DNA of 64,000 nucleotides. It comes from Dehalococcoidia bacterium (GTDB lineage Bacteria; Chloroflexota; Dehalococcoidia; Bin125). The translations under genes and the position numbers were made by a program. The notes below the pieces were generated by a model. The model did not search any database. It saw nothing but the letters and a program-made list of their open reading frames with translations, and was not told the DNA's origin. The stretch's first letter is position 1, and each line of letters begins with the position of its first letter. This document shows positions 1 through 64,000 of this stretch, piece after piece. The stretch is from assembly GCA_965205165.1 (NCBI GenBank), contig OZ242037.1, positions 937,619-1,001,618 of the forward strand, read 5' to 3'.

Positions 1-816
1 CCGGTCGCGGTCACGTTCTGCCCGCTCTGCAACACCGCGATCGCGTTCAAGCGCACGGTCGGCGAGGAGATACTGGAGTTCGGCGTCTCCGGGCTGCTCC
101 GCAACAGCGACCTCGTGATGTACGACCGCGCCACCCACTCGCTCTGGCAGCAGGCGACCGGTCGCGCCCTCGTCGGCGCGTACGTGGGCGCACGGCTCGA
201 AAAACTGCCCGCCGCCATCGTCTCGTTCGGCCAGTTCGCCGAAGAATTCCCCGACGGCCTGGTGCTCTCCCGCGGCGGCCGCGCCTACGGCGAGAACCCC
301 TACGGCGGTTATGACGACGAGGATCGGCGCCCGTTCCTGTTCGCCGGCGAGATCGACCCGCGGCTGCCCGGCACGCGGCGCGTCGTCGCGCTGGAAACGA
401 CCGACCCGGCGACCGGTGCGGCCGAGTACATCGCCTACCCGTGGCCCCTGCTGGCCGAGCGCCGGGCGATCAACGACACCCGCGGCGGGCTGCCGATCGC
501 CGTGCTCTGGACGCCGGGCACCAACACCGCATTGGGCGCGCGCAGCATCGCCCAAGCCGAGGACATCGGCGCGGCGGCCGTGTTCTACACCCTGATCGGC
601 GACATCGCGCTGCTCCTGAAACCCAACCCGGAGGACGAGCGGACGTTCATCGACAACGCGACGGAGTCGGTCTGGAACATCTTCGGGCGCGCGATCTCCG
701 GCCCGTTCGAGGGCACCCAGCTGCAACCCGTCGTCCACGCCGACTACTTCTGGTTCGCCTGGGCCGCCTTCCACCCCGAAACCGAGGTCTACGGCTCGGA
801 CGGGGCCGACGGCTAG
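1..816 (+). CDS. DUF3179 family protein, 5'-partial (starts upstream of window)
   Basis: Frame 1 from nt 1 translates PVAVTFCPLCNTAIAFKRTVGEEILEFGVSGLLRNSDLVMYDR..., the conserved core of DUF3179 (CPLCNT...SGLLRNSDLVMYD). It is contiguous with the 115..816 track ORF. Confidence 0.75.
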   Translation, partial: PVAVTFCPLCNTAIAFKRTVGEEILEFGVSGLLRNSDLVMYDRATHSLWQQATGRALVGAYVGARLEKLPAAIVSFGQFAEEFPDGLVLSRGGRAYGENPYGGYDDEDRRPFLFAGEIDPRLPGTRRVVALETTDPATGAAEYIAYPWPLLAERRAINDTRGGLPIAVLWTPGTNTALGARSIAQAEDIGAAAVFYTLIGDIALLLKPNPEDERTFIDNATESVWNIFGRAISGPFEGTQLQPVVHADYFWFAWAAFHPETEVYGSDGADG

Positions 817-1670
817 ACCAGCTCGACCGGATCGCCCTCCGCCACTTCGCCGGAGACGGTGATCTCGGCATACGCGCCGAGGTGCTGGGCCGTGCGCTCG
901 ATCAGGGCGCGGCCGACGGCGCGCGAGCGCTCCATCCCGCGCTGCGCATGGGCCGGCACGGAGCAGCGCACCGTGGTCGTCTTCACCTGCGCGACGATCC
1001 CGCCGATCCGGAGCTCCCGATCCGGCCAGCCCGTTTCGACCAATCCTCCGGCCTCGCCCGTGTCGATCACCAAGTTGGGCCGGAAGCGGCGGACATCGAC
1101 GTCTTCGCCGCCGCCGAGCGCGGCCAGCTCGCGCAGCGAGGCGGTCGTGATCACGTGCAACGGGTAGCAGTCGACGAACGTGCCCGGCGGAGTCGAGAAC
1201 TCGCGCAACGAGGCCGGCAGGCCGCCGAGGTCGGGCAGCGGGTCGTCGTCCTCGAGGCCGAACACCTGCCGCAGCATCGCGAGCTGGGCCGCGGGATCGA
1301 CCTCCCCGGCCGGCGCCGCGCGCTGGAAGTACGCGGCATCCGCGGCCGGCCGCAGCGGCGCGAGCGCCACCTCGCGCCCCAGCACCTCGCCCAGCCGCTC
1401 CGCCGCGTCCTGATCGATCTCCGCGCCGTCCGGCAATTCGATCGCGAGCGGCGCCGATTGCGCCGCCTCGGTCGGCTCCGCGGTGAAGCGGGCGGCGCAC
1501 TGGAGCAGTGCCGGGATCTCCCGGGCGCTGCGGGTCTGGCCGCCCTCGCGCACCGCCCAAGCGCGGTCGCCGATCATCCCGAACTCGTTGAAGGAGGCCC
1601 GCGGCACGCGCCCGCCGCCCATCGACTTGACCGGATACCGCCAGACCTCCGAAACGCGGCCAATCTGCAT
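813..1670 (-). CDS. MOSC domain-containing protein (YcbX-like)
   Basis: 285 aa. The N-terminus MQIGRVSEVWRYPVKSMGG is typical of MOSC N-terminal beta-barrel plus MOSC domain proteins. Convergent 4-nt overlap with the upstream gene. Confidence 0.7.
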   Translation of the reverse strand: MQIGRVSEVWRYPVKSMGGGRVPRASFNEFGMIGDRAWAVREGGQTRSAREIPALLQCAARFTAEPTEAAQSAPLAIELPDGAEIDQDAAERLGEVLGREVALAPLRPAADAAYFQRAAPAGEVDPAAQLAMLRQVFGLEDDDPLPDLGGLPASLREFSTPPGTFVDCYPLHVITTASLRELAALGGGEDVDVRRFRPNLVIDTGEAGGLVETGWPDRELRIGGIVAQVKTTTVRCSVPAHAQRGMERSRAVGRALIERTAQHLGAYAEITVSGEVAEGDPVELV

Positions 1671-1788
1671 GTCGCACCTCCCGCACGCAGGCTAACGACC
1701 GGCCGCCCCGACGTTTCCACCCCCCGGGCGTGCGGGGGGACTTTTCACGTGAAAAGTCCTCGGCCATCGCGCTTGCCTCTAATCTGTA

Positions 1789-2775
1789 GTGAACTGGTAT
1801 GATTTGTCAGGATTGGAACGGATCGCCCACCGCATGACCACCGCCGCACCTCCGCAGCCGAGCGCCGCCCGCGGGCCGGCGGCCGGAACGCTGGCCGGGC
1901 TCGAGGCGGAGGCGATCCACATCATCCGCGAGGTCGCGGCCGAGTGCGAGCGCCCCGCCCTGCTCTTCTCCGGCGGCAAGGACTCGATCGTGATGCTGCG
2001 CCTGGCCGAGAAGGCCTTCTGGCCGGCCCGCATCCCCTTCCCGCTGCTGCACGTCGATACCGGCCATAATTTCCCTGAGACGATCGAGTTCCGCGATCGC
2101 CGCGCCGCCGAGCTGGAGGCCAACCTGCTGGTCGCCTCCGTCCAGCGCAGCATCGACGAGGGCCGCGTGGTTGAAGAGACCGGCCCCCGCGCCTCGCGCA
2201 ACCGCCTCCAGACGACGACCCTGCTGGACGCCATCGCCGAGCACCGGCTGGACGCACTGTTCGGCGGCGCCCGCCGCGACGAGGAAAAGGCGCGGGCGAA
2301 GGAGCGCATCTTCTCCTTCCGCGACGCCTTCGGCCAGTGGGACCCGTCCTCCCAGCGCCCCGAGCTGTGGAACCTCTACAACGGCGCGATCGGCCCGGGC
2401 GAGCACATCCGCGCCTTCCCGCTCTCGAACTGGACCGAGCTGGACGTCTGGCGCTACGTCGAGCGCGAGGGCCTCGAAATCCCGGCCATCTACTTCGCCC
2501 ACGAGCGGCTGATGTTCGAGCGCGACGGGATGCTCTTCCCCGCCAGCGAATACGTAGAACTGCTGCCGGACGAAACGCCGTCGCCCGCGCAGGTGCGCTT
2601 CCGCACGGTCGGCGACATGACCTGCACCGCCGGGGTGCGCTCGGAGGCGGCGACGATCGCCGCGGTCGCGGCCGAGATCGCCGCGACCCGGATCACCGAG
2701 CGGGGGGAAACGCGGGCGGACGACCGCGCCTCGGAGGCGGCGATGGAGGATCGCAAGCGCGAGGGCTACTTCTAG
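1789..2775 (+). CDS. cysD: sulfate adenylyltransferase subunit 2
   Basis: Motifs LEAEAIHIIREVAAE, LFSGGKDSIVMLRLA, HVDTGHNFPET and TVGDMTCT match the CysD PAPS-reductase fold. The true start may be the internal ATG at 1834 (MTTAAPP). Confidence 0.9.
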   Translation: MNWYDLSGLERIAHRMTTAAPPQPSAARGPAAGTLAGLEAEAIHIIREVAAECERPALLFSGGKDSIVMLRLAEKAFWPARIPFPLLHVDTGHNFPETIEFRDRRAAELEANLLVASVQRSIDEGRVVEETGPRASRNRLQTTTLLDAIAEHRLDALFGGARRDEEKARAKERIFSFRDAFGQWDPSSQRPELWNLYNGAIGPGEHIRAFPLSNWTELDVWRYVEREGLEIPAIYFAHERLMFERDGMLFPASEYVELLPDETPSPAQVRFRTVGDMTCTAGVRSEAATIAAVAAEIAATRITERGETRADDRASEAAMEDRKREGYF

Positions 2776-2779
2776 CGCC

Positions 2780-4093
2780 ATGACGGACGGCGAGCGCCAC
2801 GTGGAAATCCGCGAGCGGCCGCTGCTGCGGCTGGCCACGGCCGGCTCGGTCGACGACGGCAAGAGCACCCTGATCGGGCGGCTGCTGTTCGATTCGAAGC
2901 AGACCTTCATCGATCAGATGGCCGCGATCGAGCGGACCAGCCGCGACCGCGGCTCGGATTACGTCGAGCTGGCGCTGCTCACCGACGGGCTGCGCTCGGA
3001 GCGCCAGCAGGGGATCACGATCGACGTCGCCTACCGCTACTTCCAGACGCCGCGCCGCAAGTTCATCCTCGCCGACACGCCGGGCCACGTGCAGTACACC
3101 CGCAACATGGTGACCGGCGCATCGACCGCGGATTGCGCGCTGATCCTCGTCGACGCCCGCCGCGGCGTGCTCGAGCAGACCCGGCGGCACGCCTACCTCT
3201 CGGCCTTGCTCGGCATCCGCCACTTCGTGCTCTGCGTGAACAAGATGGACCTGGTCGATTTCGACCAGGCCGCGTTCGAGCCGATCGCGGCCGAGCTGTC
3301 GCGCTTCCTATCGCGCATGGGCGGGCTGGCGGGCGCGGGCGACGCGGCCGGAATCGACGCGCGCGCCGTGCCGATTTCGGCCAAGGACGGCGACAACGTG
3401 GTCGAGCACTCGGCGCGGACGCCGTGGTACGACGGCCCGCCCCTGCTCGATCTGCTGGAGACCATCGACGTCGCGGACCCGCCCGCCGTGGCTGCCCGCT
3501 TCCCCGTGCAGTACGTGATCCGCCCGCGGCGGGAGTCGCACCTCGACTACCGCGGCTACGCGGGCACCGTCGCCGGCGGCCGGCTCGCGGTCGGCGACGA
3601 GGTGGTCGTGCTGCCGGCCGGGCACCGGACCACGATCGCGGCGATCGATACGTACGGCGGCGGGCGGGCGGAGGCATCGGCCGGCGAGGCGGTGACGCTG
3701 CGGCTGGCCGATGAGTACGACATCGACCGCGGCGACATGATCGCCAGCGCCGCCGAGCCGCCGCGGACGGCCGGCGAAATCTCCGCGCACGTCTGCTGGA
3801 TGAGCGAACGCTCGGCGCTTTCAGCCGGGCAGCGTTTGAGAATCAAGCACGCCACGCGGACCACGCGGGCGCTGGTCGATGAAGTGACGGCGCGGCTCGA
3901 CGTGAACACGCTGGACTACGACCTCACGGCGCAGCGGCTGGAGCTGAACGACATCGGCCGGGTCCGCCTGCGGCTGATGTCGCCGCTGGCCGTCGACCCG
4001 TACGAAGCGAACCGGAGCACGGGCGCGTTTATCCTCATCGACGAGGCGAGCCGCGCCACGGTCGGCGCGGGAATGATCAACTCGTCCGCCTGA
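2780..4093 (+). CDS. cysN: sulfate adenylyltransferase subunit 1 (GTPase)
   Basis: G-domain motifs GSVDDGKST, DTPGH and NKMD. Immediately downstream of cysD with a 5-nt gap. Confidence 0.9.
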   Translation: MTDGERHVEIRERPLLRLATAGSVDDGKSTLIGRLLFDSKQTFIDQMAAIERTSRDRGSDYVELALLTDGLRSERQQGITIDVAYRYFQTPRRKFILADTPGHVQYTRNMVTGASTADCALILVDARRGVLEQTRRHAYLSALLGIRHFVLCVNKMDLVDFDQAAFEPIAAELSRFLSRMGGLAGAGDAAGIDARAVPISAKDGDNVVEHSARTPWYDGPPLLDLLETIDVADPPAVAARFPVQYVIRPRRESHLDYRGYAGTVAGGRLAVGDEVVVLPAGHRTTIAAIDTYGGGRAEASAGEAVTLRLADEYDIDRGDMIASAAEPPRTAGEISAHVCWMSERSALSAGQRLRIKHATRTTRALVDEVTARLDVNTLDYDLTAQRLELNDIGRVRLRLMSPLAVDPYEANRSTGAFILIDEASRATVGAGMINSSA

Positions 4094-4110
4094 TCGCGCC
4101 CAATTGCGCC

Positions 4111-5007
4111 TTGCCGGAGGACGCCGCGATGAGCAACGCCGCGCTGAAGGCCGCGGCCGCGGCGCTGCTGTGCGCCGCGCTCGCGCTGGCGGCCTGCGGG
4201 AGCGGCAGCCGGCCCGACTTGGGCGAGGAGCTGATCCTCGCCACCACCACGAGCCTGAACGACAGCGGCCTGCTGGACGAGCTGGCGCCGATCTTCGAGC
4301 AGGAGACGGGCCTGAACGTCAAGGTGATCGCGGTCGGAACGGGCGCGGCGCTACGGATGGGCGAAGAGGGCAACGCCGACGCGCTGCTCGTCCACGCGCC
4401 CGACGCGGAGCGGGAGTTGCTGGCCGCCGGCCACGCCGCCTCGCGCGAGCTGGTCGCCTACAACGACTTCATAATCGCCGGCCCCGCATCAGACCCGGCC
4501 GGCATCGTCGGCATGTCCGACGCAGCGGCCGCCTTGGCCGCGATCGCGGCCGCGCAGTCGCCGTTCGCATCCCGCGGCGACGACAGCGGCACGCACAAGA
4601 AGGAGCTCGCCCTCTGGACAGCGGCCGGAATCGAGCCGGCCGGCGCGTGGTACTTGGAAACCGGGCAGGGGATGTCGGCCACCCTGACGGTCGCGGACCA
4701 GCGCGACGCCTACGCGCTGACCGACCGCGGCACCTTCCTCTCGCTCGCCGCCCGGCTCGAACTGGAGGTCTCCGTCCAAGGCGATCCCCGCCTGCTGAAC
4801 TACTACAGCGTGCTGACCGTGAACGCGGACAAAGGCGGGATCAACGCCGCCGGCGCCCGCGCCTGGGCCGATTTCATCCGCCGCCCCGACACCCAGTCCC
4901 GAATCGCCCAGTTCCGCCGCGCCGAATACGGCCGCCCCCTCTTCATCCCCGCCGCCAACGACACCGAAGAAGCAATCGCCTCCCGAGGCGGCGCCCCGCG
5001 GGAATGA
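4111..5007 (+). CDS. tupA: tungstate/molybdate ABC transporter substrate-binding lipoprotein (TupA/WtpA-like)
   Basis: The TupA signature ATTTSLNDSGLLDEL is present. The N-terminus has a lipobox (LALAACGSG). An alternative start is at 4129 (MSNAALK). Confidence 0.8.
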   Translation: MPEDAAMSNAALKAAAAALLCAALALAACGSGSRPDLGEELILATTTSLNDSGLLDELAPIFEQETGLNVKVIAVGTGAALRMGEEGNADALLVHAPDAERELLAAGHAASRELVAYNDFIIAGPASDPAGIVGMSDAAAALAAIAAAQSPFASRGDDSGTHKKELALWTAAGIEPAGAWYLETGQGMSATLTVADQRDAYALTDRGTFLSLAARLELEVSVQGDPRLLNYYSVLTVNADKGGINAAGARAWADFIRRPDTQSRIAQFRRAEYGRPLFIPAANDTEEAIASRGGAPRE

Positions 5008-5057
5008 TTGAAGGAACCATGACGCGATTCAGCCCTCCAACGCCCGCGTGATCCCGC

Positions 5058-5372
5058 ATGGATGCACTGCCCATCGATCTGTCTTGGAACCGGGCGACAA
5101 TGGCCGAACTCGCGGCGCATGATCTGACCGTCGCTGACGCATACGGCGTGTTCCAGAACCAGCCCGAGTTCTACGCGCAGCAACCTTCGCCTGAGATCGG
5201 ACGGCAGGGCACCTACCGCTACCGCCCTGAGCGGCTGATGATGATCGGCCCGACCAGATCGGGGCGCATGTTGAGCTTTATCCTTGAACTGCCGGATGCC
5301 GACCGGTTGTGCCATGTCGTGACCGGTTGGGATTCGACCCTGGAAGAGATCGAGGCCTATGACCAGACCTAA
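5058..5372 (+). CDS. BrnT-like (DUF497) ribonuclease toxin
   Basis: 104 aa. The pattern LSWNRATMAELAAHDLTVADAYGVF...ERLMMIGPTRSGRMLSFILE...DRLCHVVTGWDSTLEEIEAY follows the DUF497/BrnT consensus (F-WD..K...N..KHGV.F.EA..VF ... EER..AIG....GR.L.VV.......IRIISAR.A...E...Y). It overlaps the next ORF by 14 nt. Confidence 0.55.
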   Translation: MDALPIDLSWNRATMAELAAHDLTVADAYGVFQNQPEFYAQQPSPEIGRQGTYRYRPERLMMIGPTRSGRMLSFILELPDADRLCHVVTGWDSTLEEIEAYDQT

Positions 5373-5652
5373 CCCTGATGAGCGGCCGATCCACCCCGCA
5401 CGGGAAGAATTCGGCAGCATCAAGGACGCCGTTCGCATTGACGTCGAACTCACGGGCCCGCCGGCCGGCGAGTTCACGGTCCGTTTCGAAGGGGACCATC
5501 TGGAGCGCCTGCTGTACGGCATCCGCGAACTCGGCATCCAGCCGCTGTCGGAGTTCTTCCGCGACGCAGCACTCGCCGCCATCGACGTGCGGGAAGCAGA
5601 ACTGGCAGCCGCGAAGAAGGGCGCCGACGCAGCCGCCGGCGGCGCCGGCTGA
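5359..5652 (+). CDS. BrnA-like antitoxin (ribbon-helix-helix-like), cognate of the BrnT-like toxin
   Basis: 97 aa. Its start overlaps the upstream toxin. The FTVRFEGDHLERLLYGIRELGIQPLSEFFRDAAL segment resembles the strand-helix-helix of BrnA antitoxins. Toxin-first gene order is the hallmark of brnTA. Confidence 0.45.
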   Translation: MTRPNPDERPIHPAREEFGSIKDAVRIDVELTGPPAGEFTVRFEGDHLERLLYGIRELGIQPLSEFFRDAALAAIDVREAELAAAKKGADAAAGGAG

Positions 5653-5814
5653 GTACCGGCTGCACGACCACTCGCGGGATGATGCTGGAGGGTTCGGGGA
5701 CGCCAAGGGCGAGATTCGCGTCAAGGGCGGCGCGCACTTGCTGAACCACTGCAACGCGCTGATCCATTCGGCCGGCCGGCGATCCGGCCGTTGATCGGGC
5801 GGTAGCCTGAGCGG

Positions 5815-6510
5815 ATGGAGCTGATCTGGGACGGGGTCCGGGAGGCGGTGCGGCTGCTGATTTCGGGGGACCGGGCGGTCGTCGAGATCATGCTGCGGAC
5901 GCTGGCGATCTCGGGTGCGGCGACGGCGCTGGCGCTGATCATCGGGATCCCGATCGGGGCGGCGCTGGCGCTGCGGCGGTTTCCGGGGCGCGGGCTGTTC
6001 GTCGCGGCGGTGAACACCGGGATGGGGATGCCGCCGGTCGCGGTCGGGCTGATCGTGGCGATGCTGCTCTGGCGCAACGGCCCGCTGGGCGGGCTGGGCT
6101 GGATCTACTCGCCGCAGGCGATGGTGATCGCGCAGCTCGCGCTGGCCGGGCCGATGGTCATCGGCTTCTCGCTCGCCTCGATCCAGGCGATCCCGCCGCA
6201 GCTGCTGGATCAGATGCGGGCGCTGGGAGCCGACCGGGCGCAGATGCTGTGGCTGATCATCCGCGAGAGCCGGCTGGGGCTGCTGGCCGCGGTGATGGCC
6301 GGGTTCGGCGCGGCCATCTCCGAGATCGGAGCCTCGATGCAGGTCGGCGGGAACCTCGCCGGCGAGACCCGGGTGCTGACCACGGCGACGGTGCAGGAAA
6401 CCGGGCGGGGCAACTTCGAGCTGGCGCTGGCGCTGATGATCGTGCTGGTGGCGCTGGCCTACGCGGTCAACCTGCTGCTCACCTCGGTGCAGCAGCGGCG
6501 CCCCGCCTGA
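5815..6510 (+). CDS. tupB: ABC transporter permease (TupB-like)
   Basis: 231 aa, multi-TM, with an EAA-like loop (QLLDQMRALGADRAQMLWLIIRESRLGL) typical of the ModB/TupB permease family. Confidence 0.8.
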   Translation: MELIWDGVREAVRLLISGDRAVVEIMLRTLAISGAATALALIIGIPIGAALALRRFPGRGLFVAAVNTGMGMPPVAVGLIVAMLLWRNGPLGGLGWIYSPQAMVIAQLALAGPMVIGFSLASIQAIPPQLLDQMRALGADRAQMLWLIIRESRLGLLAAVMAGFGAAISEIGASMQVGGNLAGETRVLTTATVQETGRGNFELALALMIVLVALAYAVNLLLTSVQQRRPA

Positions 6511-6518
6511 GCGAGCCG

Positions 6519-7667
6519 ATGGACGCGGGCGGGGACCCCGGCGGCGCGCACCTGCAGGTGCGCGGGCTGCGGATCGAGCGAGGCGGGCGCGCCGTGCTCG
6601 ATCTGCCCGAACTGGATTTCCCCGCCCGCCGCGTGACCGCGGTGCTGGGGCCGAACGGGGCCGGCAAGAGCACGCTGTTCGCCGCCCTGCAGCTGCTGGT
6701 GCGCCCGGCCAGCGGCGAACTGCTGCTGGACGGCGAGCCGATGGCGCGGGACGCGGTGGCGGCGCGCCGGCGCATGGCCGCGGTCTCGCAGGACCCGCTG
6801 CTGCTGGACATGAACGTGCGGGCCAACGTCGAACTGCCCCTGCGGCTGCGCGGAATCGGCCGGCGCGAACGGCGCGCCGAGGCGGAGCGCTGGCTGGCCC
6901 GCTTCGGCGTCTCCGAACTGGCTGGACGGCACGCGCACGAACTCTCCGGCGGCGAGGCGCAGCGGGTGAACCTCGCCCGCGCCTTCGCGGCCAGGCCCGA
7001 AGTGCTGCTGCTCGACGAGCCGTTCACCGGCGTCGACGCGCCGACGCGGCTGGGGCTGATCGACAGCTTCGCCGGGATCCTGGCCGAGGCGCGGCCGACG
7101 ACCGTGCTGATCACGCACGACCGCGACGAGGCGCTGCGGCTGGCGGACCGGCTGGCCGTGATCATCGGCGGGCGGCTGCGGCAGTGGGGCCGGCCGGCGG
7201 ACGTGTTCTCCGCGCCGGCCGACGCCGAGGTGGCCGACTTCGTGGGCGCGGACAACCTCTGGCCGGCCCAGCTGGCGTCCTCCCGTGCGGGCGTCGCGAC
7301 CTACCGGACCGCGGACTTCCTGGTGCATGCGGCGGCGGAGGCCGCGCCGGAGCGCGCCTACGTCTGCATCCGCCCGGAGCAGATCACGCTGTCTCCGCCG
7401 ACCGAGGGCGGGCCGCCGACCAGCGCCCGGAACCACGTGCTGGGCGACGTGCGCAGCGCCTACCCTAGCGGCCCGCTCTGGCGCGTCACCCTCGACCTGC
7501 GCCGCCCCGGCGCCGAGATGTCCCTGATCGCCGACGTCAGCCGCGCCAGCTACGAGGAGCTCGCCCTCAAGCCCGGCGACCCCGTCCGCGCCGCCTTCAA
7601 AGCCGCCGCCGTCCACATCATCCCCCGCGGAGCCGCTCTGGACCGGAACCGAGCAGAAGACGCATAA
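6519..7667 (+). CDS. tupC: ABC transporter ATP-binding protein with C-terminal TOBE/MOP domain (TupC/ModC-like)
   Basis: ATG at 6519 lies in frame with the 6249..7667 track ORF (MDAGGDPGG...). Walker A GPNGAGKST, signature LSGGEAQRV and Walker B LLLDEP are present, with a C-terminal transport-associated OB domain. It follows the permease stop at 6510 directly. Confidence 0.85.
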   Translation: MDAGGDPGGAHLQVRGLRIERGGRAVLDLPELDFPARRVTAVLGPNGAGKSTLFAALQLLVRPASGELLLDGEPMARDAVAARRRMAAVSQDPLLLDMNVRANVELPLRLRGIGRRERRAEAERWLARFGVSELAGRHAHELSGGEAQRVNLARAFAARPEVLLLDEPFTGVDAPTRLGLIDSFAGILAEARPTTVLITHDRDEALRLADRLAVIIGGRLRQWGRPADVFSAPADAEVADFVGADNLWPAQLASSRAGVATYRTADFLVHAAAEAAPERAYVCIRPEQITLSPPTEGGPPTSARNHVLGDVRSAYPSGPLWRVTLDLRRPGAEMSLIADVSRASYEELALKPGDPVRAAFKAAAVHIIPRGAALDRNRAEDA

Positions 7668-7686
7668 TGTCCGCGGGCGGGGTCGT

Positions 7687-8562
7687 CTACTCGTCCAGCT
7701 GCGTCGAGTAGACGTGCGACGCCGTCGAGCTTTCGTAGATGCTGTCCTCGGCAAGGGCGAAATAGCCGGCCCACATGCGCCAGATCATGCGCCATTGGGG
7801 ATCATCTGCAGCGAGCTCCGTCACGGGAAGACCGAGATCCCGAGCGCGTCCGCCGGAAACGACCGCCGCGTGGCTCTGTGGCTCCACGATCAAGGATGAA
7901 GACAACCGTTTGGCCAGCGCCTCCACGTCGGCAGGGGAGCGTTCAGGGTGCGAAGCCAGCGCTTCGTCAAGTTGGGCGCGGGTGCGCGCGATCGCTTCGC
8001 GTGCCTGTTGGACCTTGAGCGCGGACACGCCTTCGAGCATCGTCGCGTGAAAAGGCCCGGTTTCGGGAACTGCAAGAACTTGTTCTTCAGCATGCTCGAC
8101 GGCGGCGATGATCGACTTGGCGGCCGCCCAAGTGCCGTCATCCATCCGGAACTGCGGGTCGATGGGGCCGAGATCGCTGGTCGGTCCCATCAGAATCGCG
8201 TGCGCGCCGAGGGCGAGCATCGTGCCGGCGCTCTTCGCTTGATCGGGGACGATCACGGTCAGTTCACGGCACCGCGACTGCGCTTGCCGCACGAGGCGGA
8301 TCGCCGATTCCCCATCGCCGCCGGGCGTATCGAGCAGAAGGTGGAGATCGTCATCTCGACGGGCCCCGTGCAGCAAATCTTCGAACAGCGTGATGCTGTA
8401 GGGCGCAAGTTCGCCGATGAGGACCGCGCACCTGCAGTTGAACTGCTCCTCATACTCGCGGAGCAAGAGCTGGCGCGCGTAGCGGGGCTGTTGCGTCGCG
8501 GCGTGCAGCGGACCGTCGAGCACTCCAGCCCGGGGACGGTCAACGCCGCCGTTCACCGCCAT
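7687..8562 (-). CDS. SDH-family ClpP-fold serine protease (S49/ClpP-like)
   Basis: Motifs LLDTPGGDGESAIRL and AKSAGTMLALGAHAILMGPTSDLGPIDPQ match ClpP/SppA-fold peptidases of the 'serine dehydrogenase proteinase' family. The track start at 8568 is a TTG; the ATG two codons downstream at 8562 is more likely. Confidence 0.65.
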   Translation of the reverse strand: MAVNGGVDRPRAGVLDGPLHAATQQPRYARQLLLREYEEQFNCRCAVLIGELAPYSITLFEDLLHGARRDDDLHLLLDTPGGDGESAIRLVRQAQSRCRELTVIVPDQAKSAGTMLALGAHAILMGPTSDLGPIDPQFRMDDGTWAAAKSIIAAVEHAEEQVLAVPETGPFHATMLEGVSALKVQQAREAIARTRAQLDEALASHPERSPADVEALAKRLSSSLIVEPQSHAAVVSGGRARDLGLPVTELAADDPQWRMIWRMWAGYFALAEDSIYESSTASHVYSTQLDE

Positions 8563-8776
8563 CGCCAAGGCGGGCGACGGGGGGATTCGAACATGATGGG
8601 ACGCCCGGCGCGGGCCTTCCGCGCCGCTTCGCGGGCGCGCCGGACCTCTTCAATCGCGTCATACCAGTCCGCGGCGCGTTTGCGCTCTTGACCCTGCCGC
8701 TTGATTGCTGCTGCCATTGCGAGGATCCTTCCGCACCCTCATTGTGCCAGATGCCGGGCGCAGCGGCGCAAGCAGG

Positions 8777-9103
8777 TCATCCGGACTTGCCCAAACGCTG
8801 CTTGAGCCAGCGGGGCAGGCTGAAGCCGTCTTGCTGGATGTTGAAGAGGGCGCGGAGTTCGGCGCCGGTGGGTTCGGTGGCCGCGTGTTCGCCGTTGATC
8901 AGGATGGTCGGGGTGCTGCGGTAGCCGTTGTTCAGCTCGATGCAGTGCTCGGCTGCGGATTCATCCTCGTCGATGTCGATCGCGGCGTGGGGGATGCCGT
9001 GCTCTTCGAGGAAGCGCTGGGCGCTGCGGCTCTGAGGGCACCATTCGGTCGTGTAGATCACGACTTCGGGCGCTGGCGGTTCGGGGTCCGGCTGCGTGCT
9101 CAT
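8777..9103 (-). CDS. glutaredoxin-like / mycoredoxin-NrdH family thioredoxin-fold protein (CxxS active site)
   Basis: 108 aa. VVIYTTEWCPQSRSAQRFLEEHGIPHAAIDID...TPTILING matches a glutaredoxin fold with a monothiol CPQS site. Confidence 0.7.
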   Translation of the reverse strand: MSTQPDPEPPAPEVVIYTTEWCPQSRSAQRFLEEHGIPHAAIDIDEDESAAEHCIELNNGYRSTPTILINGEHAATEPTGAELRALFNIQQDGFSLPRWLKQRLGKSG

Positions 9104-9112
9104 GGGGGCAGG

Positions 9113-10561
9113 TTACGGGATTTCGTGGAGCTTCATGAAGTTGGTCGGCTGCCCCTCGCCGAGCGGGAGGCCGCCGGTGACCACGATCTCGTCGCCGGAT
9201 TCGAGGCCCAGGGCCTCCCTTGCGCCGCGCTCCACGTCGTGCAGCATCTGCTCGACGCTGGCGGGCGGGCCGCAGAGCCAGGGCTGGACGCCCCAGAGCA
9301 GCGCGAGGCGCTGCTGGACGTCGCGGCTGGGGGCGAGCACGAGCACGGGGATGCCGAGCCGCTCGCGGGCGATCAACCGGCCGGTGCGGCCGCTGGCCGT
9401 GAATGCCGCGACGGCGCGCACATGGGGCCGCCCGCGGACGGCGGCGCGGACCGAGCGGGCGATGGTGCCGCCGATGTCCGATTGGCCGGCGGGCAGCCGC
9501 GGCTCGGCCGGCTCGATGTGCTCGGCCCGGCGGATGATCCCGTCCATCATCTCGATCACGCGGGCCGGATGCCGGCCGACGGCGGTCTCGGCCGAGAGCA
9601 TCAGCGCGTCCGCTCCGTCCCAGACGGCGTTGGCGACGTCGCTCGCCTCGGCGCGGGTGGGGCGGGCGCGCTCGGTCATGCTTTCGAGCATCTGCGTGGC
9701 GATGATCACCGGGCGCATGGCGCGGCTGGCTTCGGCCACGATCTCGCGCTGCATGACGGGGACTTCGGCCGCGCCGGCCTCGACGCCGAGATCGCCGCGG
9801 GCGACCATCACGCCGTCGGTCTCGGCGATGATCGCCGGCAGCGAGCGCATCGCGGAGACGGTCTCGATCTTGGCGATCAGCGAGAGATCGCGCCCGCTCC
9901 CCCCAATCGCGTCGCGGGCGTCGCGCACGTCCTCGACGCGGCGCACGAAGGAGAGCGCGAGGTAGTCGAAGCCCGCCTCGGCGGCGAAGCGGATGTTGCC
10001 CCGGTCGTCATCGGTGACCGCCGGCAGCGCCCCGCCGACATCGGCCGCGTGCAGCCCGGCGCGCGAGGCGAGCCGCCCGCCGGCGCGGACGGTCGTCTCG
10101 ATCCGGTCGCCGTCCACCGCATCGACGCGGAGCTCGATCTCGCCGTCGCGCAGGAAGATTCGCGCGCCGGGTTCGACCTCGTCGGCGAGCGGCAGGTAGG
10201 AGCAGCCGATCTCGAGCCGGCCGCCTTCCAGCGAGGGCGCGGCGTCTTCGCGGGCGATCAGGTCGACCCGGTCGTCGCGGGCGAGCTCGCAGCCGTCGGG
10301 GACTTCGCCGACGCGGATCTTCGGGCCCTGCAGGTCGCCGAGGATGGCGATCGGCTTGCCCGTTTCGGACTGCGCGGCGCGGACGGCCGCGGCGGCCGCG
10401 GCCCATGAGTCCCTGTCGCCATGCGAGAAATTGATCCGGGCCACGTCGAGTCCGGCCCGGACGAGTTCGCGCACGGAGGCAGGATCGGAGCTGGCGGGGC
10501 CGAGCGTGGCGACGATCTTGACATGGGGCCGGTCGTTCTCGCCGGCCACGACTTGGATCAT
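9113..10561 (-). CDS. pyk: pyruvate kinase
   Basis: 482 aa with IVATLGP, MVARGDLG and the C-terminal allosteric domain. Full-length PK family. Confidence 0.92.
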   Translation of the reverse strand: MIQVVAGENDRPHVKIVATLGPASSDPASVRELVRAGLDVARINFSHGDRDSWAAAAAAVRAAQSETGKPIAILGDLQGPKIRVGEVPDGCELARDDRVDLIAREDAAPSLEGGRLEIGCSYLPLADEVEPGARIFLRDGEIELRVDAVDGDRIETTVRAGGRLASRAGLHAADVGGALPAVTDDDRGNIRFAAEAGFDYLALSFVRRVEDVRDARDAIGGSGRDLSLIAKIETVSAMRSLPAIIAETDGVMVARGDLGVEAGAAEVPVMQREIVAEASRAMRPVIIATQMLESMTERARPTRAEASDVANAVWDGADALMLSAETAVGRHPARVIEMMDGIIRRAEHIEPAEPRLPAGQSDIGGTIARSVRAAVRGRPHVRAVAAFTASGRTGRLIARERLGIPVLVLAPSRDVQQRLALLWGVQPWLCGPPASVEQMLHDVERGAREALGLESGDEIVVTGGLPLGEGQPTNFMKLHEIP

Positions 10562-10646
10562 CGCGGATCCTCCCGTCGGGCGCTCGAAGGGCCGCCCGGT
10601 CGGGGCGGCCCTTCGAGCATCGCCGTTGCGGCGGGCCGGAGCGCGG

Positions 10647-12687
<2,041 letters not shown>

Positions 12688-12766
12688 GCTGTCGCCGGCG
12701 ATCTCCCAAGTGCGGAAGTGGAGCAGCGGTCGCTTCCGCTCCCCCGCGGCGGCCCGGCGCTCCGGG

Positions 12767-13057
12767 CTAGAAGTCGAAATCGTCGTCGCCGAAATCGAAG
12801 TCGTCGTGGCTGTGGCCGTGATCGTGGCCGTGCCCGCCCATGCCGCCCATCGCGCCCATGTCGAAATCGTCCATCCCGAAGTCGTCGCCGAACGAGCTGG
12901 AGGCCGCGCCGGTGTGGATGGCGACGCCGGCGCCGAAGATGCGGGAGCCGGAGCCGTCGCAATCGCCGCAGTCGGCTGTTGCGGGCGCCTGGCCCATTTT
13001 CGCGATCCGCTCGAAGGTTTTCGAGCAGGCCTCGCAGCGGTACTCGTAGATCGGCAC
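12767..13057 (-). CDS. FmdB-family zinc-ribbon regulatory protein
   Basis: GTG start gives VPIYEYRCEACSKTFE...CGDCDG.., the FmdB CxxC...CxxC zinc ribbon. It ends in an acidic/His-rich tail (HGHDHGHSHDDFDF). The track ORF 12767..13699 is an over-extension. Confidence 0.75.
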   Translation of the reverse strand: MPIYEYRCEACSKTFERIAKMGQAPATADCGDCDGSGSRIFGAGVAIHTGAASSSFGDDFGMDDFDMGAMGGMGGHGHDHGHSHDDFDFGDDDFDF

Positions 13058-13147
13058 GGCGCCCTCCCGTCCAGGCCCTTTCAGCGCGCATATCTTACTC
13101 CCGTGCGTTGCCCGCCCGTTGGCCCGCCCCTGGAGAGGAAGCCCGCC

Positions 13148-14440
13148 GTGCCCGACATCCGCGATTACTGCGACCGACTGTGGAACGGGGAGATCGACAC
13201 GGTGCGCGAAGCGCACCCGATCGGCGGGATGTGGAACGACCGCGAAACGGACGAGATCGCGGACGGGCTGCTCTACTACAAGTCGGTCTCTTCCGCGAAC
13301 ACCTTCGACGCCGGCGACGGGCTGGTGATGGTCGACACGGGCGGGGAGCGCGATGCGGAGAACATCCACGCCGGCGTCCGCCGCTGGCGGCCCGACGCGC
13401 CCCTGAGGGCGGCGATCTACTCGCACCACCACGTCGATCACACCTTCGGCGTCGGCCCGTTCGACGCGGAGGCGGGGACGCCGATCCCGGTCTACGCGCA
13501 CGAGGCGATCCCCGAGCACTTCGACCGCTACCTGCGCACCATCGGCTACAACACGGCGATCAACTCGCGCCAGTTCTTCCGCCCCGGCATGAGCGCCGAG
13601 TTCCGCCTCCCCTGGCCCGAGCAGTACCGCTACCCGGACGTGACCTTCCGCGACCGCCTCGATCTGCGGATCGGCGAGCTGACCTTCGAGCTGCACCACG
13701 CCCGCGGCGAGACCGAGGACGCGGTCTGGACCTGGGTGCCCGAACGCTCGGTGCTCTGCCCGGGCGACCTGTTCATCTGGGCCGTGCCCAACGCGGGCAA
13801 CCCGCAGAAGGCGCAGCGCTGGGTCGGCGAATGGGCGGCCGCGCTGCGCAAGATGGCATCACTGGGCGCGGAAACGATGCTGCCCGGCCACGGCTTCCCG
13901 ATCTTCGGCGCCGACCGCATCGCGCAGGCTCTGAACGACACGGCCGAGCTGCTGGAGTCGATCGAGAACCAGACGTTGGCGCTGATGAACGAGGGCTGTT
14001 CGCTCAACCGCATCCTGCACGAGGTCGAAATGCCCGCGCACCTGCTCGACAAGCCCTACCTGCGCTCGGCCTACGACCACCCGGAGTTCATCATCCACAC
14101 CGTCTGGCGCTACTTCGGCGGCTGGTACGAGGGCGAACCCGACCGCCTGATGCCCGCCCCGCGCGGCGCGGAAGCAGCGGAATGGGTCGCCCTCGCCGGC
14201 GGGATCGGCCCGGTCCTGGAGCGCGCCCGCGCCCTGCTCGACGCGGGCGATCTGGTCATGGCCAGCCACATCATCGAGGGCGCGGCCGCCGCCGGCCCCG
14301 CGAACGCCGAAACCCACGCGCTCCGCGCCGAGATCTACGACCGCCGCGCCGCCGCCCAAGATTCGAGCATGGCCCGCGGCATCTTCGCCTTCGCCGCCTC
14401 CAGCAGCCGCGAAGGCAAGCGCGACGCCTTCAGCGGCTAA
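13148..14440 (+). CDS. MBL-fold metallo-hydrolase, alkyl/aryl-sulfatase-like (N-terminal MBL plus dimerisation domain; no SCP2 tail)
   Basis: HHHVDHTFG and MLPGHGFPIFG are MBL motifs. PYLRSAYDHPEFIIHTVWRYFGGWYEGEP matches the alkyl-sulfatase dimerisation domain. Putative GTG start at 13148 within track ORF 12242..14440. Confidence 0.7.
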   Translation: MPDIRDYCDRLWNGEIDTVREAHPIGGMWNDRETDEIADGLLYYKSVSSANTFDAGDGLVMVDTGGERDAENIHAGVRRWRPDAPLRAAIYSHHHVDHTFGVGPFDAEAGTPIPVYAHEAIPEHFDRYLRTIGYNTAINSRQFFRPGMSAEFRLPWPEQYRYPDVTFRDRLDLRIGELTFELHHARGETEDAVWTWVPERSVLCPGDLFIWAVPNAGNPQKAQRWVGEWAAALRKMASLGAETMLPGHGFPIFGADRIAQALNDTAELLESIENQTLALMNEGCSLNRILHEVEMPAHLLDKPYLRSAYDHPEFIIHTVWRYFGGWYEGEPDRLMPAPRGAEAAEWVALAGGIGPVLERARALLDAGDLVMASHIIEGAAAAGPANAETHALRAEIYDRRAAAQDSSMARGIFAFAASSSREGKRDAFSG

Positions 14441-15948
14441 ATCCGCATCCGCCGATTCTCGTATCCGAGCGGCATCGGCAGGTCCGGCAACCTGCCGTCG
14501 AAGTAGTCCTCGATGCTCCAAATCTGGAGCTTGCGGTACTCGCGCCCCAGCACCTCCGTGAACCCGGCGGTGACCGCTTCTTCTTCCATCCCCGCGGTGA
14601 ACGACGCCGCGTCCATCACGGCGAATACGCCCAGATCGGCGCCGGCGTCGGCCATCGCGGCCTTGAAGGCGCGGACATCGCCGCGAGCGGTGCGGCCGGC
14701 TTTGACCTGCATGACGACCGTCCCGTATTCGGTCCTCGCGCCCTTGCCGCGCCCTTCGGATTTCACGTAGCGCATGCGGCCGTCTATTCCGCCGTCGCCG
14801 GTCTGCCGCTTGTTGGGGCGGAAGCCGGTGACCCGCGTGACCGCCCACGTCTCGAATTGGAATGGCTGCGCCGCGAGCAGGCGGGCCGACGCGAGATCCT
14901 CGGGCGCCCCGATCACATCCGCCTCGGCGCCCAGCGCCTGCATCCGTTCCTCGACCAAGCCGACGGCCAAGTGCGTGATGTCCACGCCGACCCAGCGGCG
15001 ATCGTTCTTCAGCGCCACGGCCATGGCGGTGCCGCAGCCGCAGAACGGGTCCAGCACCAAGTCCCCCTCGTTGGACGAAGCGAGGATGATCCGCTCCAAC
15101 AGCGCCTCCGGCTTCTGCGTGGGGTAGCTCAGCCGCTCTTTCGCCTGCGGATTGAGAATCGGGATCTCGAAGACGTCAAACGCGGGAGTTCCCTCGTGAT
15201 CGCGGTACACGACGCGGTCGTAGTCGTCGGGATCCACGTCGCCGCGCTCGACAGCCGCCTCGAACGTCTCGGCATCCTCGACGATGATCTGGCGCTTGCG
15301 CTCGCCACCGCTCTCGTAGGTGTTTGTGTTCCAGCCGCGCGCCATCGGCGCCCGGGTCGGCGAGGTGGGGACGTACAGCTGGTTGAACACGACATCGTCG
15401 GACCTTCCGTAGAACAGGATCACGTCGTGCATCCGCTGGAATCGCTTCGCGGCCGCCGCCCAGCGGCGGTAGAACCAAACGATCTCGTTGCGGAAGTTCC
15501 CCGCCCCGAACACCGCGTCCATCAGGATCTTGAGATAGTGGCTCGCGGTCGGGTCGCAGTGCAGGTAGATCGAGCCGCTCGGCTTGAGCACGCGGTGCAG
15601 CTCCGCGAGCCGGATCGCCATCATCGCCAGATACGCCGTCATCTGATTGGTGCCCAACGCGGACACGAGCGAGTCCAATAGCGCGCCCGCCCGGGGCGAC
15701 GGCGAATCATCCCGCAGCAACTCCTCGAGCGCGCGCTGCGACTCCGCACCCCAATGCCAAGTGTCGACGAACGCCTCGATCTGGGCTTGCGGAGCGCGCC
15801 CCGACTCATCCCGGAAGAGCACGTTGTAGGTGGCATTCGAGTTGAACGGCGGATCCAAGTAGACGAGATCGACCGATTCATCGGGAAAGTGCTCGCGCAG
15901 CACCTCCAAGTTGTTGCCGTAGAACAGCTTGCCATGCAGATCATCCAT
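14437..15948 (-). CDS. beta-class N4/N6 DNA methyltransferase fused to a C-terminal Mrr-type (PD-(D/E)xK) restriction-endonuclease catalytic domain
   Basis: 503 aa. Motif IV DPPFNS precedes motif I VLDPFCGCGTAM, the beta-class order. The C-terminal ~140 aa (GDGGIDGRMRY...VMQVKAG...VFAVMDA...KLQIWSIEDYFDG) matches Mrr_cat. Stop codons overlap with the sulfatase-like gene. The start lies 13 nt after the original TPK stop. Confidence 0.8.
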   Translation of the reverse strand: MDDLHGKLFYGNNLEVLREHFPDESVDLVYLDPPFNSNATYNVLFRDESGRAPQAQIEAFVDTWHWGAESQRALEELLRDDSPSPRAGALLDSLVSALGTNQMTAYLAMMAIRLAELHRVLKPSGSIYLHCDPTASHYLKILMDAVFGAGNFRNEIVWFYRRWAAAAKRFQRMHDVILFYGRSDDVVFNQLYVPTSPTRAPMARGWNTNTYESGGERKRQIIVEDAETFEAAVERGDVDPDDYDRVVYRDHEGTPAFDVFEIPILNPQAKERLSYPTQKPEALLERIILASSNEGDLVLDPFCGCGTAMAVALKNDRRWVGVDITHLAVGLVEERMQALGAEADVIGAPEDLASARLLAAQPFQFETWAVTRVTGFRPNKRQTGDGGIDGRMRYVKSEGRGKGARTEYGTVVMQVKAGRTARGDVRAFKAAMADAGADLGVFAVMDAASFTAGMEEEAVTAGFTEVLGREYRKLQIWSIEDYFDGRLPDLPMPLGYENRRMRI

Positions 15949-15963
15949 CAGCTGAGGCTATCG

Positions 15964-16031
15964 GGGCAGCCGCTGCTGGCGGAAGTGGTGGGTGGCGAAC
16001 GCCTTGCCGGTCCCGATGCGGATCATCGCGC
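15964..16031. repeat. 68-bp direct repeat copy A (orphan copy of the TPK 3' coding tail); 67/68 identical to 17314..17381
   Basis: gggcagccgc(t/c)gctggcggaagtggtgggtggcgaacgccttgccggtcccgatgcggatcatcgcgc occurs twice. In the TPK frame it reads ...AMIRIGTGKAFATHHFRQQRLPR*. Confidence 0.9.
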
Positions 16032-16034
16032 AGC

Positions 16035-16066
16035 GCGAAGGCAAGCGCGACGCCCTCAGCGGTTAA
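16035..16066. repeat. 32-bp copy (2 mismatches) of the sulfatase-like gene's 3' end including its stop codon (original at 14409..14440)
   Basis: gcgaaggcaagcgcgacgcc(t/c)tcagcgg(c/t)taa. The copy sits immediately 3' of repeat copy A and 10 nt upstream of the 254-aa ORF. Confidence 0.85.
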
Positions 16067-16075
16067 CGTGAGGGC

Positions 16076-16840
16076 ATGGCGATAGTCGACCTGACGCTCG
16101 GACTCGAAGGCGATCCCCCGCCGGAGGTTTACGTGCGCGCAGCGCAGTGCCTCGACGAACTCGCGTCTGCACTCGCCGCCGAACAATCGTCCGTGCAGGC
16201 GGCGGTTTGGCACATGTCCGGCGCAGGGACGGGGCGCGGCGCGGTCAGCATCGCCGGCGAGTGCGCCAGCGACGAGCTGGCCGACGGGATTGCTCGCCGC
16301 TACTTGGCGATCGGGCGGATCCTTGCCCGCCAAGCGGCGGCGGAATGCTCCGAGCCTGTCCGCGGCACCGCTTCGGCGATGGCGCAACTGCTTCAAGGCG
16401 GGGTGGCGGCATTGCGCTTCGAAACCGCCTCCGGAACGGAATGGGCACCGCGGCCGATGCCTGAACCCCGCGAGGTTCCGGAGTGCGTGACCGGCTGGCG
16501 GGCGGCGCAAGCTGCACCGGTCGGCGTCCGCTTCGCCGTGCTCGACGAAATCTCCAGCCAGTCCGTCTCCTGCTATCTCGATCAACCCGACCAGCACCTG
16601 CATGAAGCGCTTCGCGACAGGCGCGTCACGGTGCACGGGCTGGTCACCTACCAGGCGAACGGCGAGTGCGCCGCCGTGGTGCGGGCGATCACGAAAATCG
16701 AACTCGATCTGAGCGCCCAAGACGACGCTTGGGGGCAATCCATGCAGATCGGCGCGGGAACGCCCGCCGGCCCCGGCTCCGTCACTTGGTTCCTCGAGGA
16801 GCGCGAACGCGCCAGGGAACGGTTCTGGCGTGAACGGTGA
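16076..16840 (+). CDS. hypothetical protein (254 aa), translationally coupled to the downstream PIN gene
   Basis: ATG preceded by gaggg. Third-position GC is coding-like. It ends (…WFLEERERARERFWRER*) 11 nt inside the PIN gene start. The antisense track ORF 15941..16738 is Arg-rich junk. Confidence 0.55.
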   Translation: MAIVDLTLGLEGDPPPEVYVRAAQCLDELASALAAEQSSVQAAVWHMSGAGTGRGAVSIAGECASDELADGIARRYLAIGRILARQAAAECSEPVRGTASAMAQLLQGGVAALRFETASGTEWAPRPMPEPREVPECVTGWRAAQAAPVGVRFAVLDEISSQSVSCYLDQPDQHLHEALRDRRVTVHGLVTYQANGECAAVVRAITKIELDLSAQDDAWGQSMQIGAGTPAGPGSVTWFLEERERARERFWRER

Positions 16841-17303
16841 GTCCTTCGACTATTGGGACGCATCGGTGTTCATCCACCGGGCCAGCGCCAATCCCGATCA
16901 TCTCCCCGCAATCGAGCGGACATTGGGGCGTTACGCGCCCGGCGAGCGCCGCATCGCCACATCGGCACTGACCCTCGCGGAGGTCGCGTTCACTGCCTCG
17001 GAGATCGTGCGCGGCGCGCGCAACGAAGTCACATTCGCGCCCTCCGCCGAACAGGAGCAGCGGATCGAGCGGATGCTGTCCAACGCCGCGGAAGTCCGCA
17101 TCGTCCCGCTCGATGAGGAGATCGGACGCCGCGCCCGCGCACTCGTCCGACTCGCGCTTAGCGAAAGCCGCCGCCTCGATCCTCCCGACGCGGTCCACCT
17201 GGCCACTGCAGAGGCGGTCGGAGCAACCGCCGTCTATACCTACGACGGCAAGTGGGCGGCTTGGGCGCGAACGCTCAACGTGAAGATCGGGAGGCCGGAG
17301 TAA
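16830..17303 (+). CDS. PIN-domain ribonuclease (VapC-like toxin)
   Basis: GTG start. The four acidic PIN residues are present: DASVFI, LAEV, DAVHLATA, TYDG. Its 3' end overlaps the TPK 3' end convergently by 29 nt. Confidence 0.75.
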   Translation: MNGESFDYWDASVFIHRASANPDHLPAIERTLGRYAPGERRIATSALTLAEVAFTASEIVRGARNEVTFAPSAEQEQRIERMLSNAAEVRIVPLDEEIGRRARALVRLALSESRRLDPPDAVHLATAEAVGATAVYTYDGKWAAWARTLNVKIGRPE

Positions 17304-17976
17304 TCCCCGCCCAGGGCAGCCGCCGCTGGCGGAAGTGGTGGGTGGCGAACGCCTTGCCGGTCCCGATGCGGATCATCGCGCGGTCGTTGATCAGTTCGTT
17401 GCTGATGCCTTGGGCGCGGCCGCGTTCGAGCGTTGCGTTCGAGAGCGACCACTTGAGGCCGACGGTTTCGACGCCTTCGATGCGGTCGGTGATCGGGATG
17501 ATGCCCGCGTAGTCGCCCGGCGCGCCGTGGAAATGGGTTTCGCGCACGCCGTCGCCGTGCAGGACGGTGATCGCGGTCCAGCCGTCCACGGCCCAGGTCG
17601 GGATGCCGCGCAGGCGGTCGCCGGCGAGCAGTTCGAGGTTGCCGAGCTCGTGGTCGAGGCGGTCGCCGCCGAAGACGCCGAGCGCGATTAGGGAGGTCGC
17701 GCCGCGGGCCAGCGCTTCTGCAATGGCGACATCGGCGTCGGTGCGCTGCTGCGGGGCGGGATGCGGGACGATGGCGGCGCCGGCCGCGCGGTGATCGGCC
17801 AGTTCGTCCGGGCTGAGCGAGTCGAAGTCGCCGATCAGCACGTGCGGGGCTATGCCCAGCGCGGCGAGGCGGCGCGCGCCGCCGTCGGCCGCGACGATCA
17901 AGCCGGCCCCGTCGAGCGCGGAGCGGACGAGCGCCGAGTCGTCGATCCCGCCGCCCAGGGCGACGACGGCCTGCAT
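17275..17976 (-). CDS. thiamine pyrophosphokinase
   Basis: MQAVVALGGGIDD...LIVAADGGARRL...HVLIGDFDS matches the TPK catalytic and thiamine-binding domains. The last 12 codons are encoded by sequence outside repeat copy B, so the C-terminus differs from the orphan copy. Confidence 0.8.
   Translation of the reverse strand: MQAVVALGGGIDDSALVRSALDGAGLIVAADGGARRLAALGIAPHVLIGDFDSLSPDELADHRAAGAAIVPHPAPQQRTDADVAIAEALARGATSLIALGVFGGDRLDHELGNLELLAGDRLRGIPTWAVDGWTAITVLHGDGVRETHFHGAPGDYAGIIPITDRIEGVETVGLKWSLSNATLERGRAQGISNELINDRAMIRIGTGKAFATHHFRQRRLPWAGITPASRSSR
17314..17381. repeat. 68-bp direct repeat copy B (inside the functional TPK gene)
   Basis: Identical to 15964..16031 except for one T/C difference. 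Confidence 0.9.
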
Positions 17977-17994
17977 CGGCGCGGGGGCGCGGCG

Positions 17995-19206
17995 CTAGTC
18001 GGCCGTAGCGGGCTCCGCGGCCCGCTCGGCCGCGCCGTTGAGCGCGGCGACGCCCTTGGCGAACTCCTCCGGCATCTCCTTGCCGCCGTCCGCGAACGCC
18101 CGCGCCATCGCCTTCGTGCCCGCGCCGAAGATGTCCAGCTGCCGATCCTCCACGAAATCGCGCGATTCCACGATGCGGTCGATCTGCCCTTGGAAGCGCG
18201 GCGCGACGTAGCGCATGAAGAGCTCGTAGGAGCGTCGCGTGGCGTCGCTCGACGCCCATTCATGCGCCATCCCCATCAGCCCGCCGACGCCGCCGGAGCG
18301 CTCGTGCAGCGCCTCGACCTGCTCGATCACGTCGTCGACGCCGCCGACCAGCACCTCGTTGCGCTCGATCGCCTCCTCAATCGTCGGGGCCTGGTTGGCG
18401 AAGAGGCCGCCGCGCCGGCCCTCGTCGCGCACGTCGCCGATGTAGGCGCGGCCCTTGTAGCCCTCCGCCACGTCGGCGATCGCCTGCTCGCGCGTCTCGG
18501 CGACGTGGATCGGCACGACGGCCCGCCAGTCGGCGCGATCGGCGGCGTGCCCGTTCTCCGCGGCCGCCTCCGCGTACCAGTCCCAGACCCGGGTCAGCCC
18601 CTCCGGGTCCGAGGTGCCGGCGACGGAGAGCATGCCGGCGCCGAACTTGCCGGCCAGCTGCGGGCCGGAGGGCGTGAGGATCACGGCGACGGCCAGTTCC
18701 GGGTGCGGGTCGGAGAACCAGGCCATCTGCAGCCGCGCCTCGGTCAGCGAGAACCAGTCCGTCTCCATCGTGACCGGCTCCGGGCTGGTCGCCAGCTGCA
18801 CGATCGCGTCGAAGCCCTCGTGCATGCGGCGGCGCTGCTCCTCGGGCGGGATGCCCATCTGCACCGCATCCGAGGTGAGCGCGCCGGGGCCGACGCCGAG
18901 CATCGCCCGCCCGCGGGTCATGTGGTCGAGCTGCAGCAGATCGTCGGCGATCATCAGCGGGTGGTGGTAGGGGATCGAGACGACGCCGGTGCCGAGCCGG
19001 ATGTGCCTGGTGCGCTGCGCGGCCGCGGCGATGAAGATCATCGGGTTCGAGATCAGCTCGCGCGCGAACGAGTGGTGCTCGCCGATCCAAGCCTCGTCGT
19101 AGCCGAGATCGTCGAGCAGCTCGATCAGCTCCAGATCGCGCTGGAGCGCCAGCGTGGGGTGCTCGCCGACCCGGTGGAAGGGCGCGAGGAAGATGCCGAA
19201 CTTCAT
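17995..19206 (-). CDS. LLM-class flavin/F420-dependent oxidoreductase (luciferase-like monooxygenase)
   Basis: MKFGIFLAPFH...LGYDEAWIGEHH... is the TIM-barrel LLM family. Start taken at the internal ATG at 19206. Confidence 0.8.
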   Translation of the reverse strand: MKFGIFLAPFHRVGEHPTLALQRDLELIELLDDLGYDEAWIGEHHSFARELISNPMIFIAAAAQRTRHIRLGTGVVSIPYHHPLMIADDLLQLDHMTRGRAMLGVGPGALTSDAVQMGIPPEEQRRRMHEGFDAIVQLATSPEPVTMETDWFSLTEARLQMAWFSDPHPELAVAVILTPSGPQLAGKFGAGMLSVAGTSDPEGLTRVWDWYAEAAAENGHAADRADWRAVVPIHVAETREQAIADVAEGYKGRAYIGDVRDEGRRGGLFANQAPTIEEAIERNEVLVGGVDDVIEQVEALHERSGGVGGLMGMAHEWASSDATRRSYELFMRYVAPRFQGQIDRIVESRDFVEDRQLDIFGAGTKAMARAFADGGKEMPEEFAKGVAALNGAAERAAEPATAD

Positions 19207-19397
19207 CTTGCGGGGTCGCCAGGACATTGCGCTGCTCCAGTTCACGCGGCCGCCGCGCGGCCGCAGTCGAGGGTAACGGGAGCACCGCGCTCCGCGCCGG
19301 GAAACGCGCCGCCCGACGAGGGCGTTCCGATTCTGTTAGTTTCGGGCGAAACATCGGAGCAGCCGCCCGTTCGGCGGGCGGGTTGGGAGCGAGCACG

Positions 19398-21107
19398 ATG
19401 AGCAGGCGCGAAATGTGGGACCGGATCCGCGGCGATCGGCTGTCGAGGCGCTCGCTGCTGGCCGCATCGGGACGGGCCGGATTGGGCGCGGCCGGGCTGG
19501 CGCTGGTCGGCTGCGGCGATGATGACGACGATGACGCGCAACAGCAGGCGGCGGCGCAGCAGTCATCGGACGCGCAAGCGTCCGGGACCGCGGCGGCGGA
19601 TCAGCAGGAACAGCAGCAGCAGGCCCAGCCGGCCGCGGCCGCGGGCGGGCCGCAGCGCGGCGGCGTGCTGCGGATCGGCTCCGACCTTTCGCTCACCACC
19701 TACCGGGCCCCCTACCTCTCCTCCTCGGCCCACATCCCGCTCTACATCCCCTTCTGGGACACCCTGACCAAGTACTCGCCCAACGGGCTCGACCCGCAGC
19801 CCCACCTCGCCGAGTCATGGGAGTTCAACGACGACCAGACGATGCTCGAGGTGAAGCTGCGCCCCGGCCTCGAGTTCCACAACGGCAAGTCGATGACCGC
19901 GACCGAGGTCAAGAAGAGCCTCGAGGCGATGGACGACGAGGGCACCGCCAACAACCAGGTCAAGGGCATCTTCACCAAGTACGTCGAGAGCGTCGATGCG
20001 ATCGACGACACGACGCTGCAATTCAACCTCGCCTGGAGCGGCACGCTGATCTTCGACGTGCTCAACTACGCGCAGATCCACGACGCCGATTCGATCGCGA
20101 AGCTGGACGACTATGCGGAGCTGAACGGCAGCGGGCCGTTCAAGTTCGACCCGACCGCCTACCGCGTGGACGAGTTCTCGCGCGGCGAGCGCTTCGAGAA
20201 CTTCTACGACCCGGCCCTGCTGGACGGCGTCGAGCTGCACGCCTTCTCCGACGCGGCGGCGATGTCGCTGGCGCTCAACGCGGGCGAGATCGACCTCACC
20301 AACCGGCTGCCCAAGCAGGACTACGACCGCTACAACGCCGACCCCGATTTCGAGGTCGTGGTCGCGCCACCCACGCTCGCGATCTGGGTGCTCGGCATGG
20401 TCATCCCCAACGAGAACGGCGGCCACGAGGCGTTCGACAACCCCAAGGTGCGGCAGGCGCTCTACCGCATCGTCGACCGCAAGCGGATCGCCGAGGAGAC
20501 CTTCGCCGGCCTCGCCCAGCCCAAGAACATCCTTTGGCCCTCCTTCTCGCCCGGCTACGACGCCGCCCGCGACCGCGACTACTTCGACCCCGAGGAGGCG
20601 GCCCGGCTGCTCGAGGAGGCCGGCTACGGCCCCGGCGAGCTGACCATCGAGCTGGCCCACAGCGGCGGCGAGGCGAACGAGATCTCGCAGGTGATCCAAG
20701 CCGGCGCGGCCGAGGCGGGGATCAACATCAACATCCAGCTGCTCGAAGCCGCCGTCGCGCGCGAACGCTTCCTCGGCGCCGGCAACGAGGCCTACCTCTC
20801 CTCCTACGCCTTCTTCGCCCTGCACCCGCAGACCCTGCCGGTGATGAACTTCCAGATGCGCATCCCCAACTCCTGCGCCTACGGCCCCGACTACTACCAG
20901 GAGCTGATCGACAACTTCGGCACCGCCGACACCGACGCGCGCCGCAACGCGCTGCTGGAAGAGTTCAACACGATCCTCGACAACGAGCCGTGGATCGCGC
21001 CGATCGTCACCCGCAGCGACGTCTGGGCCTGGGCCTCCAAGGTCAACGGCGTCGAATTCGACGTGCTCAGCATCCCCTCGATGCAGAAGATCTGGATGGA
21101 CGCGTAG
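19398..21107 (+). CDS. ABC transporter substrate-binding protein, family 5 (Opp/Dpp/Nik-like); Tat signal plus lipobox
   Basis: MSRREMWDRIRGDRLSRRSLLAASG...LVGCG gives a twin-arginine motif and a Cys lipobox. A Gln/Ala-rich linker follows, then the SBP_bac_5 body. Confidence 0.85.
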   Translation: MSRREMWDRIRGDRLSRRSLLAASGRAGLGAAGLALVGCGDDDDDDAQQQAAAQQSSDAQASGTAAADQQEQQQQAQPAAAAGGPQRGGVLRIGSDLSLTTYRAPYLSSSAHIPLYIPFWDTLTKYSPNGLDPQPHLAESWEFNDDQTMLEVKLRPGLEFHNGKSMTATEVKKSLEAMDDEGTANNQVKGIFTKYVESVDAIDDTTLQFNLAWSGTLIFDVLNYAQIHDADSIAKLDDYAELNGSGPFKFDPTAYRVDEFSRGERFENFYDPALLDGVELHAFSDAAAMSLALNAGEIDLTNRLPKQDYDRYNADPDFEVVVAPPTLAIWVLGMVIPNENGGHEAFDNPKVRQALYRIVDRKRIAEETFAGLAQPKNILWPSFSPGYDAARDRDYFDPEEAARLLEEAGYGPGELTIELAHSGGEANEISQVIQAGAAEAGININIQLLEAAVARERFLGAGNEAYLSSYAFFALHPQTLPVMNFQMRIPNSCAYGPDYYQELIDNFGTADTDARRNALLEEFNTILDNEPWIAPIVTRSDVWAWASKVNGVEFDVLSIPSMQKIWMDA

Positions 21108-21144
21108 CGCCGCCGCAGCGTCCGGCCGGAGAAGGGAACGACCG

Positions 21145-22887
21145 ATGAGCGATCGCGGCTACTGGGAGCGGATCCGAACCGAGCGGATGGGCCGCCGATC
21201 GCTGATGGGCGCGGGCGCCCGCGCCGCCGTCGGCGCGGCCGGCATGGCCCTCGTCGGCTGCGGCAGCGACGACGACCAGCAGCAGGCGCAACAGGCCCAG
21301 CCCGAGCCCGCGGCGGCCGCGCAGCCGCAGCAACAGCAGGAGCAACCCGCTCCGCAAGAGCAGCAGGCCGAACCGCAGACGGCCCCTTCCGGCGCCATCG
21401 CCTACAAGGACGACGGCGTCCGCAAGAAGGGCGGCGTCCTCCGCGCCGGCTGGGCCAACGGCTCGCCCGCGATCTACCTCGCCCCATACGCCGCCTCGCC
21501 CGACACCGTCTTCTACCCGGCCCTCTGGGACACCCTGACCAAGTACGACTCCGAGGGCCTCAACCCGCAGCCGCACCTCGCCGAATCCTGGGAGTTCAAC
21601 GACGACCAGACGATGCTGATGGTCAAACTGCGCCCCGGCCTCGAATTCCACAACGGCAAGCCGATGACCGCCGAGGAGGTGCGCAAGAGCCTCGAGCGGA
21701 TGGACGACGAGGACGTGGCCAACAGCCAGGTCCGCTCGATCTACAACAAGTACGTCAGCGAGGTCACCGCCGTCGACGACACGACCCTGCAGTTCGACCT
21801 CGCCTGGCCCGGCACCACGATCTTCGACGTGTTCCAGTGGGCGCAGATCCACGACGCAGACGACATCGAGGGTCTCGAAGGGCTGGTGCGCGTCAATGGC
21901 AGCGGGCCCTTCAAGTGGGACCCCGACGCCTACGAGGTGGACGTCTACTCGCGCGCCGACCGTTTCGAGAACTTCTACGAGCCGGCCAACCTCGACGCGA
22001 TCGAGTGGCACATCTTCCAAGATTCGGATTCCATGTCGCTGGCGCTGCAGAACGGCGAGATCGACCTCACCCACCATCTGCCCAAGGCGTTTCACGCGGG
22101 CCTGAACCCCGATCCCGACTACAACCTGCAGCTGGCCCCGCCGACCGGCTCGATCTGGGTGCTCGGCATGGTCGGCACCGGGCGCGGCGGCGGCCATCCG
22201 ATGATGGACGACCCCACCGTGCGGCGGGCGCTCTACCGCTGCATCGACCGCAAGCGGATCACCGAGGAGCTGTTCGAGGGGCTCGCCTCCGTCAAGAACG
22301 TGGTCTGGCCCTCCTTCTCGCCCGCCTACGACGAATCGCTCGACGTCGACTACTTCGACTTGGACGAGGCCAAGCGGCTGATCACCGAAGCGGGCTACCC
22401 CGACGGCACCCCGACCCTTCCCATCGCCTGCCAGGCGGCGCGCGAGGAGGGCATCCAGATCGCCCAGATCATCCAATCCGACGCCGCCAAGGCCGGAATC
22501 AACGTCGAGCCGCAGCGGATCGAGAGCGCGACCTGGATCGAGCAGTTCCTGGCCGGCACCCACGAGGCGATGTACGTCTCCTTCTACGGCTTCTACGCGC
22601 TCCACCCGCAGTCGCTGCCGGTGATGAACTTCCAGATGCGCATCCCCAACTCCTGCGCCTATGAGACGCCCCACTACCAGGCCATGATCGACGGCTGGCC
22701 GACCGCGGACTCGGAGGCCAAGCGCCAGCAGCTGCTGGACGACTTCAACAAGATCCTGGACGAGGAGCCGTGGGTCTCGCCGATCTCGACGACCGTCCAG
22801 ATCTGGGCGATGCAGTCCAACGTCAAGAACCTCTGGTACGACATCACCGGCATCCCGCGCATGCACCACGTCTACTTCGACGGCTAG
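21145..22887 (+). CDS. ABC transporter substrate-binding protein, family 5 (paralogue of the upstream SBP); Tat signal plus lipobox
   Basis: MSDRGYWERIRTERMGRRSLMGAG...LVGCG, followed by a Q-rich linker. Long colinear similarity to the 19398..21107 protein (e.g. PQPHLAESWEFNDDQTML, MNFQMRIPNSCAY). Confidence 0.85.
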   Translation: MSDRGYWERIRTERMGRRSLMGAGARAAVGAAGMALVGCGSDDDQQQAQQAQPEPAAAAQPQQQQEQPAPQEQQAEPQTAPSGAIAYKDDGVRKKGGVLRAGWANGSPAIYLAPYAASPDTVFYPALWDTLTKYDSEGLNPQPHLAESWEFNDDQTMLMVKLRPGLEFHNGKPMTAEEVRKSLERMDDEDVANSQVRSIYNKYVSEVTAVDDTTLQFDLAWPGTTIFDVFQWAQIHDADDIEGLEGLVRVNGSGPFKWDPDAYEVDVYSRADRFENFYEPANLDAIEWHIFQDSDSMSLALQNGEIDLTHHLPKAFHAGLNPDPDYNLQLAPPTGSIWVLGMVGTGRGGGHPMMDDPTVRRALYRCIDRKRITEELFEGLASVKNVVWPSFSPAYDESLDVDYFDLDEAKRLITEAGYPDGTPTLPIACQAAREEGIQIAQIIQSDAAKAGINVEPQRIESATWIEQFLAGTHEAMYVSFYGFYALHPQSLPVMNFQMRIPNSCAYETPHYQAMIDGWPTADSEAKRQQLLDDFNKILDEEPWVSPISTTVQIWAMQSNVKNLWYDITGIPRMHHVYFDG

Positions 22888-22943
22888 CGGGCAACGGGCC
22901 GGCGGAAACCTGAACGGCGAGGATCAACGGAAAGCGGCGGCGC

Positions 22944-23900
22944 GTGGGCAGGTACCTGATCCGCCGCTTCCTCGAAGGCGTGCTCGTCGTCTTCCTGGCC
23001 AGCATCGTCATCTTCCTGATCATCCGCCTGATCCCCGGCGACCCCGCGCAGCAGCTCGCCGGCGAGGATGCCACGCTCGAGGACGTCGAGCGCGTCCGCG
23101 AGCAGCTCGGCCTCAACGACCCGTTCCTGGCCCAGTACTGGAACTGGATCTCCGGCGCCGTCCAGCTCGACTTCGGGCGCTCCTTCACCAAGCGGGTCGA
23201 GGTGCGCGACCTGGTCGCGCAGTCGTTCCCGCCCACGATCGAACTGGCCGTGGCCGCCTACCTCTTCGCGCTGATCGTCGGCGTCCCGCTCGGCATCGCC
23301 GCCGCCGTCTGGGCCAAGAAGCCGCCCGATTACGGCGCGAGCATCTTCAACATCCTCACGCTGGGCATCCCCAATTTCGTGCTCGGCATCATCCTGCTCT
23401 GGGTCTTCGCGGTCGAGCTGGACTGGTTCCCCGTGTCGGGCCGGGTCAGCGTGTTCGATGATCCGCTGCAGGGCCTGCACCGGCTGGTGCTGCCGATGAT
23501 CGCGGCCGGCGCGACCATCGCCGCCGTGCTGGCCCGCTTCGTGCGCACCTCGGTGGCCGAGGCGCTGGCGCAGGACTACGTGCGCACCGCCCGCGCCAAG
23601 GGCCTGCGCTCCAGCCGCGTCGTGCTCTCGCACGCGCTGCGCAACGCGCTGATCCCGATCGTCACCATCGCCGCGCTCCAGATCGGCAACCTGCTCGCCG
23701 GCGCGATCGTGGTCGAGATCGTCTTCACCCGGCCCGGCTTCGGCAACCTGATCATCGACGGCATCGTCGGCCGCGACTACCTCGTGATCCAGGCGATGCT
23801 CGCCATCCTCGTCTTCCTCTTCGTCGCCGCCAACACCGCGGCCGACATCACCTACGGCTACCTCGACCCCCGCATCCGCGTCTCCGGGCTGCGCTCATGA
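22944..23900 (+). CDS. ABC transporter permease (DppB/OppB-like)
   Basis: 318 aa, six TM segments, BPD_transp_1 features. Confidence 0.85.
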   Translation: MGRYLIRRFLEGVLVVFLASIVIFLIIRLIPGDPAQQLAGEDATLEDVERVREQLGLNDPFLAQYWNWISGAVQLDFGRSFTKRVEVRDLVAQSFPPTIELAVAAYLFALIVGVPLGIAAAVWAKKPPDYGASIFNILTLGIPNFVLGIILLWVFAVELDWFPVSGRVSVFDDPLQGLHRLVLPMIAAGATIAAVLARFVRTSVAEALAQDYVRTARAKGLRSSRVVLSHALRNALIPIVTIAALQIGNLLAGAIVVEIVFTRPGFGNLIIDGIVGRDYLVIQAMLAILVFLFVAANTAADITYGYLDPRIRVSGLRS

Positions 23901-24793
23901 GCGCCTTCGATCCCCCCGTCGCCCGCCCCTGGCTGCGCCGCATGCGCGATCAGTCGCTGACCGTGGACGCCTTCTACCGCACGGTCACCAACCCGCAGGG
24001 GTTCATCGGCGTGGTGATCTTCGGCGGGCTGATCCTGCTGGCGATCTTCGCCGACCTGATCGCGCCCTACGGCGAAGCCGAGCAGATCCGCGGCGCGCGC
24101 CTGCTCTCGCCCACCTCCGAGTACTGGTTCGGCACCGACGACCTCAACCGCGACATGTTCAGCCGCATCCTCTTCGGCCTGCGCATCTCGCTCTACGTCT
24201 CCGTCGCCGGCGTGCTCGGCGGCGGCGCGGCCGGCACCATCATCGGCTTCCTCGCGGGCTACGCCGGCGGCTGGCTCGAAACGATCCTGATGCGCCTGGT
24301 CGACACCCTGCTCGCCTTCCCCTTCCTGCTGCTCGGCATCGCCGTGCTCGCGATCCTGGGCACCGGCACCGAGCAGGTCGCGCTGGCGCTGGGCATCGCC
24401 AACGTGCCCGTCTTCGCCCGCATCGCCCGCGCCCAGCTGCTGACCGAGAAGGAGCGGGACTACGTGCTCGCCGCCCGCGCCATCGGGGCGGCGCCGGGCC
24501 GGATCATCTGGCGCCACATCGCCACCAACGCGCTGCCGCCGCTGCTGGTGCAGGGCGCGCTGGCCATGGCCTTCGCCGTGATCGCCGAAGCCACGCTCAG
24601 CTTCCTCGGTCTCGGCGCGTCCCCGCCGACGCCGACGCTGGGCATCATCCTCGCCGACGGCCGCCGCTGGCTCTTCGCCGGCGCCTGGTGGTTCGTGCTC
24701 TTCCCCACCTTGGGCCTCAGCCTGATCCTGCTCTCCCTCAACTTCGTCGCCGACTCCGTAGTCGAAGCCATTGACCCCCACCGCCGCCACTGA
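23897..24793 (+). CDS. ABC transporter permease (DppC/OppC-like)
   Basis: 298 aa. 4-nt overlap with the upstream permease. Confidence 0.85.
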   Translation: MSAFDPPVARPWLRRMRDQSLTVDAFYRTVTNPQGFIGVVIFGGLILLAIFADLIAPYGEAEQIRGARLLSPTSEYWFGTDDLNRDMFSRILFGLRISLYVSVAGVLGGGAAGTIIGFLAGYAGGWLETILMRLVDTLLAFPFLLLGIAVLAILGTGTEQVALALGIANVPVFARIARAQLLTEKERDYVLAARAIGAAPGRIIWRHIATNALPPLLVQGALAMAFAVIAEATLSFLGLGASPPTPTLGIILADGRRWLFAGAWWFVLFPTLGLSLILLSLNFVADSVVEAIDPHRRH

Positions 24794-24842
24794 GCCGCGG
24801 CGGTAGAATCACGATGGCGGCCCGACCGCCGGAGGAACCGCC

Positions 24843-25298
24843 ATGGCCACCCGCGAGCAGATCGGCGAGGGAACCCCCAGCCGCCCCGCCAAGCGCCGAT
24901 GGCGCTTCCCCTTCCGCCCCATCCACCGTCTCGAACCCGGCCCCGACCAAGAGCTCTACACGTCGGCCCTCGCCCCCGGCTGGTGGAAAGACCTCTTCAA
25001 GCGCCCGCGCCGCCTGAAGCCGGGACCCGATCAGGAGCTGTACACATCAGCGCTTTCACCCGGTTGGTGGCGCGATCTCTTCAAGCACCCTCCGAAACCA
25101 AAGGCCGGACCCGGGCAAGAGATGTACTACACCGGGTTCTCGCCCGGCTGGTGGAAATACCTCTTCAAGCGCCCCCCGAAGCCCAAGGCCGGACCCGGTC
25201 AGGAGATGTACTACACCGGGTTCTCACCCGGCTGGTGGAAGTACCTCTTCAAGCGCCCCCCGAAACCCAAGGCCGGACCCGGGCAGGAGATGCATTGA
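24843..25298 (+). CDS. tandem-repeat protein of unknown function (4.3 x 28-aa repeats, GP(D/G)QE(L/M)Y..(S/A)PGWW(K/R).LFK.P.KPKA)
   Basis: Strong RBS (ggagga) 8 nt upstream of the ATG. Four 84-bp tandem DNA repeats differ mainly at synonymous sites. Confidence 0.6.
   Translation: MATREQIGEGTPSRPAKRRWRFPFRPIHRLEPGPDQELYTSALAPGWWKDLFKRPRRLKPGPDQELYTSALSPGWWRDLFKHPPKPKAGPGQEMYYTGFSPGWWKYLFKRPPKPKAGPGQEMYYTGFSPGWWKYLFKRPPKPKAGPGQEMH
24938..25298 (+). repeat. 4.3 tandem copies of an 84-bp unit (coding repeat inside the 24843..25298 CDS)
   Basis: Units begin ggccccgaccaagag / ggacccgatcaggag / ggacccgggcaagag / ggacccggtcaggag. Copies 3 and 4 are near-identical. Confidence 0.85.
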
Positions 25299-25305
25299 TC
25301 CGGCC

Positions 25306-25857
25306 TCATGCGGCCACGGCGGCGATGGCAGAGACGCTGACCGCGAGCGCCGCTGCCCATACCAGAACGAGCGATGCATTGCAGAAACTCCGCTTGAGGC
25401 GGAGGGGCTCGGTGTTCGCGGAGATCGCGTCGCGCACTTGAGCGGATGCCCATTCGACCAACTCCGGCAGCTGGAGCGATGCACCTTGCCGTGCGAGGGC
25501 GCCACTGTCGGGCGCGTCCACCAAATCGCCGAATGCGATGTAGGCGTACATGGCGACGGTGATGCCGGCGCTGGTGAGCAAGGCGATGATCACCACGGCG
25601 GCGATGAGCGCGGGGGAGAAGATGCTCTGCTCCGACGCGCGGTCGGCGAAGAAGATCGCGGCGGCCAGCAGGGCGATCAGCGCGGCGCTGAACCGCATCG
25701 AGGTTTCCAGCTTGCGGTCGATCAGCTCCGCCAGCGCCAGCTGCGAAGCCAGCCGCCGTTCGAGCCGCTCATAGACGAATAGCGCCCGCCGGGCGCGCTG
25801 CCCGGCCCCCTGCGCATCGGGGTCTTCCGCCGCGGGATCCTGCTCGTCGCCGTTCAC
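25306..25857 (-). CDS. hypothetical membrane protein
   Basis: 183 aa with two or three hydrophobic helices (AALIALLAAAIFFA; IAAVVIIALLTSAGITVAMYAYIAF). Convergent with the repeat protein. Confidence 0.45.
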   Translation of the reverse strand: MNGDEQDPAAEDPDAQGAGQRARRALFVYERLERRLASQLALAELIDRKLETSMRFSAALIALLAAAIFFADRASEQSIFSPALIAAVVIIALLTSAGITVAMYAYIAFGDLVDAPDSGALARQGASLQLPELVEWASAQVRDAISANTEPLRLKRSFCNASLVLVWAAALAVSVSAIAAVAA

Positions 25858-25950
25858 GGCGGCAGTCTATGTCCCGAGCCGCCCGTGCCGGGTCTGCGGG
25901 TATCCTTGCAGTTCGCGCGGCGCGGGCCGCGAACCCGGGAGTTCGGCGGC

Positions 25951-27654
<1,704 letters not shown>

Positions 27655-27658
27655 CCCG

Positions 27659-28669
27659 ATGCCCTCAGAAACGCAGCGCCAAGACCGCGTCTTCGCCGGC
27701 ATCCGCGCCACCGGCCGCCAGCACATCGGCAACTACCTCGGCGCGATCCAGAACTTCGCCGCCCTGCAGGCGCGCTACGAATGCATCTATTCCATCGTCG
27801 ACCTGCACTCGCTGACCACCCTCGAGGAGACGCGGGCGCTGCGCGGCAACGTGCGCGAAACCGCGCTCGACCTGCTCGCTTCGGGGATCGACCCCGAGGA
27901 TTCGATCCTCTACGTGCAGAGCCACGTGCCCGAGATTTCGGAGCTGCACCTGCTGCTCAGCATGGTCACGCCGCTGGGCATGCTGCTGCGCGTGCCGACC
28001 TTCAAGGAGAAGGCGCGGGCCCAGCCGGACAACGTCAACTACGGACTGGTCGGCTACCCCGTGCTGCAGACCGCCGACATCATCCTCTACAAGGCCAACA
28101 AGGTGCCGGTCGGCGAGGACCAGCTGCCGCACCTCGAGCTCGCCCGCGAGATCGTGCGCCGCTTCAACCGCAACTTCGGCGACACCTTCCCCGAACCGGA
28201 AGCCGAGCTGACCAGCGCCCCGATGGTGCTCGGCTTCGACAACCGCAAAATGAGCAAGTCCTACGGCAACGCCGTGGACATCGCCAGCACCCCCGAAGAA
28301 ACGACCAAAGCAGTCCGCAGCGCGATCACCGACCCCCAGCGCGTCCGCCGCACCGACCCCGGCCGCCCCGAAATCTGCAACGTCTACAGCCTGCACGGCT
28401 TCTTCAACGAAGCCGCCCAGCCCGAAATCGCCACCCAATGCCGCAAAGCCGAAATCGGCTGCGTGGACTGCAAGATGCACCTAGCCGAAAGCATCAACCA
28501 AACCTTCGCCCCCATCCGCTCCAAGCGCGAAGAACTGGCCGCCACCCCCAAAGCAGTAGACGAAGCCCTCCAAAACGGCGCCGACCGAGCCGGCAAGATC
28601 GCCCAACAAGTCCTAGCCGAAGTCAAAGAAAACGTCGGCCTCCCAACAGTTCACGGATCGTCGATCTGA
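27659..28669 (+). CDS. trpS: tryptophan--tRNA ligase
   Basis: GIRATGRQHIGNYLGA (HIGH region) and KMSKS are present. 336 aa. Confidence 0.92.
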   Translation: MPSETQRQDRVFAGIRATGRQHIGNYLGAIQNFAALQARYECIYSIVDLHSLTTLEETRALRGNVRETALDLLASGIDPEDSILYVQSHVPEISELHLLLSMVTPLGMLLRVPTFKEKARAQPDNVNYGLVGYPVLQTADIILYKANKVPVGEDQLPHLELAREIVRRFNRNFGDTFPEPEAELTSAPMVLGFDNRKMSKSYGNAVDIASTPEETTKAVRSAITDPQRVRRTDPGRPEICNVYSLHGFFNEAAQPEIATQCRKAEIGCVDCKMHLAESINQTFAPIRSKREELAATPKAVDEALQNGADRAGKIAQQVLAEVKENVGLPTVHGSSI

Positions 28670-28779
28670 TGCGCATCTGACCAAACAGACGCGACGGGCC
28701 CAAGCACGATGAAGCGCAGATTTAGTCCTCCGGGCTTAGGGTGGTCGGCGGCTAGGGTGGGTTCGGCGGCGGGGTGAAC

Positions 28780-28900
28780 GGACGCCCATGAACTGACCCA
28801 AGCCCAATACGAGCGGATCGCGCCGCTGCTGCCGGTGCAGTGCGGCAACGTCAGGCTGCCCAATCTGCACCTGCTCGCCCGCGACGCGCTGACGCTCGGT
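28780..28900 (+). pseudogene. remnant of an IS4/IS5-family transposase N-terminus (DUF4096-like LTxxQ(W/Y)xRIAPLLP), disrupted
   Basis: Translates ...ELTQAQYERIAPLLPVQCGNVRLPNLHLLARDAL after an in-frame stop right behind the ATG. No intact downstream DDE domain. Confidence 0.4.
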
Positions 28901-29506
28901 CTCTCCTCCAGCCAGACACCCACAGCGCGGCCGACACGAGCTGCTCGAACGCCTCGGCCGTGCGGGGACGGACCCGCCCTGCTGATGGACCGCGCCTAAC
29001 TAGGGCGCCGCCACCCGCGGCCTCACCCCACGCTCGACTGGGAACCCCGTCGTGCCGCCGAAGCGCAGCCAGCGCGAGCCCTGAGACTACGACCCCGCGC
29101 CCCGCAAGCGCGTTCGGGGATGCGCCAACCTTGTGCGTGGGATGCCCGGAGGCGCGGCGCACCCGGAGATCGGCAACGAAGCGCTGAATGCGCCGGACAC
29201 GCCGTATCTCGAGGCGCTCATCCGGGAACAAGCGACGTGAACCCCGTCCGGCTGCTGTTCGCAACTCAGGCGGAAGAGACGCGGATGGCGGCACCGACAG
29301 GCGGAAAAACAAGGAGTGCGGCCGTTTGAGCTTGGCTGTCAGCTTGGTCAGCTGTTCCGTTGTCGGCCTGTCGATTCCGTGGACCAAACCCTGATCACCG
29401 CCTCGTCGGCTTTCAGATGTTTGGCGATCTCGGCGTAGTCATAGCCCGCCTCATTGATCGGCCACTCGATCACGTTCGGCGTCGCCAACTCTTCCTTGGC
29501 GGGCAT
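28851..29506 (-). pseudogene. frameshifted HTH-containing ORF, possible degraded transposase/regulator
   Basis: From the ATG at ~29506: MPAKEELATPNVIEWPINEAGYDYAEIAKHLKADEAVIRVW, then a stop. The reading continues in another frame (GLVHGIDRPTTEQLTKLTAKLKR...) and then degenerates into Arg/Gly-rich sequence. Confidence 0.3.
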
Positions 29507-29522
29507 CGGCTGCTCCCGCTGC

Positions 29523-30398
29523 TCACTGTATTCCGGCGTCTTGTTCGACGGTGGGGAGGGTGGCTTGGACGGAGCGGCGGGATTGGCCGCGGTTGGCGGC
29601 GCGCATCAGGGTGTCGGCGGCGGCGCTGGCGATGGGGAGGGGCATGCCCTGCTCGCGGGCGACTTGGACGGCGAGGGAGACGTCCTTGGCGGCCCATTGC
29701 AGGAAGAAGGTGGGATCGTCGAACCGGCGCTCGAGCAGGGCGGGCATGCCGCGCACGTAGGCGCGGGCGGAGGCGACGCTCATGATCTCGTGCGCCTTGG
29801 CCGGGTCGAGGCCGGACTTTTCGGCGAGGGCGACGCCCTCGATCAGCACCTGCATCGAGGTGATGCCGACCATGTTGTTGACAATCTTGGCGACGCAGCC
29901 CATGCCCAGCTCGTCGAGGAAGAAGACGTTGTTGCCGATCGATTCGAGCACGGGGAGGTACTTGCCGAACTCGGCCTCCGTGCCGCCGACCATCACCGCG
30001 AGTTCGGCGTTCTGCGCGCCGATCACGCCGTTGGAAACGGGCGAATCGACGAGGGTGACGCCGCGCTCGGCGGCCCGCTCGGCGAGCATGCGGACGGTGG
30101 AGGGCAGGTTGGTCGAGAGGTCGAAGCAGACGAGGCCGGGGCGGGCGCCGGCGAGGATGCCGCCGTCGTCGCGGAAGACGGAATCGACCTGCGCCGGTCC
30201 CGGCAGCGAGGTGAGCAGCACTTCCGCCCGCGCCGCGACCTCCGCGGCCGAGCCGGCCCAATCAGCGCCGAGCTCGACGAGGTTCGCCGTGTGCTCCTCG
30301 ACCGCGTCGTGGACGATCACCCGGTGCCCACCCTTGAGCACGTTGGCGCACATCGGGTTGCCGATCTTGCCCGTTCCGATGAATCCGACATCCATGTC
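29523..30398 (-). CDS. NAD(P)-dependent oxidoreductase, 3-hydroxyisobutyrate/6-phosphogluconate dehydrogenase family
   Basis: MDVGFIGTGKIGNPMCAN is a Rossmann N-terminus. ...GTEAEFGKYLPVLE...VALAEKSGLDP is the family C-terminal domain. Start at the internal ATG of the track ORF. Confidence 0.85.
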   Translation of the reverse strand, partial: DMDVGFIGTGKIGNPMCANVLKGGHRVIVHDAVEEHTANLVELGADWAGSAAEVAARAEVLLTSLPGPAQVDSVFRDDGGILAGARPGLVCFDLSTNLPSTVRMLAERAAERGVTLVDSPVSNGVIGAQNAELAVMVGGTEAEFGKYLPVLESIGNNVFFLDELGMGCVAKIVNNMVGITSMQVLIEGVALAEKSGLDPAKAHEIMSVASARAYVRGMPALLERRFDDPTFFLQWAAKDVSLAVQVAREQGMPLPIASAAADTLMRAANRGQSRRSVQATLPTVEQDAGIQ

Positions 30399-30600
30399 GC
30401 ACCTCCTCTGGGAAGCGCAGGGTAGCCGCCTGCGCGATCCCCGCGAAAGTTGACGGGCGCTCCGCGCCGCCCTAAGATGAGGGTGCGCGCTGCGGATGAC
30501 CGCTGCCCCCGGGCAACGGAACAGGCCGCGCAATCCATCTGCCCCGCCATCCGGTTAGCGCACCGAAGGGCGGGGAACCCTTTTTCAGGTTTCGGACATC

Positions 30601-31232
30601 ATGCGCATCGCCGTCTTCATCGACTACCAAAACGTGTACCATGCTGCGCGTCGAGCGTTTCACAATCCGAACGCTGCTCCATCGTCCGGCCAGATATCTC
30701 CGCGGAAGCTTGCGGAATTGCTGCGGCTCAAGCGGAACGGCGACGACGACCTCGTTCAAGGGGATTCCGATCAAGTCCGTGTCTATCGCGGCATGCCGCG
30801 ACTTAATGACCGAGGCTATGGGCCGGCGCTCCGGCAGATCGGGCTTGGCGCGCTGATGGCGTCACGGTAGTCACCAGGCCGTTGAGCGGCCCGTCAGTTG
30901 CGCCGCGGGAGAAGGGGATCGACATTTCCTTGGCCTTGGACTTCTTCGAGGGCGCGAGCATCGGGGCGTTTGATTTGGGTATCCTCTGTTCGGTGGACAG
31001 CGATTTCGAGCCGCTGATCGAGCGGGTTCAAGATCCGCAAAGAGCGTTCAGCGGCACCGTGGAGACGGCCGCATGGTGGGCTCCGCCGCGACAGGTTTTG
31101 CAGCTGGGCGGCGGTTCGGGCGCTCGGTGCAATCTCTTGACCAAGGCGGACTACGACATAGTGCGCGACCGAACCAACTATGGAATTCCCGCCCGCACTC
31201 GAAGGAGGCGGCGGCGAAATCGGGGCCGATGA
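30601..31232 (+). pseudogene. NYN-domain (LabA-like) predicted RNase, split by a stop/frameshift into 30601..30870 and 30882..31232
   Basis: Part 1 MRIAVFIDYQNVYHAARRAF... is the NYN N-terminal motif. Part 2 ...EKGIDISLALDFFEGA...ILCSVDSDFEPLIERVQD is the NYN central and C-terminal motifs. The two parts lie in different frames, separated by TAG. Local GC is noticeably lower than the surroundings. Confidence 0.6.
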
Positions 31233-31239
31233 TTAGCAG

Positions 31240-32001
31240 CTACAGGGTTGCGCCGCCGTCTACGGTGATGGTTTGGCCGGTTACGAAGGAGTTGCGTTCG
31301 ATTAGGGCTACTATTGCGTCGGCGCAGAGTTGGGGGGTGGCTACGCCTTGGAGGGGGGCGGTTTGTTCCAGGCGGGCGATGCCGGCCAGGTAGGTTTCCT
31401 CGCCGAGGCCGCCTTTGAGCCAGCGGCCTTCGATGAAGCCGGGGGCGATGGTGTTGATGCGGATTTCGGGGCCGAGGACCCGGGCGAGGCTCTTGGTGAT
31501 GATGTTGATGCCGGCCTTGCTGGCGGCGTAGGGGATGCTGCTGCCGCCGCCGCCGATGCCGGCGACGGAGCTGACGTTGACGATCGCGCCCTCGCCGGCG
31601 GCCTTCATGTGCGGGGCGGCGGCGCGGCTGCAGTTGAAGGTGCCGCGCAGGTTGGCGCCGAGGATTTCGTCCCAGACTTCGTCGGTGACGGCTTCGAGGT
31701 CTTCGTGGGCGATGAAGCGGGTCATGCCGGCGTTGTTGACGAGGATCTGGAGCGCGCCGAATTCGTCGACGGCGGATTGGATCAGGCGGCGGCAGTCGGC
31801 GTCGCTGCGGACATCGGCTTGGACGGCGATGGCGCGGCCGCCGGCGGCGCGGATGCGTTCGACGATCTCGTTGGCGGCGGCTTCGCCGCGGTTGTAGTTG
31901 ACGACGACGGCCGCGCCGAGGCCGGCGAGGAGTTCGGCTGCGGCTTCGCCGACGCCGGATGAGGAGCCGGTGACGACGGCGACCTTGCCCGCGATGTCCA
32001 T
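31240..32001 (-). CDS. SDR-family oxidoreductase (FabG-like 3-oxoacyl-ACP reductase)
   Basis: MDIAGKVAVVTGSSSGVGEA (TGxxxGxG) ... NNAG ... YAASKAG. Start at the internal ATG. Confidence 0.85.
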   Translation of the reverse strand: MDIAGKVAVVTGSSSGVGEAAAELLAGLGAAVVVNYNRGEAAANEIVERIRAAGGRAIAVQADVRSDADCRRLIQSAVDEFGALQILVNNAGMTRFIAHEDLEAVTDEVWDEILGANLRGTFNCSRAAAPHMKAAGEGAIVNVSSVAGIGGGGSSIPYAASKAGINIITKSLARVLGPEIRINTIAPGFIEGRWLKGGLGEETYLAGIARLEQTAPLQGVATPQLCADAIVALIERNSFVTGQTITVDGGATL

Positions 32002-32094
32002 GTCCGGCTCCCGTCCCGTTCTCGCGCCGGTCGTTCCGGCGCTTCGGCGGGGCACAGGATAGGGGCGGGCCGTCGATCTGCGACCGGCCCGGGG

Positions 32095-32280
32095 TTATTC
32101 GGAGGCGGGGCGGAGGGAGAGGCGCTGCTCGGTGCGGCAGCGGCGGCAGCGCCAGCGGATGTTGACGCGGCCGTTGGGCGGGCGTTCGAGTTCGCAGGCG
32201 AGTGCGCCCTCGCCGTGGCGCTGGCTGGGGCAGCCGGGGTTCTGGCAGCGGATCTGCTGGCGGATCATCTGCTTCGGCAT
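32095..32280 (-). CDS. small zinc-ribbon protein (62 aa, CxxxxC...CxxC)
   Basis: MPKQMIRQQIRCQNPGCPSQRHGEGALACELERPPNGRVNIRWRCRRCRTEQRLSLRPASE. It sits inside and in frame with the tail of junk track ORF 32095..33696, 66 nt downstream of the 638-aa gene. Confidence 0.5.
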   Translation of the reverse strand: MPKQMIRQQIRCQNPGCPSQRHGEGALACELERPPNGRVNIRWRCRRCRTEQRLSLRPASE

Positions 32281-32345
32281 TGCGGGCTCCTTCGGGTGCG
32301 GGCATGGCGCGGGCCGCAGGTTCCGGGTTTCGGCTTCGGGGCGGC

Positions 32346-34259
32346 TCAGACGGAGCCTCGGGGAACGTTGAGTTCGCCAAGGTCGGAGAGTTCGGGGCTC
32401 AGGGGCGCGACGACGGAGCGGGGCGCGGAGGTGTTCGGAGCGGCCCCCGCGGCGGCGAGTTCGCGGTCGAGGCGGGCCTGTTCGAGCAGCCAGCGACGAT
32501 GGCGGGCGATGGCGGCCTCCGGGTGCTCGTCGCCGATGTACTGCTCGATGTAGCCGCGCTGGTCGAGCGGGTCCAAGGGGTCGTTGAGGCGGGCGCGGCC
32601 GTGTTCCTGTATGGCGATGCGCTGGGCCTGGCTGTAGGGGTCGATGCGGACGTCGATGTCGAGCGAGGGGATGCGGGCGGGGTCGACGCCGACGATGGTG
32701 TCGCGCAGGACGCGGCCCTCGCGGGTGCAGGCGAAGACCCAGACGGGCTCGCCGAAGCCGCCGAGCGGGGCGGGCTTGGACATGACCATGGCCATGTTGC
32801 GGAGCATGATGCGGGCGGCGCGGGCCTGCTGGCGCTTGAGGTGCTGGACTTGGGAGTTGCGCGCGGAGAGGAGCAGGTTGAGGGTGTGGGGCTGCGTGTT
32901 GGGGCCGGCTTCGCCGCGCAGGATCGCGCCGGTGTCGGGAGCGGCGGCGGCGAGGTCCTCGTTGGCGAGGCGGAGGAATTCGATGAAGGCGGGGTCGAAG
33001 GGGAATTCGACCTTTTCGAGCGATGCGCCGGCGGGGAGGTTGCGCGCGGCCGCAGCGGAGGCGGTGAGTTCGACGCGGGTGCCGCCTTCGGCATCGGTCT
33101 CGTAGCCGCCTTCGGCGAGGCGGATCCAGTAGAGCGGGACGGCGGCCTGCTCGGCGATGACGCGGGCGAGGGAGCGGTCGTAGTCGAAGGTCGGCTTGAC
33201 GCGGTAGACGCCCTCGAGCAGCGGCTCCCAGCGGCGGACGGGGTCGGGATGATCGTTGACGTCGGAGGGGGCGAGGGCGAAGGGCGGCATTTCGTAGGGG
33301 TGGCCGTGGGACTTGACGAGCGTCCAGCCGCCGGCGGCGGGGGCGGCGAGTTCGTAGTAGCGGGAGCGGGTCCAGACGGAGGCGACGCGGACGCGGTCTC
33401 CCCAGCCCGCGGCGGACGGGTCGCCTGCGACGGGGGCGTCGCCGGGCTCGGCGAGTTGGAGGCGGGGGCGGCCGCGTTCGCGGCCGAGGGCGAGCCGGAG
33501 GCGATCCTGGCGGGCGAGGGCGGCTTGGTAATCGGAGAGGGCGACCTCGCGGAGAACGAGCGCGACGCCGATGCCGTTGGGCGCGAGGCGGTCTTCGATG
33601 AAGGCGAACTGGTCGGGGCGGACGACTTCGATGCGCCAGGGGAAGCCGGCTTCGGCCTTGCGGCGGCGGTCGCGCTCGCGGCGGCTGCCGGCGCATTCGA
33701 CGAGGCGGCCGCGCTGGTCACGGAAGCGTCGGCGCTCGTCGGGATCGGAGGGGGCGCGGCTGCGGGTTTCGGGCTGCGGGAAGGGCGGCAGCCGATCGAA
33801 GGCGCGCTGCCAGTGGAGGACGCCGTAGCAGAGGCAGACTTGGCCGTAGGCGAGTTCGCCTTGGATGCCGGCGCCGGAGCGCTCGTCGGCGAGGACGAGG
33901 CCGTGCTCGAAGACCTGTTCGAGGTCGTTGGCGGCGGCGCGGGCCCGCTCGGAGTCGTTGGGCGGTTCGACATGGACGCGGAGCGGGTGCTCGCGCAGGC
34001 GGACGCGGAGTTCGGACCAGGCGCGGCGGGCGGCGTCGGTCTGCCAGCCGCCGAAGTCCTCGAAGGGTTCGGGCAGGCGCGGGTCGGCGGAGGGCGAGTT
34101 GAAGAGGTGCTGCTCGCGGGCGCGGATGCGCTGGTGGAGGGGGCCGAAGCGGGAGCCGGCGGGGGATGCGCCGCCGGCGAGTCGGTCGATCAGCGCGGTC
34201 AGCTGGTCGAGGCTCATGGGCGGTTCGGCGGCGGTGCGGGCTTTGGTGCTCGGCATCAT
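32346..34259 (-). CDS. large hypothetical protein (~638 aa), no recognisable domain
   Basis: Long ORF with a coding-like composition that is not Arg/Pro junk. AGGAG RBS upstream of the ATG at 34259. The overlapping same-strand off-frame ORFs 32095..33696 and 32399..33973 are low-complexity artefacts. Confidence 0.6.
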   Translation of the reverse strand: MMPSTKARTAAEPPMSLDQLTALIDRLAGGASPAGSRFGPLHQRIRAREQHLFNSPSADPRLPEPFEDFGGWQTDAARRAWSELRVRLREHPLRVHVEPPNDSERARAAANDLEQVFEHGLVLADERSGAGIQGELAYGQVCLCYGVLHWQRAFDRLPPFPQPETRSRAPSDPDERRRFRDQRGRLVECAGSRRERDRRRKAEAGFPWRIEVVRPDQFAFIEDRLAPNGIGVALVLREVALSDYQAALARQDRLRLALGRERGRPRLQLAEPGDAPVAGDPSAAGWGDRVRVASVWTRSRYYELAAPAAGGWTLVKSHGHPYEMPPFALAPSDVNDHPDPVRRWEPLLEGVYRVKPTFDYDRSLARVIAEQAAVPLYWIRLAEGGYETDAEGGTRVELTASAAAARNLPAGASLEKVEFPFDPAFIEFLRLANEDLAAAAPDTGAILRGEAGPNTQPHTLNLLLSARNSQVQHLKRQQARAARIMLRNMAMVMSKPAPLGGFGEPVWVFACTREGRVLRDTIVGVDPARIPSLDIDVRIDPYSQAQRIAIQEHGRARLNDPLDPLDQRGYIEQYIGDEHPEAAIARHRRWLLEQARLDRELAAAGAAPNTSAPRSVVAPLSPELSDLGELNVPRGSV

Positions 34260-34518
34260 TCGGACTCCTGGCTGCGGGCGGCGCGCGAACATATGCCGAC
34301 CTGCCCGCTTTGTCAAACTGATGTTCTATGTGATGGGGCGGCTGTGGAATGCGGGGATAACGGGGACGGCGGCCCATTGGAGCGGGGCGGAGGCCGGCGC
34401 GGCGGCGATCGCGCCGCGACCCTGCGGGGAGCGGGATGCGCTGTACCATTAAGGCGCTGAAAGCGAAGGAGCGGCTGGCCTTGCGGGCCGCCGCGGTGCC
34501 GGTGAAGTTGGATGGCTG

Positions 34519-35535
34519 ATGGAATCTGAAGCGGGCGCGGCCCTGCAGGGCGCGCAGGCGGGCGAGGATCAATTCACCCTGCTCTTCCCGGGGCAGGGGT
34601 CGCAGTCGATCGGGATGGCGGGCAAGATCCTCGAGGTCGAGCCGGGCGCGGGGCAGTGGTTCGAGCGGGCCAACGAGGTGCTGGACTACGACCTGCTCAG
34701 GATCATCGAAGAGGGGCCGGAGGAGACGCTGAACGACACGGAGCACTCGCAGCCGGCGATTTTCGTGGCGAGCGCGGCGTGGCTGCACGCGCTGAGCGAG
34801 CGCTGGGCGGCGGCGGGGCGGCGGTTCGCGCCGGCGGCGGTGGCGGGGCACTCGATGGGGCAGATCACGGCCGCGTTTTCGGCGCGGGCGATCGGGTTCG
34901 ACGAGGCGCTGGAGCTGGTGCGGCGGCGGGGCGAGGTGATGCGGGACGCGGACTCGCTGCGGCCGGGCGGGATGGCGTCGATCATCGGGCTGCGCGATCG
35001 GGTGCTGCGGCGGCTGGTGGGCGAGGCGGCGGAGGAGGGCACGATCGTGGTGGCCAATGACAACTGCCCGGGGCAGACGGTGGTGTCGGGCGACGAGGCG
35101 CCGCTGCGGCGGCTGATGCGGATGGCGGAGGAGCACGGGGCGCGGCGGGTGGTGCGGCTGCCGATCTCGATCGCGTCGCATTCGCCGCTGATGAGCGGGG
35201 CGCAATCGCAGTTCCAGCACGCGGTCGACGCGATCAAGTGGGGCGAGCCGCAGGTGCCGGTGGCGAGCAACATCAGCGGCGGGCTGATTCATTCGGGCGC
35301 GCAGCTGCGGTCGGAGATCGCGGGGGCACTGACCGCGCCGGTGCAATGGCAGTCGGCGGTGAAGACGATGGCGGGGAACGGGGCGACGCTGTTCGTGGAG
35401 GCGGGCCCGGGCGACGTGCTCTCGAAGCTGGTGCGGCGGATCGCCCGCAGCGCCTGGACGTTCCCGGTCTCGGACGAGGACGCGGGGCTGCGGACGCGGG
35501 ACTATCCGGACCAGAGCGACGGCATCCCCAAGTGA
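34519..35535 (+). CDS. fabD: ACP S-malonyltransferase
   Basis: GQGSQ and GHSMGQ motifs. 338 aa. Confidence 0.9.
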   Translation: MESEAGAALQGAQAGEDQFTLLFPGQGSQSIGMAGKILEVEPGAGQWFERANEVLDYDLLRIIEEGPEETLNDTEHSQPAIFVASAAWLHALSERWAAAGRRFAPAAVAGHSMGQITAAFSARAIGFDEALELVRRRGEVMRDADSLRPGGMASIIGLRDRVLRRLVGEAAEEGTIVVANDNCPGQTVVSGDEAPLRRLMRMAEEHGARRVVRLPISIASHSPLMSGAQSQFQHAVDAIKWGEPQVPVASNISGGLIHSGAQLRSEIAGALTAPVQWQSAVKTMAGNGATLFVEAGPGDVLSKLVRRIARSAWTFPVSDEDAGLRTRDYPDQSDGIPK

Positions 35536-36788
35536 ACTCGGGCCGGCGCGTGGTGATCACGGGGATGGGCGCGGTCACGCCCGTCGGCAACGACTTGGAG
35601 TCGACTTGGGCGGCGCTGGTCGGCGGGGAGAGCGGGGTGTCGCGGCTGGACCGCTTCGACCCGTCGGAGTTCAATTTCAAGACGCCGCTGGCGGCTCAGG
35701 TTCGGGATTGGGACGCGGAGGCGGCGCTGCCGGACGCGAAGGCGCTGCGGCACATGGATTTGAACACGCAGTACGGCGTGACGGCGGGGCTGGAGGCGCT
35801 GGCGGATTCGGGGCTGGAGATCGACGAGGACAACCGCAACCGCGTCGGGGTGATCTTCGGTTCGGGCGGGGGCGGGATGGAGCTGGTGATCAACTGGCAG
35901 GCGACGCTGGAGGAGCGCGGGGCGCGGCGGGTCTCGCCGTTCGCGATGCCGAACCTGATCGCGGACGCGGCGAGCGGGCACCTGGCCATCCAGTCCGGCG
36001 CGGCGGGGCCCAACTATTCGCCGACCAGCGCCTGCGCGACGGGGGCGAACGCGGTCGCGGACGGGATGCTGCACATCCAAGCGGGGCGGGCGGACGCGCT
36101 GATCGTGGGGGGCAGCGAGGCGATCATCCTGCCGTTGTTCCACGCCTGCTTCGAGCGGATGGGGGTGCTGGCGCAGCCGGCGGAGCCGGTCTCCGAGTCC
36201 TGCCGGCCGTACGACCTGCACCGCAGCGGGTTCGTGCCGGGCGAGGGGGCGGCGGCGCTGCTGATCGAGGAGCTGGAATCGGCGCGGGCGCGGGGGGCGC
36301 GGATCTACGCGGAGGTGGCCGGCGGGGGCAGCGCCAACGACGCGCACGACATGGCGCAGCCGGAGGGCCACGGGCGCGGGATCATCAGCGCGGTGGAGCA
36401 GGCGATGGGCGAATCGGGGCTGGCGCCGGAGCAGGTCGGCTACGTGAACACGCACGGGACGGCGACCAAGCTGGGCGATCGGGTGGAGACGGCGGCGCTC
36501 AAGCGGCTGTTCCCGGAGCACGCCCAGCGCTTGGCGATCTCGTCGATCAAGCCGGCGACGGGGCACATGATGGGGGCGTCGGGCGCGCTGGAGGTGATCG
36601 CCTGCGCGATGGCGCTGCGGGAGGGGATCGCGCCGCCGACGCTCAACTACGAGATGCCGGATCCGGACTGCGACCTGGACTACGTGCCGAATCGGGCGCG
36701 GGAGTTCGAGGGCGATGCGGCGCTGTCGCTCTCGGTCGGGCTGGGCGGGCACAACGCAGCGGTGCTGCTGCGCCGCTGGGACGAATGA
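35532..36788 (+). CDS. beta-ketoacyl-ACP synthase II (KasA/FabF-like), copy 1
   Basis: GTG start overlaps the fabD stop. VVITGMGAVTPVGN ... active-site Cys (SPTSACATG) ... HGTATKLGD ... GHMMGASG. Confidence 0.9.
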   Translation: MNSGRRVVITGMGAVTPVGNDLESTWAALVGGESGVSRLDRFDPSEFNFKTPLAAQVRDWDAEAALPDAKALRHMDLNTQYGVTAGLEALADSGLEIDEDNRNRVGVIFGSGGGGMELVINWQATLEERGARRVSPFAMPNLIADAASGHLAIQSGAAGPNYSPTSACATGANAVADGMLHIQAGRADALIVGGSEAIILPLFHACFERMGVLAQPAEPVSESCRPYDLHRSGFVPGEGAAALLIEELESARARGARIYAEVAGGGSANDAHDMAQPEGHGRGIISAVEQAMGESGLAPEQVGYVNTHGTATKLGDRVETAALKRLFPEHAQRLAISSIKPATGHMMGASGALEVIACAMALREGIAPPTLNYEMPDPDCDLDYVPNRAREFEGDAALSLSVGLGGHNAAVLLRRWDE

Positions 36789-36795
36789 CGGCGGC

Positions 36796-38052
36796 GTGAG
36801 GGAGGCGGACCCGGCGCGGCGCGCGGTGATCACCGGGATCGGCCCCGTGACCCCGATCGGAACGGGGGTCGAGGCGTTCTGGCAATCGCTGAGCGAGGGG
36901 CGATCGGGCGCGCGGCGGGTGCCGCTGCTGGCCGAGGCCGGCCTCAAGACGCAGATCGCGTGCGACATTCCGGATTTCGAGCCGGCCGACTACATGGACC
37001 CGAAGGACGCGAAGCGGATGGCCCGCTTCGCGCAGCTGGCGGTCGCGGCCGCACGCCTGGCAGCGGCGGACGCAGGGCTGGATGCGGCGGATCTGGCCTC
37101 CGATCGCGCGGCGGCGGTGGTGAACACGGGCGGGGGCGGGGTGACTACGATCGCGGATCAGACGGAAGTGCTGGGGTCGCGCGGGCCGGCGCGGGTGAGC
37201 CCGTTCTTCGTGCCGATGATGGCGGCGAACATGGCCTCGTGCCAGGTCTCGATCCAGCTGGGCATGCGCGGGCCCGCGATCACCTCGCTGGCCGCCTGCG
37301 CTTCCTCGATCTACGCCTTCATCGACGCCCGGCAGATGCTGCTGGACGGGGAGGCCGAGCTGGTGCTGGCGGGCGGCACGGAATCGAACGTGTCGGTGCT
37401 GGGGATCGCGGGGCTGGCCAACATGCACGCGCTGTCGCGGCGGAACGAGGAGCCGGAACGGGCGTCGCGCCCGTTCGACGCGGAGCGGGACGGGTTCGTG
37501 TTCGGCGAGGGGGCGGTGGTCTGCGCGGTCGAGACGCTGGAGCGGGCGCGGGCGCGCGGGGCGAGGGTCTACGCCGAAGTGCTGGGCGGGGGTCGGACGG
37601 CCGACGCGCACCACATCACGGCGCCGGATCCGTCGGGCGACGGGATGGCGCGGGCGATGAGCGCGGCGCTGCGGCACGCGGGGCTGAACGCGGAAGACGT
37701 GGGCTACATCAGCGCGCACGGCACCTCGACGCCGATCAACGATCGAGTGGAGACGAGCGCGATCCGGCAGGTCTTCGGCGGGCGCGCGGACGAGCTGGCG
37801 GTCAGTTCGACCAAGAGCATGACGGGGCATTTGATGGGCGCGGCGGGGGCGTTGTCGGGCGCGGCCACGGCCCTGGCGATCCACCGCGGGGCGCTGCCGC
37901 CGACGATCAACTTGGAGACGCCGGACCCCGATTGCGACTTGGACTACGTGCCCAACGAGGCGCGGGAGGCGGAGATCGCGGCGGCGCTGGTCAACGGCTT
38001 CGGCTTCGGCGGGCAGAACGGGGTCGTCGCGCTGGGGCGCGCCAGCGGGTAA
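36796..38052 (+). CDS. beta-ketoacyl-ACP synthase II (KasB/FabF-like), copy 2
   Basis: GTG start. AVITGIGPVTPIG ... SLAACASS ... HGTSTPIND ... GHLMGAAG. Confidence 0.9.
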   Translation: MREADPARRAVITGIGPVTPIGTGVEAFWQSLSEGRSGARRVPLLAEAGLKTQIACDIPDFEPADYMDPKDAKRMARFAQLAVAAARLAAADAGLDAADLASDRAAAVVNTGGGGVTTIADQTEVLGSRGPARVSPFFVPMMAANMASCQVSIQLGMRGPAITSLAACASSIYAFIDARQMLLDGEAELVLAGGTESNVSVLGIAGLANMHALSRRNEEPERASRPFDAERDGFVFGEGAVVCAVETLERARARGARVYAEVLGGGRTADAHHITAPDPSGDGMARAMSAALRHAGLNAEDVGYISAHGTSTPINDRVETSAIRQVFGGRADELAVSSTKSMTGHLMGAAGALSGAATALAIHRGALPPTINLETPDPDCDLDYVPNEAREAEIAAALVNGFGFGGQNGVVALGRASG

Positions 38053-38093
38053 GCTCGCGCCCAACGCGGCCCGGATCCGCCTTGGGAGCCGAC

Positions 38094-38348
38094 ATGAGCA
38101 ACTTGCAGGAGCGCCTCTGCGCGCTGGTCGCGGACCAGCTGCGCCAGCCGGTCGAGAAGGTCACCCCGGAGGCGAACCTGATCGAGGACTTGGACGCCGA
38201 TTCGCTCGACATCGTCGACCTGACCATCGCGGTCGAGGAGGAGTTCTCGACGGACGAGATCGAGCTGGAGATCCCCGAAGAGGACGCGGCCGACATCCGG
38301 ACCGTCCAGGACCTGCTCGACTACCTGGCCGAGCGCGGGATCAGCTGA
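38094..38348 (+). CDS. acpP: acyl carrier protein
   Basis: MSNLQERLCALVADQL...DLDADSLDIVDL contains the phosphopantetheine-attachment Ser (DSLD). 85 aa. Confidence 0.85.
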   Translation: MSNLQERLCALVADQLRQPVEKVTPEANLIEDLDADSLDIVDLTIAVEEEFSTDEIELEIPEEDAADIRTVQDLLDYLAERGIS

Positions 38349-38354
38349 GGCGGC

Positions 38355-38651
38355 ATGCCGCTCCAGCGGATCCGGGCCCGCGCCTTCGAGCAGGCCGCCG
38401 GGGCCGCATCGGAGCTCGCGGCGGAGGCGATCCGCCTGCCCGAAGGCCGCACGCTGCTCAATCGCCAGGCGGAGGCGGCTTCGGCCCTGATCGTCGTGGA
38501 CGGCGCGCTGCGGATCGGGGTGATCGACGACGACGCGGAGCTGGAGCAGGGCGAGGGGGTGCTGCTGCCCAAGGGCGCGACCTACTCGGTGCGCGCCTCG
38601 ACGGACGCGCTGGCGTTCGTCTTCTCGCTGCCGACCGCGGGAGCGGCCTGA
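38355..38651 (+). CDS. small cupin-domain protein
   Basis: 98 aa, beta-rich (ALIVVDGALRIGVID...GATYSVRA). Confidence 0.4.
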   Translation: MPLQRIRARAFEQAAGAASELAAEAIRLPEGRTLLNRQAEAASALIVVDGALRIGVIDDDAELEQGEGVLLPKGATYSVRASTDALAFVFSLPTAGAA

Positions 38652-38664
38652 CGGCGCGGGCGGG

Positions 38665-39072
38665 TCAGAGCGCGCCCAAGTCCGCCAGTTCCGGCTCGCC
38701 GTCCAAGGTCGTCGAGAAGACGAACGGTCGGGGCTGGCCCGCATCGATCTCCCGTAGCCAATCCCAGCGCTGCATGAGGAACTGCAGCACCTCGAAGTTC
38801 GACGGATTGGCGACTTGGAGGACCACCATCCCGACATCGTGCCGGATGAGCTGCTCCAACTCTGGCGGGCTGGAGAGGATCCGGCGGTCCCGCGTCACGG
38901 CCAGCCATCCCGCGCCGCCCACTGCCGCGAGCCACTCTTCGTCGGTCACCGTCCGCCCGGTTCGCAGCGTTTCGGGAAAGAGCGTGAAGACGTTCGCAAC
39001 ATCGCGGATGCCGAGGCTGAACAGCGCGAGCGCGATTCGGTGCGAGATGTTCTGGTCCAAGAACAACTTCAT
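38665..39072 (-). CDS. DUF5615-family PIN-like nuclease (putative toxin)
   Basis: MKLFLDQNISHRIALALFSLG... is the characteristic N-terminus of Mut7-C/PIN-like DUF5615. 4-nt overlap with the upstream DUF433 gene. Confidence 0.6.
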   Translation of the reverse strand: MKLFLDQNISHRIALALFSLGIRDVANVFTLFPETLRTGRTVTDEEWLAAVGGAGWLAVTRDRRILSSPPELEQLIRHDVGMVVLQVANPSNFEVLQFLMQRWDWLREIDAGQPRPFVFSTTLDGEPELADLGAL

Positions 39073-39725
39073 CGGTCGGCGTAGAACTCAATGACGGCCT
39101 CGACCTCGGCCGGCGCGAGGTCGTAGTCCCACACGATTTGGGCGACTGTTTGGCCGCCGTCCAGCATTTCGGCGATGAGCTCCGCGGTCAGGCTGCGATC
39201 CCGCAGCGTTAGCCGCCCGCCCCGCACCAGCGGATCGCAATTGAGCAGCGCGCCGCGCCCGAGCGGGAAGAAGAAGCCCGCCCAAGCGTCGGTGTAGCCG
39301 AATCTGGAACGCGCATTGGCCTCGATCTCGCGGGCAAGCTCAGGGGTGAGCAGCGGGGTGCCATCAGGCGCCGCATCGCGTTCCCCGCCGTCGGCGTGCC
39401 GGCAGATCGTACCCATCTCGACGCGGGCGAACGGGTACCGCGTATCAAGCCGCGCGTCCGCATATGCGCGGATATCCCGAATCCGATCGTCGGACAATCC
39501 ATTCCGCATCAGCATGCCCGCGAGATCGAGCTCGACCAGATCGAGGAAAGAAATCTGACGACCGTTTCCGTTTTCGCCGCCGTCTCCCAGCAGCGGCGGC
39601 GCGCCGCTGGGCGATCCCGAGCCGAACCATGACGCGATCTTCCGAGGATCCACACCCGTCAGTTGCGCAGCTTCGCCGAGCTCGTAGACGGGACTGGTCC
39701 GGGCGCGGTCGGGGGGCGTTTCCAC
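39069..39725 (-). CDS. DUF433-domain protein with N-terminal extension (putative antitoxin/partner of DUF5615)
   Basis: C-terminal ...LTAELIAEMLDGGQTVAQIVWDYDLAPAEVEAVIEFYA matches DUF433. The N-terminus has an HTH-like AAQLTGVDPRKIASW. Confidence 0.6.
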   Translation of the reverse strand: METPPDRARTSPVYELGEAAQLTGVDPRKIASWFGSGSPSGAPPLLGDGGENGNGRQISFLDLVELDLAGMLMRNGLSDDRIRDIRAYADARLDTRYPFARVEMGTICRHADGGERDAAPDGTPLLTPELAREIEANARSRFGYTDAWAGFFFPLGRGALLNCDPLVRGGRLTLRDRSLTAELIAEMLDGGQTVAQIVWDYDLAPAEVEAVIEFYADR

Positions 39726-39761
39726 GCTTCACCTCGTTGGGCCACGATACCTCGCGGGCGG

Positions 39762-40562
39762 TCAGGGGCGGGGGAAGGCGTCGAGCAGGTCGAACTTGGG
39801 GCCGTCGGTGCAGCAGAGCTTGACGCCCTGCTTGGCGAAGACGGCGCAGCCGTAGCAGATGCCGATCCCGCAGGCCATCTCGGTCTCCATCAGGATCTGC
39901 ACGTTGCGGCGCAGGCCGTCGGCGCGGACGATCGCGGCCATGCTGCGGAACATCGGCGGCGGGCCGCAGGCGAAGCTCTGGTCGGCCCAGGCGAGGTGCT
40001 GCTCGAACAAGTCGGTGACCAGCCCGGCATGGCCATGGCTGCCGTCCTCGGTGGCGACCAGGTAGTCGACCGCGGGCGGCAGCAGCTCGGCGGGGAAGAC
40101 GCCAGCCGCGGAGGACGCGCCGTGGCAGAGCACGATCGAGCGCCGGGCATCGGCCGGGCCGGCGAGTTCGGCCTCGGCCAGCGCGACGAGCGGGGCGATG
40201 CCGACTCCGCCGGCGATCAGGAGCAGGTTGCGGGCGCGGCGGTTGACCTCGAAGCCCCGGCCGAGGGGGCCGGTCATCCAGATGGCGTCGCCCGGCTGCT
40301 GGGCCGCCATCTGCTCGGTGACGCGGCCGGCGATCTGGTAGAGCAGCGCGAACTGGGTTTCGCCGTCGCGGCGGCGGAAGCGGTAGTAGGAGAAGGCGCG
40401 GGGCAGCAACGGATCGAGCGCGCCGCCGGCCGCGTCGGGAGCGGCCATCACGAACTGGCCCGGCTTGGCGTGCTCGGCCAGTTCGGGGGCGTCGTACCAG
40501 GTGGCGAAGAGGCCGGGCGCGATCTTTTGGGTTTCGAGGACGGCGGCGAGGGCGCGTCGCAC
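39762..40562 (-). CDS. pyrK: dihydroorotate dehydrogenase electron-transfer subunit
   Basis: FAD/NAD-binding ferredoxin-reductase fold plus a C-terminal 2Fe-2S cluster (CGIGICYGC). Confidence 0.85.
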   Translation of the reverse strand: MRRALAAVLETQKIAPGLFATWYDAPELAEHAKPGQFVMAAPDAAGGALDPLLPRAFSYYRFRRRDGETQFALLYQIAGRVTEQMAAQQPGDAIWMTGPLGRGFEVNRRARNLLLIAGGVGIAPLVALAEAELAGPADARRSIVLCHGASSAAGVFPAELLPPAVDYLVATEDGSHGHAGLVTDLFEQHLAWADQSFACGPPPMFRSMAAIVRADGLRRNVQILMETEMACGIGICYGCAVFAKQGVKLCCTDGPKFDLLDAFPRP

Positions 40563-40565
40563 GGC

Positions 40566-43500
40566 TCAGACCGCGCCCTTGAGGTAGTCGGACATGGGGG
40601 CGACGTGGTAGTCGCTGCGCCCGGCAGCCATCGCTTCGACGGCGCGTGCGGCGGTGTCGATGCTGGTGAAGCAGGGGATGCGCTGCTCGGCGGCGGCGCG
40701 GCGGATGTGGAAGCCGTCGCGGATCGTGACGCTGGTCTGCTCCGGGGTGTTGATCACGAAGTCGACGCCGCCGCCGCGGATCAGGTCGATCACGTCCGGG
40801 TCGCCGGTGCGCTCGCGCTTGGGCTGCTCGGCGACGTCGAAGCCGAGGCCGCGGATCAAGGCGGCGGTGCCGGCCGTGGCGTGGAGCTTGCAGCCGGCGT
40901 CGCCGAGCCGGCGGATCAGGGGCATCGCGGAGGCCTTGTCCTGGTCGGCGATGCTGAGCAGGGCGCGCCCGCGCGGCGGCAGCGACATGCCGGCGGCGAT
41001 CAGCGCCTTGGCCAGCGCCCGCTCGTAGTCCACGTCCACGCCCATCACCTCGCCGGTCGACTTCATCTCGGGGCCGAGGTGCGTGTCGACGCCGCCGAGC
41101 TTGGACATGCTGAAGACGGGGGCCTTGACGGCGACCAGCGGCGAGGCGGGATGCAGGCCGGAGGGATGGCCCTGTCCGGCGATGGTCTCGCCGAGCATCG
41201 CGCGGACGGCGATCTCGACCATCGGCACGCCCGTGATCTTGCTGAGGAACGGCACCGTGCGGCTGGCGCGGGGGTTGACCTCGAGCACGTAGACGTCGCC
41301 GTCGGCGCCGTCTTCCCCGCGCATCACGACGTACTGGATGTTCATCAGGCCGGTGACGCCGAGGCCGATGCCGATCTGGCGGGTGTACTCGATGATCGTG
41401 CCGATCTCGCCGGCGCGGAGATTGGGCGCGGGGTAGACGGCGATCGAGTCGCCGGAATGCACGCCGGCCCGCTCGATGTGCTCCATGATGCCGGGGATCA
41501 GCACCTCCTCGCCGCGGCAGATGGCGTCCACCTCGACCTCGATGCCGGCGAGGTACTTGTCGATCAGGACGGGCTTGCCGGGCGCGGCGCCCTGCGCCTG
41601 GAGGACGTAGGCGGCGAGATCGCCGGAGCCCTGCACGACCTCCATCGCGCGCCCGCCGAGCACGTAGGAGGGGCGGACGAGCACGGGATAGCCGATCGAA
41701 TCGGCGGCGAGCACGGCTTCGTCGACGGTGTTGACCGCGGTGCCGGGCGGCTGCGGGATGCCGAGGCCGGCGAGGAAGGCCTCGAAGCGGCGGCGATCCT
41801 CGGCGAGGTCGATCACGTCGGCCGGCGAGCCGAGGATCGGGCGCGCCGCCGTGGTCAGCGGGCCGGCCAGGTTGATCGCCGTCTGGCCGCCGAACTGGAG
41901 GATCGCGCCGACCTGATCGCCGCCCGTACCGCCGTTGCGGCCGGCGTCCTCGTTTTCGAGCAGGTCGAGCACGGCCTCCTCGTCGAGCGGCTCGAAGTAG
42001 AGCCGGTCGGAGGTGTCGAAGTCGGTCGAGACGGTTTCGGGGTTGCTGTTCGCCATCACGGCGGCCCAGCCGGCGGCGCGCAGGGCCTGCGCGGCCTTGA
42101 CGGAGGCGTAGTCGAACTCGATCCCCTGGCCGATCCGGATCGGGCCGGAGCCGATCACGACGGCGCGCCTGCCGGGTTCCGGCCCGGCCTCGTTCTCGTC
42201 CTCGTAGGTCGAGTAGAAGTAGGGCGTGACCGCGTCGAACTCCGCCGCGCAGGTGTCGACCATCTTGTAGACGGGGCGGATGCCCCAGGCTTGGCGCTGG
42301 ACGCGCACGCGCTCGGTCACGTCGCCGGCGAGGTTGGCGATCTGCTCGTCGGCGAAGCCGAGGCGTTTGGCGGCGCGCATCAGCTCCGGCGTCAGCGGCT
42401 CGGCCAGCAGGCGCTTCTCGGTTTCGACGCAGCGCTCGAGCCGTTCGATGAACCAGGGGTCGACGCCGGTGCGGCGGCTGATCTCGGCGGCGGGCTTGCC
42501 GGCGCGGACGGCGGCGAGCAGGTGCCAGAGCCGGTTGTCCGTGGGCGTTTCGGCGGCGGCCGTCGGGTCTTCGGCGTCGCGGTCCTGCCAGAGCAGGCTG
42601 CGGCCGCCGACTTCGAGGGAGCGGACGGCCTTCTGCAGGGCGGGCTCGAAGGCGCGGTCGATGGCCATCACCTCGCCGGTGGCCTTCATCTGGGTGCCGA
42701 GCACGCGGTCGCCGGCGGCGAACTTGTCGAACGGCCAGCGGGGTATCTTGACCACGCAGTAGTCGAGCGCCGGCTCGAAGGCGGCGGTGGTGCGCCCGGT
42801 CACCTGGTTGCGGATTTCGTCCAGCCGCTTGCCGGCCGCGATCTTGGCGGCGACGCGGGCGATCGGGTAGCCGGTCGCCTTGCTGGCGAGCGCGGAGGAG
42901 CGGCTGACGCGCGGGTTGACCTCGATCACGAAGTAGGGCAGCGGATCGTCGTGCGGGCCGCGGCGGTCTCCGGCGCCGGGCCAGTCGACCACGTCGGGGC
43001 GGGGGGCGAGGGCGAGCTGGACGTTGCAGCCGCCTTCGATGCCGAGCGAGCGGATGATGTTGAGCGAGGCGGAGCGCAGCTGCTGGTAGTCCTTGTCGGA
43101 GAGCGTCTGGCTGGGCGCGACCACGATCGAGTCGCCGGTGTGGACACCCATCGGGTCGAGGTTCTCCATGTTGCAGATCGTGATGCAGGTGTCGGCGCCG
43201 TCGCGCATCACCTCGTACTCGACCTCCTTCCAGCCGAGCAGGGAGCGCTCGACCAGCACCTGCGTGATCGGGCTCGCGTCGAGCCCGGACTGGGCGATCG
43301 CGTCGAGTTCGTCCGGCGTGCGGGCGAAGCCGCCGCCGGTGCCGCCGAGCGTGTAGGCGGGGCGGATCACGACGGGCAGGCCGATCTCGGCGGCGGCGGC
43401 GCGGGCCTCCTCGAGCGTGTGGCAGACCGCGCTGGGCGGCACCGGCTCGCCGATCTCGCGCATCGCGTCGCGGAACAGCTCGCGGTCCTCGGCCCGCCGG

Positions 43501-43862
43501 ATCGCGTCGAGCGGGGTGCCGAGCAGTCGGACGTCGAATTCGTCGAGCACGCCGGCGTCGTGGAGATCGACGGCGAGGTTGAGGCCGACCTGCCCGCCGA
43601 GCGTGGGCAGCAGGCCTTCGGGGCGCTCGCGCTCGATCACGCGGCGCAGCACGTCGACCGTGAGCGGCTCGATGTAGACGGCGTCGGCGACGCCGTCGTC
43701 GGTCATGATCGTGGCGGGGTTGGAGTTGACGAGGATCGAGCGGACGCCCTCCTCGCGCATGGCCTTGCAGGCCTGGGTGCCGGCGTAGTCGAACTCTGCG
43801 GCCTGGCCGATCACGATCGGGCCGGAGCCGATGATGAGGACGGATTCGGGTTTTTGCGGCAT
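40566..43862 (-). CDS. carB: carbamoyl-phosphate synthase large subunit
   Basis: 1098 aa, duplicated ATP-grasp halves, MGS-like C-terminus. Confidence 0.95.
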
Positions 43863-43868
43863 CGGCGG

Positions 43869-44336
43869 CTAGAGGGGGAGCTCGAAGCGGGACTTGGGGT
43901 TGATCAGCGGCGCGAGCGCGCCGATGGCGGAGAGGAAGCTGAGGGCGGCCTCGTTGTTGTCGGGCAGGCTGCCGACGATGCGGCGGAAGCCCTGCTGCCG
44001 GGCGTGGTCGAGCAGGTACTCCGCCAGGACGGTGCCGATCCCGCGGCGGCGGTGCTGCGAGCGCAGCCAGACGCCGAGCGTGGCGGTGTCCCAGCGCTGC
44101 GTGTTGAAGTCGAGCGCGCCGAAGCCGGCCAGCCCGCCGTCGATTTCGGCCAGCCAGACGGCGCCGGTCTCGCCGTGGCGGCTCATCCAGGTTTCGACCT
44201 CTTCGACGCTGAGGCGGCGGTCGAACACGACCGGGTTCGGGCCCTCGACCACTTCGCTGATCACGTCGGCGATCGCGGCCGCGTCGGCGGGGACGGCGCG
44301 GCGGTAGTCGGGCTGCTGCGGATCGGGTTCGGTCAT
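43869..44336 (-). CDS. GNAT-family N-acetyltransferase
   Basis: 155 aa. RRRGIGTVLAEYLLDHARQQG is acetyl-CoA-binding motif A (Q/RxxGxG/A). Confidence 0.7.
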   Translation of the reverse strand: MTEPDPQQPDYRRAVPADAAAIADVISEVVEGPNPVVFDRRLSVEEVETWMSRHGETGAVWLAEIDGGLAGFGALDFNTQRWDTATLGVWLRSQHRRRGIGTVLAEYLLDHARQQGFRRIVGSLPDNNEAALSFLSAIGALAPLINPKSRFELPL

Positions 44337-44354
44337 GCGCGGCTCCTCGTGCGC

Positions 44355-45476
44355 TCAGCTTCGCGGGCGGGCCTCGTCGACCAAGTCGAGGAAGCGGTCG
44401 AAGAGATGGCTGTTGTCAAGCGGGCCGGGCGAGGCCTCGGCGTGGTACTGGATCGAGAAGACCGGCTCGGCGCGATGGCGGATGCCCTCGACGGTGCCGT
44501 CGTGGACGTTGACGTGGCTGACCTCGGCGTCGGCGTGCAGGCCGTCGGGGTCGACGGCGTAGCCGTGGTTCTGGGCGGTGATGGCGATGCGGCCGGTGGC
44601 CAGCTCGCGGACGGGGTGGTTGCCGCCGCGGTGGCCGAACTTGAGCTTGAAGGTGCCCGCGCCGAAGGCCCGGCCGAGCACTTGGTGGCCGAGGCAGATG
44701 CCCATCACGGGCACGCGCCCGATCAGCCCCTTCGCAATCCCGACTTGCAGTTCGCGGAAGGCCGGGTCGCCGGGCCCGGGCGCGAGCACCACGCCGTCGG
44801 GCGCGAGGGCGAGCACGTCCGCGGCGGGCATCTCCGGCGGGGCCGCGGTGACGCGGCAGCTGCGGCGCCTGAGGTTGCGGAGGATGTTGTACTTGAGGCC
44901 CTGATCGAGCACGACGATGTGCCGCGTCGCGGGATCGCCCGCGCCCGGCGGCATCGGCGCGCCGTCCCATTCGTAGGCGGCGGGCGCGCCGACGCCGATG
45001 AAGTCCTGGTCGTCGTAGGCGGGCAGCTCGGCCAGCCGCGTCCGCGCCGCCTCGAGCTCGGCGGCGGGCGCGATCATCCCCTGCATCACGCCGTTGCGGC
45101 GGATGCGGCGGGTGATCGCGCGGGTGTCGACCCCGGCGATGCCCGGCACGCCGGCGGCGTCGAGGTAGTCGGCGAGCGGCATCCCGGCGCGCGGGTGGCT
45201 CGGCGAATCGCAGGCGGAGCGCACGACGAGGCCGCGCACCTGCACCTGGCGCGATTCGTCGATCGGCGGATCGATCCCGTAGTTGCCGATCAGCGGATAG
45301 GTGAGCACCAATATCTGACCGGCGTAGGAGGGGTCGGTGAGCATCTCCTGGTAGCCGGTCATGGAGGTGTTGAAGCAGACCTCGCCCCAGGTTTCCGCGG
45401 CCGGGCCGAGCGCCGTGCCGCGGAAGGCGGAACCGTCGGCCAGCACCAAAACCGCTTCCGTCGCGTCGCTCATCAT
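44355..45476 (-). CDS. carA: carbamoyl-phosphate synthase small subunit (glutamine amidotransferase)
   Basis: MMSDATEAVLVLADGS... plus a GATase domain with GICLGHQ. Start at the internal ATG. Confidence 0.92.
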   Translation of the reverse strand: MMSDATEAVLVLADGSAFRGTALGPAAETWGEVCFNTSMTGYQEMLTDPSYAGQILVLTYPLIGNYGIDPPIDESRQVQVRGLVVRSACDSPSHPRAGMPLADYLDAAGVPGIAGVDTRAITRRIRRNGVMQGMIAPAAELEAARTRLAELPAYDDQDFIGVGAPAAYEWDGAPMPPGAGDPATRHIVVLDQGLKYNILRNLRRRSCRVTAAPPEMPAADVLALAPDGVVLAPGPGDPAFRELQVGIAKGLIGRVPVMGICLGHQVLGRAFGAGTFKLKFGHRGGNHPVRELATGRIAITAQNHGYAVDPDGLHADAEVSHVNVHDGTVEGIRHRAEPVFSIQYHAEASPGPLDNSHLFDRFLDLVDEARPRS

Positions 45477-46810
45477 GCAGCCTCCCCGTGCACCAGCGCG
45501 CCGCGCGAGATCGTCGCCCGCACCGCGCCGTGCAGCGTCCTGCCGGCGAACGGCGTATTGCGGCCGCGCGACGCGAACTTGGCTGGATCGACCGTCCACT
45601 CGGCCTCCGGATCGAGCAGGACGACGTCGGCCGGAGCGCCCGGGCGGAGGCTGCCCAAGCCGGCGAGCGGCTCGCCGCCGGGCATCGTCCGCCCGTCGAG
45701 CTTCCAGGCGCGGACGGGGCCGATGCCGAGCCGGGCGATCGCGTCGGCGAGCGGGATCCGGCCGGCGCGGACGAGCGAGCCGATCACGCCCCAGGCCGTT
45801 TCGAGGCCGGAGATGCCGAACGCGGCCGCGTCGAACTCGCAGTCCTTGTCGGGCGCGGCGTGCGGCGCGTGGTCGGTGGCGACCGCGTCGGCGACGCCGG
45901 CGGCGAGGGCGTCGATGCAGGCCTCGACGTCGCGCTCGGAGCGCAGCGGCGGGTTGACCTTGGCAGCGGTGTCGTAGGCGGGCTCCGCGCCGCAGCCGGC
46001 GACGGCCGATTCGTCGAGCATCAGATGGTGCGGCGCGATCTCGGCGGTGACGCGCAGGCCGCGCGCCTTGGCGTCGGCCACGGCGGCCAGAGCCGGCTCG
46101 GTCGAGAGATGGCAGCAGTGCAGTGCCGCGCCCGCCTCTTCGGCGAGCGCGATGTCGCGCTGGACGATGGTCGCCTCGGCGGCGGCGGGCTGGCCGCGCA
46201 GGCCGAGGCGGGCGGAGACGATTCCGTCGTGCATCACGCCGCCGGCGGCGATGGCCGGGTCTTCGCAGTGCTCGGCCAGCGGGATGTCGAGGTCGGCGAG
46301 GTACTGGAAGGCGCGGCGGGCGACGGTCGCGTCGGCCACGGCGTCACCGTCGTCGGAGACCGCCACCGCGCCGGCGTCGCGCAGGCCGGCGAGCTCGGTC
46401 AGGTCGCGGCCGGCGCGGCCGGCGGTGACGCAGGCGATCGGCAGGACGCGGGCGTCGGCGCCGGCAGCGGCGTCGAGCACGCCGGTGACCAGCATCGGCG
46501 AGTCGATCGGCGGCGAGGTGTTGGGCATCGCGCAGATGGTCGTGAAGCCGCCGCGGGCCGCGGCCCGAGCGCCGCTGGCGATGGTCTCCTTGTGCTCCTG
46601 GCCCGGCTCGCGCAGATGCACATGGAGGTCGACGAAGCCGGGCGCGGCGACGAGGCCGGCGGCATCGAGCACGGTCGCGCCGGCGGGAGCTGCCAAATCG
46701 GGGCCGATTTCGGCGATGCGGCCGTCGCGGATCAGGAGGTCGAGGATCGCGTCGACGCCACCGGCTGGGTCGATGACGCGGCCGCCGCGGATCAGGATCG
46801 GCGCGGTCAT
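45473..46810 (-). CDS. pyrC: dihydroorotase
   Basis: DLHVHLREPG..., a metal-dependent amidohydrolase. 4-nt overlap with carA. Confidence 0.9.
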   Translation of the reverse strand: MTAPILIRGGRVIDPAGGVDAILDLLIRDGRIAEIGPDLAAPAGATVLDAAGLVAAPGFVDLHVHLREPGQEHKETIASGARAAARGGFTTICAMPNTSPPIDSPMLVTGVLDAAAGADARVLPIACVTAGRAGRDLTELAGLRDAGAVAVSDDGDAVADATVARRAFQYLADLDIPLAEHCEDPAIAAGGVMHDGIVSARLGLRGQPAAAEATIVQRDIALAEEAGAALHCCHLSTEPALAAVADAKARGLRVTAEIAPHHLMLDESAVAGCGAEPAYDTAAKVNPPLRSERDVEACIDALAAGVADAVATDHAPHAAPDKDCEFDAAAFGISGLETAWGVIGSLVRAGRIPLADAIARLGIGPVRAWKLDGRTMPGGEPLAGLGSLRPGAPADVVLLDPEAEWTVDPAKFASRGRNTPFAGRTLHGAVRATISRGALVHGEAA

Positions 46811-47823
46811 TCGCCGCCCCTCGCGAGCAGGAAGAGGACGGCCATGCGGATCGCGAGGCCGGCGGAGACCTGCGCCTCGATCCGGCTCTGCGCGCCATGC
46901 GCGACTTCGGGCGCGATTTCGACGCCCTCGTTCATCGGGCCCGGGTGCATCACAACCGCGTGCGGCGCGGCCTTGGCGACGCGCTCGGCGGTCAGCTGGT
47001 AGCGGCGGGCGTACTCGGCGACCGAGGGCAGCAGCGCGCCGCGGATGCGTTCGCGCTGGATGCGCAGCGCCATCACCGCGTCCGCGCCGGCGATGGCGCG
47101 GTCGAGATCGTGGTCGAGATCGACCGCGGGCAGCGCCAGCGGGTGCTCCGTCTTGCCGGCCGCGAGCGCGGAGGGGAGCAGCGGTCGCGGCGCGACGAGC
47201 GAGACCTTCGCGCCCAGCGTGGTCAGCGCCCAGATGTTGGAGCGGGCCACCCGCGAGTGCAGCACGTCGCCCACGATCACGACGCGGCGCCCGTCGAGGC
47301 CGCCCAGCGCCTCCCGCAGGATGGCGGCGTCGAGCAGCGCCTGGGTCGGATGCGCGTGCTGGCCGTCTCCGGCGTTGATCACGCGGGCGTCGATCGTCCG
47401 CGCCGCGAGATAGGGCGCGCCCGATGCCGGGTGGCGCATCACGACCACGTCCGCGCCCACCGCGGCCAGGGTCTTCAGCGTGTCGACCAAGGATTCGCCC
47501 TTCTCGACGGAGGAGCCGGAACCGGAGACGTTGATCACGTCCGCGCCGAGCACCTTGCCGGCCAGCTCGAACGACGCCCGCGTGCGGGTCGAGGCCTCGT
47601 AGAACAGGTTGACCACGGTCACCCCGCGCAGGGCCGGGGTGCGGGCGACGGGGCGTTCGAGGATTTCGCGCATCGCGGCGGCCGTGGCCAGGATCTCCTC
47701 GATCTCGCCGCGCGAGAGCGAGTCCACGTCGAGCAGGTGCCGCGAACGCCAGACGGCGACCGAGGGTAGCTCCGCCGCTTCCGCGCGCGGCGCTTCGGGC
47801 AGCGCGAGGGCTTCAACGGGCAT
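46807..47823 (-). CDS. pyrB: aspartate carbamoyltransferase catalytic subunit
   Basis: STRTR and HPxQ-like motifs ([12 protein letters not shown] ... [10 protein letters not shown]). Confidence 0.92.
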
Positions 47824-48331
47824 CGCCGGCCTCCGCTCCGCGCACGATCTCGACCGAGTCCTCGCCGTCCGTCTCCTCGAGGCGGACGCGCACGTCGTCG
47901 CCGCGCCGGGTGGGCAGGTTCTTGCCCACGTAATCGGGGCGGATCGGCAGTTCCCGGTGGCCGCGGTCGACGAGCACGGCGAGCTCGATCGCGGCCGGAC
48001 GGCCGTAGTCGATCAGCGCGTCGAGCGCGGCGCGGATCGAGCGGCCGGTATAGAGCACGTCGTCGACCAGCACGACGAGCGCGCCGTCGATGCCGACGGG
48101 GATGCGGGAGGGCTGGATGCGGGATGCGCCGCGGGAGGCGAGGTCGTCGCGGTAGAGGGAGATGTCGATCGCGCCGGCCGGCGGTTCGCGGCCGTCGATC
48201 GTGCGGATCAGGCCGGCCAGTCGCTCCGCGATGGGCACGCCGCGGGTGCGCATGCCGACGAGCACGAGCGGGTCCGGAGCCGGGTGGCGTTCGACGATTT
48301 CGTGGGCGATGCGGGTGATCGCGCGCGCCAT
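47813..48331 (-). CDS. pyrR: bifunctional pyrimidine operon regulator / uracil phosphoribosyltransferase
   Basis: [10 protein letters not shown]...[17 protein letters not shown]...[21 protein letters not shown] has the PRTase motif. The true start is probably a non-ATG codon some 20–25 codons upstream of the ATG at 48331. Confidence 0.85.
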
Positions 48332-48563
48332 CGCGCCGCCGTCGATCTGCGGCCGGCTCGCGCCGGCCCGCGCCGCGGGGGGCGATTCGGCGGCCGTCAC
48401 GCGGCCATTGGAAGGAGGTGGCGGGCAGCGTCGCGGGTGCGCGGGGAACGGGGCTGCATGCGGCGTCCTTTCCGGCCTCACGGGACCGGGTTAAAGTCCT
48501 GCATCGCGTTGCAGCGAGCGTAGCAGCGCAAATCGCTCGGGCAAGTGCGCAGTTGCCCGCCGC

Positions 48564-48767
48564 TCAGCCGTCGCCTTCCGCAGGCGCTTGCAGCTCCGGC
48601 GGCAGCAGGTTGGGGATGCCGTCGACGATGGGGTACTTGAAGTCGAGCGAGCGGGCGTAGAGGTGGCCGACGATGATCTCGCCGTCCTCCGCCTCCTCCT
48701 CGACCACGAGCTCGAGCGGCTCGCGGGTGACGGGGCAGACGAGGATCTCGACCAGTTCGCGGCGCAT
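48564..48767 (-). CDS. Trm112-family protein (DUF343)
   Basis: 67 aa. LVEILVCPV...GEIIVGHLYARSLDFKYPIVDGIPNLL is the Trm112 zinc-ribbon-like fold. Confidence 0.7.
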   Translation of the reverse strand: MRRELVEILVCPVTREPLELVVEEEAEDGEIIVGHLYARSLDFKYPIVDGIPNLLPPELQAPAEGDG

Positions 48768-48877
48768 GGCGGCAGCCTATCCCAGAGCCGGCGGTGGGCG
48801 ATCGCGGGTGCTGGCGGATCGTGCGCCATACTGTGCGGTACGAACGCGAAGCGAATGAACGCCGACTGGAGCGAGCC

Positions 48878-49093
48878 GTGGCCGATGTCAAGTCCCCGAT
48901 GGCCGGAACCATCTTCGAGTTGATCGCCGCCGAGGGCGATCAGGTCTCGGAGGGCGACGAGCTCGTCATCCTCGAGTCGATGAAGATGGAGATCCCCGTC
49001 GAAGCGACGGCCTCCGGCACGGTCTCGAAAGTGCACGTCGAGCAGGGCGACCAAGTCCAAGAGGACGACCTGCTCGTCACGATCGGGGAGTAG
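48878..49093 (+). CDS. biotin carboxyl carrier / biotinyl-domain protein
   Basis: GTG start in frame with track ORF 48794..49093. ELVILESMKMEIPV has the biotinylated Lys in the (A/S)MKM motif. Confidence 0.75.
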   Translation: MADVKSPMAGTIFELIAAEGDQVSEGDELVILESMKMEIPVEATASGTVSKVHVEQGDQVQEDDLLVTIGE

Positions 49094-49113
49094 CGGGAAG
49101 CGGCGGGCGGGCG

Positions 49114-50469
49114 ATGTTCCGGCGCGTCCTGATCGCCAACCGCGGGGAGATCGCGGCCCGCGTCTCGCGCACCTGCCGCCGGCTCGGCATCGAGTCGCAC
49201 GCGGTCTACTCGGTCGCCGACGCGGACGCGCTGCACGTGCGCGAGGCGGACGGCGCGACCCACATCGGCGCCGCGCCGGTGGCGGAGTCGTACATCAACG
49301 TCGACGCGGTGCTCGACGCGGCCGTGCAGGCGGGCTGCGACGCGGTGCATCCGGGCTACGGGCTGCTCTCCGAGAACGCGCATTTCGCGCGGGCCTGCGC
49401 GGAGCGCGGCATCGCCTTCATCGGCCCCGATGCGGAGCACATGGAGCTGATGGGCAACAAGGATCGGGCGCGCGCGACGATGCGGGAGCTGGGCGTGCCG
49501 GTGATCCCCGGCAGCGGCGGGCCCGTGGCCGATGAAGAGGCGGAAGCCGCGGCGGAAGAAGTCGGATACCCGCTGCTGATCAAGGCCTCGTTCGGCGGCG
49601 GCGGGATCGGCATGGCGGCGGTGGAGCGGGCGCAGCAGTTCCCGCGAGCGCTGCGCCGCGCCCGCTCGTCCGCGTCCCGCGCCTTCGGCTCCGGCGAGGT
49701 CTACCTCGAGCGCCGCCTGCAAGCGCCGCACCACATCGAGCTCCAAGTCTTCGGAGACGGCGCGGGCGGCGCGGTCATCCTCGGCGACCGCGAATGCTCG
49801 GTGCAGCGCCGCCACCAGAAGGTGATCGAGGAGGCCCCCGCCCCCGCGCCCCGGTTCGACCAAGCGGCCCGCGAGCGGCTCTACGGCCGGGCGCGGGAGG
49901 CGATCGCCCGCCTCCGCTACAAGAACGCGGGCACCATCGAATGCCTGCTCGACCGCGACGGCGGCATCTTCTTCCTCGAGATGAACACGCGTTTGCAGGT
50001 GGAGCACCCCGTGACGGAGATGGTCACGGGGCTCGACCTGGTCGAATGGCAGCTCCGCATCGCCGCGGGGGAACCGCTCGCGGAGCTGGCCGCCACCGCG
50101 CCTACGGAGCCGCGCGGGCACGCGATCGAGGCGCGGCTGTACGCGGAAGACCCTGAGACCCTGCTGCCCGCGCCGGGCTCGATCTCGGCGCTCGAGGTGC
50201 CGGACGAAGACTGGCTCCGGCTCGACTCCGGCGTCGACTCCGGCGACGACGTGCCGCACTTCTACGACCCGCTGATGGCCAAGCTGATCGTGCACGGGGC
50301 CGACCGGCGGCAGGCGGTGGAGCGCTTGGACGACGCGCTGGGGCGCATCCAAATCGAAGGGATCCGCCACAACGTCCCGTTCCTGCGCCGCGTCGTCGCG
50401 ACCGACGAGTTCGCGGCGGGCGACTACACGGTCGAGCTGACCGAGCAGCTGTTGAAGCAGGGTCGGTGA
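49114..50469 (+). CDS. biotin carboxylase (acetyl/propionyl-CoA carboxylase alpha-type subunit)
   Basis: RVLIANRGEIA..., ATP-grasp, ...EMNTRLQVEHPVTE. 451 aa. Confidence 0.9.
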   Translation: MFRRVLIANRGEIAARVSRTCRRLGIESHAVYSVADADALHVREADGATHIGAAPVAESYINVDAVLDAAVQAGCDAVHPGYGLLSENAHFARACAERGIAFIGPDAEHMELMGNKDRARATMRELGVPVIPGSGGPVADEEAEAAAEEVGYPLLIKASFGGGGIGMAAVERAQQFPRALRRARSSASRAFGSGEVYLERRLQAPHHIELQVFGDGAGGAVILGDRECSVQRRHQKVIEEAPAPAPRFDQAARERLYGRAREAIARLRYKNAGTIECLLDRDGGIFFLEMNTRLQVEHPVTEMVTGLDLVEWQLRIAAGEPLAELAATAPTEPRGHAIEARLYAEDPETLLPAPGSISALEVPDEDWLRLDSGVDSGDDVPHFYDPLMAKLIVHGADRRQAVERLDDALGRIQIEGIRHNVPFLRRVVATDEFAAGDYTVELTEQLLKQGR

Positions 50470-51305
50470 AGTACGGCGTCTTCGGGCTGGGCAACGGCAT
50501 CGCCGATCCCGCGTTGATCGCGCGGGCGGCGGCCGCGGCGGAACGGGCCGGGCTCGAATCGCTCTGGCTCGGCGAGCTGATCGCGCTGCCCTCCCCGCGC
50601 ACTCCGCCGACCCCGGAAGAACCGGAAACGCCGTACCTCGACCCGCTCGCGGTGCTCGCCCATCTCGCGGCGGTGACGGAACGGATCAATCTCGGCGCGG
50701 GCGTGGTGATCGCCTCGCAGCGCCATCCGCTGTTCCTCGCCAAGGAAGCGGCCACCGTCGACGTGCTCAGCGGCGGCCGGCTCCTGCTCGGCATCGGCCC
50801 GGGCTACCTGCCCGAACAGTTCGCCTCGCTCGGCATCCCCTTCGCGGAGCGCGGATCGAGGACCGACGAAGCCATCGACGCCGTCCGCGCGCTGTGGTCG
50901 GCGGAGCAGCCGTCGTTCGCGGGGCGGCACTTCCAATTCGACGGCATCGACGCGCATCCGCGCCCGCTGCGCGGGGACGTTCCGATCATCATCGGCGGGC
51001 ATGGCGCTCCCGGACTGCGCCGCGCCGCCCGGCGCGGCAACGGCTGGTTCGGCTGGAAGCTCGACATCGAGCGGACGGAGCGCACCCTCGCCCGCCTGCG
51101 CGGAATCGCCGAACAGTCCGAGCGCCCGGTGCAGCTGGGCATGCTGGAGATCACGATCACGCCGACGGAAGTCCCGACTGTGGCTGAGGCGCGGCACTTC
51201 GCCGACTTGGGCGTCGACCGCCTCGTCCCCGAACTGCCCCGCGACGAGGCCGGGATCTTCCGCACAATCGAGCAGGTCGGCGAACTCGCGGCCGCTACGC
51301 GCTGA
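50466..51305 (+). CDS. LLM-class F420-dependent oxidoreductase
   Basis: MKYGVFGLGNG...SLWLGELIAL...LLGIGPGYLPEQFASLGIPFAERG matches the TIGR03619-like family. Confidence 0.8.
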   Translation: MKYGVFGLGNGIADPALIARAAAAAERAGLESLWLGELIALPSPRTPPTPEEPETPYLDPLAVLAHLAAVTERINLGAGVVIASQRHPLFLAKEAATVDVLSGGRLLLGIGPGYLPEQFASLGIPFAERGSRTDEAIDAVRALWSAEQPSFAGRHFQFDGIDAHPRPLRGDVPIIIGGHGAPGLRRAARRGNGWFGWKLDIERTERTLARLRGIAEQSERPVQLGMLEITITPTEVPTVAEARHFADLGVDRLVPELPRDEAGIFRTIEQVGELAAATR

Positions 51306-52224
51306 TCCGCTCCAGGCAGGCGCGGCCCACGGCCTGCGCCTCTTCCCACGTGTACCAAGGCGGGCTGTCGCCGATCTGCGACCAGATCCGGTGGATGACG
51401 GCGAGCTTGCAGAGCTGGTGCAGCATCCAGTAGCGCAGCTCCCGCGCATCGCGCCCCGAACGTTGCAGCGAGGGCGCGGCAAGCGGCATCTCCTCCGGCG
51501 GGCCGGGTGCACCCTTGAGGGCCGAGAGCGCCGTGATCAGCCCCCAATCGGCGAGCGGATCGCCGAGGTTCGCCTGCTCCCAATCGACCACGCCGACGAT
51601 CTCCTCGCCGCCGACGAGGTAGTTGAAGACGTTGATGTCGCCATGGCAGAGGCGCGGAGCGGGGCTGTCGGGCAGATTCTCGCGGCAGGCGGCGGCGAGT
51701 TCGGCGATGAACGGATCATCGTCACAGGCGAAGGAGCGGGCGCGGGCGGCGATCAGATCGAGGTCGCGCTCGGCCGCCCCGCTGCCGGCGGCGGGAGGAT
51801 CGAGGAAGCCGAGGCCCGCCGCCCGCCAGTCCGCGTCGTGGATGCGGTCGACCATCGCGCGGTACGAGGACATCACCGCCGGCGTCATCACGACCTGCCC
51901 CATGTGCGGCGCGTCGATCCAGGAGAGCACGGCGCAGGGCGCGCCCAGCGCATTCGCGGCGGACTGTCCCAGCACCTCCGGCACGGGCACGTCCGTCCCG
52001 TCCAGGCACGCGATCACCCGCGCCTCGCGGAGCACGTTGTACGGCTGGAAGATGCCCGAATCCCGCTGCAAGCGCAGCACCACCGGCGCGGCTCCGGCCA
52101 ACTCGACGCGCCAAGTCAGGTTCGAGACGCCGCCGTCGAGCCGCTGCGCGGATTCGGCAGCCGCCGGAACGCCGCAGTCGGCGAGCACCTGCGTCGCGAG
52201 CGCCGGGGAGAGTTCGACGTCCAT
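51295..52224 (-). CDS. phosphotransferase-family protein (APH/choline-kinase-like)
   Basis: HGDINVFNYL (catalytic loop) and VVDWEQANLGDPLADWG (DFG-like) are present. Confidence 0.8.
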   Translation of the reverse strand: MDVELSPALATQVLADCGVPAAAESAQRLDGGVSNLTWRVELAGAAPVVLRLQRDSGIFQPYNVLREARVIACLDGTDVPVPEVLGQSAANALGAPCAVLSWIDAPHMGQVVMTPAVMSSYRAMVDRIHDADWRAAGLGFLDPPAAGSGAAERDLDLIAARARSFACDDDPFIAELAAACRENLPDSPAPRLCHGDINVFNYLVGGEEIVGVVDWEQANLGDPLADWGLITALSALKGAPGPPEEMPLAAPSLQRSGRDARELRYWMLHQLCKLAVIHRIWSQIGDSPPWYTWEEAQAVGRACLERISA

Positions 52225-52236
52225 GATGAGCGGAGG

Positions 52237-52665
52237 CTATCCGCCGACCTGCGCGATCGCGTAGGTCACCCGCGCCTTGGCGATCAGCGCGCCGTCCTCG
52301 TTGGTCAGATCCACGTCGCCGACCGCGAGCGAGCGGCCCTTCTTGATCACGTTCGATTCGACCCGCACCAGCTTGCCCACGGCCGGCCGCAGGTAGGAGA
52401 TGTTCAGTTCGCAGGTGCCGCGCATCTGCTCGCCGCGCCGGCAGGTGGTCAGCACCGACGACACGACGGCGATGTCGGCCAAGGTGGCGAGGATGCCGCC
52501 ATGCACCGAGTCGCCCACGCCGCCGCCGACCGCCTTGGTGATCGGCATCTCGAAGACCGTGCGCCCGCGGTCGATCTCGACCAGGCGCTCGCCGTGCATC
52601 GAGGACGCGCCGTAGCGCGCCTGGATCAGCGGCAGCGGGACCAGCCAGTCGGGTTCGTCGGTCAT
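52237..52665 (-). CDS. PaaI-family hotdog-fold thioesterase
   Basis: 142 aa. VHGGILATLADIAVV. Confidence 0.8.
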   Translation of the reverse strand: MTDEPDWLVPLPLIQARYGASSMHGERLVEIDRGRTVFEMPITKAVGGGVGDSVHGGILATLADIAVVSSVLTTCRRGEQMRGTCELNISYLRPAVGKLVRVESNVIKKGRSLAVGDVDLTNEDGALIAKARVTYAIAQVGG

Positions 52666-52687
52666 GCGGCCGTCGGGCGCGGCGGCG

Positions 52688-52804
52688 TCAGCCCTGCCGC
52701 TGCTTGTTGCGCGGGTTGCGCTTGTTGATGATGTAGACGCGCCCCTTGCGGCGGACGATCTGGTCCCCCCGGGCGCGCTTCTTCACCGATGCACGGACCT
52801 TCAC
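52688..52804 (-). CDS. rpmJ: 50S ribosomal protein L36, cysteine-less (zinc-independent C-) paralogue
   Basis: GTG start. [38 protein letters not shown] is 38 aa with the canonical L36 backbone, but all four Zn ligands (3 Cys, 1 His) are replaced. GGAGG RBS upstream. Not in the ORF track because it is under 60 aa. Confidence 0.75.
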
Positions 52805-52963
52805 GGCGGAGCCTCCACGGAGCTTGGAATTCATCTAGATGCGGGAACTTACGCTACCACAGGAAGCGCCCGCGACGGCGCGCCGCGCCCGATGCGGGAA
52901 CGTGGTGGAAACTGTGGCTACACTGAATTCCGTGATGATCTTCCACCCGCGGGCGGCTCGCGC

Positions 52964-54232
52964 GTGACGACCTTCGCCGCCGCCCCCCCGTTGCAGATCC
53001 AAGCCGGCGCCCGGATCGCGCCCGACCGCGTGCCCGACCACGTGATCGCCGACCGGGCGGCCGCCGGCGCGATCGCCGAGTCGATCCGCGATCACGGAGT
53101 GATGGGGCTCGACACGGAGTTCATCACCGAACGCAGCTTCCGCCCGCTGCTCGCGCTCGTGCAGGTCTCGACCCCCGAAGGGGCCTGGATCATCGACCCG
53201 CTCGCCGACGGCGCGCCCGACCAGCCGATCTGGGAGTGCATGGCCGATCCGCGCATCACCACGGTCGTCCACGCCCACGAGCAGGAGACGCGCTTCTGCA
53301 TCGCCCGCACCGGCCGCCCGCCGGCCGGGCTGTTCGACGTGCAGCTCGCCGCCGGCTTCGCCGGCCATCGCTTCCCCATCGCCTACGCCGCGCTGGTCGG
53401 CTCCGCGCTCGGCCGCAAGCCCGCCGCCTCGCAGTCGCGCAGCGAGTGGACCCGCCGCCCGCTCTCGCCCGCGCAGCTCGAATACGCCGCGGACGACGTG
53501 CATTGGCTGCTGCCGCTGCACCGCCGGCTCAGCCGCGAACTCAACGCCGGCGGCCGGCTCGGCTGGGCCGCCGAGGAGCTCGAAGCCCGCGTCGAACACG
53601 TCCGCTCCAGCCAGTCCGGCGACCGCGAAGACGCGGAGGCGAAGTGGCGGCGGATGTCCGGGGCGGGCAAGCTCGGCCCCCGCCAGCTGGCCGCGCTGCG
53701 CGAACTGCACGCCTGGCGCAGGTCCGAGGCGGCCCGCGCCGACCTCCCGCTCAAGCGCGTCGCGCGGGACGAGATCCTCGTCGCGGCGGCGGCCGCGCTC
53801 CCGCGCTCGCTCGACGATCTGCTCCGCATCCGCGGCATCGCGGAGCTGCCGCGCCGCTCGCGCCAACCGATCCTCGACGCCGTAGCACGCGCCCTCGCGC
53901 TGCCCGAAGGCGATCTGCCCGAACCGCAGCGCCGCGACCGCGCCGCGACCGGCAAGGCCCTGCGCCGCTTCCTCGAAGCCGTGCTCGAATCCGCCTGCGA
54001 GCGCCACGGCATCGACTCGCGGCTGGTCGGCACGGCCGCCGACCTCAACGCGCTGATCGACCACCGCCTCTCGCCCAACGGGGCCGCCCGCCCGCCGCGG
54101 CTGCTCGCCGGCTGGCGGGGCGAGGTCTGCGGCCGCGAGCTCTGCGACGCCATCGAGGGCCGCGTCGCCCTCCGCATCGACGATCCCCGCGCCGAGCAGC
54201 CGCTCGCCGCCGGCCCCGTCCCGGGCAAGTGA
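52964..54232 (+). CDS. rnd: ribonuclease D (DEDDy 3'-5' exonuclease plus HRDC)
   Basis: GTG start in frame with track ORF 52664..54232. MGLDTEFITERSFRPLLALVQVS (Exo I), YAADDVHWL (Exo III) and an HRDC-like C-terminus. Confidence 0.85.
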   Translation: MTTFAAAPPLQIQAGARIAPDRVPDHVIADRAAAGAIAESIRDHGVMGLDTEFITERSFRPLLALVQVSTPEGAWIIDPLADGAPDQPIWECMADPRITTVVHAHEQETRFCIARTGRPPAGLFDVQLAAGFAGHRFPIAYAALVGSALGRKPAASQSRSEWTRRPLSPAQLEYAADDVHWLLPLHRRLSRELNAGGRLGWAAEELEARVEHVRSSQSGDREDAEAKWRRMSGAGKLGPRQLAALRELHAWRRSEAARADLPLKRVARDEILVAAAAALPRSLDDLLRIRGIAELPRRSRQPILDAVARALALPEGDLPEPQRRDRAATGKALRRFLEAVLESACERHGIDSRLVGTAADLNALIDHRLSPNGAARPPRLLAGWRGEVCGRELCDAIEGRVALRIDDPRAEQPLAAGPVPGK

Positions 54233-55302
54233 CCGCCGCGGCCGCGCCGCCCGCCCCCGTGCTCGCCGCCCGCGCGCTCAGCGCCGGCTACGGCCGCCGC
54301 CGGCGCTCCGTCGTGCTCTCGGACATCGAGCTCGAAGCGCGGCCGGGCGAGCTGATCGCGCTGCTCGGCCGCAACGGCGCCGGCAAGTCGACGCTGCTGC
54401 GCACCCTCGCCGGCCTCCAGAAGCCGCTCGCGGGATGCGTCGAACTGGACGGCCAGCCGCTCTCCCGCCGCAGCCCGGGCGACGCCGCCCGCCGCCTCGC
54501 CGTCGTCCTCACCGACCCGGTCGACGCGGCCCAGCTCACCGCGCTCGACGTCGTCGGCCTCGGCCGCGCGCCGCATTCCGGCTTCTCCGGCCGCCTCTCC
54601 GCGGCGGACGCCGCCGCCGTCCGCCGCGCCTTCGAGCAGGCCGGCGCGGCGCCGCTCGCCGACCGGCAGGTCGCCTCGCTCTCCGACGGCGAGCGCCAGC
54701 GCGTGATGATCGCCCGCGCCCTCGCGCAGGAGCCCGCCGTGCTGCTGCTCGACGAGCCCACCGCCTTCCTCGACCTGCCCGCCCGCGTCGAAACCGCCGC
54801 GCTGCTCCGCCGCCTCGCCCACGACGGCGGCCTCGCCACCGTGATCGCGACCCACGACTTCGACACTGCGCTCCGCCACTGCGACCGCCTCTGGCTGCTC
54901 GGAAGCGGCGACCGCCCCGCCGTCGGCGCGCCCGAAGACCTGGCCTTCAGCGGCGAACTCGCACGGGTCTTCGGCGACCCGGCGCTGCGCTTCGACCCGT
55001 CGGCGATGACCTTCGAGCCGGACGCGGCCCCCGGCATCCCCGTCCACGTATCCGGCGACGGCGCGGCGGCCGGCCTCGCGCGCCTCGCCCTCCGCCGCGC
55101 CGGTTGCTCCGAAGCGCCGACCGCGCACGCCGCGCAATGCCGCGTCGAAGTCGCGGAAACGGCCGGCGGAATCGCCTGGAGCGCCGACGGGCCGGGCCGG
55201 CTTTCGGCGAGCGGGAGCCTGCTTGGTGATCTATCCGCGTTTGCGCGCTACGCTGGTAGGACCTTGCCCGGTAGCTCAATTGGTAGAGCGGGCGGCTGTT
55301 AA
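54229..55302 (+). CDS. ABC transporter ATP-binding protein (FecE/BtuD-like)
   Basis: GTG start overlaps the rnd stop. GRNGAGKST, LSDGERQRV, LLLDEPTAFLD. The apparent C-terminus runs ~38 nt into tRNA-Asn. Track ORF 53236..55302 is an over-extension. Confidence 0.8.
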   Translation: MTAAAAPPAPVLAARALSAGYGRRRRSVVLSDIELEARPGELIALLGRNGAGKSTLLRTLAGLQKPLAGCVELDGQPLSRRSPGDAARRLAVVLTDPVDAAQLTALDVVGLGRAPHSGFSGRLSAADAAAVRRAFEQAGAAPLADRQVASLSDGERQRVMIARALAQEPAVLLLDEPTAFLDLPARVETAALLRRLAHDGGLATVIATHDFDTALRHCDRLWLLGSGDRPAVGAPEDLAFSGELARVFGDPALRFDPSAMTFEPDAAPGIPVHVSGDGAAAGLARLALRRAGCSEAPTAHAAQCRVEVAETAGGIAWSADGPGRLSASGSLLGDLSAFARYAGRTLPGSSIGRAGGC

Positions 55303-55340
55303 CCGCTAGGTTACGGGTTCAAGTCCTGTCCGGGCAGCCA
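55265..55340 (+). tRNA. tRNA-Asn (GTT)
   Basis: Manual cloverleaf: acceptor TGCCCGG/CCGGGCA, D-arm GCTC/GAGC, anticodon stem GGCGG/CCGCT with loop CTGTTAA, T-arm ACGGG-TTCAAGT-CCTGT, 3' GCCA encoded. Confidence 0.8.
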
Positions 55341-55413
55341 CTTCTTCTTTACGGTGCCCGCTGGCGCAGCCAGCCCGGGTGCCGAATCCGAGTGGCGGAG
55401 TGAGTCTGGTGGA

Positions 55414-55487
55414 TGGCTGCCGCGCCAGGGTTCGAACCTGAACTGAGGGATCCAAAGTCCCTAGTGCTACCGTTACACTACGCGGCA
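55414..55487 (-). tRNA. tRNA-Gln (TTG)
   Basis: Reverse complement folds as acceptor TGCCGCG/CGCGGCA, anticodon stem AGGGA/TCCCT with loop CTTTGGA, T-loop TTCGAAC, 3' GCCA. Confidence 0.7.
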
Positions 55488-55505
55488 CGGACGTTCGGAA
55501 TGGGC

Positions 55506-55592
55506 TGGTACCGAGGGCCGGACTCGAACCGGCACGGGCCTGGGCCCAACGGTGTTTGAGACCGTCGCGTCTGCCAATTCCGCCACCTCGGC
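55506..55592 (-). tRNA. tRNA-Leu (CAA), long variable arm
   Basis: Reverse complement GCCGAGGTGGCGGAATTGGCAGACGCGACGGTCTCAAACACCGTTGGGCCCAGGCCCGTGCCGGTTCGAGTCCGGCCCTCGGTACCA. Anticodon loop CTCAAAC. Class II variable arm. Confidence 0.8.
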
Positions 55593-55675
55593 TCTCATTC
55601 CACCCCCAAGCCTACCACCCGAAAGCACCGCCGACGCCTCGCAGATCGGGTACCCTGACCGCCTAGGAGCCCAAT

Positions 55676-56260
55676 ATGCCCGTCGCAACCGCAGATCTCA
55701 AGGCCATCGCCGCCACCGCCACGGAAGCGGTGGCCGACATGGAAGAGGGTGCTCTCAAGGAGATCGCCTTCGCCCGGCTCCTCGACCACCTCTTGGCGGA
55801 TTCAGCACAGCCCGCATGGTCGTTCGACGACTATGGCGACTACACGTTCCGCGATCCGGACAAGGCGATCGTCGACCTCTGGCCGCGCCGCACGGAGCAG
55901 CAGCGGGCAGATGCAGTGGCGCACTACTTCTCAATCGAGCCCGAGCAGGCCGTCGCCGTGTTCGACCTCTGCGGTGACGAGCCCGTGGTGCGCTCCGTGG
56001 AAACTCTCTCATCGCCGCAGCTCGCGCTGATGGTGCTGGGCGTCCGCGCAGCTTTGGGCTTGGATTCCAACGTCGCGGACCTTCGCAAGGCTGCAGCCTG
56101 CCTGGATGCTTCGAGCGTAGATGGCACTTTGTCCTCGCTCGCGGCTGCTGACGAAATCGTCCTCCTGGCCCAAGACGACCGCCGGGACTGCCCCGTCCGT
56201 CTGCAACTTTGCGGACGCGAACATGCAGTGCGCGCCGTGCGGGATTTCCTGAACCCATGA
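55676..56260 (+). CDS. hypothetical protein (194 aa), first gene of a low-GC two-gene module
   Basis: ATG start. GC is lower than the flanks. Its stop overlaps (ATGA) the start of the next gene. Confidence 0.5.
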   Translation: MPVATADLKAIAATATEAVADMEEGALKEIAFARLLDHLLADSAQPAWSFDDYGDYTFRDPDKAIVDLWPRRTEQQRADAVAHYFSIEPEQAVAVFDLCGDEPVVRSVETLSSPQLALMVLGVRAALGLDSNVADLRKAAACLDASSVDGTLSSLAAADEIVLLAQDDRRDCPVRLQLCGREHAVRAVRDFLNP

Positions 56261-56718
56261 CCAGCGAGGAATCCGGCGAGCCGGGACTCCGTTTTGCGGA
56301 CCTCTACGGCGTATCGCGGCACACAGCGGACCTCTTTCATTCGGGATTCCATTCAGAGGCGGTGCGGCACGCGTCCCAAGAGCTGATCAACGAAGTCGGG
56401 CGCTTGGCGGGCAGGAACGACCTCGACGGCGAAGACCTGATGCATCACTCGTTCTCCGAGCAGGACCCTCTTCTCGTCCTGTCGGATCGCCGGACGCTCA
56501 CGGAGCGCGACCAGCACGCCGGATTCCGCTATCTGCTCGCGGGGATGGCCCGCTTCGTTCGGAACGTGCTGACCCACGACCTCAATGTTGAGCTGAGCGA
56601 AGGGGAAGCCTTAGAAACTCTCGCGTTCCTCAGCCTTCTCCGCCGCACTCTCGATCAAGCTCGACCGGCAGCCAGCGCAACGGGGCCGGACTCAAAAGCC
56701 GGTGATGAACGCGGCTAA
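56257..56718 (+). CDS. HEPN-like (Abi_C / TIGR02391-like) protein with Rx4H motif
   Basis: 153 aa from the ATG at 56257, in frame with track ORF 56209..56718. ...FHSEAVRHASQELINEV...GFRYLLAGMARFVRNVLTHDLNVEL contains R-N-V-L-T-H, the Rx4-6H HEPN catalytic signature, in a predicted all-helical protein. Confidence 0.5.
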   Translation: MTSEESGEPGLRFADLYGVSRHTADLFHSGFHSEAVRHASQELINEVGRLAGRNDLDGEDLMHHSFSEQDPLLVLSDRRTLTERDQHAGFRYLLAGMARFVRNVLTHDLNVELSEGEALETLAFLSLLRRTLDQARPAASATGPDSKAGDERG

Positions 56719-58010
56719 GCCTCAACCTCGGACGCCTCCTCCGGTTCGGTCTGATCGGACGGCCCTGTTTGCAGACGGCGGAAGCTGATCAGCTTGATCT
56801 TGCGGTCGTCGGCGTCGCGGATGGTCCAGCGGTGGTTGCGGATGTCGACCGTTTCGCCGGGGCGCGGCAGGCGGTGGAAGTGGTCCAGCAGCATCCCGGC
56901 CGCCGTCTCCGCTTCTTCGCCGGACAGGTCGATCTCGAACTCCGCGGCCAGATCGGTCAGGCTGCGCCGGCCTTCGACCAGCTGCTCGCCGGCGATCCGC
57001 ACGCGCACCGGTTCTTCGCCCGAATCCATCTCGCTGCGGATGTTGCCCACCACCAGCTCCAGGATGTCCTCCAGCGTCACCAGGCCCGACACGTCGCCGA
57101 ACTCGTCCACCAGCAGCATCATGTGATCGCCCGTGGACTGCATCTCCGCCAGCACCCGCTGCACCGAGGCACGCTCCGAATCGATCAGCGCGTTGCGCAT
57201 CACCTCGCGCACCTTCCGCTCGGCGCCGCCTTCGCCCAGCGCCTTCAGCACGTCCGCGCCGTGCAGGTAGCCCACGAACTGCGCCGCTTCGCCGGCCGTC
57301 ACCGGCAGCCGCTGGAAGCCCGCCGCGCCGAACGCGAGCGCGGCCGAGGCCAGCGTCTGCTCCGCGCCGATGCCCGCGATCTGCACCCGCGCCGTCATGA
57401 TCCGCCGCACCTGCGTCTCCGCCAGCCGCAGCGCCCCCAGCAGCACCGACGTGTCCTCCCGCTCCAGCTCCCCGCTCTCCCGCGACAGCGAGATCGCCGT
57501 GCGGATCTCGCCCAAGCTGAGCGCCGTCCGCATCTCCCCCTCGCCGCCGCTGACCAGCCGGATCCACCAGCGCGAGAACGCGTCCAAGCCGTACACCGCC
57601 GGCGCCGAGATCCGCGTCCAGGCCAGCATCGGCAGCGAGTACAGCCGCGCCACCCGCAGGTTGTGGTGCAGCGCCAGCGACTTCGGCCCGATCTCCCCGA
57701 AGATCACCAGCAGCACGGTCACCGCCACCGTCGCGATCACCAGGCCGGCGCCTCCGTCCACCCATTCCGCCACGAGCGCCGTCCCGACCGCCGCCGTGCC
57801 CGTGTTCACGAGGTTGTTGCCCAGCAAAATCGACGCCAGCAGCCGCCGCGGATTCGAGAGCAGCACCGCCACCCGCTCCGCCCCGGGCAGCTTCCGCCGC
57901 CGCTCGTGCTCCAGCCGCACGCCCTCCGCCGAGAGGTAGGCCGTCTCCGCGCTCGAAAAAAGACCAGACAGCATCAGCAGCACCAGCAGCAGCACGATGT
58001 ACAGTTCCAC
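56715..58010 (-). CDS. CNNM/hemolysin-family membrane protein (DUF21 plus CBS pair plus CorC_HlyC)
   Basis: N-terminal TM region (LYIVLLLVLLMLSGLFSSAETA), CBS domains, C-terminal ...TLEDILELVVGNI. Putative GTG start at 58010. Confidence 0.8.
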   Translation of the reverse strand: MELYIVLLLVLLMLSGLFSSAETAYLSAEGVRLEHERRRKLPGAERVAVLLSNPRRLLASILLGNNLVNTGTAAVGTALVAEWVDGGAGLVIATVAVTVLLVIFGEIGPKSLALHHNLRVARLYSLPMLAWTRISAPAVYGLDAFSRWWIRLVSGGEGEMRTALSLGEIRTAISLSRESGELEREDTSVLLGALRLAETQVRRIMTARVQIAGIGAEQTLASAALAFGAAGFQRLPVTAGEAAQFVGYLHGADVLKALGEGGAERKVREVMRNALIDSERASVQRVLAEMQSTGDHMMLLVDEFGDVSGLVTLEDILELVVGNIRSEMDSGEEPVRVRIAGEQLVEGRRSLTDLAAEFEIDLSGEEAETAAGMLLDHFHRLPRPGETVDIRNHRWTIRDADDRKIKLISFRRLQTGPSDQTEPEEASEVEA

Positions 58011-58285
58011 GTCGTCTCCATCCCGCCGGCCCGCCCGCGGCGCCCCGGCCGATTCGTACGGTAGCCTGCGCCCATGCCCGCCCAAACCGAGCCCTTGACT
58101 ATCGCGGCCGCCGCCGAGCGCGCCGGCATCGCCGAGGCGGAGCTCTCGGCCGCCATCGCCTCCGCCGCCGCCGAGGCCGAGCGCCCGACCGCCCGCAGTT
58201 GAACGATCCCCGGGCCTGCGTTGCAGGTCAGCGCGTTCGCCGGCGGCAGGCTCTTCGTCGCGGATCGGGCAGATCGGAACGCCGA

Positions 58286-58972
58286 GTGGACGATCACGCT
58301 CCGCTAGCCGGCCGCTGCCGCCGCGCCGGCGTCATCTTCGACCTCGACGGCACCCTCGCCGACACCGAGCCGCTCGTGATCGGCTGCATGCTCGAAACCA
58401 TCCGCGCCGCCGGCCTGCCCGTCACCAAGCAGCGCCTGCTCGACTTCATCGGCCCGCCCCTGCCGATCATGCTCCACCAGATGTACGAGATCTCCGAAGA
58501 CGACGCGCAGCGCATCTACCGCGACTACCTCGACCGCTATTGGAACCGCTACCTCCCGCGCACCCGGCCGCTGCCCGGCGCGCAGGCGCTGCTCGACGAC
58601 CTCCGCGACGCCCGCGTCCCGCTCGCCCTGGTCACCAACAAACGCGAGGACTCCGGCCGCAAGTCCATCGAAGTGCTCGGCTGGACCGACCGCTTCATCA
58701 CCATCATCGGCGCGAACACCGCATCCGCCGCCAAGCCCGATGCGGCTCCCGTCCGCCATGCGCTCGGCTTCCTCGGCACGGGCGCGGACGAAACCGCCAT
58801 CGTCGGCGACACCGAATCCGACATCGGCGCAGGGCGCAACGCCGGCCTCGCCGAGATCATCGCCCTCGAGGGCGTCCGCGACCGCGAGTTCCTCGAGCAG
58901 CGCGGCGCGACCTTCGTCGCCCGCAATCTGGATGAAGTCCGCGCCCGCCTCTTCGCCGCCCCAGCCTCATAG
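58286..58972 (+). CDS. HAD-family hydrolase (phosphoglycolate-phosphatase-like)
   Basis: GVIFDLDGTLADTE (motif I DxDGT), ...LVTNK..., ...VGDTESDIGAGRNAG (motif IV). GTG start in frame with track ORF 58199..58972. Confidence 0.8.
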   Translation: MDDHAPLAGRCRRAGVIFDLDGTLADTEPLVIGCMLETIRAAGLPVTKQRLLDFIGPPLPIMLHQMYEISEDDAQRIYRDYLDRYWNRYLPRTRPLPGAQALLDDLRDARVPLALVTNKREDSGRKSIEVLGWTDRFITIIGANTASAAKPDAAPVRHALGFLGTGADETAIVGDTESDIGAGRNAGLAEIIALEGVRDREFLEQRGATFVARNLDEVRARLFAAPAS

Positions 58973-59020
58973 CGATCGCTCGCTGCGGCTAGCCTGCGGC
59001 TGAGCGGAACGGAGAACGCC

Positions 59021-59878
59021 ATGGCGCGAGATGGACGGCTGCTGATCGACGGGCTGGTCTTCCCCGAAGGGCCGCGCTGGGTCGAGGACGACGGGCGGCT
59101 CTGGTTCTCCGACATGCACGCGCACGAGGTCGTCGCCGTCTCGCCGGAGGGCGAGCGCGAGACGATCGTCGAAGTGCCCAACCAGCCCTCCGGCCTCGGC
59201 TTCCTGCCGGACGGCCGGCTGCTGGTCGTCTCGATGACCGACCGCCGTCTGCTGCGGCTCGACCCGGACGGCCTCTTCGAGGTCGCCGACCTCTCGCCGC
59301 ATGCGCCGTGGCACTGCAACGACATGGTCGTCGACGCCCGCGGCAACGCCTACGTCGGCAACTTCGGCTTCGACATCACGCCCGGCTCCGGCGCAGCGCT
59401 GCGCACCACGACGATCGTCTTCGTCACCCCCGACGGCGAAGCCTCGGTCGCGGCCGACGACCTGTCGTTCCCCAACGGGACGGTGATCACGCCGGACGGC
59501 AGGACGCTGATCGTCGGCGAATCGCGCGGCCGCAGGCTGACCGCGTTCGACGTGGCGGAGGACGGCTCGCTCTCCAACCGCCGCGTCTGGGCCGACATCG
59601 GCGAACCGCCCGACGGCATCTGCCTCGACGCCGAAAATTGCATCTGGGTCGCCGTGCCCACAAACCCGGGCGCCCTGCTCCGCGTCGCCGAGGGCGGCGA
59701 AATCCTGGAGCGGATCGACGTGCCCGATCGCGGCGTCTACGCCTGCATGCTGGGCGGCCCGCAGCGCAAGACCCTGTTCTCCCTGGAGGCCACCACATCC
59801 AACCCGCAGCCCGGAGACGAGCGGACCGGCCGCATCCGCGCGTTCGAGGTCGAGGTCGGCGGCGCCGGCCTGCCCTAG
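59021..59878 (+). CDS. SMP-30/gluconolactonase/LRE-family beta-propeller protein
   Basis: LVFPEGPRWVEDDGRLWFSDMHAHEV...PNG...DG... repeats. Confidence 0.8.
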   Translation: MARDGRLLIDGLVFPEGPRWVEDDGRLWFSDMHAHEVVAVSPEGERETIVEVPNQPSGLGFLPDGRLLVVSMTDRRLLRLDPDGLFEVADLSPHAPWHCNDMVVDARGNAYVGNFGFDITPGSGAALRTTTIVFVTPDGEASVAADDLSFPNGTVITPDGRTLIVGESRGRRLTAFDVAEDGSLSNRRVWADIGEPPDGICLDAENCIWVAVPTNPGALLRVAEGGEILERIDVPDRGVYACMLGGPQRKTLFSLEATTSNPQPGDERTGRIRAFEVEVGGAGLP

Positions 59879-59882
59879 CCCG

Positions 59883-60920
59883 ATGGACGGCATCCGCGAC
59901 CGCAAGCGCGCGCTCCGCCGCGAGCTGCGCGCCCGCCGTGCCGCCGTTCCCGCCGTCCTGCGCTCCGCCTGGTCCAAGGCGATCGCCTCGCGCGCGGCAT
60001 CGCTGCCCGAATGGCGCGATGCCGCGGTCATCCACCTCTTCATCGGCTCGCTGCCCGGCGAGGTCGAGACCCGCAGCCTCGCCGAAGCCGCCCTGCTCGA
60101 AGGCAAAACCCTGCTCTGCCCGCGCGTCGCCGGCGGCGTGCTCGAATCCCGCCGCGTCCGCTCGCTCGACGATCTCTCGCCCGGCTACCGCGGCCTGCCC
60201 GAACCCGATCCCGTCCTCTGCGAACCCGTCCCCGCCGGCGAGGCAGGACTGCTGCTCGTCCCCGGCCTCGCGTTCACCGAGCGCGGCGATCGGCTCGGCA
60301 TGGGCAGCGCCTTCTACGACCGCCTGCTCGCCGGCACCGCCGCGCCCGCTGTTGCCCTGGCGTTCGAGCTGCAACTCGCCGGCGAACTCCCGATCGCGCC
60401 GCACGACCGGCCCGTCGACGCCATCATCACCGAACTCCGCGTCATCCGCTGCCGACGGGAGGCGCAGATGCCCGAACCCGACCTCGCCTTCCTGCCCCTC
60501 ACCCGCGTGGCCGGATTCCGCGAATCAGTGCCGTTCGCCGAGCTGCGCTCCGCGTTCGACCGGCTGGCCCCCCGCGTCGCGCAGGCATTCGCCGACGCGG
60601 GAATCGCGACGCACGGCCCGCTCAGCGCGGTGTACCACGTGATCGCCGAGACCTGCGAGATCACCGTCGGCCTCGAGCTGATCGGCGGCGACGCGCCCGC
60701 CGGGCTCTCCGTCGCGGAGATCGGCGGCGGCGAGGCCGTGAAACTCGATGTGCGCGGGCCCTACGAGCAGATCCCCGAAGAGGGCGTGAAAATGGGGCAG
60801 TGGTGCGAGGCCAACGGCCGCGCCCCGGCCGGCATCGGCCTGGAGCGCTACGTCGCCGGCCCCGATCAGGATGCGGATCCGGCCAACTGGCTGACCGAGC
60901 TCTACCTGCCGCTGCAATAA
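59883..60920 (+). CDS. 5-formyltetrahydrofolate cyclo-ligase fused to a C-terminal GyrI-like (SbmC/AraC-effector-binding) domain
   Basis: N-terminal ~190 aa LLLVPGLAFTERGDRLGMGSAFYDRLL is the MTHFS signature. The C-terminal ~150 aa VKLDVRGPYEQIPEEGVKMGQWCEANGRAP...WLTELYLPLQ is GyrI-like. No stop between them in this sequence. Confidence 0.65.
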   Translation: MDGIRDRKRALRRELRARRAAVPAVLRSAWSKAIASRAASLPEWRDAAVIHLFIGSLPGEVETRSLAEAALLEGKTLLCPRVAGGVLESRRVRSLDDLSPGYRGLPEPDPVLCEPVPAGEAGLLLVPGLAFTERGDRLGMGSAFYDRLLAGTAAPAVALAFELQLAGELPIAPHDRPVDAIITELRVIRCRREAQMPEPDLAFLPLTRVAGFRESVPFAELRSAFDRLAPRVAQAFADAGIATHGPLSAVYHVIAETCEITVGLELIGGDAPAGLSVAEIGGGEAVKLDVRGPYEQIPEEGVKMGQWCEANGRAPAGIGLERYVAGPDQDADPANWLTELYLPLQ

Positions 60921-61011
60921 GCCGGCGCCGCGCGGATCGGCGTAGCCTCCGCGGGGCTGGCAAAGTTGCCGGGGCGGGCCAACGCCCCGCGCGAACTGAA
61001 CGGAGGGCGAG

Positions 61012-61470
61012 ATGCCGGATGTCGAAATCGTCAAGCAGGGCAACGTGCGCATCGCGGGCTACCGCGACCGCGTGCCGATCGACGAGCTGCCGCAGGCCTT
61101 CGCCAAGCACCTGCCCGCCGCCTGGCAGGCGCTGACCGATGCCGGCGTCACCGAGCTCGGCCCGCCCTCCTCGCTCTGCTACGAGATGGACGACTCGATC
61201 TGCGACCTGACGATCGGGATCGAACTCGGCCCGGGCGCGGAGGCGCCCGACGGACTTGACGTCTCCGAGGTGCCGCCGGGCTTGGAGGCGAAGCTCAATT
61301 TCTACGGCCCGTACGAGCGCATCCGCGAGGGTTTCGGCGAGCTCGTGCAGTGGTGCCAAGAGAACGGGCGCACCCCGGCAAGCCGCGCCCGCGAGCGCTA
61401 CATCACAGACCCGCAGGCCGAGCCGGACTCCTCGAAATGGCTGACGGAGCTCTATCTCGGCGTCGAGTAG
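61012..61470 (+). CDS. GyrI-like small-molecule-binding domain protein
   Basis: 152 aa. KLNFYGPYERIREGFGELVQWCQENGRTP...WLTELYLGVE. Paralogous to the C-terminal domain of the upstream gene. Confidence 0.7.
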   Translation: MPDVEIVKQGNVRIAGYRDRVPIDELPQAFAKHLPAAWQALTDAGVTELGPPSSLCYEMDDSICDLTIGIELGPGAEAPDGLDVSEVPPGLEAKLNFYGPYERIREGFGELVQWCQENGRTPASRARERYITDPQAEPDSSKWLTELYLGVE

Positions 61471-61474
61471 CGAG

Positions 61475-61549
61475 TGGAGCGGGGGACGGGATTCGAACCC
61501 GCGGCCGCCTGCTTGGAAGGCAGGAGCTCTGCCCCTGAGCTACCCCCGC
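61475..61549 (-). tRNA. tRNA-Gly (TCC)
   Basis: Reverse complement GCGGGGGTAGCTCAGGGGCAGAGCTCCTGCCTTCCAAGCAGGCGGCCGCGGGTTCGAATCCCGTCCCCCGCTCCA. Anticodon loop CTTCCAA. Confidence 0.85.
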
Positions 61550-61562
61550 GCGAAGGCCCAGC

Positions 61563-62501
61563 CTACCGACCGATCGCCCGCTGGATCTGCGCGGCGTGCT
61601 CGTGGCAGTGCTCCGCATAGATGCGCAGCCAGTCGTCGACCGTGTACGAAGCATGCTCCGGGTGCCGGCCGCCGCGCCGCCATTCCGCCTCTTCCAGCCG
61701 ATCGAGTATCTCCGCCGTGGCCGCCCGCGCCGCGCGGATCGCGTCCAGCGAAGCGCCGATCGGACGGTCGTAGCGCAAGCGCCGCGCGAACAGTTCCTCG
61801 TCGTACGCGCCCAAATCCGGCTCCCGCTCCGCGATCATGCGCCGCAGGCGGATCGCCGAAGTCATCTCGCTGTCGGCGACGTGGTGCACGACCTCGCGCG
61901 CCGACCACAGCTCCGGCGCGGGCGGGCGGCGGTCGAGTTCCTCGTCCGTCGCGCCAGCGACCGCCTCGGCGATCACCCGCGGGCCGTCGCGGTAGCGGCG
62001 AATCAGCCCGCTGCGGCCGCCCTCCGCGATGATGGATGCCGCCGCGAGCGTGCGGCGCAGTTGATCGAGGTGCGCCTCGCCGTGCTCGACCGCCTTTTCG
62101 AGCCAGATGCCCACGCTGTAGGCATCGTGCTCAGGGTGGTGGCCCGCGCGCTCGAAATCTTCCGGCACCAGCCGATCGAGGATCATGGCGCCGCTTTGCC
62201 GCACGGCGCGGATCGCGTCGAGCGCTTGGCCGACGGGGCGGTCGTAATGCAGCCGCGCCGCGAAATGCTGTTCGTCGTACGGCGTGATCTCCGGATCGTC
62301 CTCCGCCGCCATCAGCCGCAGGCGCACCGCGTCGACCAGCTCGTCGTCGGCGAGATGGTGCGCGAGCTGCCGCGCGCTCCATTCGCCCGGCGCGGGCGCG
62401 GCGTCGAGCGCCCGCTCATCGACGCCCGCGAACGCCCCGATGAAGTCGCCCGCCAAGGAGCGGTAGCGGGCGATCAGGGCGCGTCTCCGGCGGTCGTCCA
62501 T
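61563..62501 (-). CDS. DinB_2/DUF664-family protein with internal tandem duplication (two four-helix-bundle domains)
   Basis: Two homologous halves: ...EWSARQLAHHLADDELVDAVRLRLM...YDEQHFAARLHYDRP... and ...LWSAREVVHHVADSEMTSAIRLRRM...YDEELFARRLRYDRP... Confidence 0.65.
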   Translation of the reverse strand: MDDRRRRALIARYRSLAGDFIGAFAGVDERALDAAPAPGEWSARQLAHHLADDELVDAVRLRLMAAEDDPEITPYDEQHFAARLHYDRPVGQALDAIRAVRQSGAMILDRLVPEDFERAGHHPEHDAYSVGIWLEKAVEHGEAHLDQLRRTLAAASIIAEGGRSGLIRRYRDGPRVIAEAVAGATDEELDRRPPAPELWSAREVVHHVADSEMTSAIRLRRMIAEREPDLGAYDEELFARRLRYDRPIGASLDAIRAARAATAEILDRLEEAEWRRGGRHPEHASYTVDDWLRIYAEHCHEHAAQIQRAIGR

Positions 62502-62580
62502 TTCCCGTCCGATCCGGCATCCCGGCCGGGCGGCCGCCGCCCGCCCCGTACCCGGTCGGGCCGGAGCGGGCGGGTGTCGG

Positions 62581-64000
62581 CTACGCCAGGACGTGGTTGC
62601 GCAGCGTGGCGAGGCGGTCGGGCCGGCGCAGCTTGCGGAAGGCGTTGGCCTGGATCTGGCGGATGCGCTCGCGGGTGAGCTGCATCTCCTCGCCGACCTG
62701 CTCGAGCGTGCGCGGGTTGCCGCCGCTCAGCCCGTAGCGCAGCCGCAGCACCTTCGCCTCGCGCTCGTCCAGCGCGCTCAGCGCCCGGGCCAGCGCGATC
62801 TGCTCCTCCGACTGCTCCGCCTGCATCTCCGGCGAGGGGGTCGCCTCGTCCGCGATGAAGTCCTCCATCGAAGCATCGTCGTCCTCGCTGAACGTGCGGT
62901 CCAGCGAGGTCGGCACGCGGTCGAGCTCGCGCAGCTCGCGGATGCGGTCGACCGTCATGTCGAGCCGCTCGGCCAGCTCCTCTTCGCGTGGCTCGCGCTC
63001 GAACTCCTGCAGGAAGCGGCGCTCGGCCCGCTGCAGCTTGTTGAGCAGCTCCGTGGTGTGGACCGGAATCCGGATCACCCGGCTCGAATCGGCGATCGAG
63101 CGGGTCACCGCCTGCCGGATCCACCACGTCGCGTAGGTCGAGAACTTGTTGCCCAGCCGGTAGTCGAACTTCTCGACCGCGCGGATCAGGCCGACGTTGC
63201 CCTCCTGCACGAGGTCCAGCAGGGTCAGGTCCGTGCCGCGGTACTTCTTGGCCACCGCGACCACCAGCCGCAGGTTCGACTTCAGCATCTGCTGCTCGGC
63301 CGAGTAGCCCTCGGACTTGATCGCCCGCAGCCGGCGCTGGATGCGCCGCGTCAGCGTCTTCTCCGCCGCCAGCTTGCCCGCGGTCCCCGCCCCGGGCGGG
63401 AGCAGCGCCTCGAAGCCGCCGGCCGCCTCCGCCGACGCCAGCAGCAGCCGCGGCGTCAGGATCGCGGTCACCACCGAGACCCCGATGATGCGCTCCCGGG
63501 CCTGCTTCTTGGAGAGCTTGAGCGCCTTGGCCACCTTGGCGGCCAGCGCGTCGTCGATGCCGAGATCGACCACACCGCGGAAGCGGGACTCCGCGATCAG
63601 CTCGTCCAGCGGCTGGTCGCCCGCCTCGAGCTCGGCGGCGACCGACCGCAGGGCGGGCATGTAGTCGCCCAGCTGGCCGAGCAGGCCGGTCCAAGTGGCG
63701 ACGGCGGTGGGCCGGCGGCCCTCCGCGTCCTCGAGCGCCTCTTCGACGCCGTGGACCCAGTGCGCCATCTCGATCTGCGCGCCCAGCCGCTCCTCGTCCG
63801 CCCGGGTGAGCAGTGGGTGCTGGCCGATGTCCGTGAAGTACTGGCGCACCAGGTCCTCGCCGGCGTCCTCGTCCGCCTTCTGCTTGCGTGCCGGCTCGAG
63901 CGCGATGCCGTCGATCTCGACGTCCTCGGCGAAGCTCCAGCGGACCGGGCCGATCCCGGTCGGCTCGTCGAGCAGCTCGCGGCCGCGGCGGCGGCGATCG
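62581..64000 (-). CDS. sigma-70-family RNA polymerase sigma factor, 5'-partial (N-terminus beyond window end)
   Basis: Regions 2–4 are present: ...[16 protein letters not shown]..., ...[15 protein letters not shown]...TLEQVG...TRERIRQIE. In frame upstream of the track start (a GTG at 63849), acidic sequence (…[31 protein letters not shown]…) continues with no stop to the window edge. A ~100-aa insertion lies between regions 1.2 and 2. Confidence 0.8.

What the first reader, a model, noticed from the sequence alone, without database searches (positions are those of the whole stretch)
14409..17381. Variable cassette slot between convergent sulfatase-like and thiamine-pyrophosphokinase genes: two cargo cassettes, each flanked by duplicated gene-tail repeats
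Two repeat pairs frame two unrelated cassettes.
- **Sulfatase tail S.** The last 32 nt of the MBL/sulfatase-like gene including its stop (14409..14440) recur with 2 mismatches at 16035..16066.
- **TPK tail T.** A 68-bp block encoding the TPK C-terminus occurs at 15964..16031, as an orphan copy ending in its own stop (...FRQQRLPR*). It occurs again 67/68 identical at 17314..17381, inside the intact TPK gene.
- **Layout.** The locus reads S | MTase-Mrr fusion | T – S' | 254-aa protein + PIN toxin | T'–TPK. Both cassettes are therefore bounded by the same left (S) and right (T) chromosomal gene ends, and a chimeric T–S' junction lies between them.
- **Interpretation.** This is what one expects if the MTase cassette and the PIN cassette are alternative occupants of the same slot in different lineages. 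Here they would have been combined by recombination through the conserved flanking gene ends, a hotspot for exchangeable defence or toxin cargo.
- **Side effect on TPK.** The TPK now ends with 12 codons supplied by cassette DNA (…FRQRRLPWAGITPASRSSR). These overlap the PIN gene 3' end by 29 nt.
Basis: seen in the sequence. Interest (0 to 1): 0.8.

Follow-up and report, generated by a model that had tools for sequence, protein, structure and literature searches.

The report
Two alternative gene cassettes stacked together
Between two conserved convergent genes of an uncultured Dehalococcoidia bacterium, two cassettes that occupy the same slot singly in sister strains (a methylase-nuclease fusion, and a PIN-toxin pair) have been joined in tandem by an illegitimate join that left duplicated gene tails; it is a clean natural example of a known rearrangement type, not a new kind of element.

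Summary
T/T' match 67/68. S/S' match 31/33, and S' is really 37 nt with one base lost in this genome.

The main interpretation is supported. Related Dehalococcoidia assemblies show every predicted state of the SULF–TPK slot:
- **Empty:** L003, L004 and others.
- **MTase-Mrr only:** L082, L001, L035.
- **P254+PIN only:** L052–L056.
- **The same composite:** L049, L050.

The T|S' joint has the same breakpoint (2-nt GC microhomology) in three independent assemblies, so it is inherited and not an assembly artefact. A second composite (L085/L086) has a different joint: 111-nt T with 6-nt microhomology.

The joint cannot be made by homologous recombination alone. It needs one illegitimate join plus one homologous exchange in or near the TPK tail.

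The TPK extension is not caused by the cassette. It is a window-specific stop-loss (TAG>TGG at 17312).

No integrase, transposase or nearby tRNA gene is present.

This matches the known "insertion with long target duplication" and displacement by homology-facilitated illegitimate recombination (HFIR), so it is a new member of a known kind.

Side interest: P254 is hypervariable. It belongs to an uncharacterised ~250-aa family with a predicted ferredoxin-like plus OB fold.

The parts
13148..14440 (+). Left anchor gene: MBL-fold / alkyl-sulfatase-like protein (SULF), 430 aa
   Evidence: Pfam Lactamase_B plus Alkyl_sulf_dimr. The synteny GroEL-SULF-[slot]-TPK-LLM is conserved in about 40 Dehalococcoidia species representatives.
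14404..14440 (+). S: native 37-nt tail of SULF including the TAA stop
   Evidence: Repeat D7. The 37-nt extent is defined by L049/L050, where S' matches S over 37 nt.
14437..15948 (-). Cassette A: beta-class DNA methyltransferase fused to an Mrr-like PD-QxK nuclease domain, 503 aa
   Evidence: Pfam N6_N4_Mtase 4.5e-43 and Mrr_cat 3.9e-6. PADLOC MTase_II/III. Nearest solved relatives include CcrM, MboIIA and RsrI. dN/dS is about 0.1 against L049, L050 and L082. It is the sole slot occupant in L082, L001 and L035.
15960..16031 (-). Orphan TPK tail: A-type stop codon (15960-15962) plus the 68-nt T
   Evidence: 67/68 identical to T'. Colinear with the uninterrupted TPK 3' end of the A-only strains L082 and L001, up to 16031 exactly.
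16030..16033 (.). Illegitimate T|S' joint (GC microhomology; one C of S' lost in the window)
   Evidence: The same breakpoint...GATCATCGCGC|AGC(C)GCGAAGG..., occurs in the window, L049 and L050. A different joint occurs in L085/L086.
16030..16066 (+). S': orphan copy of the SULF tail with a TAA stop, followed by the same 9-nt spacer before P254 as in B-only strains
16076..16840 (+). Cassette B gene 1: P254, a hypervariable protein of an uncharacterised ~250-aa family
   Evidence: No Pfam, PADLOC or NCBIfam hit. 10 close homologues, with context recovered for 8, all in this slot. 496 distant cluster representatives. AF2 pLDDT 87, showing a ferredoxin-like domain, an OB fold and a C-terminal helix.
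16830..17303 (+). Cassette B gene 2: PIN-domain nuclease, 157 aa, overlapping P254 by 11 nt
   Evidence: Pfam PIN 8.8e-14. The acidic residues D10, E51, D120 and D139 are visible in the translation. dN/dS is 0.1-0.2.
17312..17312 (-). Stop-loss substitution in TPK (TAG>TGG) that extends TPK by 12 codons over the PIN 3' end
   Evidence: The window has CCA where L049, L050 and all B-only strains have CTA or TTA.
17314..17381 (-). T': the same 68 nt inside the functional TPK gene
   Evidence: Concerted with the orphan T within each genome.
17275..17976 (-). Right anchor gene: thiamine pyrophosphokinase (233 aa here, 221-222 aa elsewhere)
   Evidence: Pfam TPK_catalytic plus TPK_B1_binding. Homologues are 221 aa (ending ...LP, B-type) or 222 aa (ending ...LPR, A-type).

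Best explanation
The interval between the convergent SULF and TPK genes is a variable slot. In this lineage two alternative single-cassette alleles exist.
- Allele A is MTase-Mrr, downstream of and co-oriented with TPK.
- Allele B is P254+PIN, downstream of and co-oriented with SULF.

The window carries both, head to tail. An A-type chromosome acquired the B allele together with the last 37 nt of SULF.

Two steps are inferred:
1. One illegitimate join between a point 68 nt inside the TPK tail and a point 37 nt before the SULF stop, at a GC microhomology.
2. One homologous exchange in or immediately next to the 68-nt TPK tail.

This could have happened in either of two ways. A circularised S'-B-T' fragment could have integrated through T (Campbell-type). 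Alternatively, a linear fragment could have entered by homology-facilitated illegitimate recombination (HFIR).

[quoted passage not shown] It leaves both flanking genes and both cassettes intact.

Shown:
- The four allelic states exist.
- Each half is colinear with its single-cassette allele.
- The joint lies at microhomology and is inherited.
- Both cassettes remain under purifying selection.
- The 68-nt repeats homogenise each other.

Inferred:
- The order of the steps and the nature of the intermediate.
- That the repeats allow clean loss of either cassette.
- That selection favoured stacking because both modules are addictive or defensive.
For: - **Slot variation across species.** Synteny is conserved. 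The slot is empty or overlapping, or holds about six or more unrelated cargo types.
- **Strain-level states.** A-only: L082, L001 and L035. B-only: L052-L056. Composite: window, L049, L050/L051.
- **Colinearity.** blastn against L001 gives window 12747-16031 = L001 9585-12885 and window 17314-24802 = L001 12818-20338. L001's single 68-nt tail therefore matches both T and T'. The A-only L082 sequence from the MTase start through T into TPK equals the window up to 16031. B-only strains show SULF stop + 9 nt + P254 ATG, just as after S'.
- **Joint.** The breakpoint is identical in three assemblies from different samples whose flanking genes differ by about 1-3% nt. It has only 2-nt microhomology, which is incompatible with homologous recombination or a k-mer overlap.
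- **Second joint.** L085/L086 carries T = 111 nt with GCCGCG microhomology.
- **No mobility genes.** There is no integrase or transposase in the 20.8-kb L049 locus, about 10 kb either side of P254. The nearest tRNA gene in the window is about 38 kb away.
- **Both flanks resemble the A-only strain.** SULF is 98.1% nt identical to L082 and 94.5% to B-only L052. TPK is 95.6% to L082 and 92.6-93.6% to the B-only strains. This fits a short imported segment.
- **Concerted evolution.** T and T' share TCC in the window, TTG in L049 and CTG in L050 at the same positions.
- **Selection.** dN/dS is about 0.1 for MTase and 0.1 for PIN between composites that diverged after the joint formed.
- **Precedents.** Furuta 2010 (PMC2853133). 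Kirchberger 2017 (PMC5361080).
Against: - No reads were available, so the joint in this particular assembly is supported only by its presence in other assemblies.
- The SNP pattern across TPK is mosaic and does not reveal a clean crossover point. The circular-intermediate and HFIR routes therefore cannot be separated, and later recombination may have erased the signal.
- Present-day A-only L082 lies inside the composite clade. It could be a secondary deletion (T x T') rather than the ancestral state, so the direction of individual transitions is not resolved.
- The two joint types could also descend from one longer ancestral joint by two deletions.
- No sigma-70-like promoter was found in the 127-nt joint, so how the two cassettes are transcribed in the composite is unexplained.
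Confidence: 0.8

Rival explanations
1. The composite is the ancestral state of this clade. The A-only and B-only alleles seen today are deletion derivatives made by recombination between T/T' or S/S'.
For: - The A-only strain L082 is as close to the window as the other composites are (SULF 98.1% nt).
- The 68-nt repeats demonstrably interact through gene conversion.
- Deletion between the repeats would regenerate perfect single-cassette alleles.
Against: - The composite itself carries an orphan TPK tail next to A and an orphan SULF tail next to B. It can therefore only have arisen from chromosomes in which A touched TPK and B touched SULF, so single-cassette alleles must be older.
- A-only also occurs in the much more distant L001 and L035, with MTase 91% and 76% aa identical, and these show no trace of tail duplications.
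Confidence: 0.1
2. A short ancestral S-T interval was duplicated in tandem. Two unrelated cassettes then inserted independently, one into each copy.
For: The interleaved order S..T..S'..T' is the signature of a tandem duplication.
Against: - It requires two later insertions at exactly the same S|T boundary.
- Both halves match pre-existing single-cassette alleles base for base up to the joint.
- No genome shows an S-T-S'-T' duplication without cargo.
Confidence: 0.03
3. P254-PIN is a site-specific mobile element whose attachment site is the TPK 3' end, with the 68-nt repeats acting as attL and attR.
For: Direct repeats at a gene's 3' end that restore the gene resemble integrase-mediated insertion (discussed in PMC2853133).
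Against: - No integrase or transposase lies in the 20.8-kb L049 locus, about 10 kb either side of P254, and the nearest tRNA gene in the window is about 38 kb away.
- The insert carries a piece of the opposite flanking gene, which a site-specific element would not.
- All close P254 homologues with recoverable context sit in this one slot.
- A second joint at a different TPK position exists.
Confidence: 0.03
4. Assembly artefact: two co-existing strain haplotypes (A and B) were concatenated by the assembler.
For: The source is a metagenome-assembled genome, and both alleles circulate in the same kind of samples.
Against: - The identical joint is present in two further assemblies from other samples (ERZ25070167, ERZ23496018) that differ from the window by about 1-3% nt in the flanking genes. 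A third (SRR18248232, L051) begins inside S' and is otherwise the same as L050.
- The joint shares only 2 nt, far below any assembler overlap.
- S/S' and T/T' differ by real substitutions.
- The window's contig is 2.85 Mb.
Confidence: 0.02

Closest known systems
Insertion with long target duplication of restriction-modification gene units (Nobusato et al. 2000; Furuta, Abe & Kobayashi 2010, PMC2853133)
   Same: - A small gene unit without any mobility gene.
- It is flanked by direct repeats longer than 30 bp.
- The repeats are a single-copy target sequence in the uninserted allele, often at a gene's 3' end.
- One of the two units here is an RM-like gene.
- The repeats are highly similar to each other.
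   Different: - The inserted unit brings a fragment of the opposite flanking gene (S'). This shows it was lifted from the same slot of another chromosome, so the event stacks two alleles rather than inserting foreign DNA at a new site.
- Seen from the T repeats, the inserted cargo is a PIN pair, not an RM system.
Displacement arrays made by homology-facilitated illegitimate recombination (HFIR): T6SS effector-immunity arrays in Vibrio cholerae (Kirchberger 2017, PMC5361080) and Rhs C-terminal displacement
   Same: - An incoming allele is added next to the resident one instead of replacing it.
- One side uses homology and the other an illegitimate join.
- Orphaned gene-end fragments are left behind.
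- Closely related strains with simple replacement also exist.
   Different: - In those arrays the old toxin part is displaced and silenced, and only immunity genes stay useful. Here both cassettes and both flanking genes stay intact.
- Here the slot lies between two convergent housekeeping genes, not inside a toxin operon.
Integration hotspots and defence islands between conserved core genes (general concept; from my own knowledge, not retrieved here)
   Same: A fixed position between conserved genes that holds different accessory cargo in different lineages, including RM-like and toxin-antitoxin-like genes.
   Different: - The slot is very small, holding one or two genes.
- Most occupants in other species have no recognisable defence function.
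- No mobile-element genes are associated.
Resistance of chromosomal RM systems to allelic replacement (Handa 2001 and Sadykov 2003, as summarised in PMC3874152)
   Same: It provides a selective reason why an RM-carrying allele would be kept alongside, rather than replaced by, an incoming allele. In those experiments survivors kept the RM and carried rearrangements.
   Different: It is not tested here. It is unknown whether this single-chain MTase-Mrr restricts unmethylated DNA or causes post-segregational killing.
VapBC-type type II toxin-antitoxin pairs
   Same: A PIN-domain gene with all four acidic residues. It is preceded by, and overlaps by 11 nt, an upstream partner whose C-terminal helix is invariant.
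   Different: The partner is 254 aa and has no known antitoxin DNA-binding domain. It is predicted to be a ferredoxin-like domain plus an OB fold, and it is hypervariable in its central part.

Membership tests
Insertion with long target duplication (criteria of Furuta 2010, PMC2853133) | Target duplication longer than 30 bp that is single-copy in the uninserted allele | tested here: met
   T/T' is 68 nt and single-copy in L082 and L001. S/S' is 37 nt and single-copy in the B-only strains.
Insertion with long target duplication (criteria of Furuta 2010, PMC2853133) | Insert shorter than 20 kb with no mobility-related gene | tested here: met
   The extra DNA is 1350 nt relative to L001. No integrase or transposase is among the called genes of the 20.8-kb L049 locus, about 10 kb either side of P254.
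Insertion with long target duplication (criteria of Furuta 2010, PMC2853133) | The inserted sequence contains both R and M gene homologues | tested here: inconclusive
   Seen from the S repeats, the insert is the MTase-Mrr fusion, with M and a putative R domain in one ORF. Seen from the T repeats, the insert is P254+PIN, which is not an RM system.
Site-specific integrative element / integron cassette | Cognate tyrosine or serine recombinase, and an att or attC site (often a tRNA gene) | tested here: not met
   No recombinase gene lies in the 20.8-kb L049 locus. The nearest tRNA gene in the window is about 38 kb away. Two different joints exist. attC-type structure was not specifically searched for.
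HFIR product | One recombinant joint in homology, the other at a short (0-10 nt) GC-rich microhomology between non-homologous sequences | tested here: met
   The T|S' joints lie at GC (2 nt) and GCCGCG (6 nt). The right side is continuous homology through T' into TPK.
HFIR product | Uptake of linear donor DNA (natural transformation or conjugation) as the source | not testable with these tools
   The organism is uncultured, and competence was not assessed.
Restriction-modification system (single-chain MTase-nuclease) | Methyltransferase catalytic and SAM-binding motifs | tested here: met
   N6_N4_Mtase 4.5e-43. DPPF (LDPPFNSN) and FxGxG (DPFCGCGT) are visible in the translation. The order is beta-class, as in CcrM, RsrI and MboIIA.
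Restriction-modification system (single-chain MTase-nuclease) | A nuclease that cleaves DNA lacking the cognate methylation | not testable with these tools
   Only a domain match is available: Mrr_cat at 3.9e-6, with a GDGGIDG...QVK motif. Whether it is methylation-sensitive, methylation-dependent or inactive is unknown.
Type II toxin-antitoxin, VapBC type | PIN toxin with conserved acidic active-site residues | tested here: met
   Pfam PIN 8.8e-14. D10, E51, D120 and D139 are present.
Type II toxin-antitoxin, VapBC type | Small upstream antitoxin with a known DNA-binding fold (AbrB, RHH, HTH, PHD) | tested here: not met
   P254 is 254 aa with no Pfam, NCBIfam or PADLOC match. The predicted fold is ferredoxin-like plus OB.
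Type II toxin-antitoxin, VapBC type | Toxicity of the PIN protein neutralised by its partner | not testable with these tools
   This needs expression experiments.

The most novel reading that the evidence does not exclude
Stacking is not an accident but the selected outcome of a contest between two addictive modules for one slot. Cells in which the incoming P254-PIN allele simply replaces the resident MTase-Mrr allele are killed by loss of methylation. Only rare illegitimate recombinants that keep both survive. This would explain why composites with two different joints exist. It could also explain why both donor-side breakpoints fall within 6 nt of each other in the SULF tail, possibly at a restriction-generated DNA end. 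If so, this would be natural-population evidence for resistance to replacement by a chromosomal RM system.
Probability: 0.15. Interest if true: 0.6.

Novelty: new member of a known kind. Interest (0 to 1): 0.4.

Why it matters
This locus captures, in one uncultured lineage, all stages of cassette turnover at a very small hotspot: empty, allele A, allele B and A+B. The breakpoints are resolved to the base. That shows how accessory or defence cargo can accumulate without any mobile-element machinery. One microhomology join plus short homology is enough, and the resulting gene-tail repeats keep interacting afterwards.

It extends "insertion with long target duplication" and HFIR-type displacement to Chloroflexota from what appear to be sponge-associated samples.

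It also flags a testable new PIN partner family (P254). Its allele diversity (45-87% aa identity next to about 97-100% identical neighbouring genes) suggests a specificity or immunity role.

Tried and rejected
- **JGI metagenome scan** with the SULF C-terminal half returned only relatives at 75% identity or less, so it said nothing about strain-level states.
- **Exact look-ups** of the window's own TPK and P254 found no contig.
- **SNP pattern across TPK** was examined for a donor/recipient crossover. It is mosaic, so the circular-intermediate and HFIR routes could not be separated.
- **Promoter and terminator scan** of 14300-17500 found no sigma-70-like promoter in the joint and no terminator between the cassettes. 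Expression in the composite stays unexplained.
- **AF2 of P254** with the 10 close homologues gave pLDDT 58 and was discarded. The 137-sequence alignment gave pLDDT 87.
- **P254 family context.** tblastn of a distant member against plasmids found nothing. I therefore could not test whether the wider P254 family is generally paired with PIN.
- **Other species' slots** were searched for duplicated gene tails and none were found. Their cargo has no Pfam match.
- **Considered and rejected:** an integron-like or integrase-driven cassette, an assembly chimera, and tandem duplication followed by two insertions (see rival explanations).

Full report
**Observation.** The two repeat pairs are real.
- T (15964-16031) and T' (17314-17381) are 67/68 identical.
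- S (14408-14440) and S' (16034-16066) are 31/33 identical.
- The longest exact direct repeat in 12500-19000 is 57 nt. In 50 shuffles the mean was 13 and the maximum 16.
- Neither repeat has another copy in the 64-kb window.

**Gene content.** Pfam confirms the gene calls:
- 13148-14440 (+): metallo-beta-lactamase (MBL) plus alkyl-sulfatase dimerisation protein, called SULF here.
- 14437-15948 (-): 503-aa N6_N4 DNA methyltransferase with a C-terminal Mrr_cat domain.
- 16076-16840 (+): 254-aa protein without any family, called P254 here.
- 16830-17303 (+): PIN protein.
- 17275-17976 (-): thiamine pyrophosphokinase (TPK).
- 17995-19245 (-): a luciferase-like monooxygenase (LLM).

**Organism and slot variation across species.** A scan of one genome per species found about 40 Dehalococcoidia/Chloroflexota MAGs with the same synteny, GroEL-SULF-[slot]-TPK-LLM. 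Some isolate names suggest sponge metagenomes; that is my reading of the names, not a tool result.
- The distance between the SULF stop and the TPK stop ranges from overlapping gene ends (L003, L004, L010, L020) to 1.8 kb.
- The larger slots hold at least six unrelated cargo types. These are the MTase-Mrr fusion (L001, L035), a ~340-aa family (L002, L008, L043), a ~440-460-aa family (L005, L009, L023), a 405-aa protein (L034), small ORFs (L015, L024, L032) and P254+PIN.
- The non-MTase cargoes have no Pfam match.
- None of these slots contains duplicated gene tails.
- Outside the P254-PIN allele, the main cargo ORFs lie on the TPK strand. P254-PIN lies on the SULF strand. Each cassette therefore sits at the 3' end of one of the two convergent operons.

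**Strain-level states.** P254 has only ten close homologues among 5.8 billion clustered proteins. Context was recovered for eight of them, and every one lies in this slot. Close relatives of the window (GroEL, SULF and LLM 95-100% aa identical) show three of the four states. The fourth, the empty slot, occurs only in more distant species.
- **B-only (SULF-P254-PIN-TPK):** L052, L053/L054, L055, L056. L084 is probably B-only as well.
- **A-only (SULF-MTase-TPK):** L082. Its TPK (P0011) is 96% identical to the window's and ends ...FRQQRLPR, exactly like the orphan T. L083 is probably A-only. L001 and L035 are more distant A-only genomes.
- **Composite (SULF-MTase-P254-PIN-TPK):** L049 and L050, with L051 as a partial contig.

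A-type TPK ends ...LPR* (222 aa). B-type TPK ends ...LP* (221 aa).

**Colinearity and the joint.**
- Against L001, window 12747-16031 aligns to L001 9585-12885, and window 17314-24802 aligns to L001 12818-20338. L001's single 68-nt TPK tail therefore matches both T and T'. The window has 1350 extra nt: S', P254, PIN and a second T.
- The A-only strain L082 matches the window from the MTase start codon through T. It then continues into TPK where the window switches to S'.
- After S', the window has the same 9-nt spacer and P254 start as B-only strains have after the true SULF stop.
- In L049 and L050 the joint reads ...GATCATCGCGC|AGCCGCGAAGG.... T contributes up to ...CGCGC and SULF contributes from GCAGCCGCG..., so only GC is shared. 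S' is 37 nt there, and the window has since lost one C.
- Two nucleotides of shared sequence cannot support homologous recombination or an assembler overlap.
- The identical breakpoint occurs in three assemblies from different samples whose flanking genes differ by about 1-3% nt. The joint is therefore an inherited structural variant that predates their divergence.

**A second joint.** L085/L086 are also composite: MTase 97.8% aa identical, then an orphan TPK tail, then a SULF tail, then P254 and PIN.
- The joint differs. The orphan T is 111 nt, S' is about 35 nt, and the shared microhomology is GCCGCG.
- Neither joint can be derived from the other by a simple deletion. The window type keeps one more SULF-derived base, and the L085 type keeps 43 more TPK-derived bases.
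- The simplest reading is two independent stacking events. One longer ancestral joint trimmed twice is not excluded.
- The two SULF-side breakpoints lie within 6 nt of each other.

**What happened afterwards.**
1. *Concerted evolution of the 68-nt repeats.* At positions 48-50 of the repeat, both copies carry TCC in the window, TTG in L049 and CTG in L050. At position 31, both copies carry G in the window and T in L049. The orphan copies share one origin, so parallel changes in the non-coding orphan and the coding copy indicate gene conversion.
2. *Stop loss.* The window's TPK lost its stop (TAG>TGG at 17312). All other B-adjacent TPK genes keep it. The 12-codon extension over PIN is thus a private mutation, not a product of the insertion.
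3. *PIN decay.* PIN is broken in L050/L051: tblastn splits it in two, with 56 nt spanning 22 query residues, i.e. about 10 nt missing.
4. *Continued purifying selection.* Among composites, dN/dS is about 0.1 for MTase. For PIN it is 0.10 against L049 and higher (0.39) against L050, where PIN is broken.
5. *P254 is different.* It is 45-87% aa identical among strains whose neighbouring genes are about 97-100% identical. The divergence is concentrated in 16200-16700, where the window is 69% nt identical to L049 in 16300-16400 against 98-99% around it. dS is raised as well as dN, with dN/dS 0.23-0.40. L085 combines a 67%-identical P254 with a PIN N-terminus that is 100% identical. Old P254 alleles are therefore being shuffled within the cassette.

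**Mechanism.** Two things are shown: two pre-existing single-cassette alleles, and a microhomology joint between the TPK tail and the SULF tail.

The inferred route is one illegitimate join plus one homologous exchange. Two routes give the observed product.
- *Campbell-type route:* a donor fragment S'-B-T' is circularised at the GC microhomology and integrates through the 68-nt T.
- *Linear route:* a donor fragment is anchored by homology in TPK and joined illegitimately at its other end. This is homology-facilitated illegitimate recombination (HFIR).

Both flanks of the window resemble the A-only strain more than the B-only strains.
- SULF is 98.1% nt identical to L082 and 94.5% to L052.
- TPK beyond T' is 95.6% nt identical to L082 and 92.6-93.6% to the B-only strains.
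- Directly right of T', the window follows L082.

This fits a recipient of the A type and an imported segment ending within or right next to T'. That slightly favours the circular route, but later recombination could have produced the same picture.

No integrase or transposase is among the genes of the 20.8-kb L049 locus, about 10 kb either side of P254. The nearest tRNA gene in the window is about 38 kb away.

The repeats should also allow precise loss of either cassette. T x T' would give A-only, and S x S' would give B-only. This is inferred, not observed.

**Cargo.**
- *MTase-Mrr.* It has beta-class MTase motifs (DPPF early, FxGxG late) and related solved relatives (CcrM, RsrI, MboIIA). 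It also has an Mrr-type GDGGIDG...QVK nuclease motif. It is plausibly a single-chain RM-like enzyme, but its nuclease specificity is unknown.
- *PIN.* It keeps the four acidic residues D10, E51, D120 and D139.
- *P254.* It overlaps PIN by 11 nt. Its N-terminus and its C-terminal helix (WFLEERERARERFWRE) are invariant, and the middle is variable.
- *The wider P254 family.* A profile search found 496 distant cluster representatives of similar length. The ten tested had no credible Pfam match; one had a single sub-threshold hit.
- *Working hypothesis (inferred).* P254 is a nucleic-acid-binding partner or antitoxin of PIN, and its variable region sets specificity.

**Comparison with known systems.**
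- The structure meets the operational criteria for "insertion with long target duplication" described for RM units: no mobility genes, an insert under 20 kb, and a duplication over 30 bp that is single-copy in the uninserted allele (PMC2853133).
- It also resembles displacement arrays attributed to HFIR in Vibrio T6SS clusters and Rhs loci (PMC5361080).
- What is particular here is that the insert carries a piece of the opposite flanking gene, proving it came from the same slot. In addition, both cassettes and both flanking genes stay intact, and all intermediate states plus two joints are visible.
- Chromosomal RM systems are reported to resist allelic replacement (PMC3874152). That offers an untested selective reason for stacking rather than replacement.

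**Verdict.**
- An illegitimate join is required.
- The TPK extension is an independent stop-loss.
- The "defence" nature of the slot is only partly shown.

This is a new, unusually well-resolved member of a known kind of rearrangement, of moderate interest. The uncharacterised, hypervariable P254-PIN pair is the most promising lead.

Noticed in passing
L085:826-993 and L086:1-140: A second composite (MTase, orphan TPK tail, SULF tail, P254, PIN) with a different joint: the orphan T is 111 nt, S' is about 35 nt, and the microhomology is GCCGCG. Its SULF-side breakpoint lies within 6 nt of the window-type breakpoint.
   Followed up: partly
window 16200-16700 (central part of P254): A hypervariable patch. 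The window is 69-92% nt identical to L049 here, against about 97-100% in the flanking genes. P254 alleles are 45-87% aa identical among strains with near-identical neighbours. dS is elevated as well as dN, which suggests old alleles shuffled by recombination.
   Followed up: partly
window 16076-16840: P254 belongs to an uncharacterised ~250-aa family with 496 cluster representatives at E <= 1e-3 and no credible Pfam match. AF2 (pLDDT 87) predicts a ferredoxin/RRM-like domain, an SSB-like OB fold and an invariant charged C-terminal helix. Whether the wider family is generally paired with PIN could not be checked.
   Followed up: partly
window 17312: A TPK stop codon TAG>TGG substitution, private to this genome, extends TPK from 221 to 233 aa across the PIN 3' end.
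   Followed up: yes
L050:4874-5334 and L051:795-1255: PIN is disrupted by a deletion of about 10 nt (frameshift) in this composite lineage, while P254 stays intact.
   Followed up: partly
window 15964-16031 vs 17314-17381; L049:9888-9955 vs 11239-11306; L050:4007-4074 vs 5348-5415: The non-coding orphan T and the coding T' share lineage-specific variants within each genome (TCC / TTG / CTG at positions 48-50). This indicates gene conversion between repeats only 68 nt long.
   Followed up: yes
L007:8561-9862 and L008:8852-9733: Some species carry a second SULF paralogue (65-66% aa) in tandem directly upstream of the slot-adjacent copy.
   Followed up: no
L018:1-1860 and L042:5375-7289: In two species the TPK-LLM pair lies upstream of GroEL in the opposite orientation. 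The SULF-TPK adjacency is broken there.
   Followed up: no
L084:1-1299: A strain whose SULF tail is identical over its last 33 residues is followed by a P254 allele only 45% identical, called as a 395-aa ORF. The long C-terminus looks like read-through into the PIN region in another frame.
   Followed up: no
window 15948-16076: In the composite the two cassettes are divergent from the 127-nt joint. Each is cut off from the operon it follows in the single-cassette allele. No sigma-70-like promoter or terminator was predicted, so read-through across the other cassette's antisense strand is possible.
   Followed up: partly

What the first reader, a model, noticed from the sequence alone, without database searches (positions are those of the whole stretch)
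14437..15948. Single-polypeptide DNA methyltransferase–Mrr nuclease fusion directly downstream of TPK
The 503-aa protein has a complete beta-class amino-methyltransferase (DPPF then FCGCGT) fused to an Mrr_cat-like PD-(D/E)xK nuclease domain (GDGGIDG…VMQVKAG…VFAVMDA). No separate restriction or specificity gene is adjacent. MTase fused to an Mrr-type catalytic domain is an uncommon architecture. It could be a one-chain restriction-modification enzyme, or a methylation enzyme using a nuclease-fold domain for DNA anchoring. Its gene boundaries are unusually tight: stop overlapping the sulfatase-like stop, start 13 nt after the original TPK stop. That is consistent with insertion into a pre-existing junction.
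Basis: partly seen in the sequence, partly recalled or inferred. Interest (0 to 1): 0.65.

Follow-up and report, generated by a model that had tools for sequence, protein, structure and literature searches.

The report
Solitary DNA methyltransferase–Mrr nuclease-domain fusion
The gene is real and does encode a DNA methyltransferase fused to an intact Mrr-type nuclease-fold domain, but this architecture is a widespread, uncharacterised single-gene family rather than a rarity, and here it is an old resident of a variable gene junction, not a fresh insertion.

Summary
ORF 14437-15948 (-) encodes a 503-aa protein with a beta-class amino-methyltransferase (PF01555, E=4.5e-43) and a C-terminal Mrr_cat domain (PF04471, 27.4 bits, cutoff 21). 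Its E366, D385, D389, Q414-x-K416 motif is intact.

- **Architecture is common.** The best 120 of at least 8000 hits are full length. At least 582 genome loci in many phyla encode relatives, as do 27 actinophages and 7 plasmids. 575 clusters (50% identity) carry this C-domain at E<=1e-30.
- **No conserved partner gene** was found in 84 loci.
- **The methyltransferase is not the recent insert.** Relatives at 71-98% identity keep it beside the sulfatase-like gene. It diverges in step with its flanks (dN/dS about 0.12).
- **The recent addition is the ORF254+PIN cassette.** It split TPK from the methyltransferase and left a 68-nt TPK remnant and a 33-nt sulfatase remnant. A very close relative has only that cassette and no methyltransferase at this junction.

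Function is inferred. I rate a one-chain restriction-modification enzyme at about 0.4 and a solitary methylase with a non-cutting DNA-anchoring domain at about 0.35. It is a new member of a known, uncharacterised kind, of modest interest.

The parts
14437..15948 (-). Complete gene for the 503-aa methyltransferase-Mrr fusion
   Evidence: ORF list. Two Pfam domains. Full-length homologues. AF2 model pLDDT 85.9, pTM 0.80.
14929..15948 (-). Beta-class amino-methyltransferase domain (aa 1-340). Motif IV DPPF at aa 32-35, TQKP at 277-280, motif I FCGCGT at 302-307.
   Evidence: PF01555 E=4.5e-43. PADLOC MTase_II 7e-65. Foldseek to M.RsrI, M.BceJIV, M.MboIIA, EcoP15I Mod and CcrM at E 1e-15 to 1e-17. 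These motifs are invariant or nearly so (at least 119 of 121 sequences).
15163..15396 (-). Variable central region (aa 185-262), presumed target-recognition domain of the beta-class enzyme
   Evidence: Low column conservation and indels across the family, but conserved among clade relatives. dN/dS 0.03-0.11 against L090 and L001. The TRD role is inferred from the beta-class domain order.
14866..14928 (-). Conserved inter-domain linker (aa 341-361), with G347, P349, A355 and L358 invariant
   Evidence: Alignment A1 invariant columns.
14440..14925 (-). Mrr-type PD-QxK nuclease-fold domain (aa 342-503). E366 at nt 14851-14853, D385 at 14794-14796, D389 at 14782-14784, Q414 at 14707-14709, K416 at 14701-14703.
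   Evidence: Mrr_cat is above the curated cutoff in all 26 members tested. D385, G387, D389, G390 and K416 are invariant in 121 sequences. AF2 domain model pLDDT 89.4. Best PDB fold matches are the MspJI and AspBHI nuclease domains.
15958..16031 (-). Remnant of the ancestral TPK 3' end (T_A), reading ...HHFRQQRLPR then TAG, ending 9 nt before the methyltransferase ATG
   Evidence: 68-nt direct repeat, 99% identical to 17314-17381. Sequence read. L004 has an intact TPK ending RLPQ* 31 nt before its methyltransferase ATG.
16034..16066 (+). Remnant copy of the sulfatase-like gene 3' end (S_B), followed 9 nt later by the ORF254 ATG
   Evidence: 33-nt repeat, 94% identical to 14408-14440. The same 'sulfatase stop + 9 nt + ATG' junction is seen intact in L091/L092.
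16076..17303 (+). Inserted cassette: ORF254 (16076-16840, no known family) plus PIN-domain gene (16830-17303). It is not part of the methyltransferase unit but explains its boundaries.
   Evidence: PIN PF01850 E=8.8e-14; ORF254 has no hits. GC3 0.79 against 0.94-0.97 in core genes. Absent from L004/L005 and L002/L003; present without the methyltransferase in L091/L092.
13151..14440 (+). Alkyl-sulfatase-like MBL-fold gene, convergent with the methyltransferase, stop codons overlapping
   Evidence: Lactamase_B plus Alkyl_sulf_dimr. Adjacent to the methyltransferase in every clade relative that has the methyltransferase.
17275..17976 (-). Functional thiamine pyrophosphokinase gene. Its 3' end is altered (12-aa extension) and overlaps the PIN gene by 29 nt.
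   Evidence: TPK_catalytic plus TPK_B1_binding. Sequence read.

Best explanation
The gene encodes a solitary, self-contained modification-plus-nuclease enzyme. The N-terminal 340 residues are a beta-class SAM-dependent DNA amino-methyltransferase. The DPPF motif and its closest relatives suggest N6-adenine. Its variable middle segment (aa 185-262) presumably reads a short DNA sequence. A conserved linker ties it to a C-terminal Mrr-type PD-QxK nuclease domain whose catalytic residues are canonical. The most likely mechanism is a one-chain restriction-modification enzyme. On resident DNA the methyltransferase keeps its sites methylated. On incoming unmethylated DNA, the same sequence-reading half positions the tethered nuclease to cut nearby. 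This is the logic of Type IIG and Type ISP enzymes, but with a beta-class methylase and the nuclease at the C-terminus. What is shown: domain identities, motif integrity, purifying selection on both halves, single-gene mobility, and the history of the locus. What is inferred: methylation specificity, that the nuclease cuts at all, and that it cuts unmethylated DNA. At this locus the gene is a long-standing accessory gene in a variable slot between the sulfatase-like and TPK genes. Originally it was probably co-transcribed downstream of TPK.
For: Both domains are confirmed. Mrr residues D385, D389 and K416 are invariant in 121 homologues, although domain identity falls to about 30%. The window protein has the full canonical E...D...D...QxK set, which the literature gives as the active site of Mrr, MspJI and the Type ISP nucleases (PMC12707154; PMC3874165). 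The best fold matches of the C-domain are the active MspJI and AspBHI nuclease domains. dN/dS is 0.08-0.12 for the methyltransferase half and 0.12-0.20 for the Mrr half against L090 and L001. No conserved neighbour was found in 84 loci, so the gene functions alone. Distribution is patchy across phyla, plasmids and temperate phages, and the recognition region is variable, as is typical of RM-type genes. Presence is polymorphic: L091/L092 lack it at this junction although sulfatase is 95-96% and GroEL 98.8% identical. The same neighbourhood in relative L002 holds an MmeI-family RM gene. The linker residues are invariant.
Against: There is no experimental datum for any family member, and no paper on this fusion was found. 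Two active-site positions vary in the family. E366 is Q in 42 of 121 sequences. Position 414 is S in 34 of 121, and S is the commonest residue among the 148 best C-domain relatives. Many homologues score better on PF22722, a family named as an inactive REase. All source annotations say only 'DNA methyltransferase'. The gene has co-diverged with its flanks down to 71% identity, and four Sphingomonas loci share synteny; this is more typical of lineage-conserved orphan methylases. All characterised one-chain RM enzymes I know of use gamma-class methylases with N-terminal nucleases (own knowledge; PMC3874165).
Confidence: 0.4

Rival explanations
1. Solitary (orphan-type) DNA methyltransferase in which the Mrr-fold domain does not cut. 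It acts as a non-specific DNA clamp or dimerisation module that holds the non-target strand or aids processive scanning. [quoted passage not shown]
For: CcrM is a beta-class methylase with a C-terminal non-specific DNA-binding domain that is required for activity (PMC6787082). Homologues match PF22722, named an inactive REase. E366Q and Q414S substitutions are common in the family. The gene is retained at one position with flank-like divergence in this clade and is syntenic in Sphingomonas. Phage copies sit in the DNA-metabolism module, as phage self-protecting methylases do. Annotators call it only a methyltransferase.
Against: D385, D389 and K416 are invariant across phyla, which is unexpected for a purely binding role. 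The CcrM domain is SAND-like, not PD-(D/E)xK, so it is an analogy and not homology. The gene is dispensable in a near-identical relative, which argues against an essential housekeeping role.
Confidence: 0.35
2. The nuclease is active but is not a classical restriction activity. Examples are a strand-specific nickase acting at hemimethylated or newly replicated sites (MutH-like logic), or a modification-dependent (Type IV-like) cutter of foreign methylation patterns for which the methylase half serves as the DNA reader.
For: The characterised Mrr_cat enzymes Mrr, MspJI and AspBHI are modification-dependent (PMC12707154; fold matches). The gene is vertically retained and probably once lay in an operon with TPK.
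Against: No modification-reading domain (wH, SRA, PUA) is present. The catalytic methylase motifs are invariant or nearly so (at least 119 of 121 sequences), so the N-terminal half is an enzyme and not merely a reader. No repair genes are linked.
Confidence: 0.12
3. The methyltransferase gene was recently inserted into a pre-existing sulfatase/TPK junction.
For: Boundaries are tight and the stop codons overlap. GC3 is slightly lower (0.88) than in core genes (0.94-0.97). The gene is absent from this junction in L091/L092. The family is clearly horizontally mobile at large scale.
Against: The methyltransferase sits beside the sulfatase-like gene in relatives at 71-75% identity. Its dS equals that of the flanks: 0.094 against 0.054-0.071 for L090, and 0.24 against 0.21-0.35 for L001. 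The duplicated gene ends flank the ORF254-PIN cassette junction, not the methyltransferase. The cassette has the most atypical GC3, 0.79.
Confidence: 0.1

Closest known systems
Type ISP restriction-modification enzymes (LlaGI, LlaBIII)
   Same: One polypeptide combines an Mrr-like PD-QxK nuclease with a DNA methyltransferase and its recognition module, and it attacks unmodified DNA (PMC3874165).
   Different: Type ISP enzymes have the nuclease at the N-terminus, an ATP-dependent translocase, a gamma-class methylase and a C-terminal TRD, and are about 1500 aa long. Here there is no ATPase, the methylase is beta-class with a central variable region, the nuclease is C-terminal, and the protein is 503 aa.
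Type IIG / IIC one-chain enzymes (MmeI, BpuSI, Eco57I)
   Same: They are solitary single genes with nuclease, methylase and recognition in one chain. They have variable specificity and patchy distribution. An MmeI-family gene sits in the same neighbourhood in relative L002.
   Different: Known members use gamma-class (N6_Mtase/MmeI_Mtase) domains with an N-terminal PD-ExK nuclease (PMC3185434 abstract; own knowledge). This protein has the reversed order and a beta-class methylase. Cleavage is unproven.
Mrr / MspJI / AspBHI modification-dependent endonucleases
   Same: The C-domain is the same Pfam family (Mrr_cat), has the same D...QxK motif, and gives these as its best fold matches.
   Different: Those enzymes pair the nuclease with an N-terminal modification reader (wH or SRA) and cut methylated DNA. 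Here the partner is an active-looking methyltransferase.
CcrM and other solitary beta-class N6-adenine methyltransferases (M.BceJIV, M.RsrI)
   Same: Same methylase class and fold. CcrM also carries a C-terminal DNA-binding domain needed for activity. There is no adjacent REase gene.
   Different: The CcrM C-domain is SAND-like and about 90 aa. NCBIfam CcrM and YhdJ equivalog scores are far below their cutoffs, 83 against 830 and 103 against 292. The gene is not universally retained in close relatives.
Type III Mod subunits (EcoP15I, Mbo45V)
   Same: Beta-class methylase with the recognition region inserted between motif blocks.
   Different: There is no Res helicase-nuclease gene next to it in the window, and no conserved neighbour gene of any kind among the 84 family loci. 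The nuclease fold is fused directly to the methylase.

Membership tests
Beta-class N6/N4 DNA amino-methyltransferase (Pfam PF01555) | Profile match above the curated threshold | tested here: met
   148.2 bits against a cutoff of 26.7, aa 26-326.
Beta-class N6/N4 DNA amino-methyltransferase (Pfam PF01555) | Motif IV (D/S)PP(Y/F) lies N-terminal to SAM-binding motif I FxGxG, with the variable region between them | tested here: met
   DPPF at 32-35, FCGCGT at 302-307, variable block at 185-262.
Beta-class N6/N4 DNA amino-methyltransferase (Pfam PF01555) | Fold match to solved beta-class enzymes | tested here: met
   Foldseek to M.RsrI, M.BceJIV and M.MboIIA at E 1e-15 to 1e-17, TM (target) 0.65-0.79.
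Beta-class N6/N4 DNA amino-methyltransferase (Pfam PF01555) | Base specificity (N6-adenine or N4-cytosine) and recognition sequence | not testable with these tools
   DPPF and the nearest characterised relatives (adenine enzymes) suggest m6A. Only a methylome or enzymology can show it.
Mrr_cat restriction endonuclease domain (Pfam PF04471) | Profile match above the curated threshold | tested here: met
   27.4 bits (full protein) and 29.2 bits (domain alone) against a cutoff of 21. All 26 family C-domains tested match.
Mrr_cat restriction endonuclease domain (Pfam PF04471) | Catalytic D...(Q/E)xK motif present | tested here: met
   D385/D389...Q414-V-K416. D, D and K are invariant in 121 sequences. 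The motif definition comes from PMC12707154.
Mrr_cat restriction endonuclease domain (Pfam PF04471) | PD-(D/E)xK alpha/beta fold | tested here: met
   AF2 domain model pLDDT 89.4. The top PDB matches are the MspJI and AspBHI nuclease domains with probability 0.95-0.99, but E is only about 1e-2 and TM 0.44-0.56.
Mrr_cat restriction endonuclease domain (Pfam PF04471) | Endonuclease activity | not testable with these tools
   No experimental data were found for any family member.
Type IIG/IIC one-chain restriction-modification enzyme | Nuclease and methyltransferase domains in one polypeptide, with no separate M or S gene | tested here: met
Type IIG/IIC one-chain restriction-modification enzyme | Gamma-class methylase with an N-terminal nuclease, as in characterised members | tested here: not met
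   The methylase is beta-class and the nuclease is C-terminal.
Type IIG/IIC one-chain restriction-modification enzyme | Cleavage of unmodified DNA near the recognition site | not testable with these tools
   Requires enzymology.
Type III restriction-modification system | Adjacent res gene encoding a helicase-nuclease | tested here: not met
   The neighbours are a sulfatase-like MBL gene, ORF254, PIN and TPK. No conserved partner was found in 84 loci.
Type IV Mrr-type modification-dependent endonuclease | N-terminal modification-sensing domain (wH, SRA or similar) | tested here: not met
   The N-terminal part is a complete methyltransferase.
Lineage-conserved orphan methyltransferase (CcrM/Dam type) | No cognate REase gene, and retained at one locus across a lineage | tested here: inconclusive
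   Retained beside the sulfatase-like gene in relatives at 71-98% identity with flank-like dS. Absent from this junction in the very close relative L091/L092.
Lineage-conserved orphan methyltransferase (CcrM/Dam type) | Equivalog-level similarity to CcrM or YhdJ | tested here: not met
   NCBIfam CcrM scores 83 bits against a cutoff of 830. PRK11524 scores 103 against 292.

The most novel reading that the evidence does not exclude
The whole family would be an unrecognised class of one-chain restriction-modification enzymes. It has hundreds to thousands of clusters in bacteria, at least one archaeon, plasmids and temperate actinophages. Such enzymes would be built the opposite way round from Type IIG: a beta-class methylase with a central recognition region, followed by a C-terminal Mrr-type PD-QxK cutter, in only about 500 aa and without an ATPase.
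Probability: 0.3. Interest if true: 0.6.

Novelty: new member of a known kind. Interest (0 to 1): 0.3.

Why it matters
For this window it matters little. The gene is one ordinary member of a large family that databases already catalogue as 'DNA methyltransferase' with PF01555 and PF04471.

Two things are worth keeping.
- **The family is abundant but I found no functional study of it.** If its conserved Mrr-type site is active, it would be a compact one-chain RM design not represented among the characterised types. That would be of interest for defence-system catalogues and as a source of new specificities.
- **The locus is a clean natural record of how alternative accessory cassettes are stacked.** The slot lies between two convergent housekeeping genes. 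Truncated copies of both flanking gene ends mark the join between the cassettes.

Tried and rejected
- **Conserved partner gene.** ORFs within 3 kb of 84 family loci were clustered by all-against-all BLASTP. The only cross-lineage cluster (7 loci) was generic ABC-transporter ATPases. Rejected.
- **Homology of the C-domain to the CcrM C-terminal domain.** The CcrM domain is SAND-like, and 6pbd is absent from the C-domain fold hits. Rejected as homology and kept as a functional analogy.
- **Sequence search of the C-domain profile against PDB.** No hit at E<=1.
- **Literature.** Searches for the domain pair, for Mrr-methylase fusions, for one-chain enzymes with an N-terminal methylase, and for iREase found nothing on this family.
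- **Exact-protein look-ups.** Look-ups of the window methyltransferase and of ORF254 (also as P0269) returned nothing.
- **Promoters.** The sigma-70 scan of 14300-17500 found none. This is uninformative in a genome of about 70% G+C.
- **Simple tandem duplication of the sulfatase-to-TPK segment.** The two units carry unrelated cargo. Rejected.
- **GC microhomology at 16030-16031 as the original junction.** L001 has a different, longer remnant (111 nt of TPK, 38 nt of sulfatase), so the window junction may be a later deletion. Not relied on.
- **Organism identity.** Not established. The best genome-collection relatives are only 40-50% identical, and the sources give no names.
Full report
**1. 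The observation**

The minus-strand ORF 14437-15948 starts with ATG and encodes 503 aa.

| Motif | Residues |
|---|---|
| DPPF (motif IV) | 32-35 |
| FCGCGT (motif I) | 302-307 |
| GDGGIDG | 384-390 |
| VMQVKAG | 412-418 |
| VFAVMDA | 441-447 |

Pfam-A confirms both domains.
- N6_N4_Mtase covers aa 26-326 with E=4.5e-43.
- Mrr_cat covers aa 361-458 with E=3.9e-6 and 27.4 bits against a curated cutoff of 21.
- PF22722 (NA-iREase1) gives a sub-threshold hit.

Other libraries agree on the methylase half. PADLOC sees only methyltransferase models, the best being MTase_II at 7e-65. NCBIfam gives adenine-methylase families far below their equivalog cutoffs. PDB sequence hits are all beta-class methylases: M.BceJIV, CcrM, M.MboIIA, M.RsrI and Type III Mod.

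The structure models are confident.
- The full-length AlphaFold2 model, built from a 64-sequence alignment, has pLDDT 85.9 and pTM 0.80. Foldseek matches it to M.RsrI, M.BceJIV, M.MboIIA, EcoP15I Mod and CcrM at E 1e-15 to 1e-17. No solved structure covers both domains.
- A separate model of aa 342-503 has pLDDT 89.4. Its best PDB matches are the Mrr-like nuclease domains of MspJI and AspBHI, with probability 0.95-0.99. The E-values are weak (about 1e-2) and TM is 0.44-0.56.

**2. Integrity of the nuclease site**

I aligned the query with its 120 best homologues, which fall to 44% identity.
- The methylase motifs DPPF, TQKP and FCGCGT are invariant or nearly so, in at least 119 of 121 sequences.
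- In the C-domain, F365, W368, D385, G387, D389, G390 and K416 are invariant or nearly so.
- E366 is E in 79 sequences and Q in 42.
- Position 414 is Q in 84, S in 34 and E in 3.

The window protein therefore carries the canonical Mrr pattern E...D.G.D...QxK. The literature describes this 'PD-QxK' as the catalytic site of EcoKMrr and MspJI and of the Type ISP nucleases (PMC12707154; PMC3874165).

Among the 148 best C-domain relatives in the 50%-identity library, the third position is S in 79, Q in 47 and E in 8. The D/D/K core is fixed, but the remaining positions are not.

Nei-Gojobori estimates against the close relatives L090 and L001 give the following dN/dS values.

| Region | dN/dS |
|---|---|
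| Methylase half | 0.08-0.12 |
| Mrr half | 0.12-0.20 |
| Flanking genes | 0.01-0.13 |

Both halves are under purifying selection.

**3. The architecture is common**

- The 5.8-billion-protein search saturated at 8000 hits. The top 120 are all full length, covering 95-100% of the query, and most carry PF04471 and/or PF22722 with PF01555.
They lie in Chloroflexota, Sphingomonadales, Caulobacteraceae, Acidobacteriota, Ignavibacteria, Rubrobacter and Actinomadura, and in one Thermoplasmatales archaeon.
- A profile of the C-domain finds 575 clusters (50% identity) at E<=1e-30 and 2382 at E<=1e-10. In the 150 listed matches, the only ones whose coordinates were returned, the domain lies at or near the C-terminus in all but one.
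- Of the 148 newly returned matches whose sequences I checked, 103 have enough upstream sequence to judge, and 78 of those show methylase motif I. Of the 25 others, the 10 scanned against Pfam include methylase fragments, intein-interrupted forms and one ParB_N fusion.
- Two-domain homologues at 41-47% identity occur in 22 Streptomyces Likavirus phages. In phage Hippo the gene (48) lies next to the serine integrase, ThyX and RNR genes; the other phages carry it at the same genome coordinates. Five mycobacteriophage records carry it too.
- Seven plasmids carry it, including Mesorhizobium japonicum pMLa.
- Where the sources name it, they call it 'DNA methyltransferase' or similar.

The claim of an uncommon architecture is therefore wrong.

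**4. No partner gene**

I called ORFs within 3 kb of the methylase in 84 loci and clustered them by BLASTP. Only lineage-specific synteny groups appeared: this clade, and four Sphingomonas loci. One 7-locus cluster turned out to be generic ABC ATPases. Contexts of more distant homologues (L006, L007) are unrelated metabolic or IS genes. The family travels and works as a single gene.

**5. History of the locus**

Two direct repeats frame the region.
- The last 33 nt of the sulfatase-like gene (14408-14440) recur at 16034-16066 with 94% identity.
- A 68-nt stretch near the TPK 3' end (17314-17381) recurs at 15964-16031 with 99% identity.

Reading the sequence gives this order:

sulfatase end | methyltransferase (-) | TPK-end remnant (...RLPR, TAG, 9 nt, methyltransferase ATG) | sulfatase-end remnant (TAA, 9 nt, ORF254 ATG) | ORF254 + PIN (+) | real TPK (-).

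Metagenomic relatives show three configurations of this junction.

| Configuration | Loci |
|---|---|
| (a) sulfatase, methyltransferase, TPK; TPK stop 31 nt before the methyltransferase ATG | L004/L005 (71% methyltransferase identity) |
| (a') sulfatase, methyltransferase, with pyruvate kinase on the other side after rearrangement | L002/L003 (75%) |
| (b) sulfatase, ORF254-PIN, TPK; no methyltransferase; 'sulfatase stop + 9 nt + ATG' junction | L091/L092 |
| (c) composite of both | window, L090 (97.6%), L001 (94%) |

L091/L092 come from a very close relative. Their sulfatase is 95-96% and their GroEL 98.8% identical to the window's.

Methyltransferase identity tracks that of its flanks.

| Relative | Methyltransferase | Sulfatase | Luciferase-like |
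|---|---|---|---|
| L001 | 94% | 93% | 93% |
| L002 | 75% | 74% | - |
| L004 | 71% | 70% | 78% |

Its dS also matches the flanks. GC3 is 0.88 for the methyltransferase, 0.94-0.97 for core genes and 0.79 for ORF254 and PIN.

My reading is as follows.
- The methyltransferase is an old accessory resident, probably once co-transcribed with TPK.
- Configuration (c) arose when a (b)-type segment was joined to an (a)-type chromosome. This could have happened through a homologous crossover in TPK plus an illegitimate join, or through Campbell-type integration of a circularised fragment. Either route leaves the two truncated gene ends head to head.
- L001 has longer remnants than the window: 111 nt against 68 nt of TPK, and 38 nt against 33 nt of sulfatase. 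The window junction may therefore have been shortened later.
- Configuration (b) in L091/L092 is either the donor type or a secondary loss of the methyltransferase by recombination between the two sulfatase-end repeats.

Either way the gene is dispensable at this junction in a near-identical genome. The slot is a variable hot spot, and in L002 the same neighbourhood also holds an MmeI-family Type IIG gene.

**6. Mechanism**

What is shown:
- a complete beta-class methylase, probably m6A given DPPF and adenine-specific nearest relatives;
- an intact, selected Mrr-type site on a conserved linker (G347, P349, A355 and L358 invariant);
- single-gene autonomy;
- accessory, mobile behaviour at large scale.

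I commit, at about 0.4, to a one-chain restriction-modification enzyme. The methylase half reads and methylates a short site, and the tethered Mrr module cuts when the site is unmodified. The precedent is that Mrr-like PD-QxK domains are the cutters of the single-chain Type ISP enzymes.

The main rival, at about 0.35, is a solitary methylase whose nuclease-fold domain only anchors DNA. CcrM shows that a beta-class methylase can depend on a C-terminal non-specific DNA-binding domain, although that domain has a SAND-like fold. Four observations favour this rival:
- the E-to-Q and Q-to-S variants in the family;
- the 'inactive REase' profile hits;
- the long vertical retention in this clade;
- the phage copies sitting in the DNA-metabolism module.

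A third option, at about 0.12, is an active nuclease with a non-restriction role, such as nicking or modification-dependent cutting. Computation cannot separate these three. The toxicity test of a methylase-dead allele would.

**7. Comparison and verdict**

The protein is a member of PF01555 (beta class) and carries a bona fide PF04471 domain. It is not a member of characterised Type IIG/ISP, Type III or Type IV Mrr systems, nor a CcrM or YhdJ equivalog. In each case a defining feature was tested and not met; see the membership table.

It is a new member of a known, catalogued but functionally uncharacterised family. I found no publication on this fusion in the held library.

Interest is modest at 0.3. 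The individual gene is ordinary. The residual value lies in the possibility, at about 0.3, that the family is an unrecognised compact RM design, and in the neat record of cassette stacking at the junction.

Noticed in passing
window 16076-17303 (+): ORF254 plus a PIN-domain gene form a tight pair with an 11-nt overlap. ORF254 has no Pfam, NCBIfam or PADLOC hit and only 10 homologues among 5.8 billion proteins, all from this clade. It evolves fast: 65-87% identity where PIN is 77-99% and flanks are 95-99%, with dN/dS 0.26-0.40. The GC3 of the pair is 0.79 against 0.94-0.97 in core genes. It could be a toxin-antitoxin-like or defence cassette with a novel, diversifying partner protein.
   Followed up: partly
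window 15958-16066; L001 3575-3714: Truncated 3' ends of the two flanking genes are joined head to head: TPK remnant, then sulfatase remnant. This marks where two alternative cassette alleles were stacked. The remnants differ in length between the window (68 + 33 nt) and L001 (111 + 38 nt).
   Followed up: yes
window 17275-17313: The functional TPK gene has a 12-aa C-terminal extension (LPWAGITPASRSSR*) that overlaps the convergent PIN gene by 29 nt. The ancestral ends are LPR*, LPQ* or LP* in the remnant, L004 and L091.
   Followed up: partly
L002 584-3376 and 14063-16768: In a relative at 75% methyltransferase identity, the same neighbourhood contains a complete MmeI-family Type IIG gene (930 aa) and a 901-aa protein with a faint N6_Mtase hit. 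The region seems to collect RM-type genes.
   Followed up: no
proteins P0014/P0283 and P0030/P0284: A member of the window protein's 90% cluster and a paralogue at 53-54% identity each report the same longest-contig length (2,613,401 bp and 2,842,576 bp). This suggests that genomes of this clade carry two different members of the family.
   Followed up: no
proteins P0165, P0177, P0132: Some proteins with this C-domain carry weak, below-cutoff Intein_splicing hits, in P0177 together with a strong DUF559 endonuclease domain, which suggests intein insertions. One protein (P0132) pairs a ParB_N domain with the Mrr-like domain and has no methylase hit.
   Followed up: no
L004 9513-10208: A 697-nt gap between the methyltransferase and the sulfatase-like gene contains internally repeated DNA. 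The translations repeat 'PPRHTRACRGYLD...HAAHLATPAPL'. This gap is absent from the window, where the two stop codons overlap.
   Followed up: no
L089 (Streptomyces phage Hippo) 3980-5623: The temperate Likavirus phages carry the two-domain methylase at the same genome coordinates. In phage Hippo it lies between the serine integrase and ribonucleotide reductase genes, and its Mrr motif is the D...SxK variant (GDRGIDG...VSVKGG).
   Followed up: partly

Follow-up and report, generated by a model that had tools for sequence, protein, structure and literature searches.

The small gene found in the 64,000-nucleotide stretch of Dehalococcoidia DNA analysed here (referred to below as the window) belongs to a tiny orphan gene family of uncultured soil Dehalococcoidia, whose product is a small, very basic, disordered protein bearing 2 to 4 Trp-rich repeats of 28 residues. 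On the comparative evidence presented below, it is a real gene of the translated type in a lineage-restricted family, which forms a two-gene unit not with the ABC transporter genes preceding it, whose proximity appears incidental, but with a convergent membrane-protein gene. The reading of its function that we consider best, and hold only tentatively, is that the protein may be a cytoplasmic disordered polycation which docks on the membrane by repeated WW[KR]x[LM]F[KR]R mini-helices and acts with the product of the convergent gene, possibly as a conflict-type module. The features on which this interpretation is built are collected in Table 1.

Table 1. Features of the repeat-protein locus, in positions of the window
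Feature	Position	Strand	Description or basis
Putative -10-like promoter box TAGAAT	24804..24809	+	11 nt past the oppC stop, 33 nt before the ATG
Shine-Dalgarno sequence GGAGGA	24831..24836	+	6 nt 5' of the ATG
Small repeat-protein gene	24843..25298	+	ORF, 151 aa, 17.7 kDa, pI 10.25
Conserved N-terminus MATREQIG	24843..24866	+	Comparison of three subfamilies
Repeat unit 1, type A, GPDQELYTSALAPGWWKDLFKRPRRLKP	24939..25022	+	Unit alignment
Repeat unit 2, type A body with B-like tail, GPDQELYTSALSPGWWRDLFKHPPKPKA	25023..25106	+	
Repeat unit 3, type B, GPGQEMYYTGFSPGWWKYLFKRPPKPKA	25107..25190	+	Unit alignment
Repeat unit 4, type B	25191..25274	+	Same protein sequence as unit 3
Partial fifth unit GPGQEMH	25275..25295	+	Followed by the stop, 25296-25298
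Allelic segment (cassette), ~460 bp	about 25090..25550	.	Sliding-window identity
Convergent partner membrane-protein gene	25306..25857	-	183 aa, orphan

The open reading frame and the tandem 28-residue repeats that it encodes were confirmed. The predicted product has a net charge of +16 and a GRAVY of -1.14, and contains 25 Pro and 9 Trp residues, while the GC contents at the three codon positions of the gene are 0.61, 0.55 and 0.82. It was claimed in the original prediction that selection acts on the protein and that the array is not a non-coding satellite. This was borne out by the in-frame GC3, by the finding that units of one type, both in the window and at loci L002 and L010, differ exclusively or almost exclusively by synonymous changes, and by the preservation of the ORF, its start codon, the Shine-Dalgarno sequence and the -10-like box in some 14 variants, even where identity is as low as 43-52%. 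Pairwise dN/dS values between orthologues range from 0.05 to 0.35. An overlapping 180-aa frame (24899-25441) was rejected as an alternative coding frame because its GC3 is only 0.60.

The predicted Shine-Dalgarno sequence was found as well, and either GGAGGA or GAAGGA is present in this position at all loci. The motif cgTAGAATc or cgTAAGATc occurs at a similar distance from the start codon in all three subfamilies, and it is kept although the upstream gene and the surrounding intergenic DNA vary among them. The function of this box as a promoter is nevertheless only inferred, since a promoter and terminator consensus scan of positions 24600-26100 gave no full sigma-70 -35/-10 pair; it gave no terminator either. 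Rfam models matched only four tRNAs in the window, none of them at the repeat-protein locus, and nothing at L005. We also considered whether the ORF might serve trpS/argS, which lie nearby, as a Trp-codon leader or attenuator, and dismissed this: a convergent gene intervenes, and relatives carry the gene pair away from trpS. Tryptic peptides expected from the protein include PPKPK-flanked ones and AGPGQEMYYTGFSPGWWK.

Tandem Repeats Finder reported a period of 84 bp, with 3.8 copies, 81% matches and a score of 346, at 24975-25292; read in frame, the array consists of four 84-bp units and a 7-codon partial one, that is, 4.25 copies of 28 aa. The first unit hardly differs from unit 1 of L001 and L009, and the tail of the second (CAC CCT CCG AAA CCA AAG GCC) is 3 sites apart from every B-unit tail of other loci. 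The B-B alleles of L002, L010 and L011 end in GPGQEMR, a truncated unit equivalent to that of the window. The earlier statement that the differences between units are mostly synonymous holds within unit types only: all 5 nucleotide differences between units 3 and 4 are synonymous, and the corresponding synonymous to non-synonymous counts are 2/0 in L002 and 8/1 in L010. Between types, that is, units 1 and 2 (A) versus 3 and 4 (B), 2-6 synonymous codon differences stand against 9-12 non-synonymous ones. The two type A units of the window differ from each other by 11 synonymous and 7 non-synonymous codons. Comparison of strains, as suggested in the original prediction, revealed that the number of units varies (2, 3 and 4.25), the window array being the longest of the approximately 14 variants and all its relatives having 2-3 units.

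It may be asked whether the gene has any function of its own. It might be a young, drifting ORF, or the 4.25 copies might be an assembly artefact in which an A-A strain was fused with a B-B strain. The exact 151-aa product is indeed recorded nowhere else, relatives have shorter arrays, the window joins an L009-like 5' part to an L010-like 3' part, and the GC3 of the gene lies below the 0.87-0.97 of the flanking genes. However, unit sequences are under purifying selection in several independent alleles and the ORF is kept in three subfamilies. Moreover, the array is not a simple A-A plus B-B join, because the tail of unit 2 differs from every known B-unit tail; several codons of the window are likewise unique, and such a chimera could not supply an additional B-type tail ahead of unit 3. 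We therefore regard lack of function or misassembly as very improbable.

Across the family the repeat unit is 26-29 residues long. Each unit contains the invariant core P-G-W-W-[KR]-x-[LM]-F-[KR]-R, with a conserved E-phi-phi-Y-x-x-phi stretch ahead of it and, behind it, a Pro/Lys/Arg linker that varies more than any other part of the unit (RPRRLKP, HPPKPKA, RPRREP, RQTKP, RPKEP). This distribution of conservation bears on the possibility that the protein binds polyanions (DNA, RNA or polyphosphate) or forms condensates, being associated with the nucleoid, ribosomes or granules, and that its membrane neighbour is unrelated or only loosely related to it. Regularly spaced aromatic residues (W, Y, F) could serve as 'stickers' and K/R among Pro/Gly spacers would provide the charge; all members have a pI of 9.7-12 and a net charge of +3 to +16, disorder is predicted and the repeats give multivalency. 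The KRPPKPKA tails resemble H1-like basic repeats. It is, however, the basic linker that varies most, while the aromatic amphipathic core stays invariant. Some members have a net charge of only +3, with acidic tails (PDADPEL), and neither the constant pairing with a membrane protein nor the allelic segment shared with it (see below) would be explained. The conserved Lys/Ala/Pro-rich basic repeat of histone-H1-like and AlgP-type nucleoid proteins is absent here, the linker being variable. On balance, polyanion binding as the main role appears distinctly unlikely.

The protein starts with MATREQIGEGTPSRPAKRRW, and the consensus MATRE[QRH][IL]GG/EG is found at the N-terminus in all three subfamilies, with codons varying synonymously among them (GCC/GCG, ACC/ACA, CGC/CGG, GAG/GAA); the following ~25 residues are not conserved between subfamilies. 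As predicted earlier, there is no signal peptide, since a hydrophobic N-terminal stretch is lacking. A Tat signal (RRWRF) was considered and rejected because no hydrophobic h-region follows the motif.

These features of the N-terminus are of importance for three proposals that assume export or processing. The first is that the gene encodes an exported antimicrobial polyprotein, from which Trp/Pro/Lys-rich cationic peptides would be freed by proteolysis, the membrane protein providing immunity and both co-evolving as toxin and immunity partners do. Trp- and Pro-rich cationic antimicrobial peptides are similar in composition to the repeat protein, and both the content of W, P and K/R and the tandem identical units are reminiscent of indolicidin, tritrpticin, the puroindoline Trp domain and apidaecin polyproteins. 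Strain-dependent variation of the segment common to the small gene and the membrane-protein gene would also suit such a scheme. In contrast to antimicrobial peptides and their precursors, however, the repeat protein has no signal or leader peptide, processing sites or exporter, and is bacterial and probably cytoplasmic. Neither a signal peptide nor a double-glycine leader of the usual length could be recognized; only 8-9 N-terminal residues are conserved, and the group to which the window belongs has GEG in place of GG. A dedicated exporter, a C39 peptidase and a protease are absent from the three genomic contexts of the gene, no obvious processing sites lie beside the units, and the adjacent ABC system, which is not conserved beside the pair, is an importer, because it includes solute-binding proteins. 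An antimicrobial polyprotein is thus improbable.

The second proposal assumes a multi-core RiPP precursor, in which a short leader precedes units serving as cores, with modified aromatic residues and Lys (cyclophane-type or darobactin/streptide-like crosslinks). Precursors with multiple cores are known, and here a conserved N-terminal octapeptide, much shorter than leaders commonly are, is followed by repeated units rich in W, K, F and Y, with no conserved cleavage motif on either side of them. Nonetheless, no radical-SAM, YcaO, LanM, P450 or ATP-grasp maturase, peptidase or exporter gene was found within 5-10 kb (called genes at the window/L001, L012, L014, L016 and L017; neighbours of L006 scanned in part). 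A scan of roughly one half of the 64-kb window likewise revealed housekeeping genes and no maturase, peptidase or exporter gene, and the only conserved neighbour is the small membrane protein. We give this proposal hardly any credence.

According to the third proposal, the protein would be a secreted module binding the cell wall or cell surface, in the manner of choline-binding or GW repeats. GWWK...MYYTG looks superficially like GW.K...WYY of choline-binding repeats, and CW_binding_1 (PF01473) consists likewise of aromatic- and Gly-rich tandem repeats of ~20-28 aa with GW.K and YY. The repeat protein lacks, however, an HMM match to this family, a signal peptide and a predicted beta-hairpin; it gave no Pfam match at E<=1, no PDB sequence match and no export signal, and it is predicted to be disordered rather than to form a beta-hairpin solenoid. 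A function of this kind is barely conceivable. Among the three roles listed in the original prediction, cell-wall binding is consequently the least likely one, given the lack of an export signal and of a CW_binding_1 match; nucleic-acid binding is less favoured, the basic tail being the least conserved part of the unit, and membrane-surface binding would fit best, as the invariant part is an aromatic core modelled as amphipathic.

The original prediction could not place the protein in a known family, and database searches led to the same result. No Pfam-A family was found by hmmscan at E<=1 (CW_binding_1 included), no relative in a PDB sequence profile search and no match in NCBIfam, PHROGs or PADLOC, the sole entry, TraF_Ti at E 0.19, being noise. 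An EGF-like scavenger receptor (E 0.43 in the PDB profile search) was discarded as a chance match to PGWW. Homologues form only 4 clusters among 5.8e9 proteins, and of the matches obtained when 1.84e9 representatives were searched exhaustively with HMMER, four were real, all from one Dehalococcoidia clade; a further one, P0012 (1261 aa, 16 stretches), was judged to be a spurious, translated satellite-like repeat. A single GTDB genome, a Dehalococcoidia MAG, encodes a homologue. Nothing was found by tblastn in phage records with the small protein, or in plasmid records with the partner homologue P0013 as the only query, and none of the 405 matches to family patterns in a JGI metagenome scan was confirmed. 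Literature searches yielded no description of the family, only analogies (tandem MinD helix, dehydrins, antimicrobial peptides).

The ORF does follow an OppC-like permease gene (stop at 24791-24793), as originally noticed, but the implied link to ABC permease genes is not supported by relatives, in which this adjacency is not conserved. For the same reason we rejected the possibility that the protein is an accessory subunit of the ABC importer. Three contexts of the gene pair were found: after oppC (window, L001, L002, L007, L009-L011), after a CoA-transferase gene (L003, L006, L014, L016, L017), and between a luciferase-like gene and a solute-binding protein gene (L012, counted here though its small ORF was not called). 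In all three, the small gene is convergent with a gene for a membrane protein of 180-183 aa, to which the original prediction makes no reference. A homologue of this partner is present at every locus with enough flanking sequence, the exception being the short contig L005, where the small gene stands without it; with all data coming from a single narrow clade, the evolutionary depth of this conserved pairing is limited. The stops of the two genes are 7 nt apart in the window, and across the convergent pairs they range from a distance of 34 nt to an overlap of 32 nt. No terminator was found between them. Methyltransferase genes of restriction-modification systems recur near the pair.

The partner has an acidic N-terminus, a long helix and hydrophobic segments at residues ~56-72, 82-108 and 160-183, a loop of ~50 residues separating the last two. 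It belongs to no Pfam family. Nevertheless, it looks like a membrane effector of the SLATT/2TM type, judging from weak profile similarities. The PADLOC '2TM effector' model PDLC00685 was matched by 16 of the 25 family members at sub-threshold E-values of 0.0011-0.1, PycTM by one member (E 1.3e-4), and other 2TM models by single members. The best Pfam match of any member was that of P0029 alone to SLATT_2 (17.6 bits against a cut-off of 25), co-linear across ~100 residues. All these matches are under curated thresholds, and TM-rich sequences draw spurious matches; the partner encoded in the window itself gave none to the SLATT, 2TM or PycTM models. Its AlphaFold model, of low confidence (pLDDT 49.5), contains a two-TM hairpin between long predicted helices, as expected of such effectors, while the third, C-terminal hydrophobic segment (~160-183) lies outside the 2TM definition. 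A Foldseek search of PDB with this model gave nothing at E<0.6, only designed helical bundles. SLATT/2TM-type membrane effectors are normally controlled by nucleotide-signalling enzymes, and no gene for a nucleotide-signalling or sensor protein (SMODS/CD-NTase, SLOG, cyclase, TIR, RT) was found beside the pair in any context.

A second connection between the two genes is provided by the allelic segment, which covers the 3' part of the small gene together with the 3'-terminal third of the partner gene, encoding loop 2 and the last TM segment. Within it, identity of the window to L001, L009 and L007 is 50-65%, versus 94-100% in the flanks, whereas identity to L010 and L002 is 92-100% throughout. 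In partner codons 101-183, pS is 0.63-0.73 and dN 0.33-0.36, as compared to a dS of 0.08-0.26 in codons 1-100. Comparison with L006 gave dS of 0.26-0.29 for the permease genes, 1.25 for the small gene (dN 0.44) and 1.0 for the partner (dN 0.59). The segment exists as two ancient alleles, saturated at synonymous sites, in strains whose flanking genes are 97-99% identical. Balancing or frequency-dependent selection in these uncultured soil Dehalococcoidia is suggested by this pattern. On the other hand, adjacency and co-divergence of the two genes can be explained by linkage alone, and a single recombination import would be enough to produce a shared allelic segment without functional coupling.

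How the small protein might act on the membrane can be considered in the light of its predicted structure. In its AlphaFold model, which is of low confidence (pLDDT 49.5), the chain is disordered and short helices occur only at residues 47-51, 75-80, 103-108 and 131-135, which coincide with the WWKxLF segments. On a helical wheel, the W, L, W and F residues of the unit core occupy the sector of 0-140 degrees, with K, K and R opposite to them, so that hydrophobic and basic faces are separate. The hydrophobic moment of the core (0.65-0.85) may be compared with 0.52-0.63 for the Bacillus subtilis MinD anchor, but such amphipathicity is unexceptional for 9-mers of this composition, the observed value being reached by 6-21% of shuffles (a weakly significant result, 0.06-0.21). 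For 9-mers of B units, the Wimley-White interfacial energy was calculated as about -4.7 to -5.0 kcal/mol. The MinD amphipathic helix has been reported to have a far higher membrane affinity in tandem form than as a single copy (PMC13537761).

One may therefore envisage the following scheme, in accordance with the docking function proposed at the outset. The repeat protein would be a cytoplasmic polycation, intrinsically disordered, whose unit cores could each fold into an amphipathic helix of two turns, W, W, L/M and F pointing to one side and K/R to the opposite one. Two to four tandem units would then allow multivalent, avidity-driven docking at the inner face of the anionic membrane, similarly to artificial tandem MinD anchors. 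The docked protein might act on the partner membrane protein or together with it, most plausibly as a regulator or specificity partner of this presumed effector. The pair as a whole could be a module of the conflict type, serving defence or addiction, on which diversifying or frequency-dependent selection acts; this is suggested because the shared allelic segment is ancient and the pair has moved between genomic sites. In its most specific form, this idea would imply an undescribed two-gene system of anti-phage defence or addiction, in which a membrane-tethered regulator exerts allele-specific control of a pore-forming effector and matched C-terminal segments are exchanged between strains and kept as ancient alleles. 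We consider so detailed a version unlikely, although worth stating. To our knowledge, almost nothing is known about conflict systems and small proteins of uncultured soil Dehalococcoidia. If the proposed scheme is true, there exists a natural protein made almost wholly of tandem membrane-docking mini-helices, and membrane effectors of the SLATT/2TM type can have a partner of a novel kind. If the docking and module interpretation is wrong, what remains is still a well-documented orphan family of repeat proteins with a narrow distribution.

A comparison with known systems indicates both similarities and differences. Dehydrin K-segments, LEA proteins and alpha-synuclein 11-mers are disordered in solution and have repeated Lys-rich amphipathic segments of variable copy number, which fold upon contact with membranes. 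The repeat protein shares predicted disorder, the repeated Lys-rich amphipathic segments and the varying number of copies with them; these are, however, eukaryotic or stress families with other motifs and no homology to it, whereas the repeat protein has a dedicated membrane partner. The unit core is like the MinD and FtsA anchors in its length of 8-11 aa, the phi-phi-K-x-phi-phi-K pattern and a comparable hydrophobicity and moment, though there is no sequence homology and the core is rich in Trp. Unlike MinD and FtsA, the repeat protein would consist of anchors throughout, with no folded ATPase or actin-like domain in its predicted structure, and these occur naturally in 2-4 copies, each accompanied by an extra conserved E-phi-phi-Y-x-x-phi half-unit.

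As regards the pair, two small convergent genes make an architecture different from that of the co-directional type II toxin-antitoxin operons. The partner resembles the SLATT, 2TM and PycTM effectors of CBASS, Pycsar and related defence systems in its small size, N-terminal helix, two-TM hairpin and C-terminal helices, and no TM families besides these were hit in its repeated sub-threshold matches. Partners of the type found in the window vary strongly among strains and lie near restriction-modification genes, a further likeness to CBASS/Pycsar-type defence effectors. They differ from SLATT/2TM effectors in the extra C-terminal TM segment and in scores below cut-offs, and from the corresponding systems in that the mate is a small tandem-repeat protein encoded by a convergent gene, with no cyclase, SMODS or SLOG. 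The allelic segment, in turn, brings to mind the CdiA-CT/CdiI pairs of CDI systems and Rhs-CT/RhsI, where there is also a sharp boundary within a gene, with unrelated alleles beyond it, and a block extending over two adjacent genes. Those pairs are co-directional and include a large secreted toxin, while no toxin domain is detectable at the locus described here, in which two small genes are convergent and the variable 3' ends are common to both.

The small gene begins with ATG, and its 84-bp period was detected by Tandem Repeats Finder at 24975-25292 (3.8 copies, 81% matches, score 346). Read in frame, the array confirms the tandem 28-residue repeats of the original prediction: two units of type A (GPDQELYTSAL[AS]PGWW[KR]DLFK) are followed by two of type B (GPGQEMYYTGFSPGWWKYLFKRPPKPKA) and by the first 7 residues of a fifth, GPGQEMH, then the stop codon. 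The strong Shine-Dalgarno sequence and the lack of a signal peptide had been read correctly, as GGAGGA lies 6 nt upstream of the ATG and no hydrophobic N-terminal segment was found. The GC content at codon positions 1/2/3 is 0.61/0.55/0.82 (70.8% in the window), with a third-position value (GC3) of 0.85-0.97 in neighbouring genes and 0.60 in an overlapping 180-aa ORF of another frame. Differences between units had been described as mostly synonymous. This holds within a unit type (the 5 nucleotide differences between units 3 and 4 are synonymous without exception; of the codons that differ between units 1 and 2, 11 do so synonymously and 7 non-synonymously; units within the related loci L002 and L010: 2 and 0, and 8 and 1, respectively), but not between A and B, where non-synonymous changes are in the majority. 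In comparisons of orthologues dN/dS was 0.05-0.35. As judged from these codon comparisons, purifying selection acts on the repeat units.

Coordinates of the features considered in the window and in related loci
Feature	Sequence	Position	Strand	Remarks
Small gene	window	24843-25298	+	151 codons
Repeat unit 1, type A	window	24939-25022	+	28 residues
Repeat unit 2, type A	window	25023-25106	+	28 residues
Repeat unit 3, type B	window	25107-25190	+	28 residues
Repeat unit 4, type B	window	25191-25274	+	28 residues
-10-like box TAGAAT	window	24804-24809		conserved; TAAGAT in L012
Partner gene	window	25306-25857	-	183 aa
Opp/Dpp-like ABC importer	window	19227-24793		two SBP_bac_5 and two permease genes
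Opp/Dpp-like ABC importer	L001	4572-9951		two SBP_bac_5 and two permease genes
TOBE-domain ABC ATPase	window	6249-7667		
N6_N4 DNA methyltransferase and Mrr_cat-type restriction endonuclease fusion	window	14437-15948	-	503 aa
Methyltransferase/restriction-type gene	L017	2481-3800		near pair
Methyltransferase/restriction-type gene	L007	420-3191		near pair
Lower-GC insertion	L006	3334-8640		~5.3 kb
Type II DNA methyltransferase gene	L006	4003-5328	-	inside the insertion
CoA-transferase gene	L006	8647-9951		
Small gene	L012	5820 to 5521	-	99 aa (MATREHLGG...); uncalled in public record
656-aa ORF	window	32346-34316	-	GC3 0.90, good coding statistics
Its orthologue	L001	17349-19259		
98-aa ORF	window	38355-38651	+	convergent with next
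PIN_10-domain protein, 135 aa	window	38665-39072	-	convergent with previous
Three tRNA genes	window	55265-55592	one +, two -	within 330 nt
Fourth tRNA gene	window	61478-61549		6 kb beyond the three

The start codon, the Shine-Dalgarno sequence and the -10-like box are retained in all relatives, even where the upstream gene and the intergenic sequence are unrelated. We infer a promoter of the gene's own only from the conservation of this box, because scanning for the consensus did not reveal a complete -35/-10 pair. Codon-position GC, synonymous changes within unit types and the conserved start region bear out the view that the array is protein-coding rather than a non-coding satellite; it is very probably a real gene, and an artefact or non-functional ORF is highly improbable.

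The family is tiny, orphan and of very narrow distribution. A word-indexed search of 5.8e9 proteins returned four clusters, and an exhaustive profile search with HMMER, over 1.84e9 representatives, four real relatives. A further match, P0012 (a public protein of 1261 aa with ~70-aa repeats), owed its E of 1e-8 against the profile to 16 weak stretches and was judged spurious, being an unrelated, translated-satellite-like ORF. A GTDB scan found the gene in a single Dehalococcoidia MAG, which includes a 2.6-Mb contig (L006), and a JGI metagenome scan yielded no case. Conservation of the ORF was established, with ~14 distinct variants when loci recovered through the partner gene are counted; they form three subfamilies sharing the N-terminus MATRE[QRH][IL]GG/EG and the unit core. 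No test of membership placed the small protein in a described family, nor had it been possible to place it in one originally.

Comparison of copy number between strains, proposed earlier, revealed that repeat number is polymorphic: most variants have 2 units, five (L003, L006, L014, L017 and P0009) have 3, and 4.25 are present, in the assembled sequence, only in the window; no other record of the exact 151-aa product was found. The window array resembles an A-A allele (L001, L009) joined to a B-B allele (L002, L010, L011). A trivial chimera was rejected, because the tail of unit 2 (CAC CCT CCG AAA CCA AAG GCC) and several further codons are unique to the window, and B-B alleles have no B-type tail ahead of their equivalent of unit 3.

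The location directly after ABC permease genes, noted originally, holds for the window's subfamily, where two SBP_bac_5 and the OppB/OppC-like permease genes lie upstream, but not elsewhere. A CoA-transferase gene takes this place in L003, L006, L014, L016 and L017. In L006 the same ABC operon (90% nucleotide identity) is 6.6 kb from the small gene, separated from it by the lower-GC insertion after oppC and then the CoA-transferase gene; at the corresponding position in the window the small gene is directly 3' of oppC. A member of the third subfamily, with two complete 29-aa units and a partial one, occupies the opposite end of the same operon in L012, flanked by the first SBP gene and a luciferase-like gene, and has a 32-nt overlap with the 3' end of its convergent partner. 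At each of these places, L005 excepted, the small gene converges with a gene for a 180-183-aa membrane protein. A gap of 7 nt separates the stop codons in the window, and one of 34 nt in L001; subfamilies ii and iii show an overlap of 32 nt. In both these subfamilies (L003, L006, L014, L016, L017) the small gene codes on both strands over its final 32 nt (tail ...RTPPRSPK), these being the reverse complement of the final codons in the partner's C-terminal transmembrane segment (...SAIVAAFA).

Convergence of the two genes in three contexts with differing upstream genes indicates that the conserved unit is the pair, which is probably functionally coupled. The only exception, L005, is a 664-nt contig in which a promoter-like site, TTGACA-N17-TACAGT, replaces the partner after the small gene (452-664); this is followed by a GC-rich stretch that seems to be structured and terminates in a T-run, with no Rfam match (E<=0.01). 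This may represent a rearranged strain, a small RNA or a chimeric contig. It could also be proposed that the small protein is a RiPP precursor; we consider this barely conceivable, given that the scanned or annotated neighbourhoods revealed no maturase gene. An exported antimicrobial polyprotein accompanied by an immunity protein, another way to read such a pair, is very unlikely.

The pair has evolved differently from its surroundings. For the permease, argS and trpS, dS was 0.02-0.10 against L001, L009 and L010 and up to 0.23 against the more distant L007, versus 0.17-0.58 for the small gene against these four. For the partner, dS was ~0.5 and dN 0.16 against L001, L007 and L009; these values drop to 0.06 and 0.018 in the comparison with L010, a strain of the same class. 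Against L006, dS was 0.26-0.29 for the permease genes, and dS 1.0-1.25 with dN 0.44-0.59 for the pair. A 50-nt sliding comparison brings out a sharply bounded block (~25090-25550) in which the window is only 50-65% identical to L001, L009 and L007, between flanks of 94-100%; with L010 and L002 it remains 92-100% identical. This block spans the 3' portion of the small gene together with the final third of its partner, where codons 101-183 have saturated pS (0.63-0.73) and dN of 0.33-0.36, as compared with dS of 0.08-0.26 for codons 1-100. Among nearly identical strains these alignments show two ancient allele classes segregating: A-A units and an acidic ...PDADPEL tail characterise class 1, B-B units and a GPGQEMR tail class 2, and the window combines A-A-B-B units with a class 2 segment. 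Inside the block dN/dS is ~0.12-0.26, and therefore both alleles are functional; judged by divergence, the pattern is one of allele replacement or maintenance, not of decay.

The partner is likewise an orphan: a single-sequence search retrieved 4 clusters and a profile search ~25, all of them lacking a Pfam domain. An acidic N-terminus (MNGDEQDPAAEDPDAQ) precedes a long helix and hydrophobic segments at residues ~56-72, 82-108 and 160-183, the last two separated by a ~50-residue loop with the conserved AP.S..L.R.G....L.EL[IV][ED]WAS...AI..N..L..K. Its AlphaFold model is all-helical, of low confidence, and gave no Foldseek match. When 25 family members were scanned singly, 16 matched the PADLOC '2TM effector' model PDLC00685 (best E 0.0011), and single members matched PycTM (1.3e-4) and two further 2TM effector models. 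The best Pfam match of any member was to SLATT_2 and came from member P0029, whose residues 37-144 aligned with positions 36-136 of the 192-position profile at 17.6 bits, below the cut-off of 25; the window's own partner gave no SLATT/2TM match. A relationship to SLATT/2TM membrane effectors is thus suggestive and unproven, the matches being below thresholds. Methyltransferase or restriction-type genes recur 1-10 kb from the pair, which hints weakly at a 'defence-island' context. The window's fusion gene has strong PADLOC MTase_II matches, Mrr_cat being a weak match in the precomputed annotation of its L001 orthologue; related methyltransferase or restriction endonuclease genes occur near the pair in L006, L017, L007 and L009. 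The small protein might regulate or cooperate with a SLATT-like partner in a module serving a conflict function, but such a conflict module is rather unlikely.

Pro makes up 17% and Gly 11% of the small protein (17.7 kDa, pI 10.25, net charge +16), which has 9 Trp, 8 Phe and 8 Tyr residues and lacks Cys, Asn and Val. Its AlphaFold model (pLDDT 49.5) has no tertiary structure; the only secondary structure predicted is short helices at 47-51, 75-80, 103-108 and 131-135, corresponding to the WWKxLF segments, and at 39-43, ahead of the first PGWW. The core P-G-W-W-[KR]-x-[LM]-F-[KR]-R is invariant throughout the family and preceded by an E-[LMI]-[VIY]-[YH]-x-x-[FL] stretch; the Pro/Lys/Arg linker is variable, both in its sequence and in its charge, and the net charge of the whole protein ranges from +3 to +16. 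Binding of polyanions or formation of condensates by such a protein is clearly unlikely, and a cell-wall-binding module can scarcely be entertained. On a helical wheel of the core, W, L, W and F fall at 0-140 degrees and K, K and R on the other side. The hydrophobic moment is 0.65-0.85 (mean hydrophobicity 0.47-0.74), compared with 0.52-0.63 on the same scale for the B. subtilis MinD anchor (sequence from PMC13537761), and 9-mers attain Wimley-White interfacial free energies of -4.7 to -5.0 kcal/mol; against shuffles the amphipathicity is only weakly significant (0.06-0.21). We suggest that the protein is cytoplasmic and disordered, and that its repeated Trp-rich amphipathic cores would dock on the inner membrane surface with an avidity set by unit number, since an engineered tandem MinD helix binds membranes much more strongly than a single copy (PMC13537761). 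Membrane docking is a serious possibility, slightly short of an even one; the whole reading, comprising a docking disordered protein, coupling to the partner and a conflict function, we regard as somewhat doubtful.

Several other features were recorded in the window. No OppD/F-type ATPase gene lies within ~10 kb on either side of the ABC importer, the TOBE-domain protein being the only ABC ATPase in the scanned part. Neither the 656-aa ORF nor its L001 orthologue has a Pfam or PADLOC match. The 98-aa ORF, also lacking a Pfam match, may form a toxin-antitoxin-like pair with the PIN_10 gene. No ORF passing the coding filter was found at 54232-56715.

The small gene is real and odd, with striking population genetics and a very narrow distribution; the individual ingredients of the locus are familiar. 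By analogy, the mode of action of the small protein would be closest to that of tandem amphipathic membrane anchors and of disordered proteins whose repeats fold on membranes. The partner resembles SLATT/2TM effectors, yet below thresholds, and the usual enzyme partners of these effectors are missing from its setting. The allelic segment recalls polymorphic toxin/immunity loci, from which the convergent architecture described here differs.
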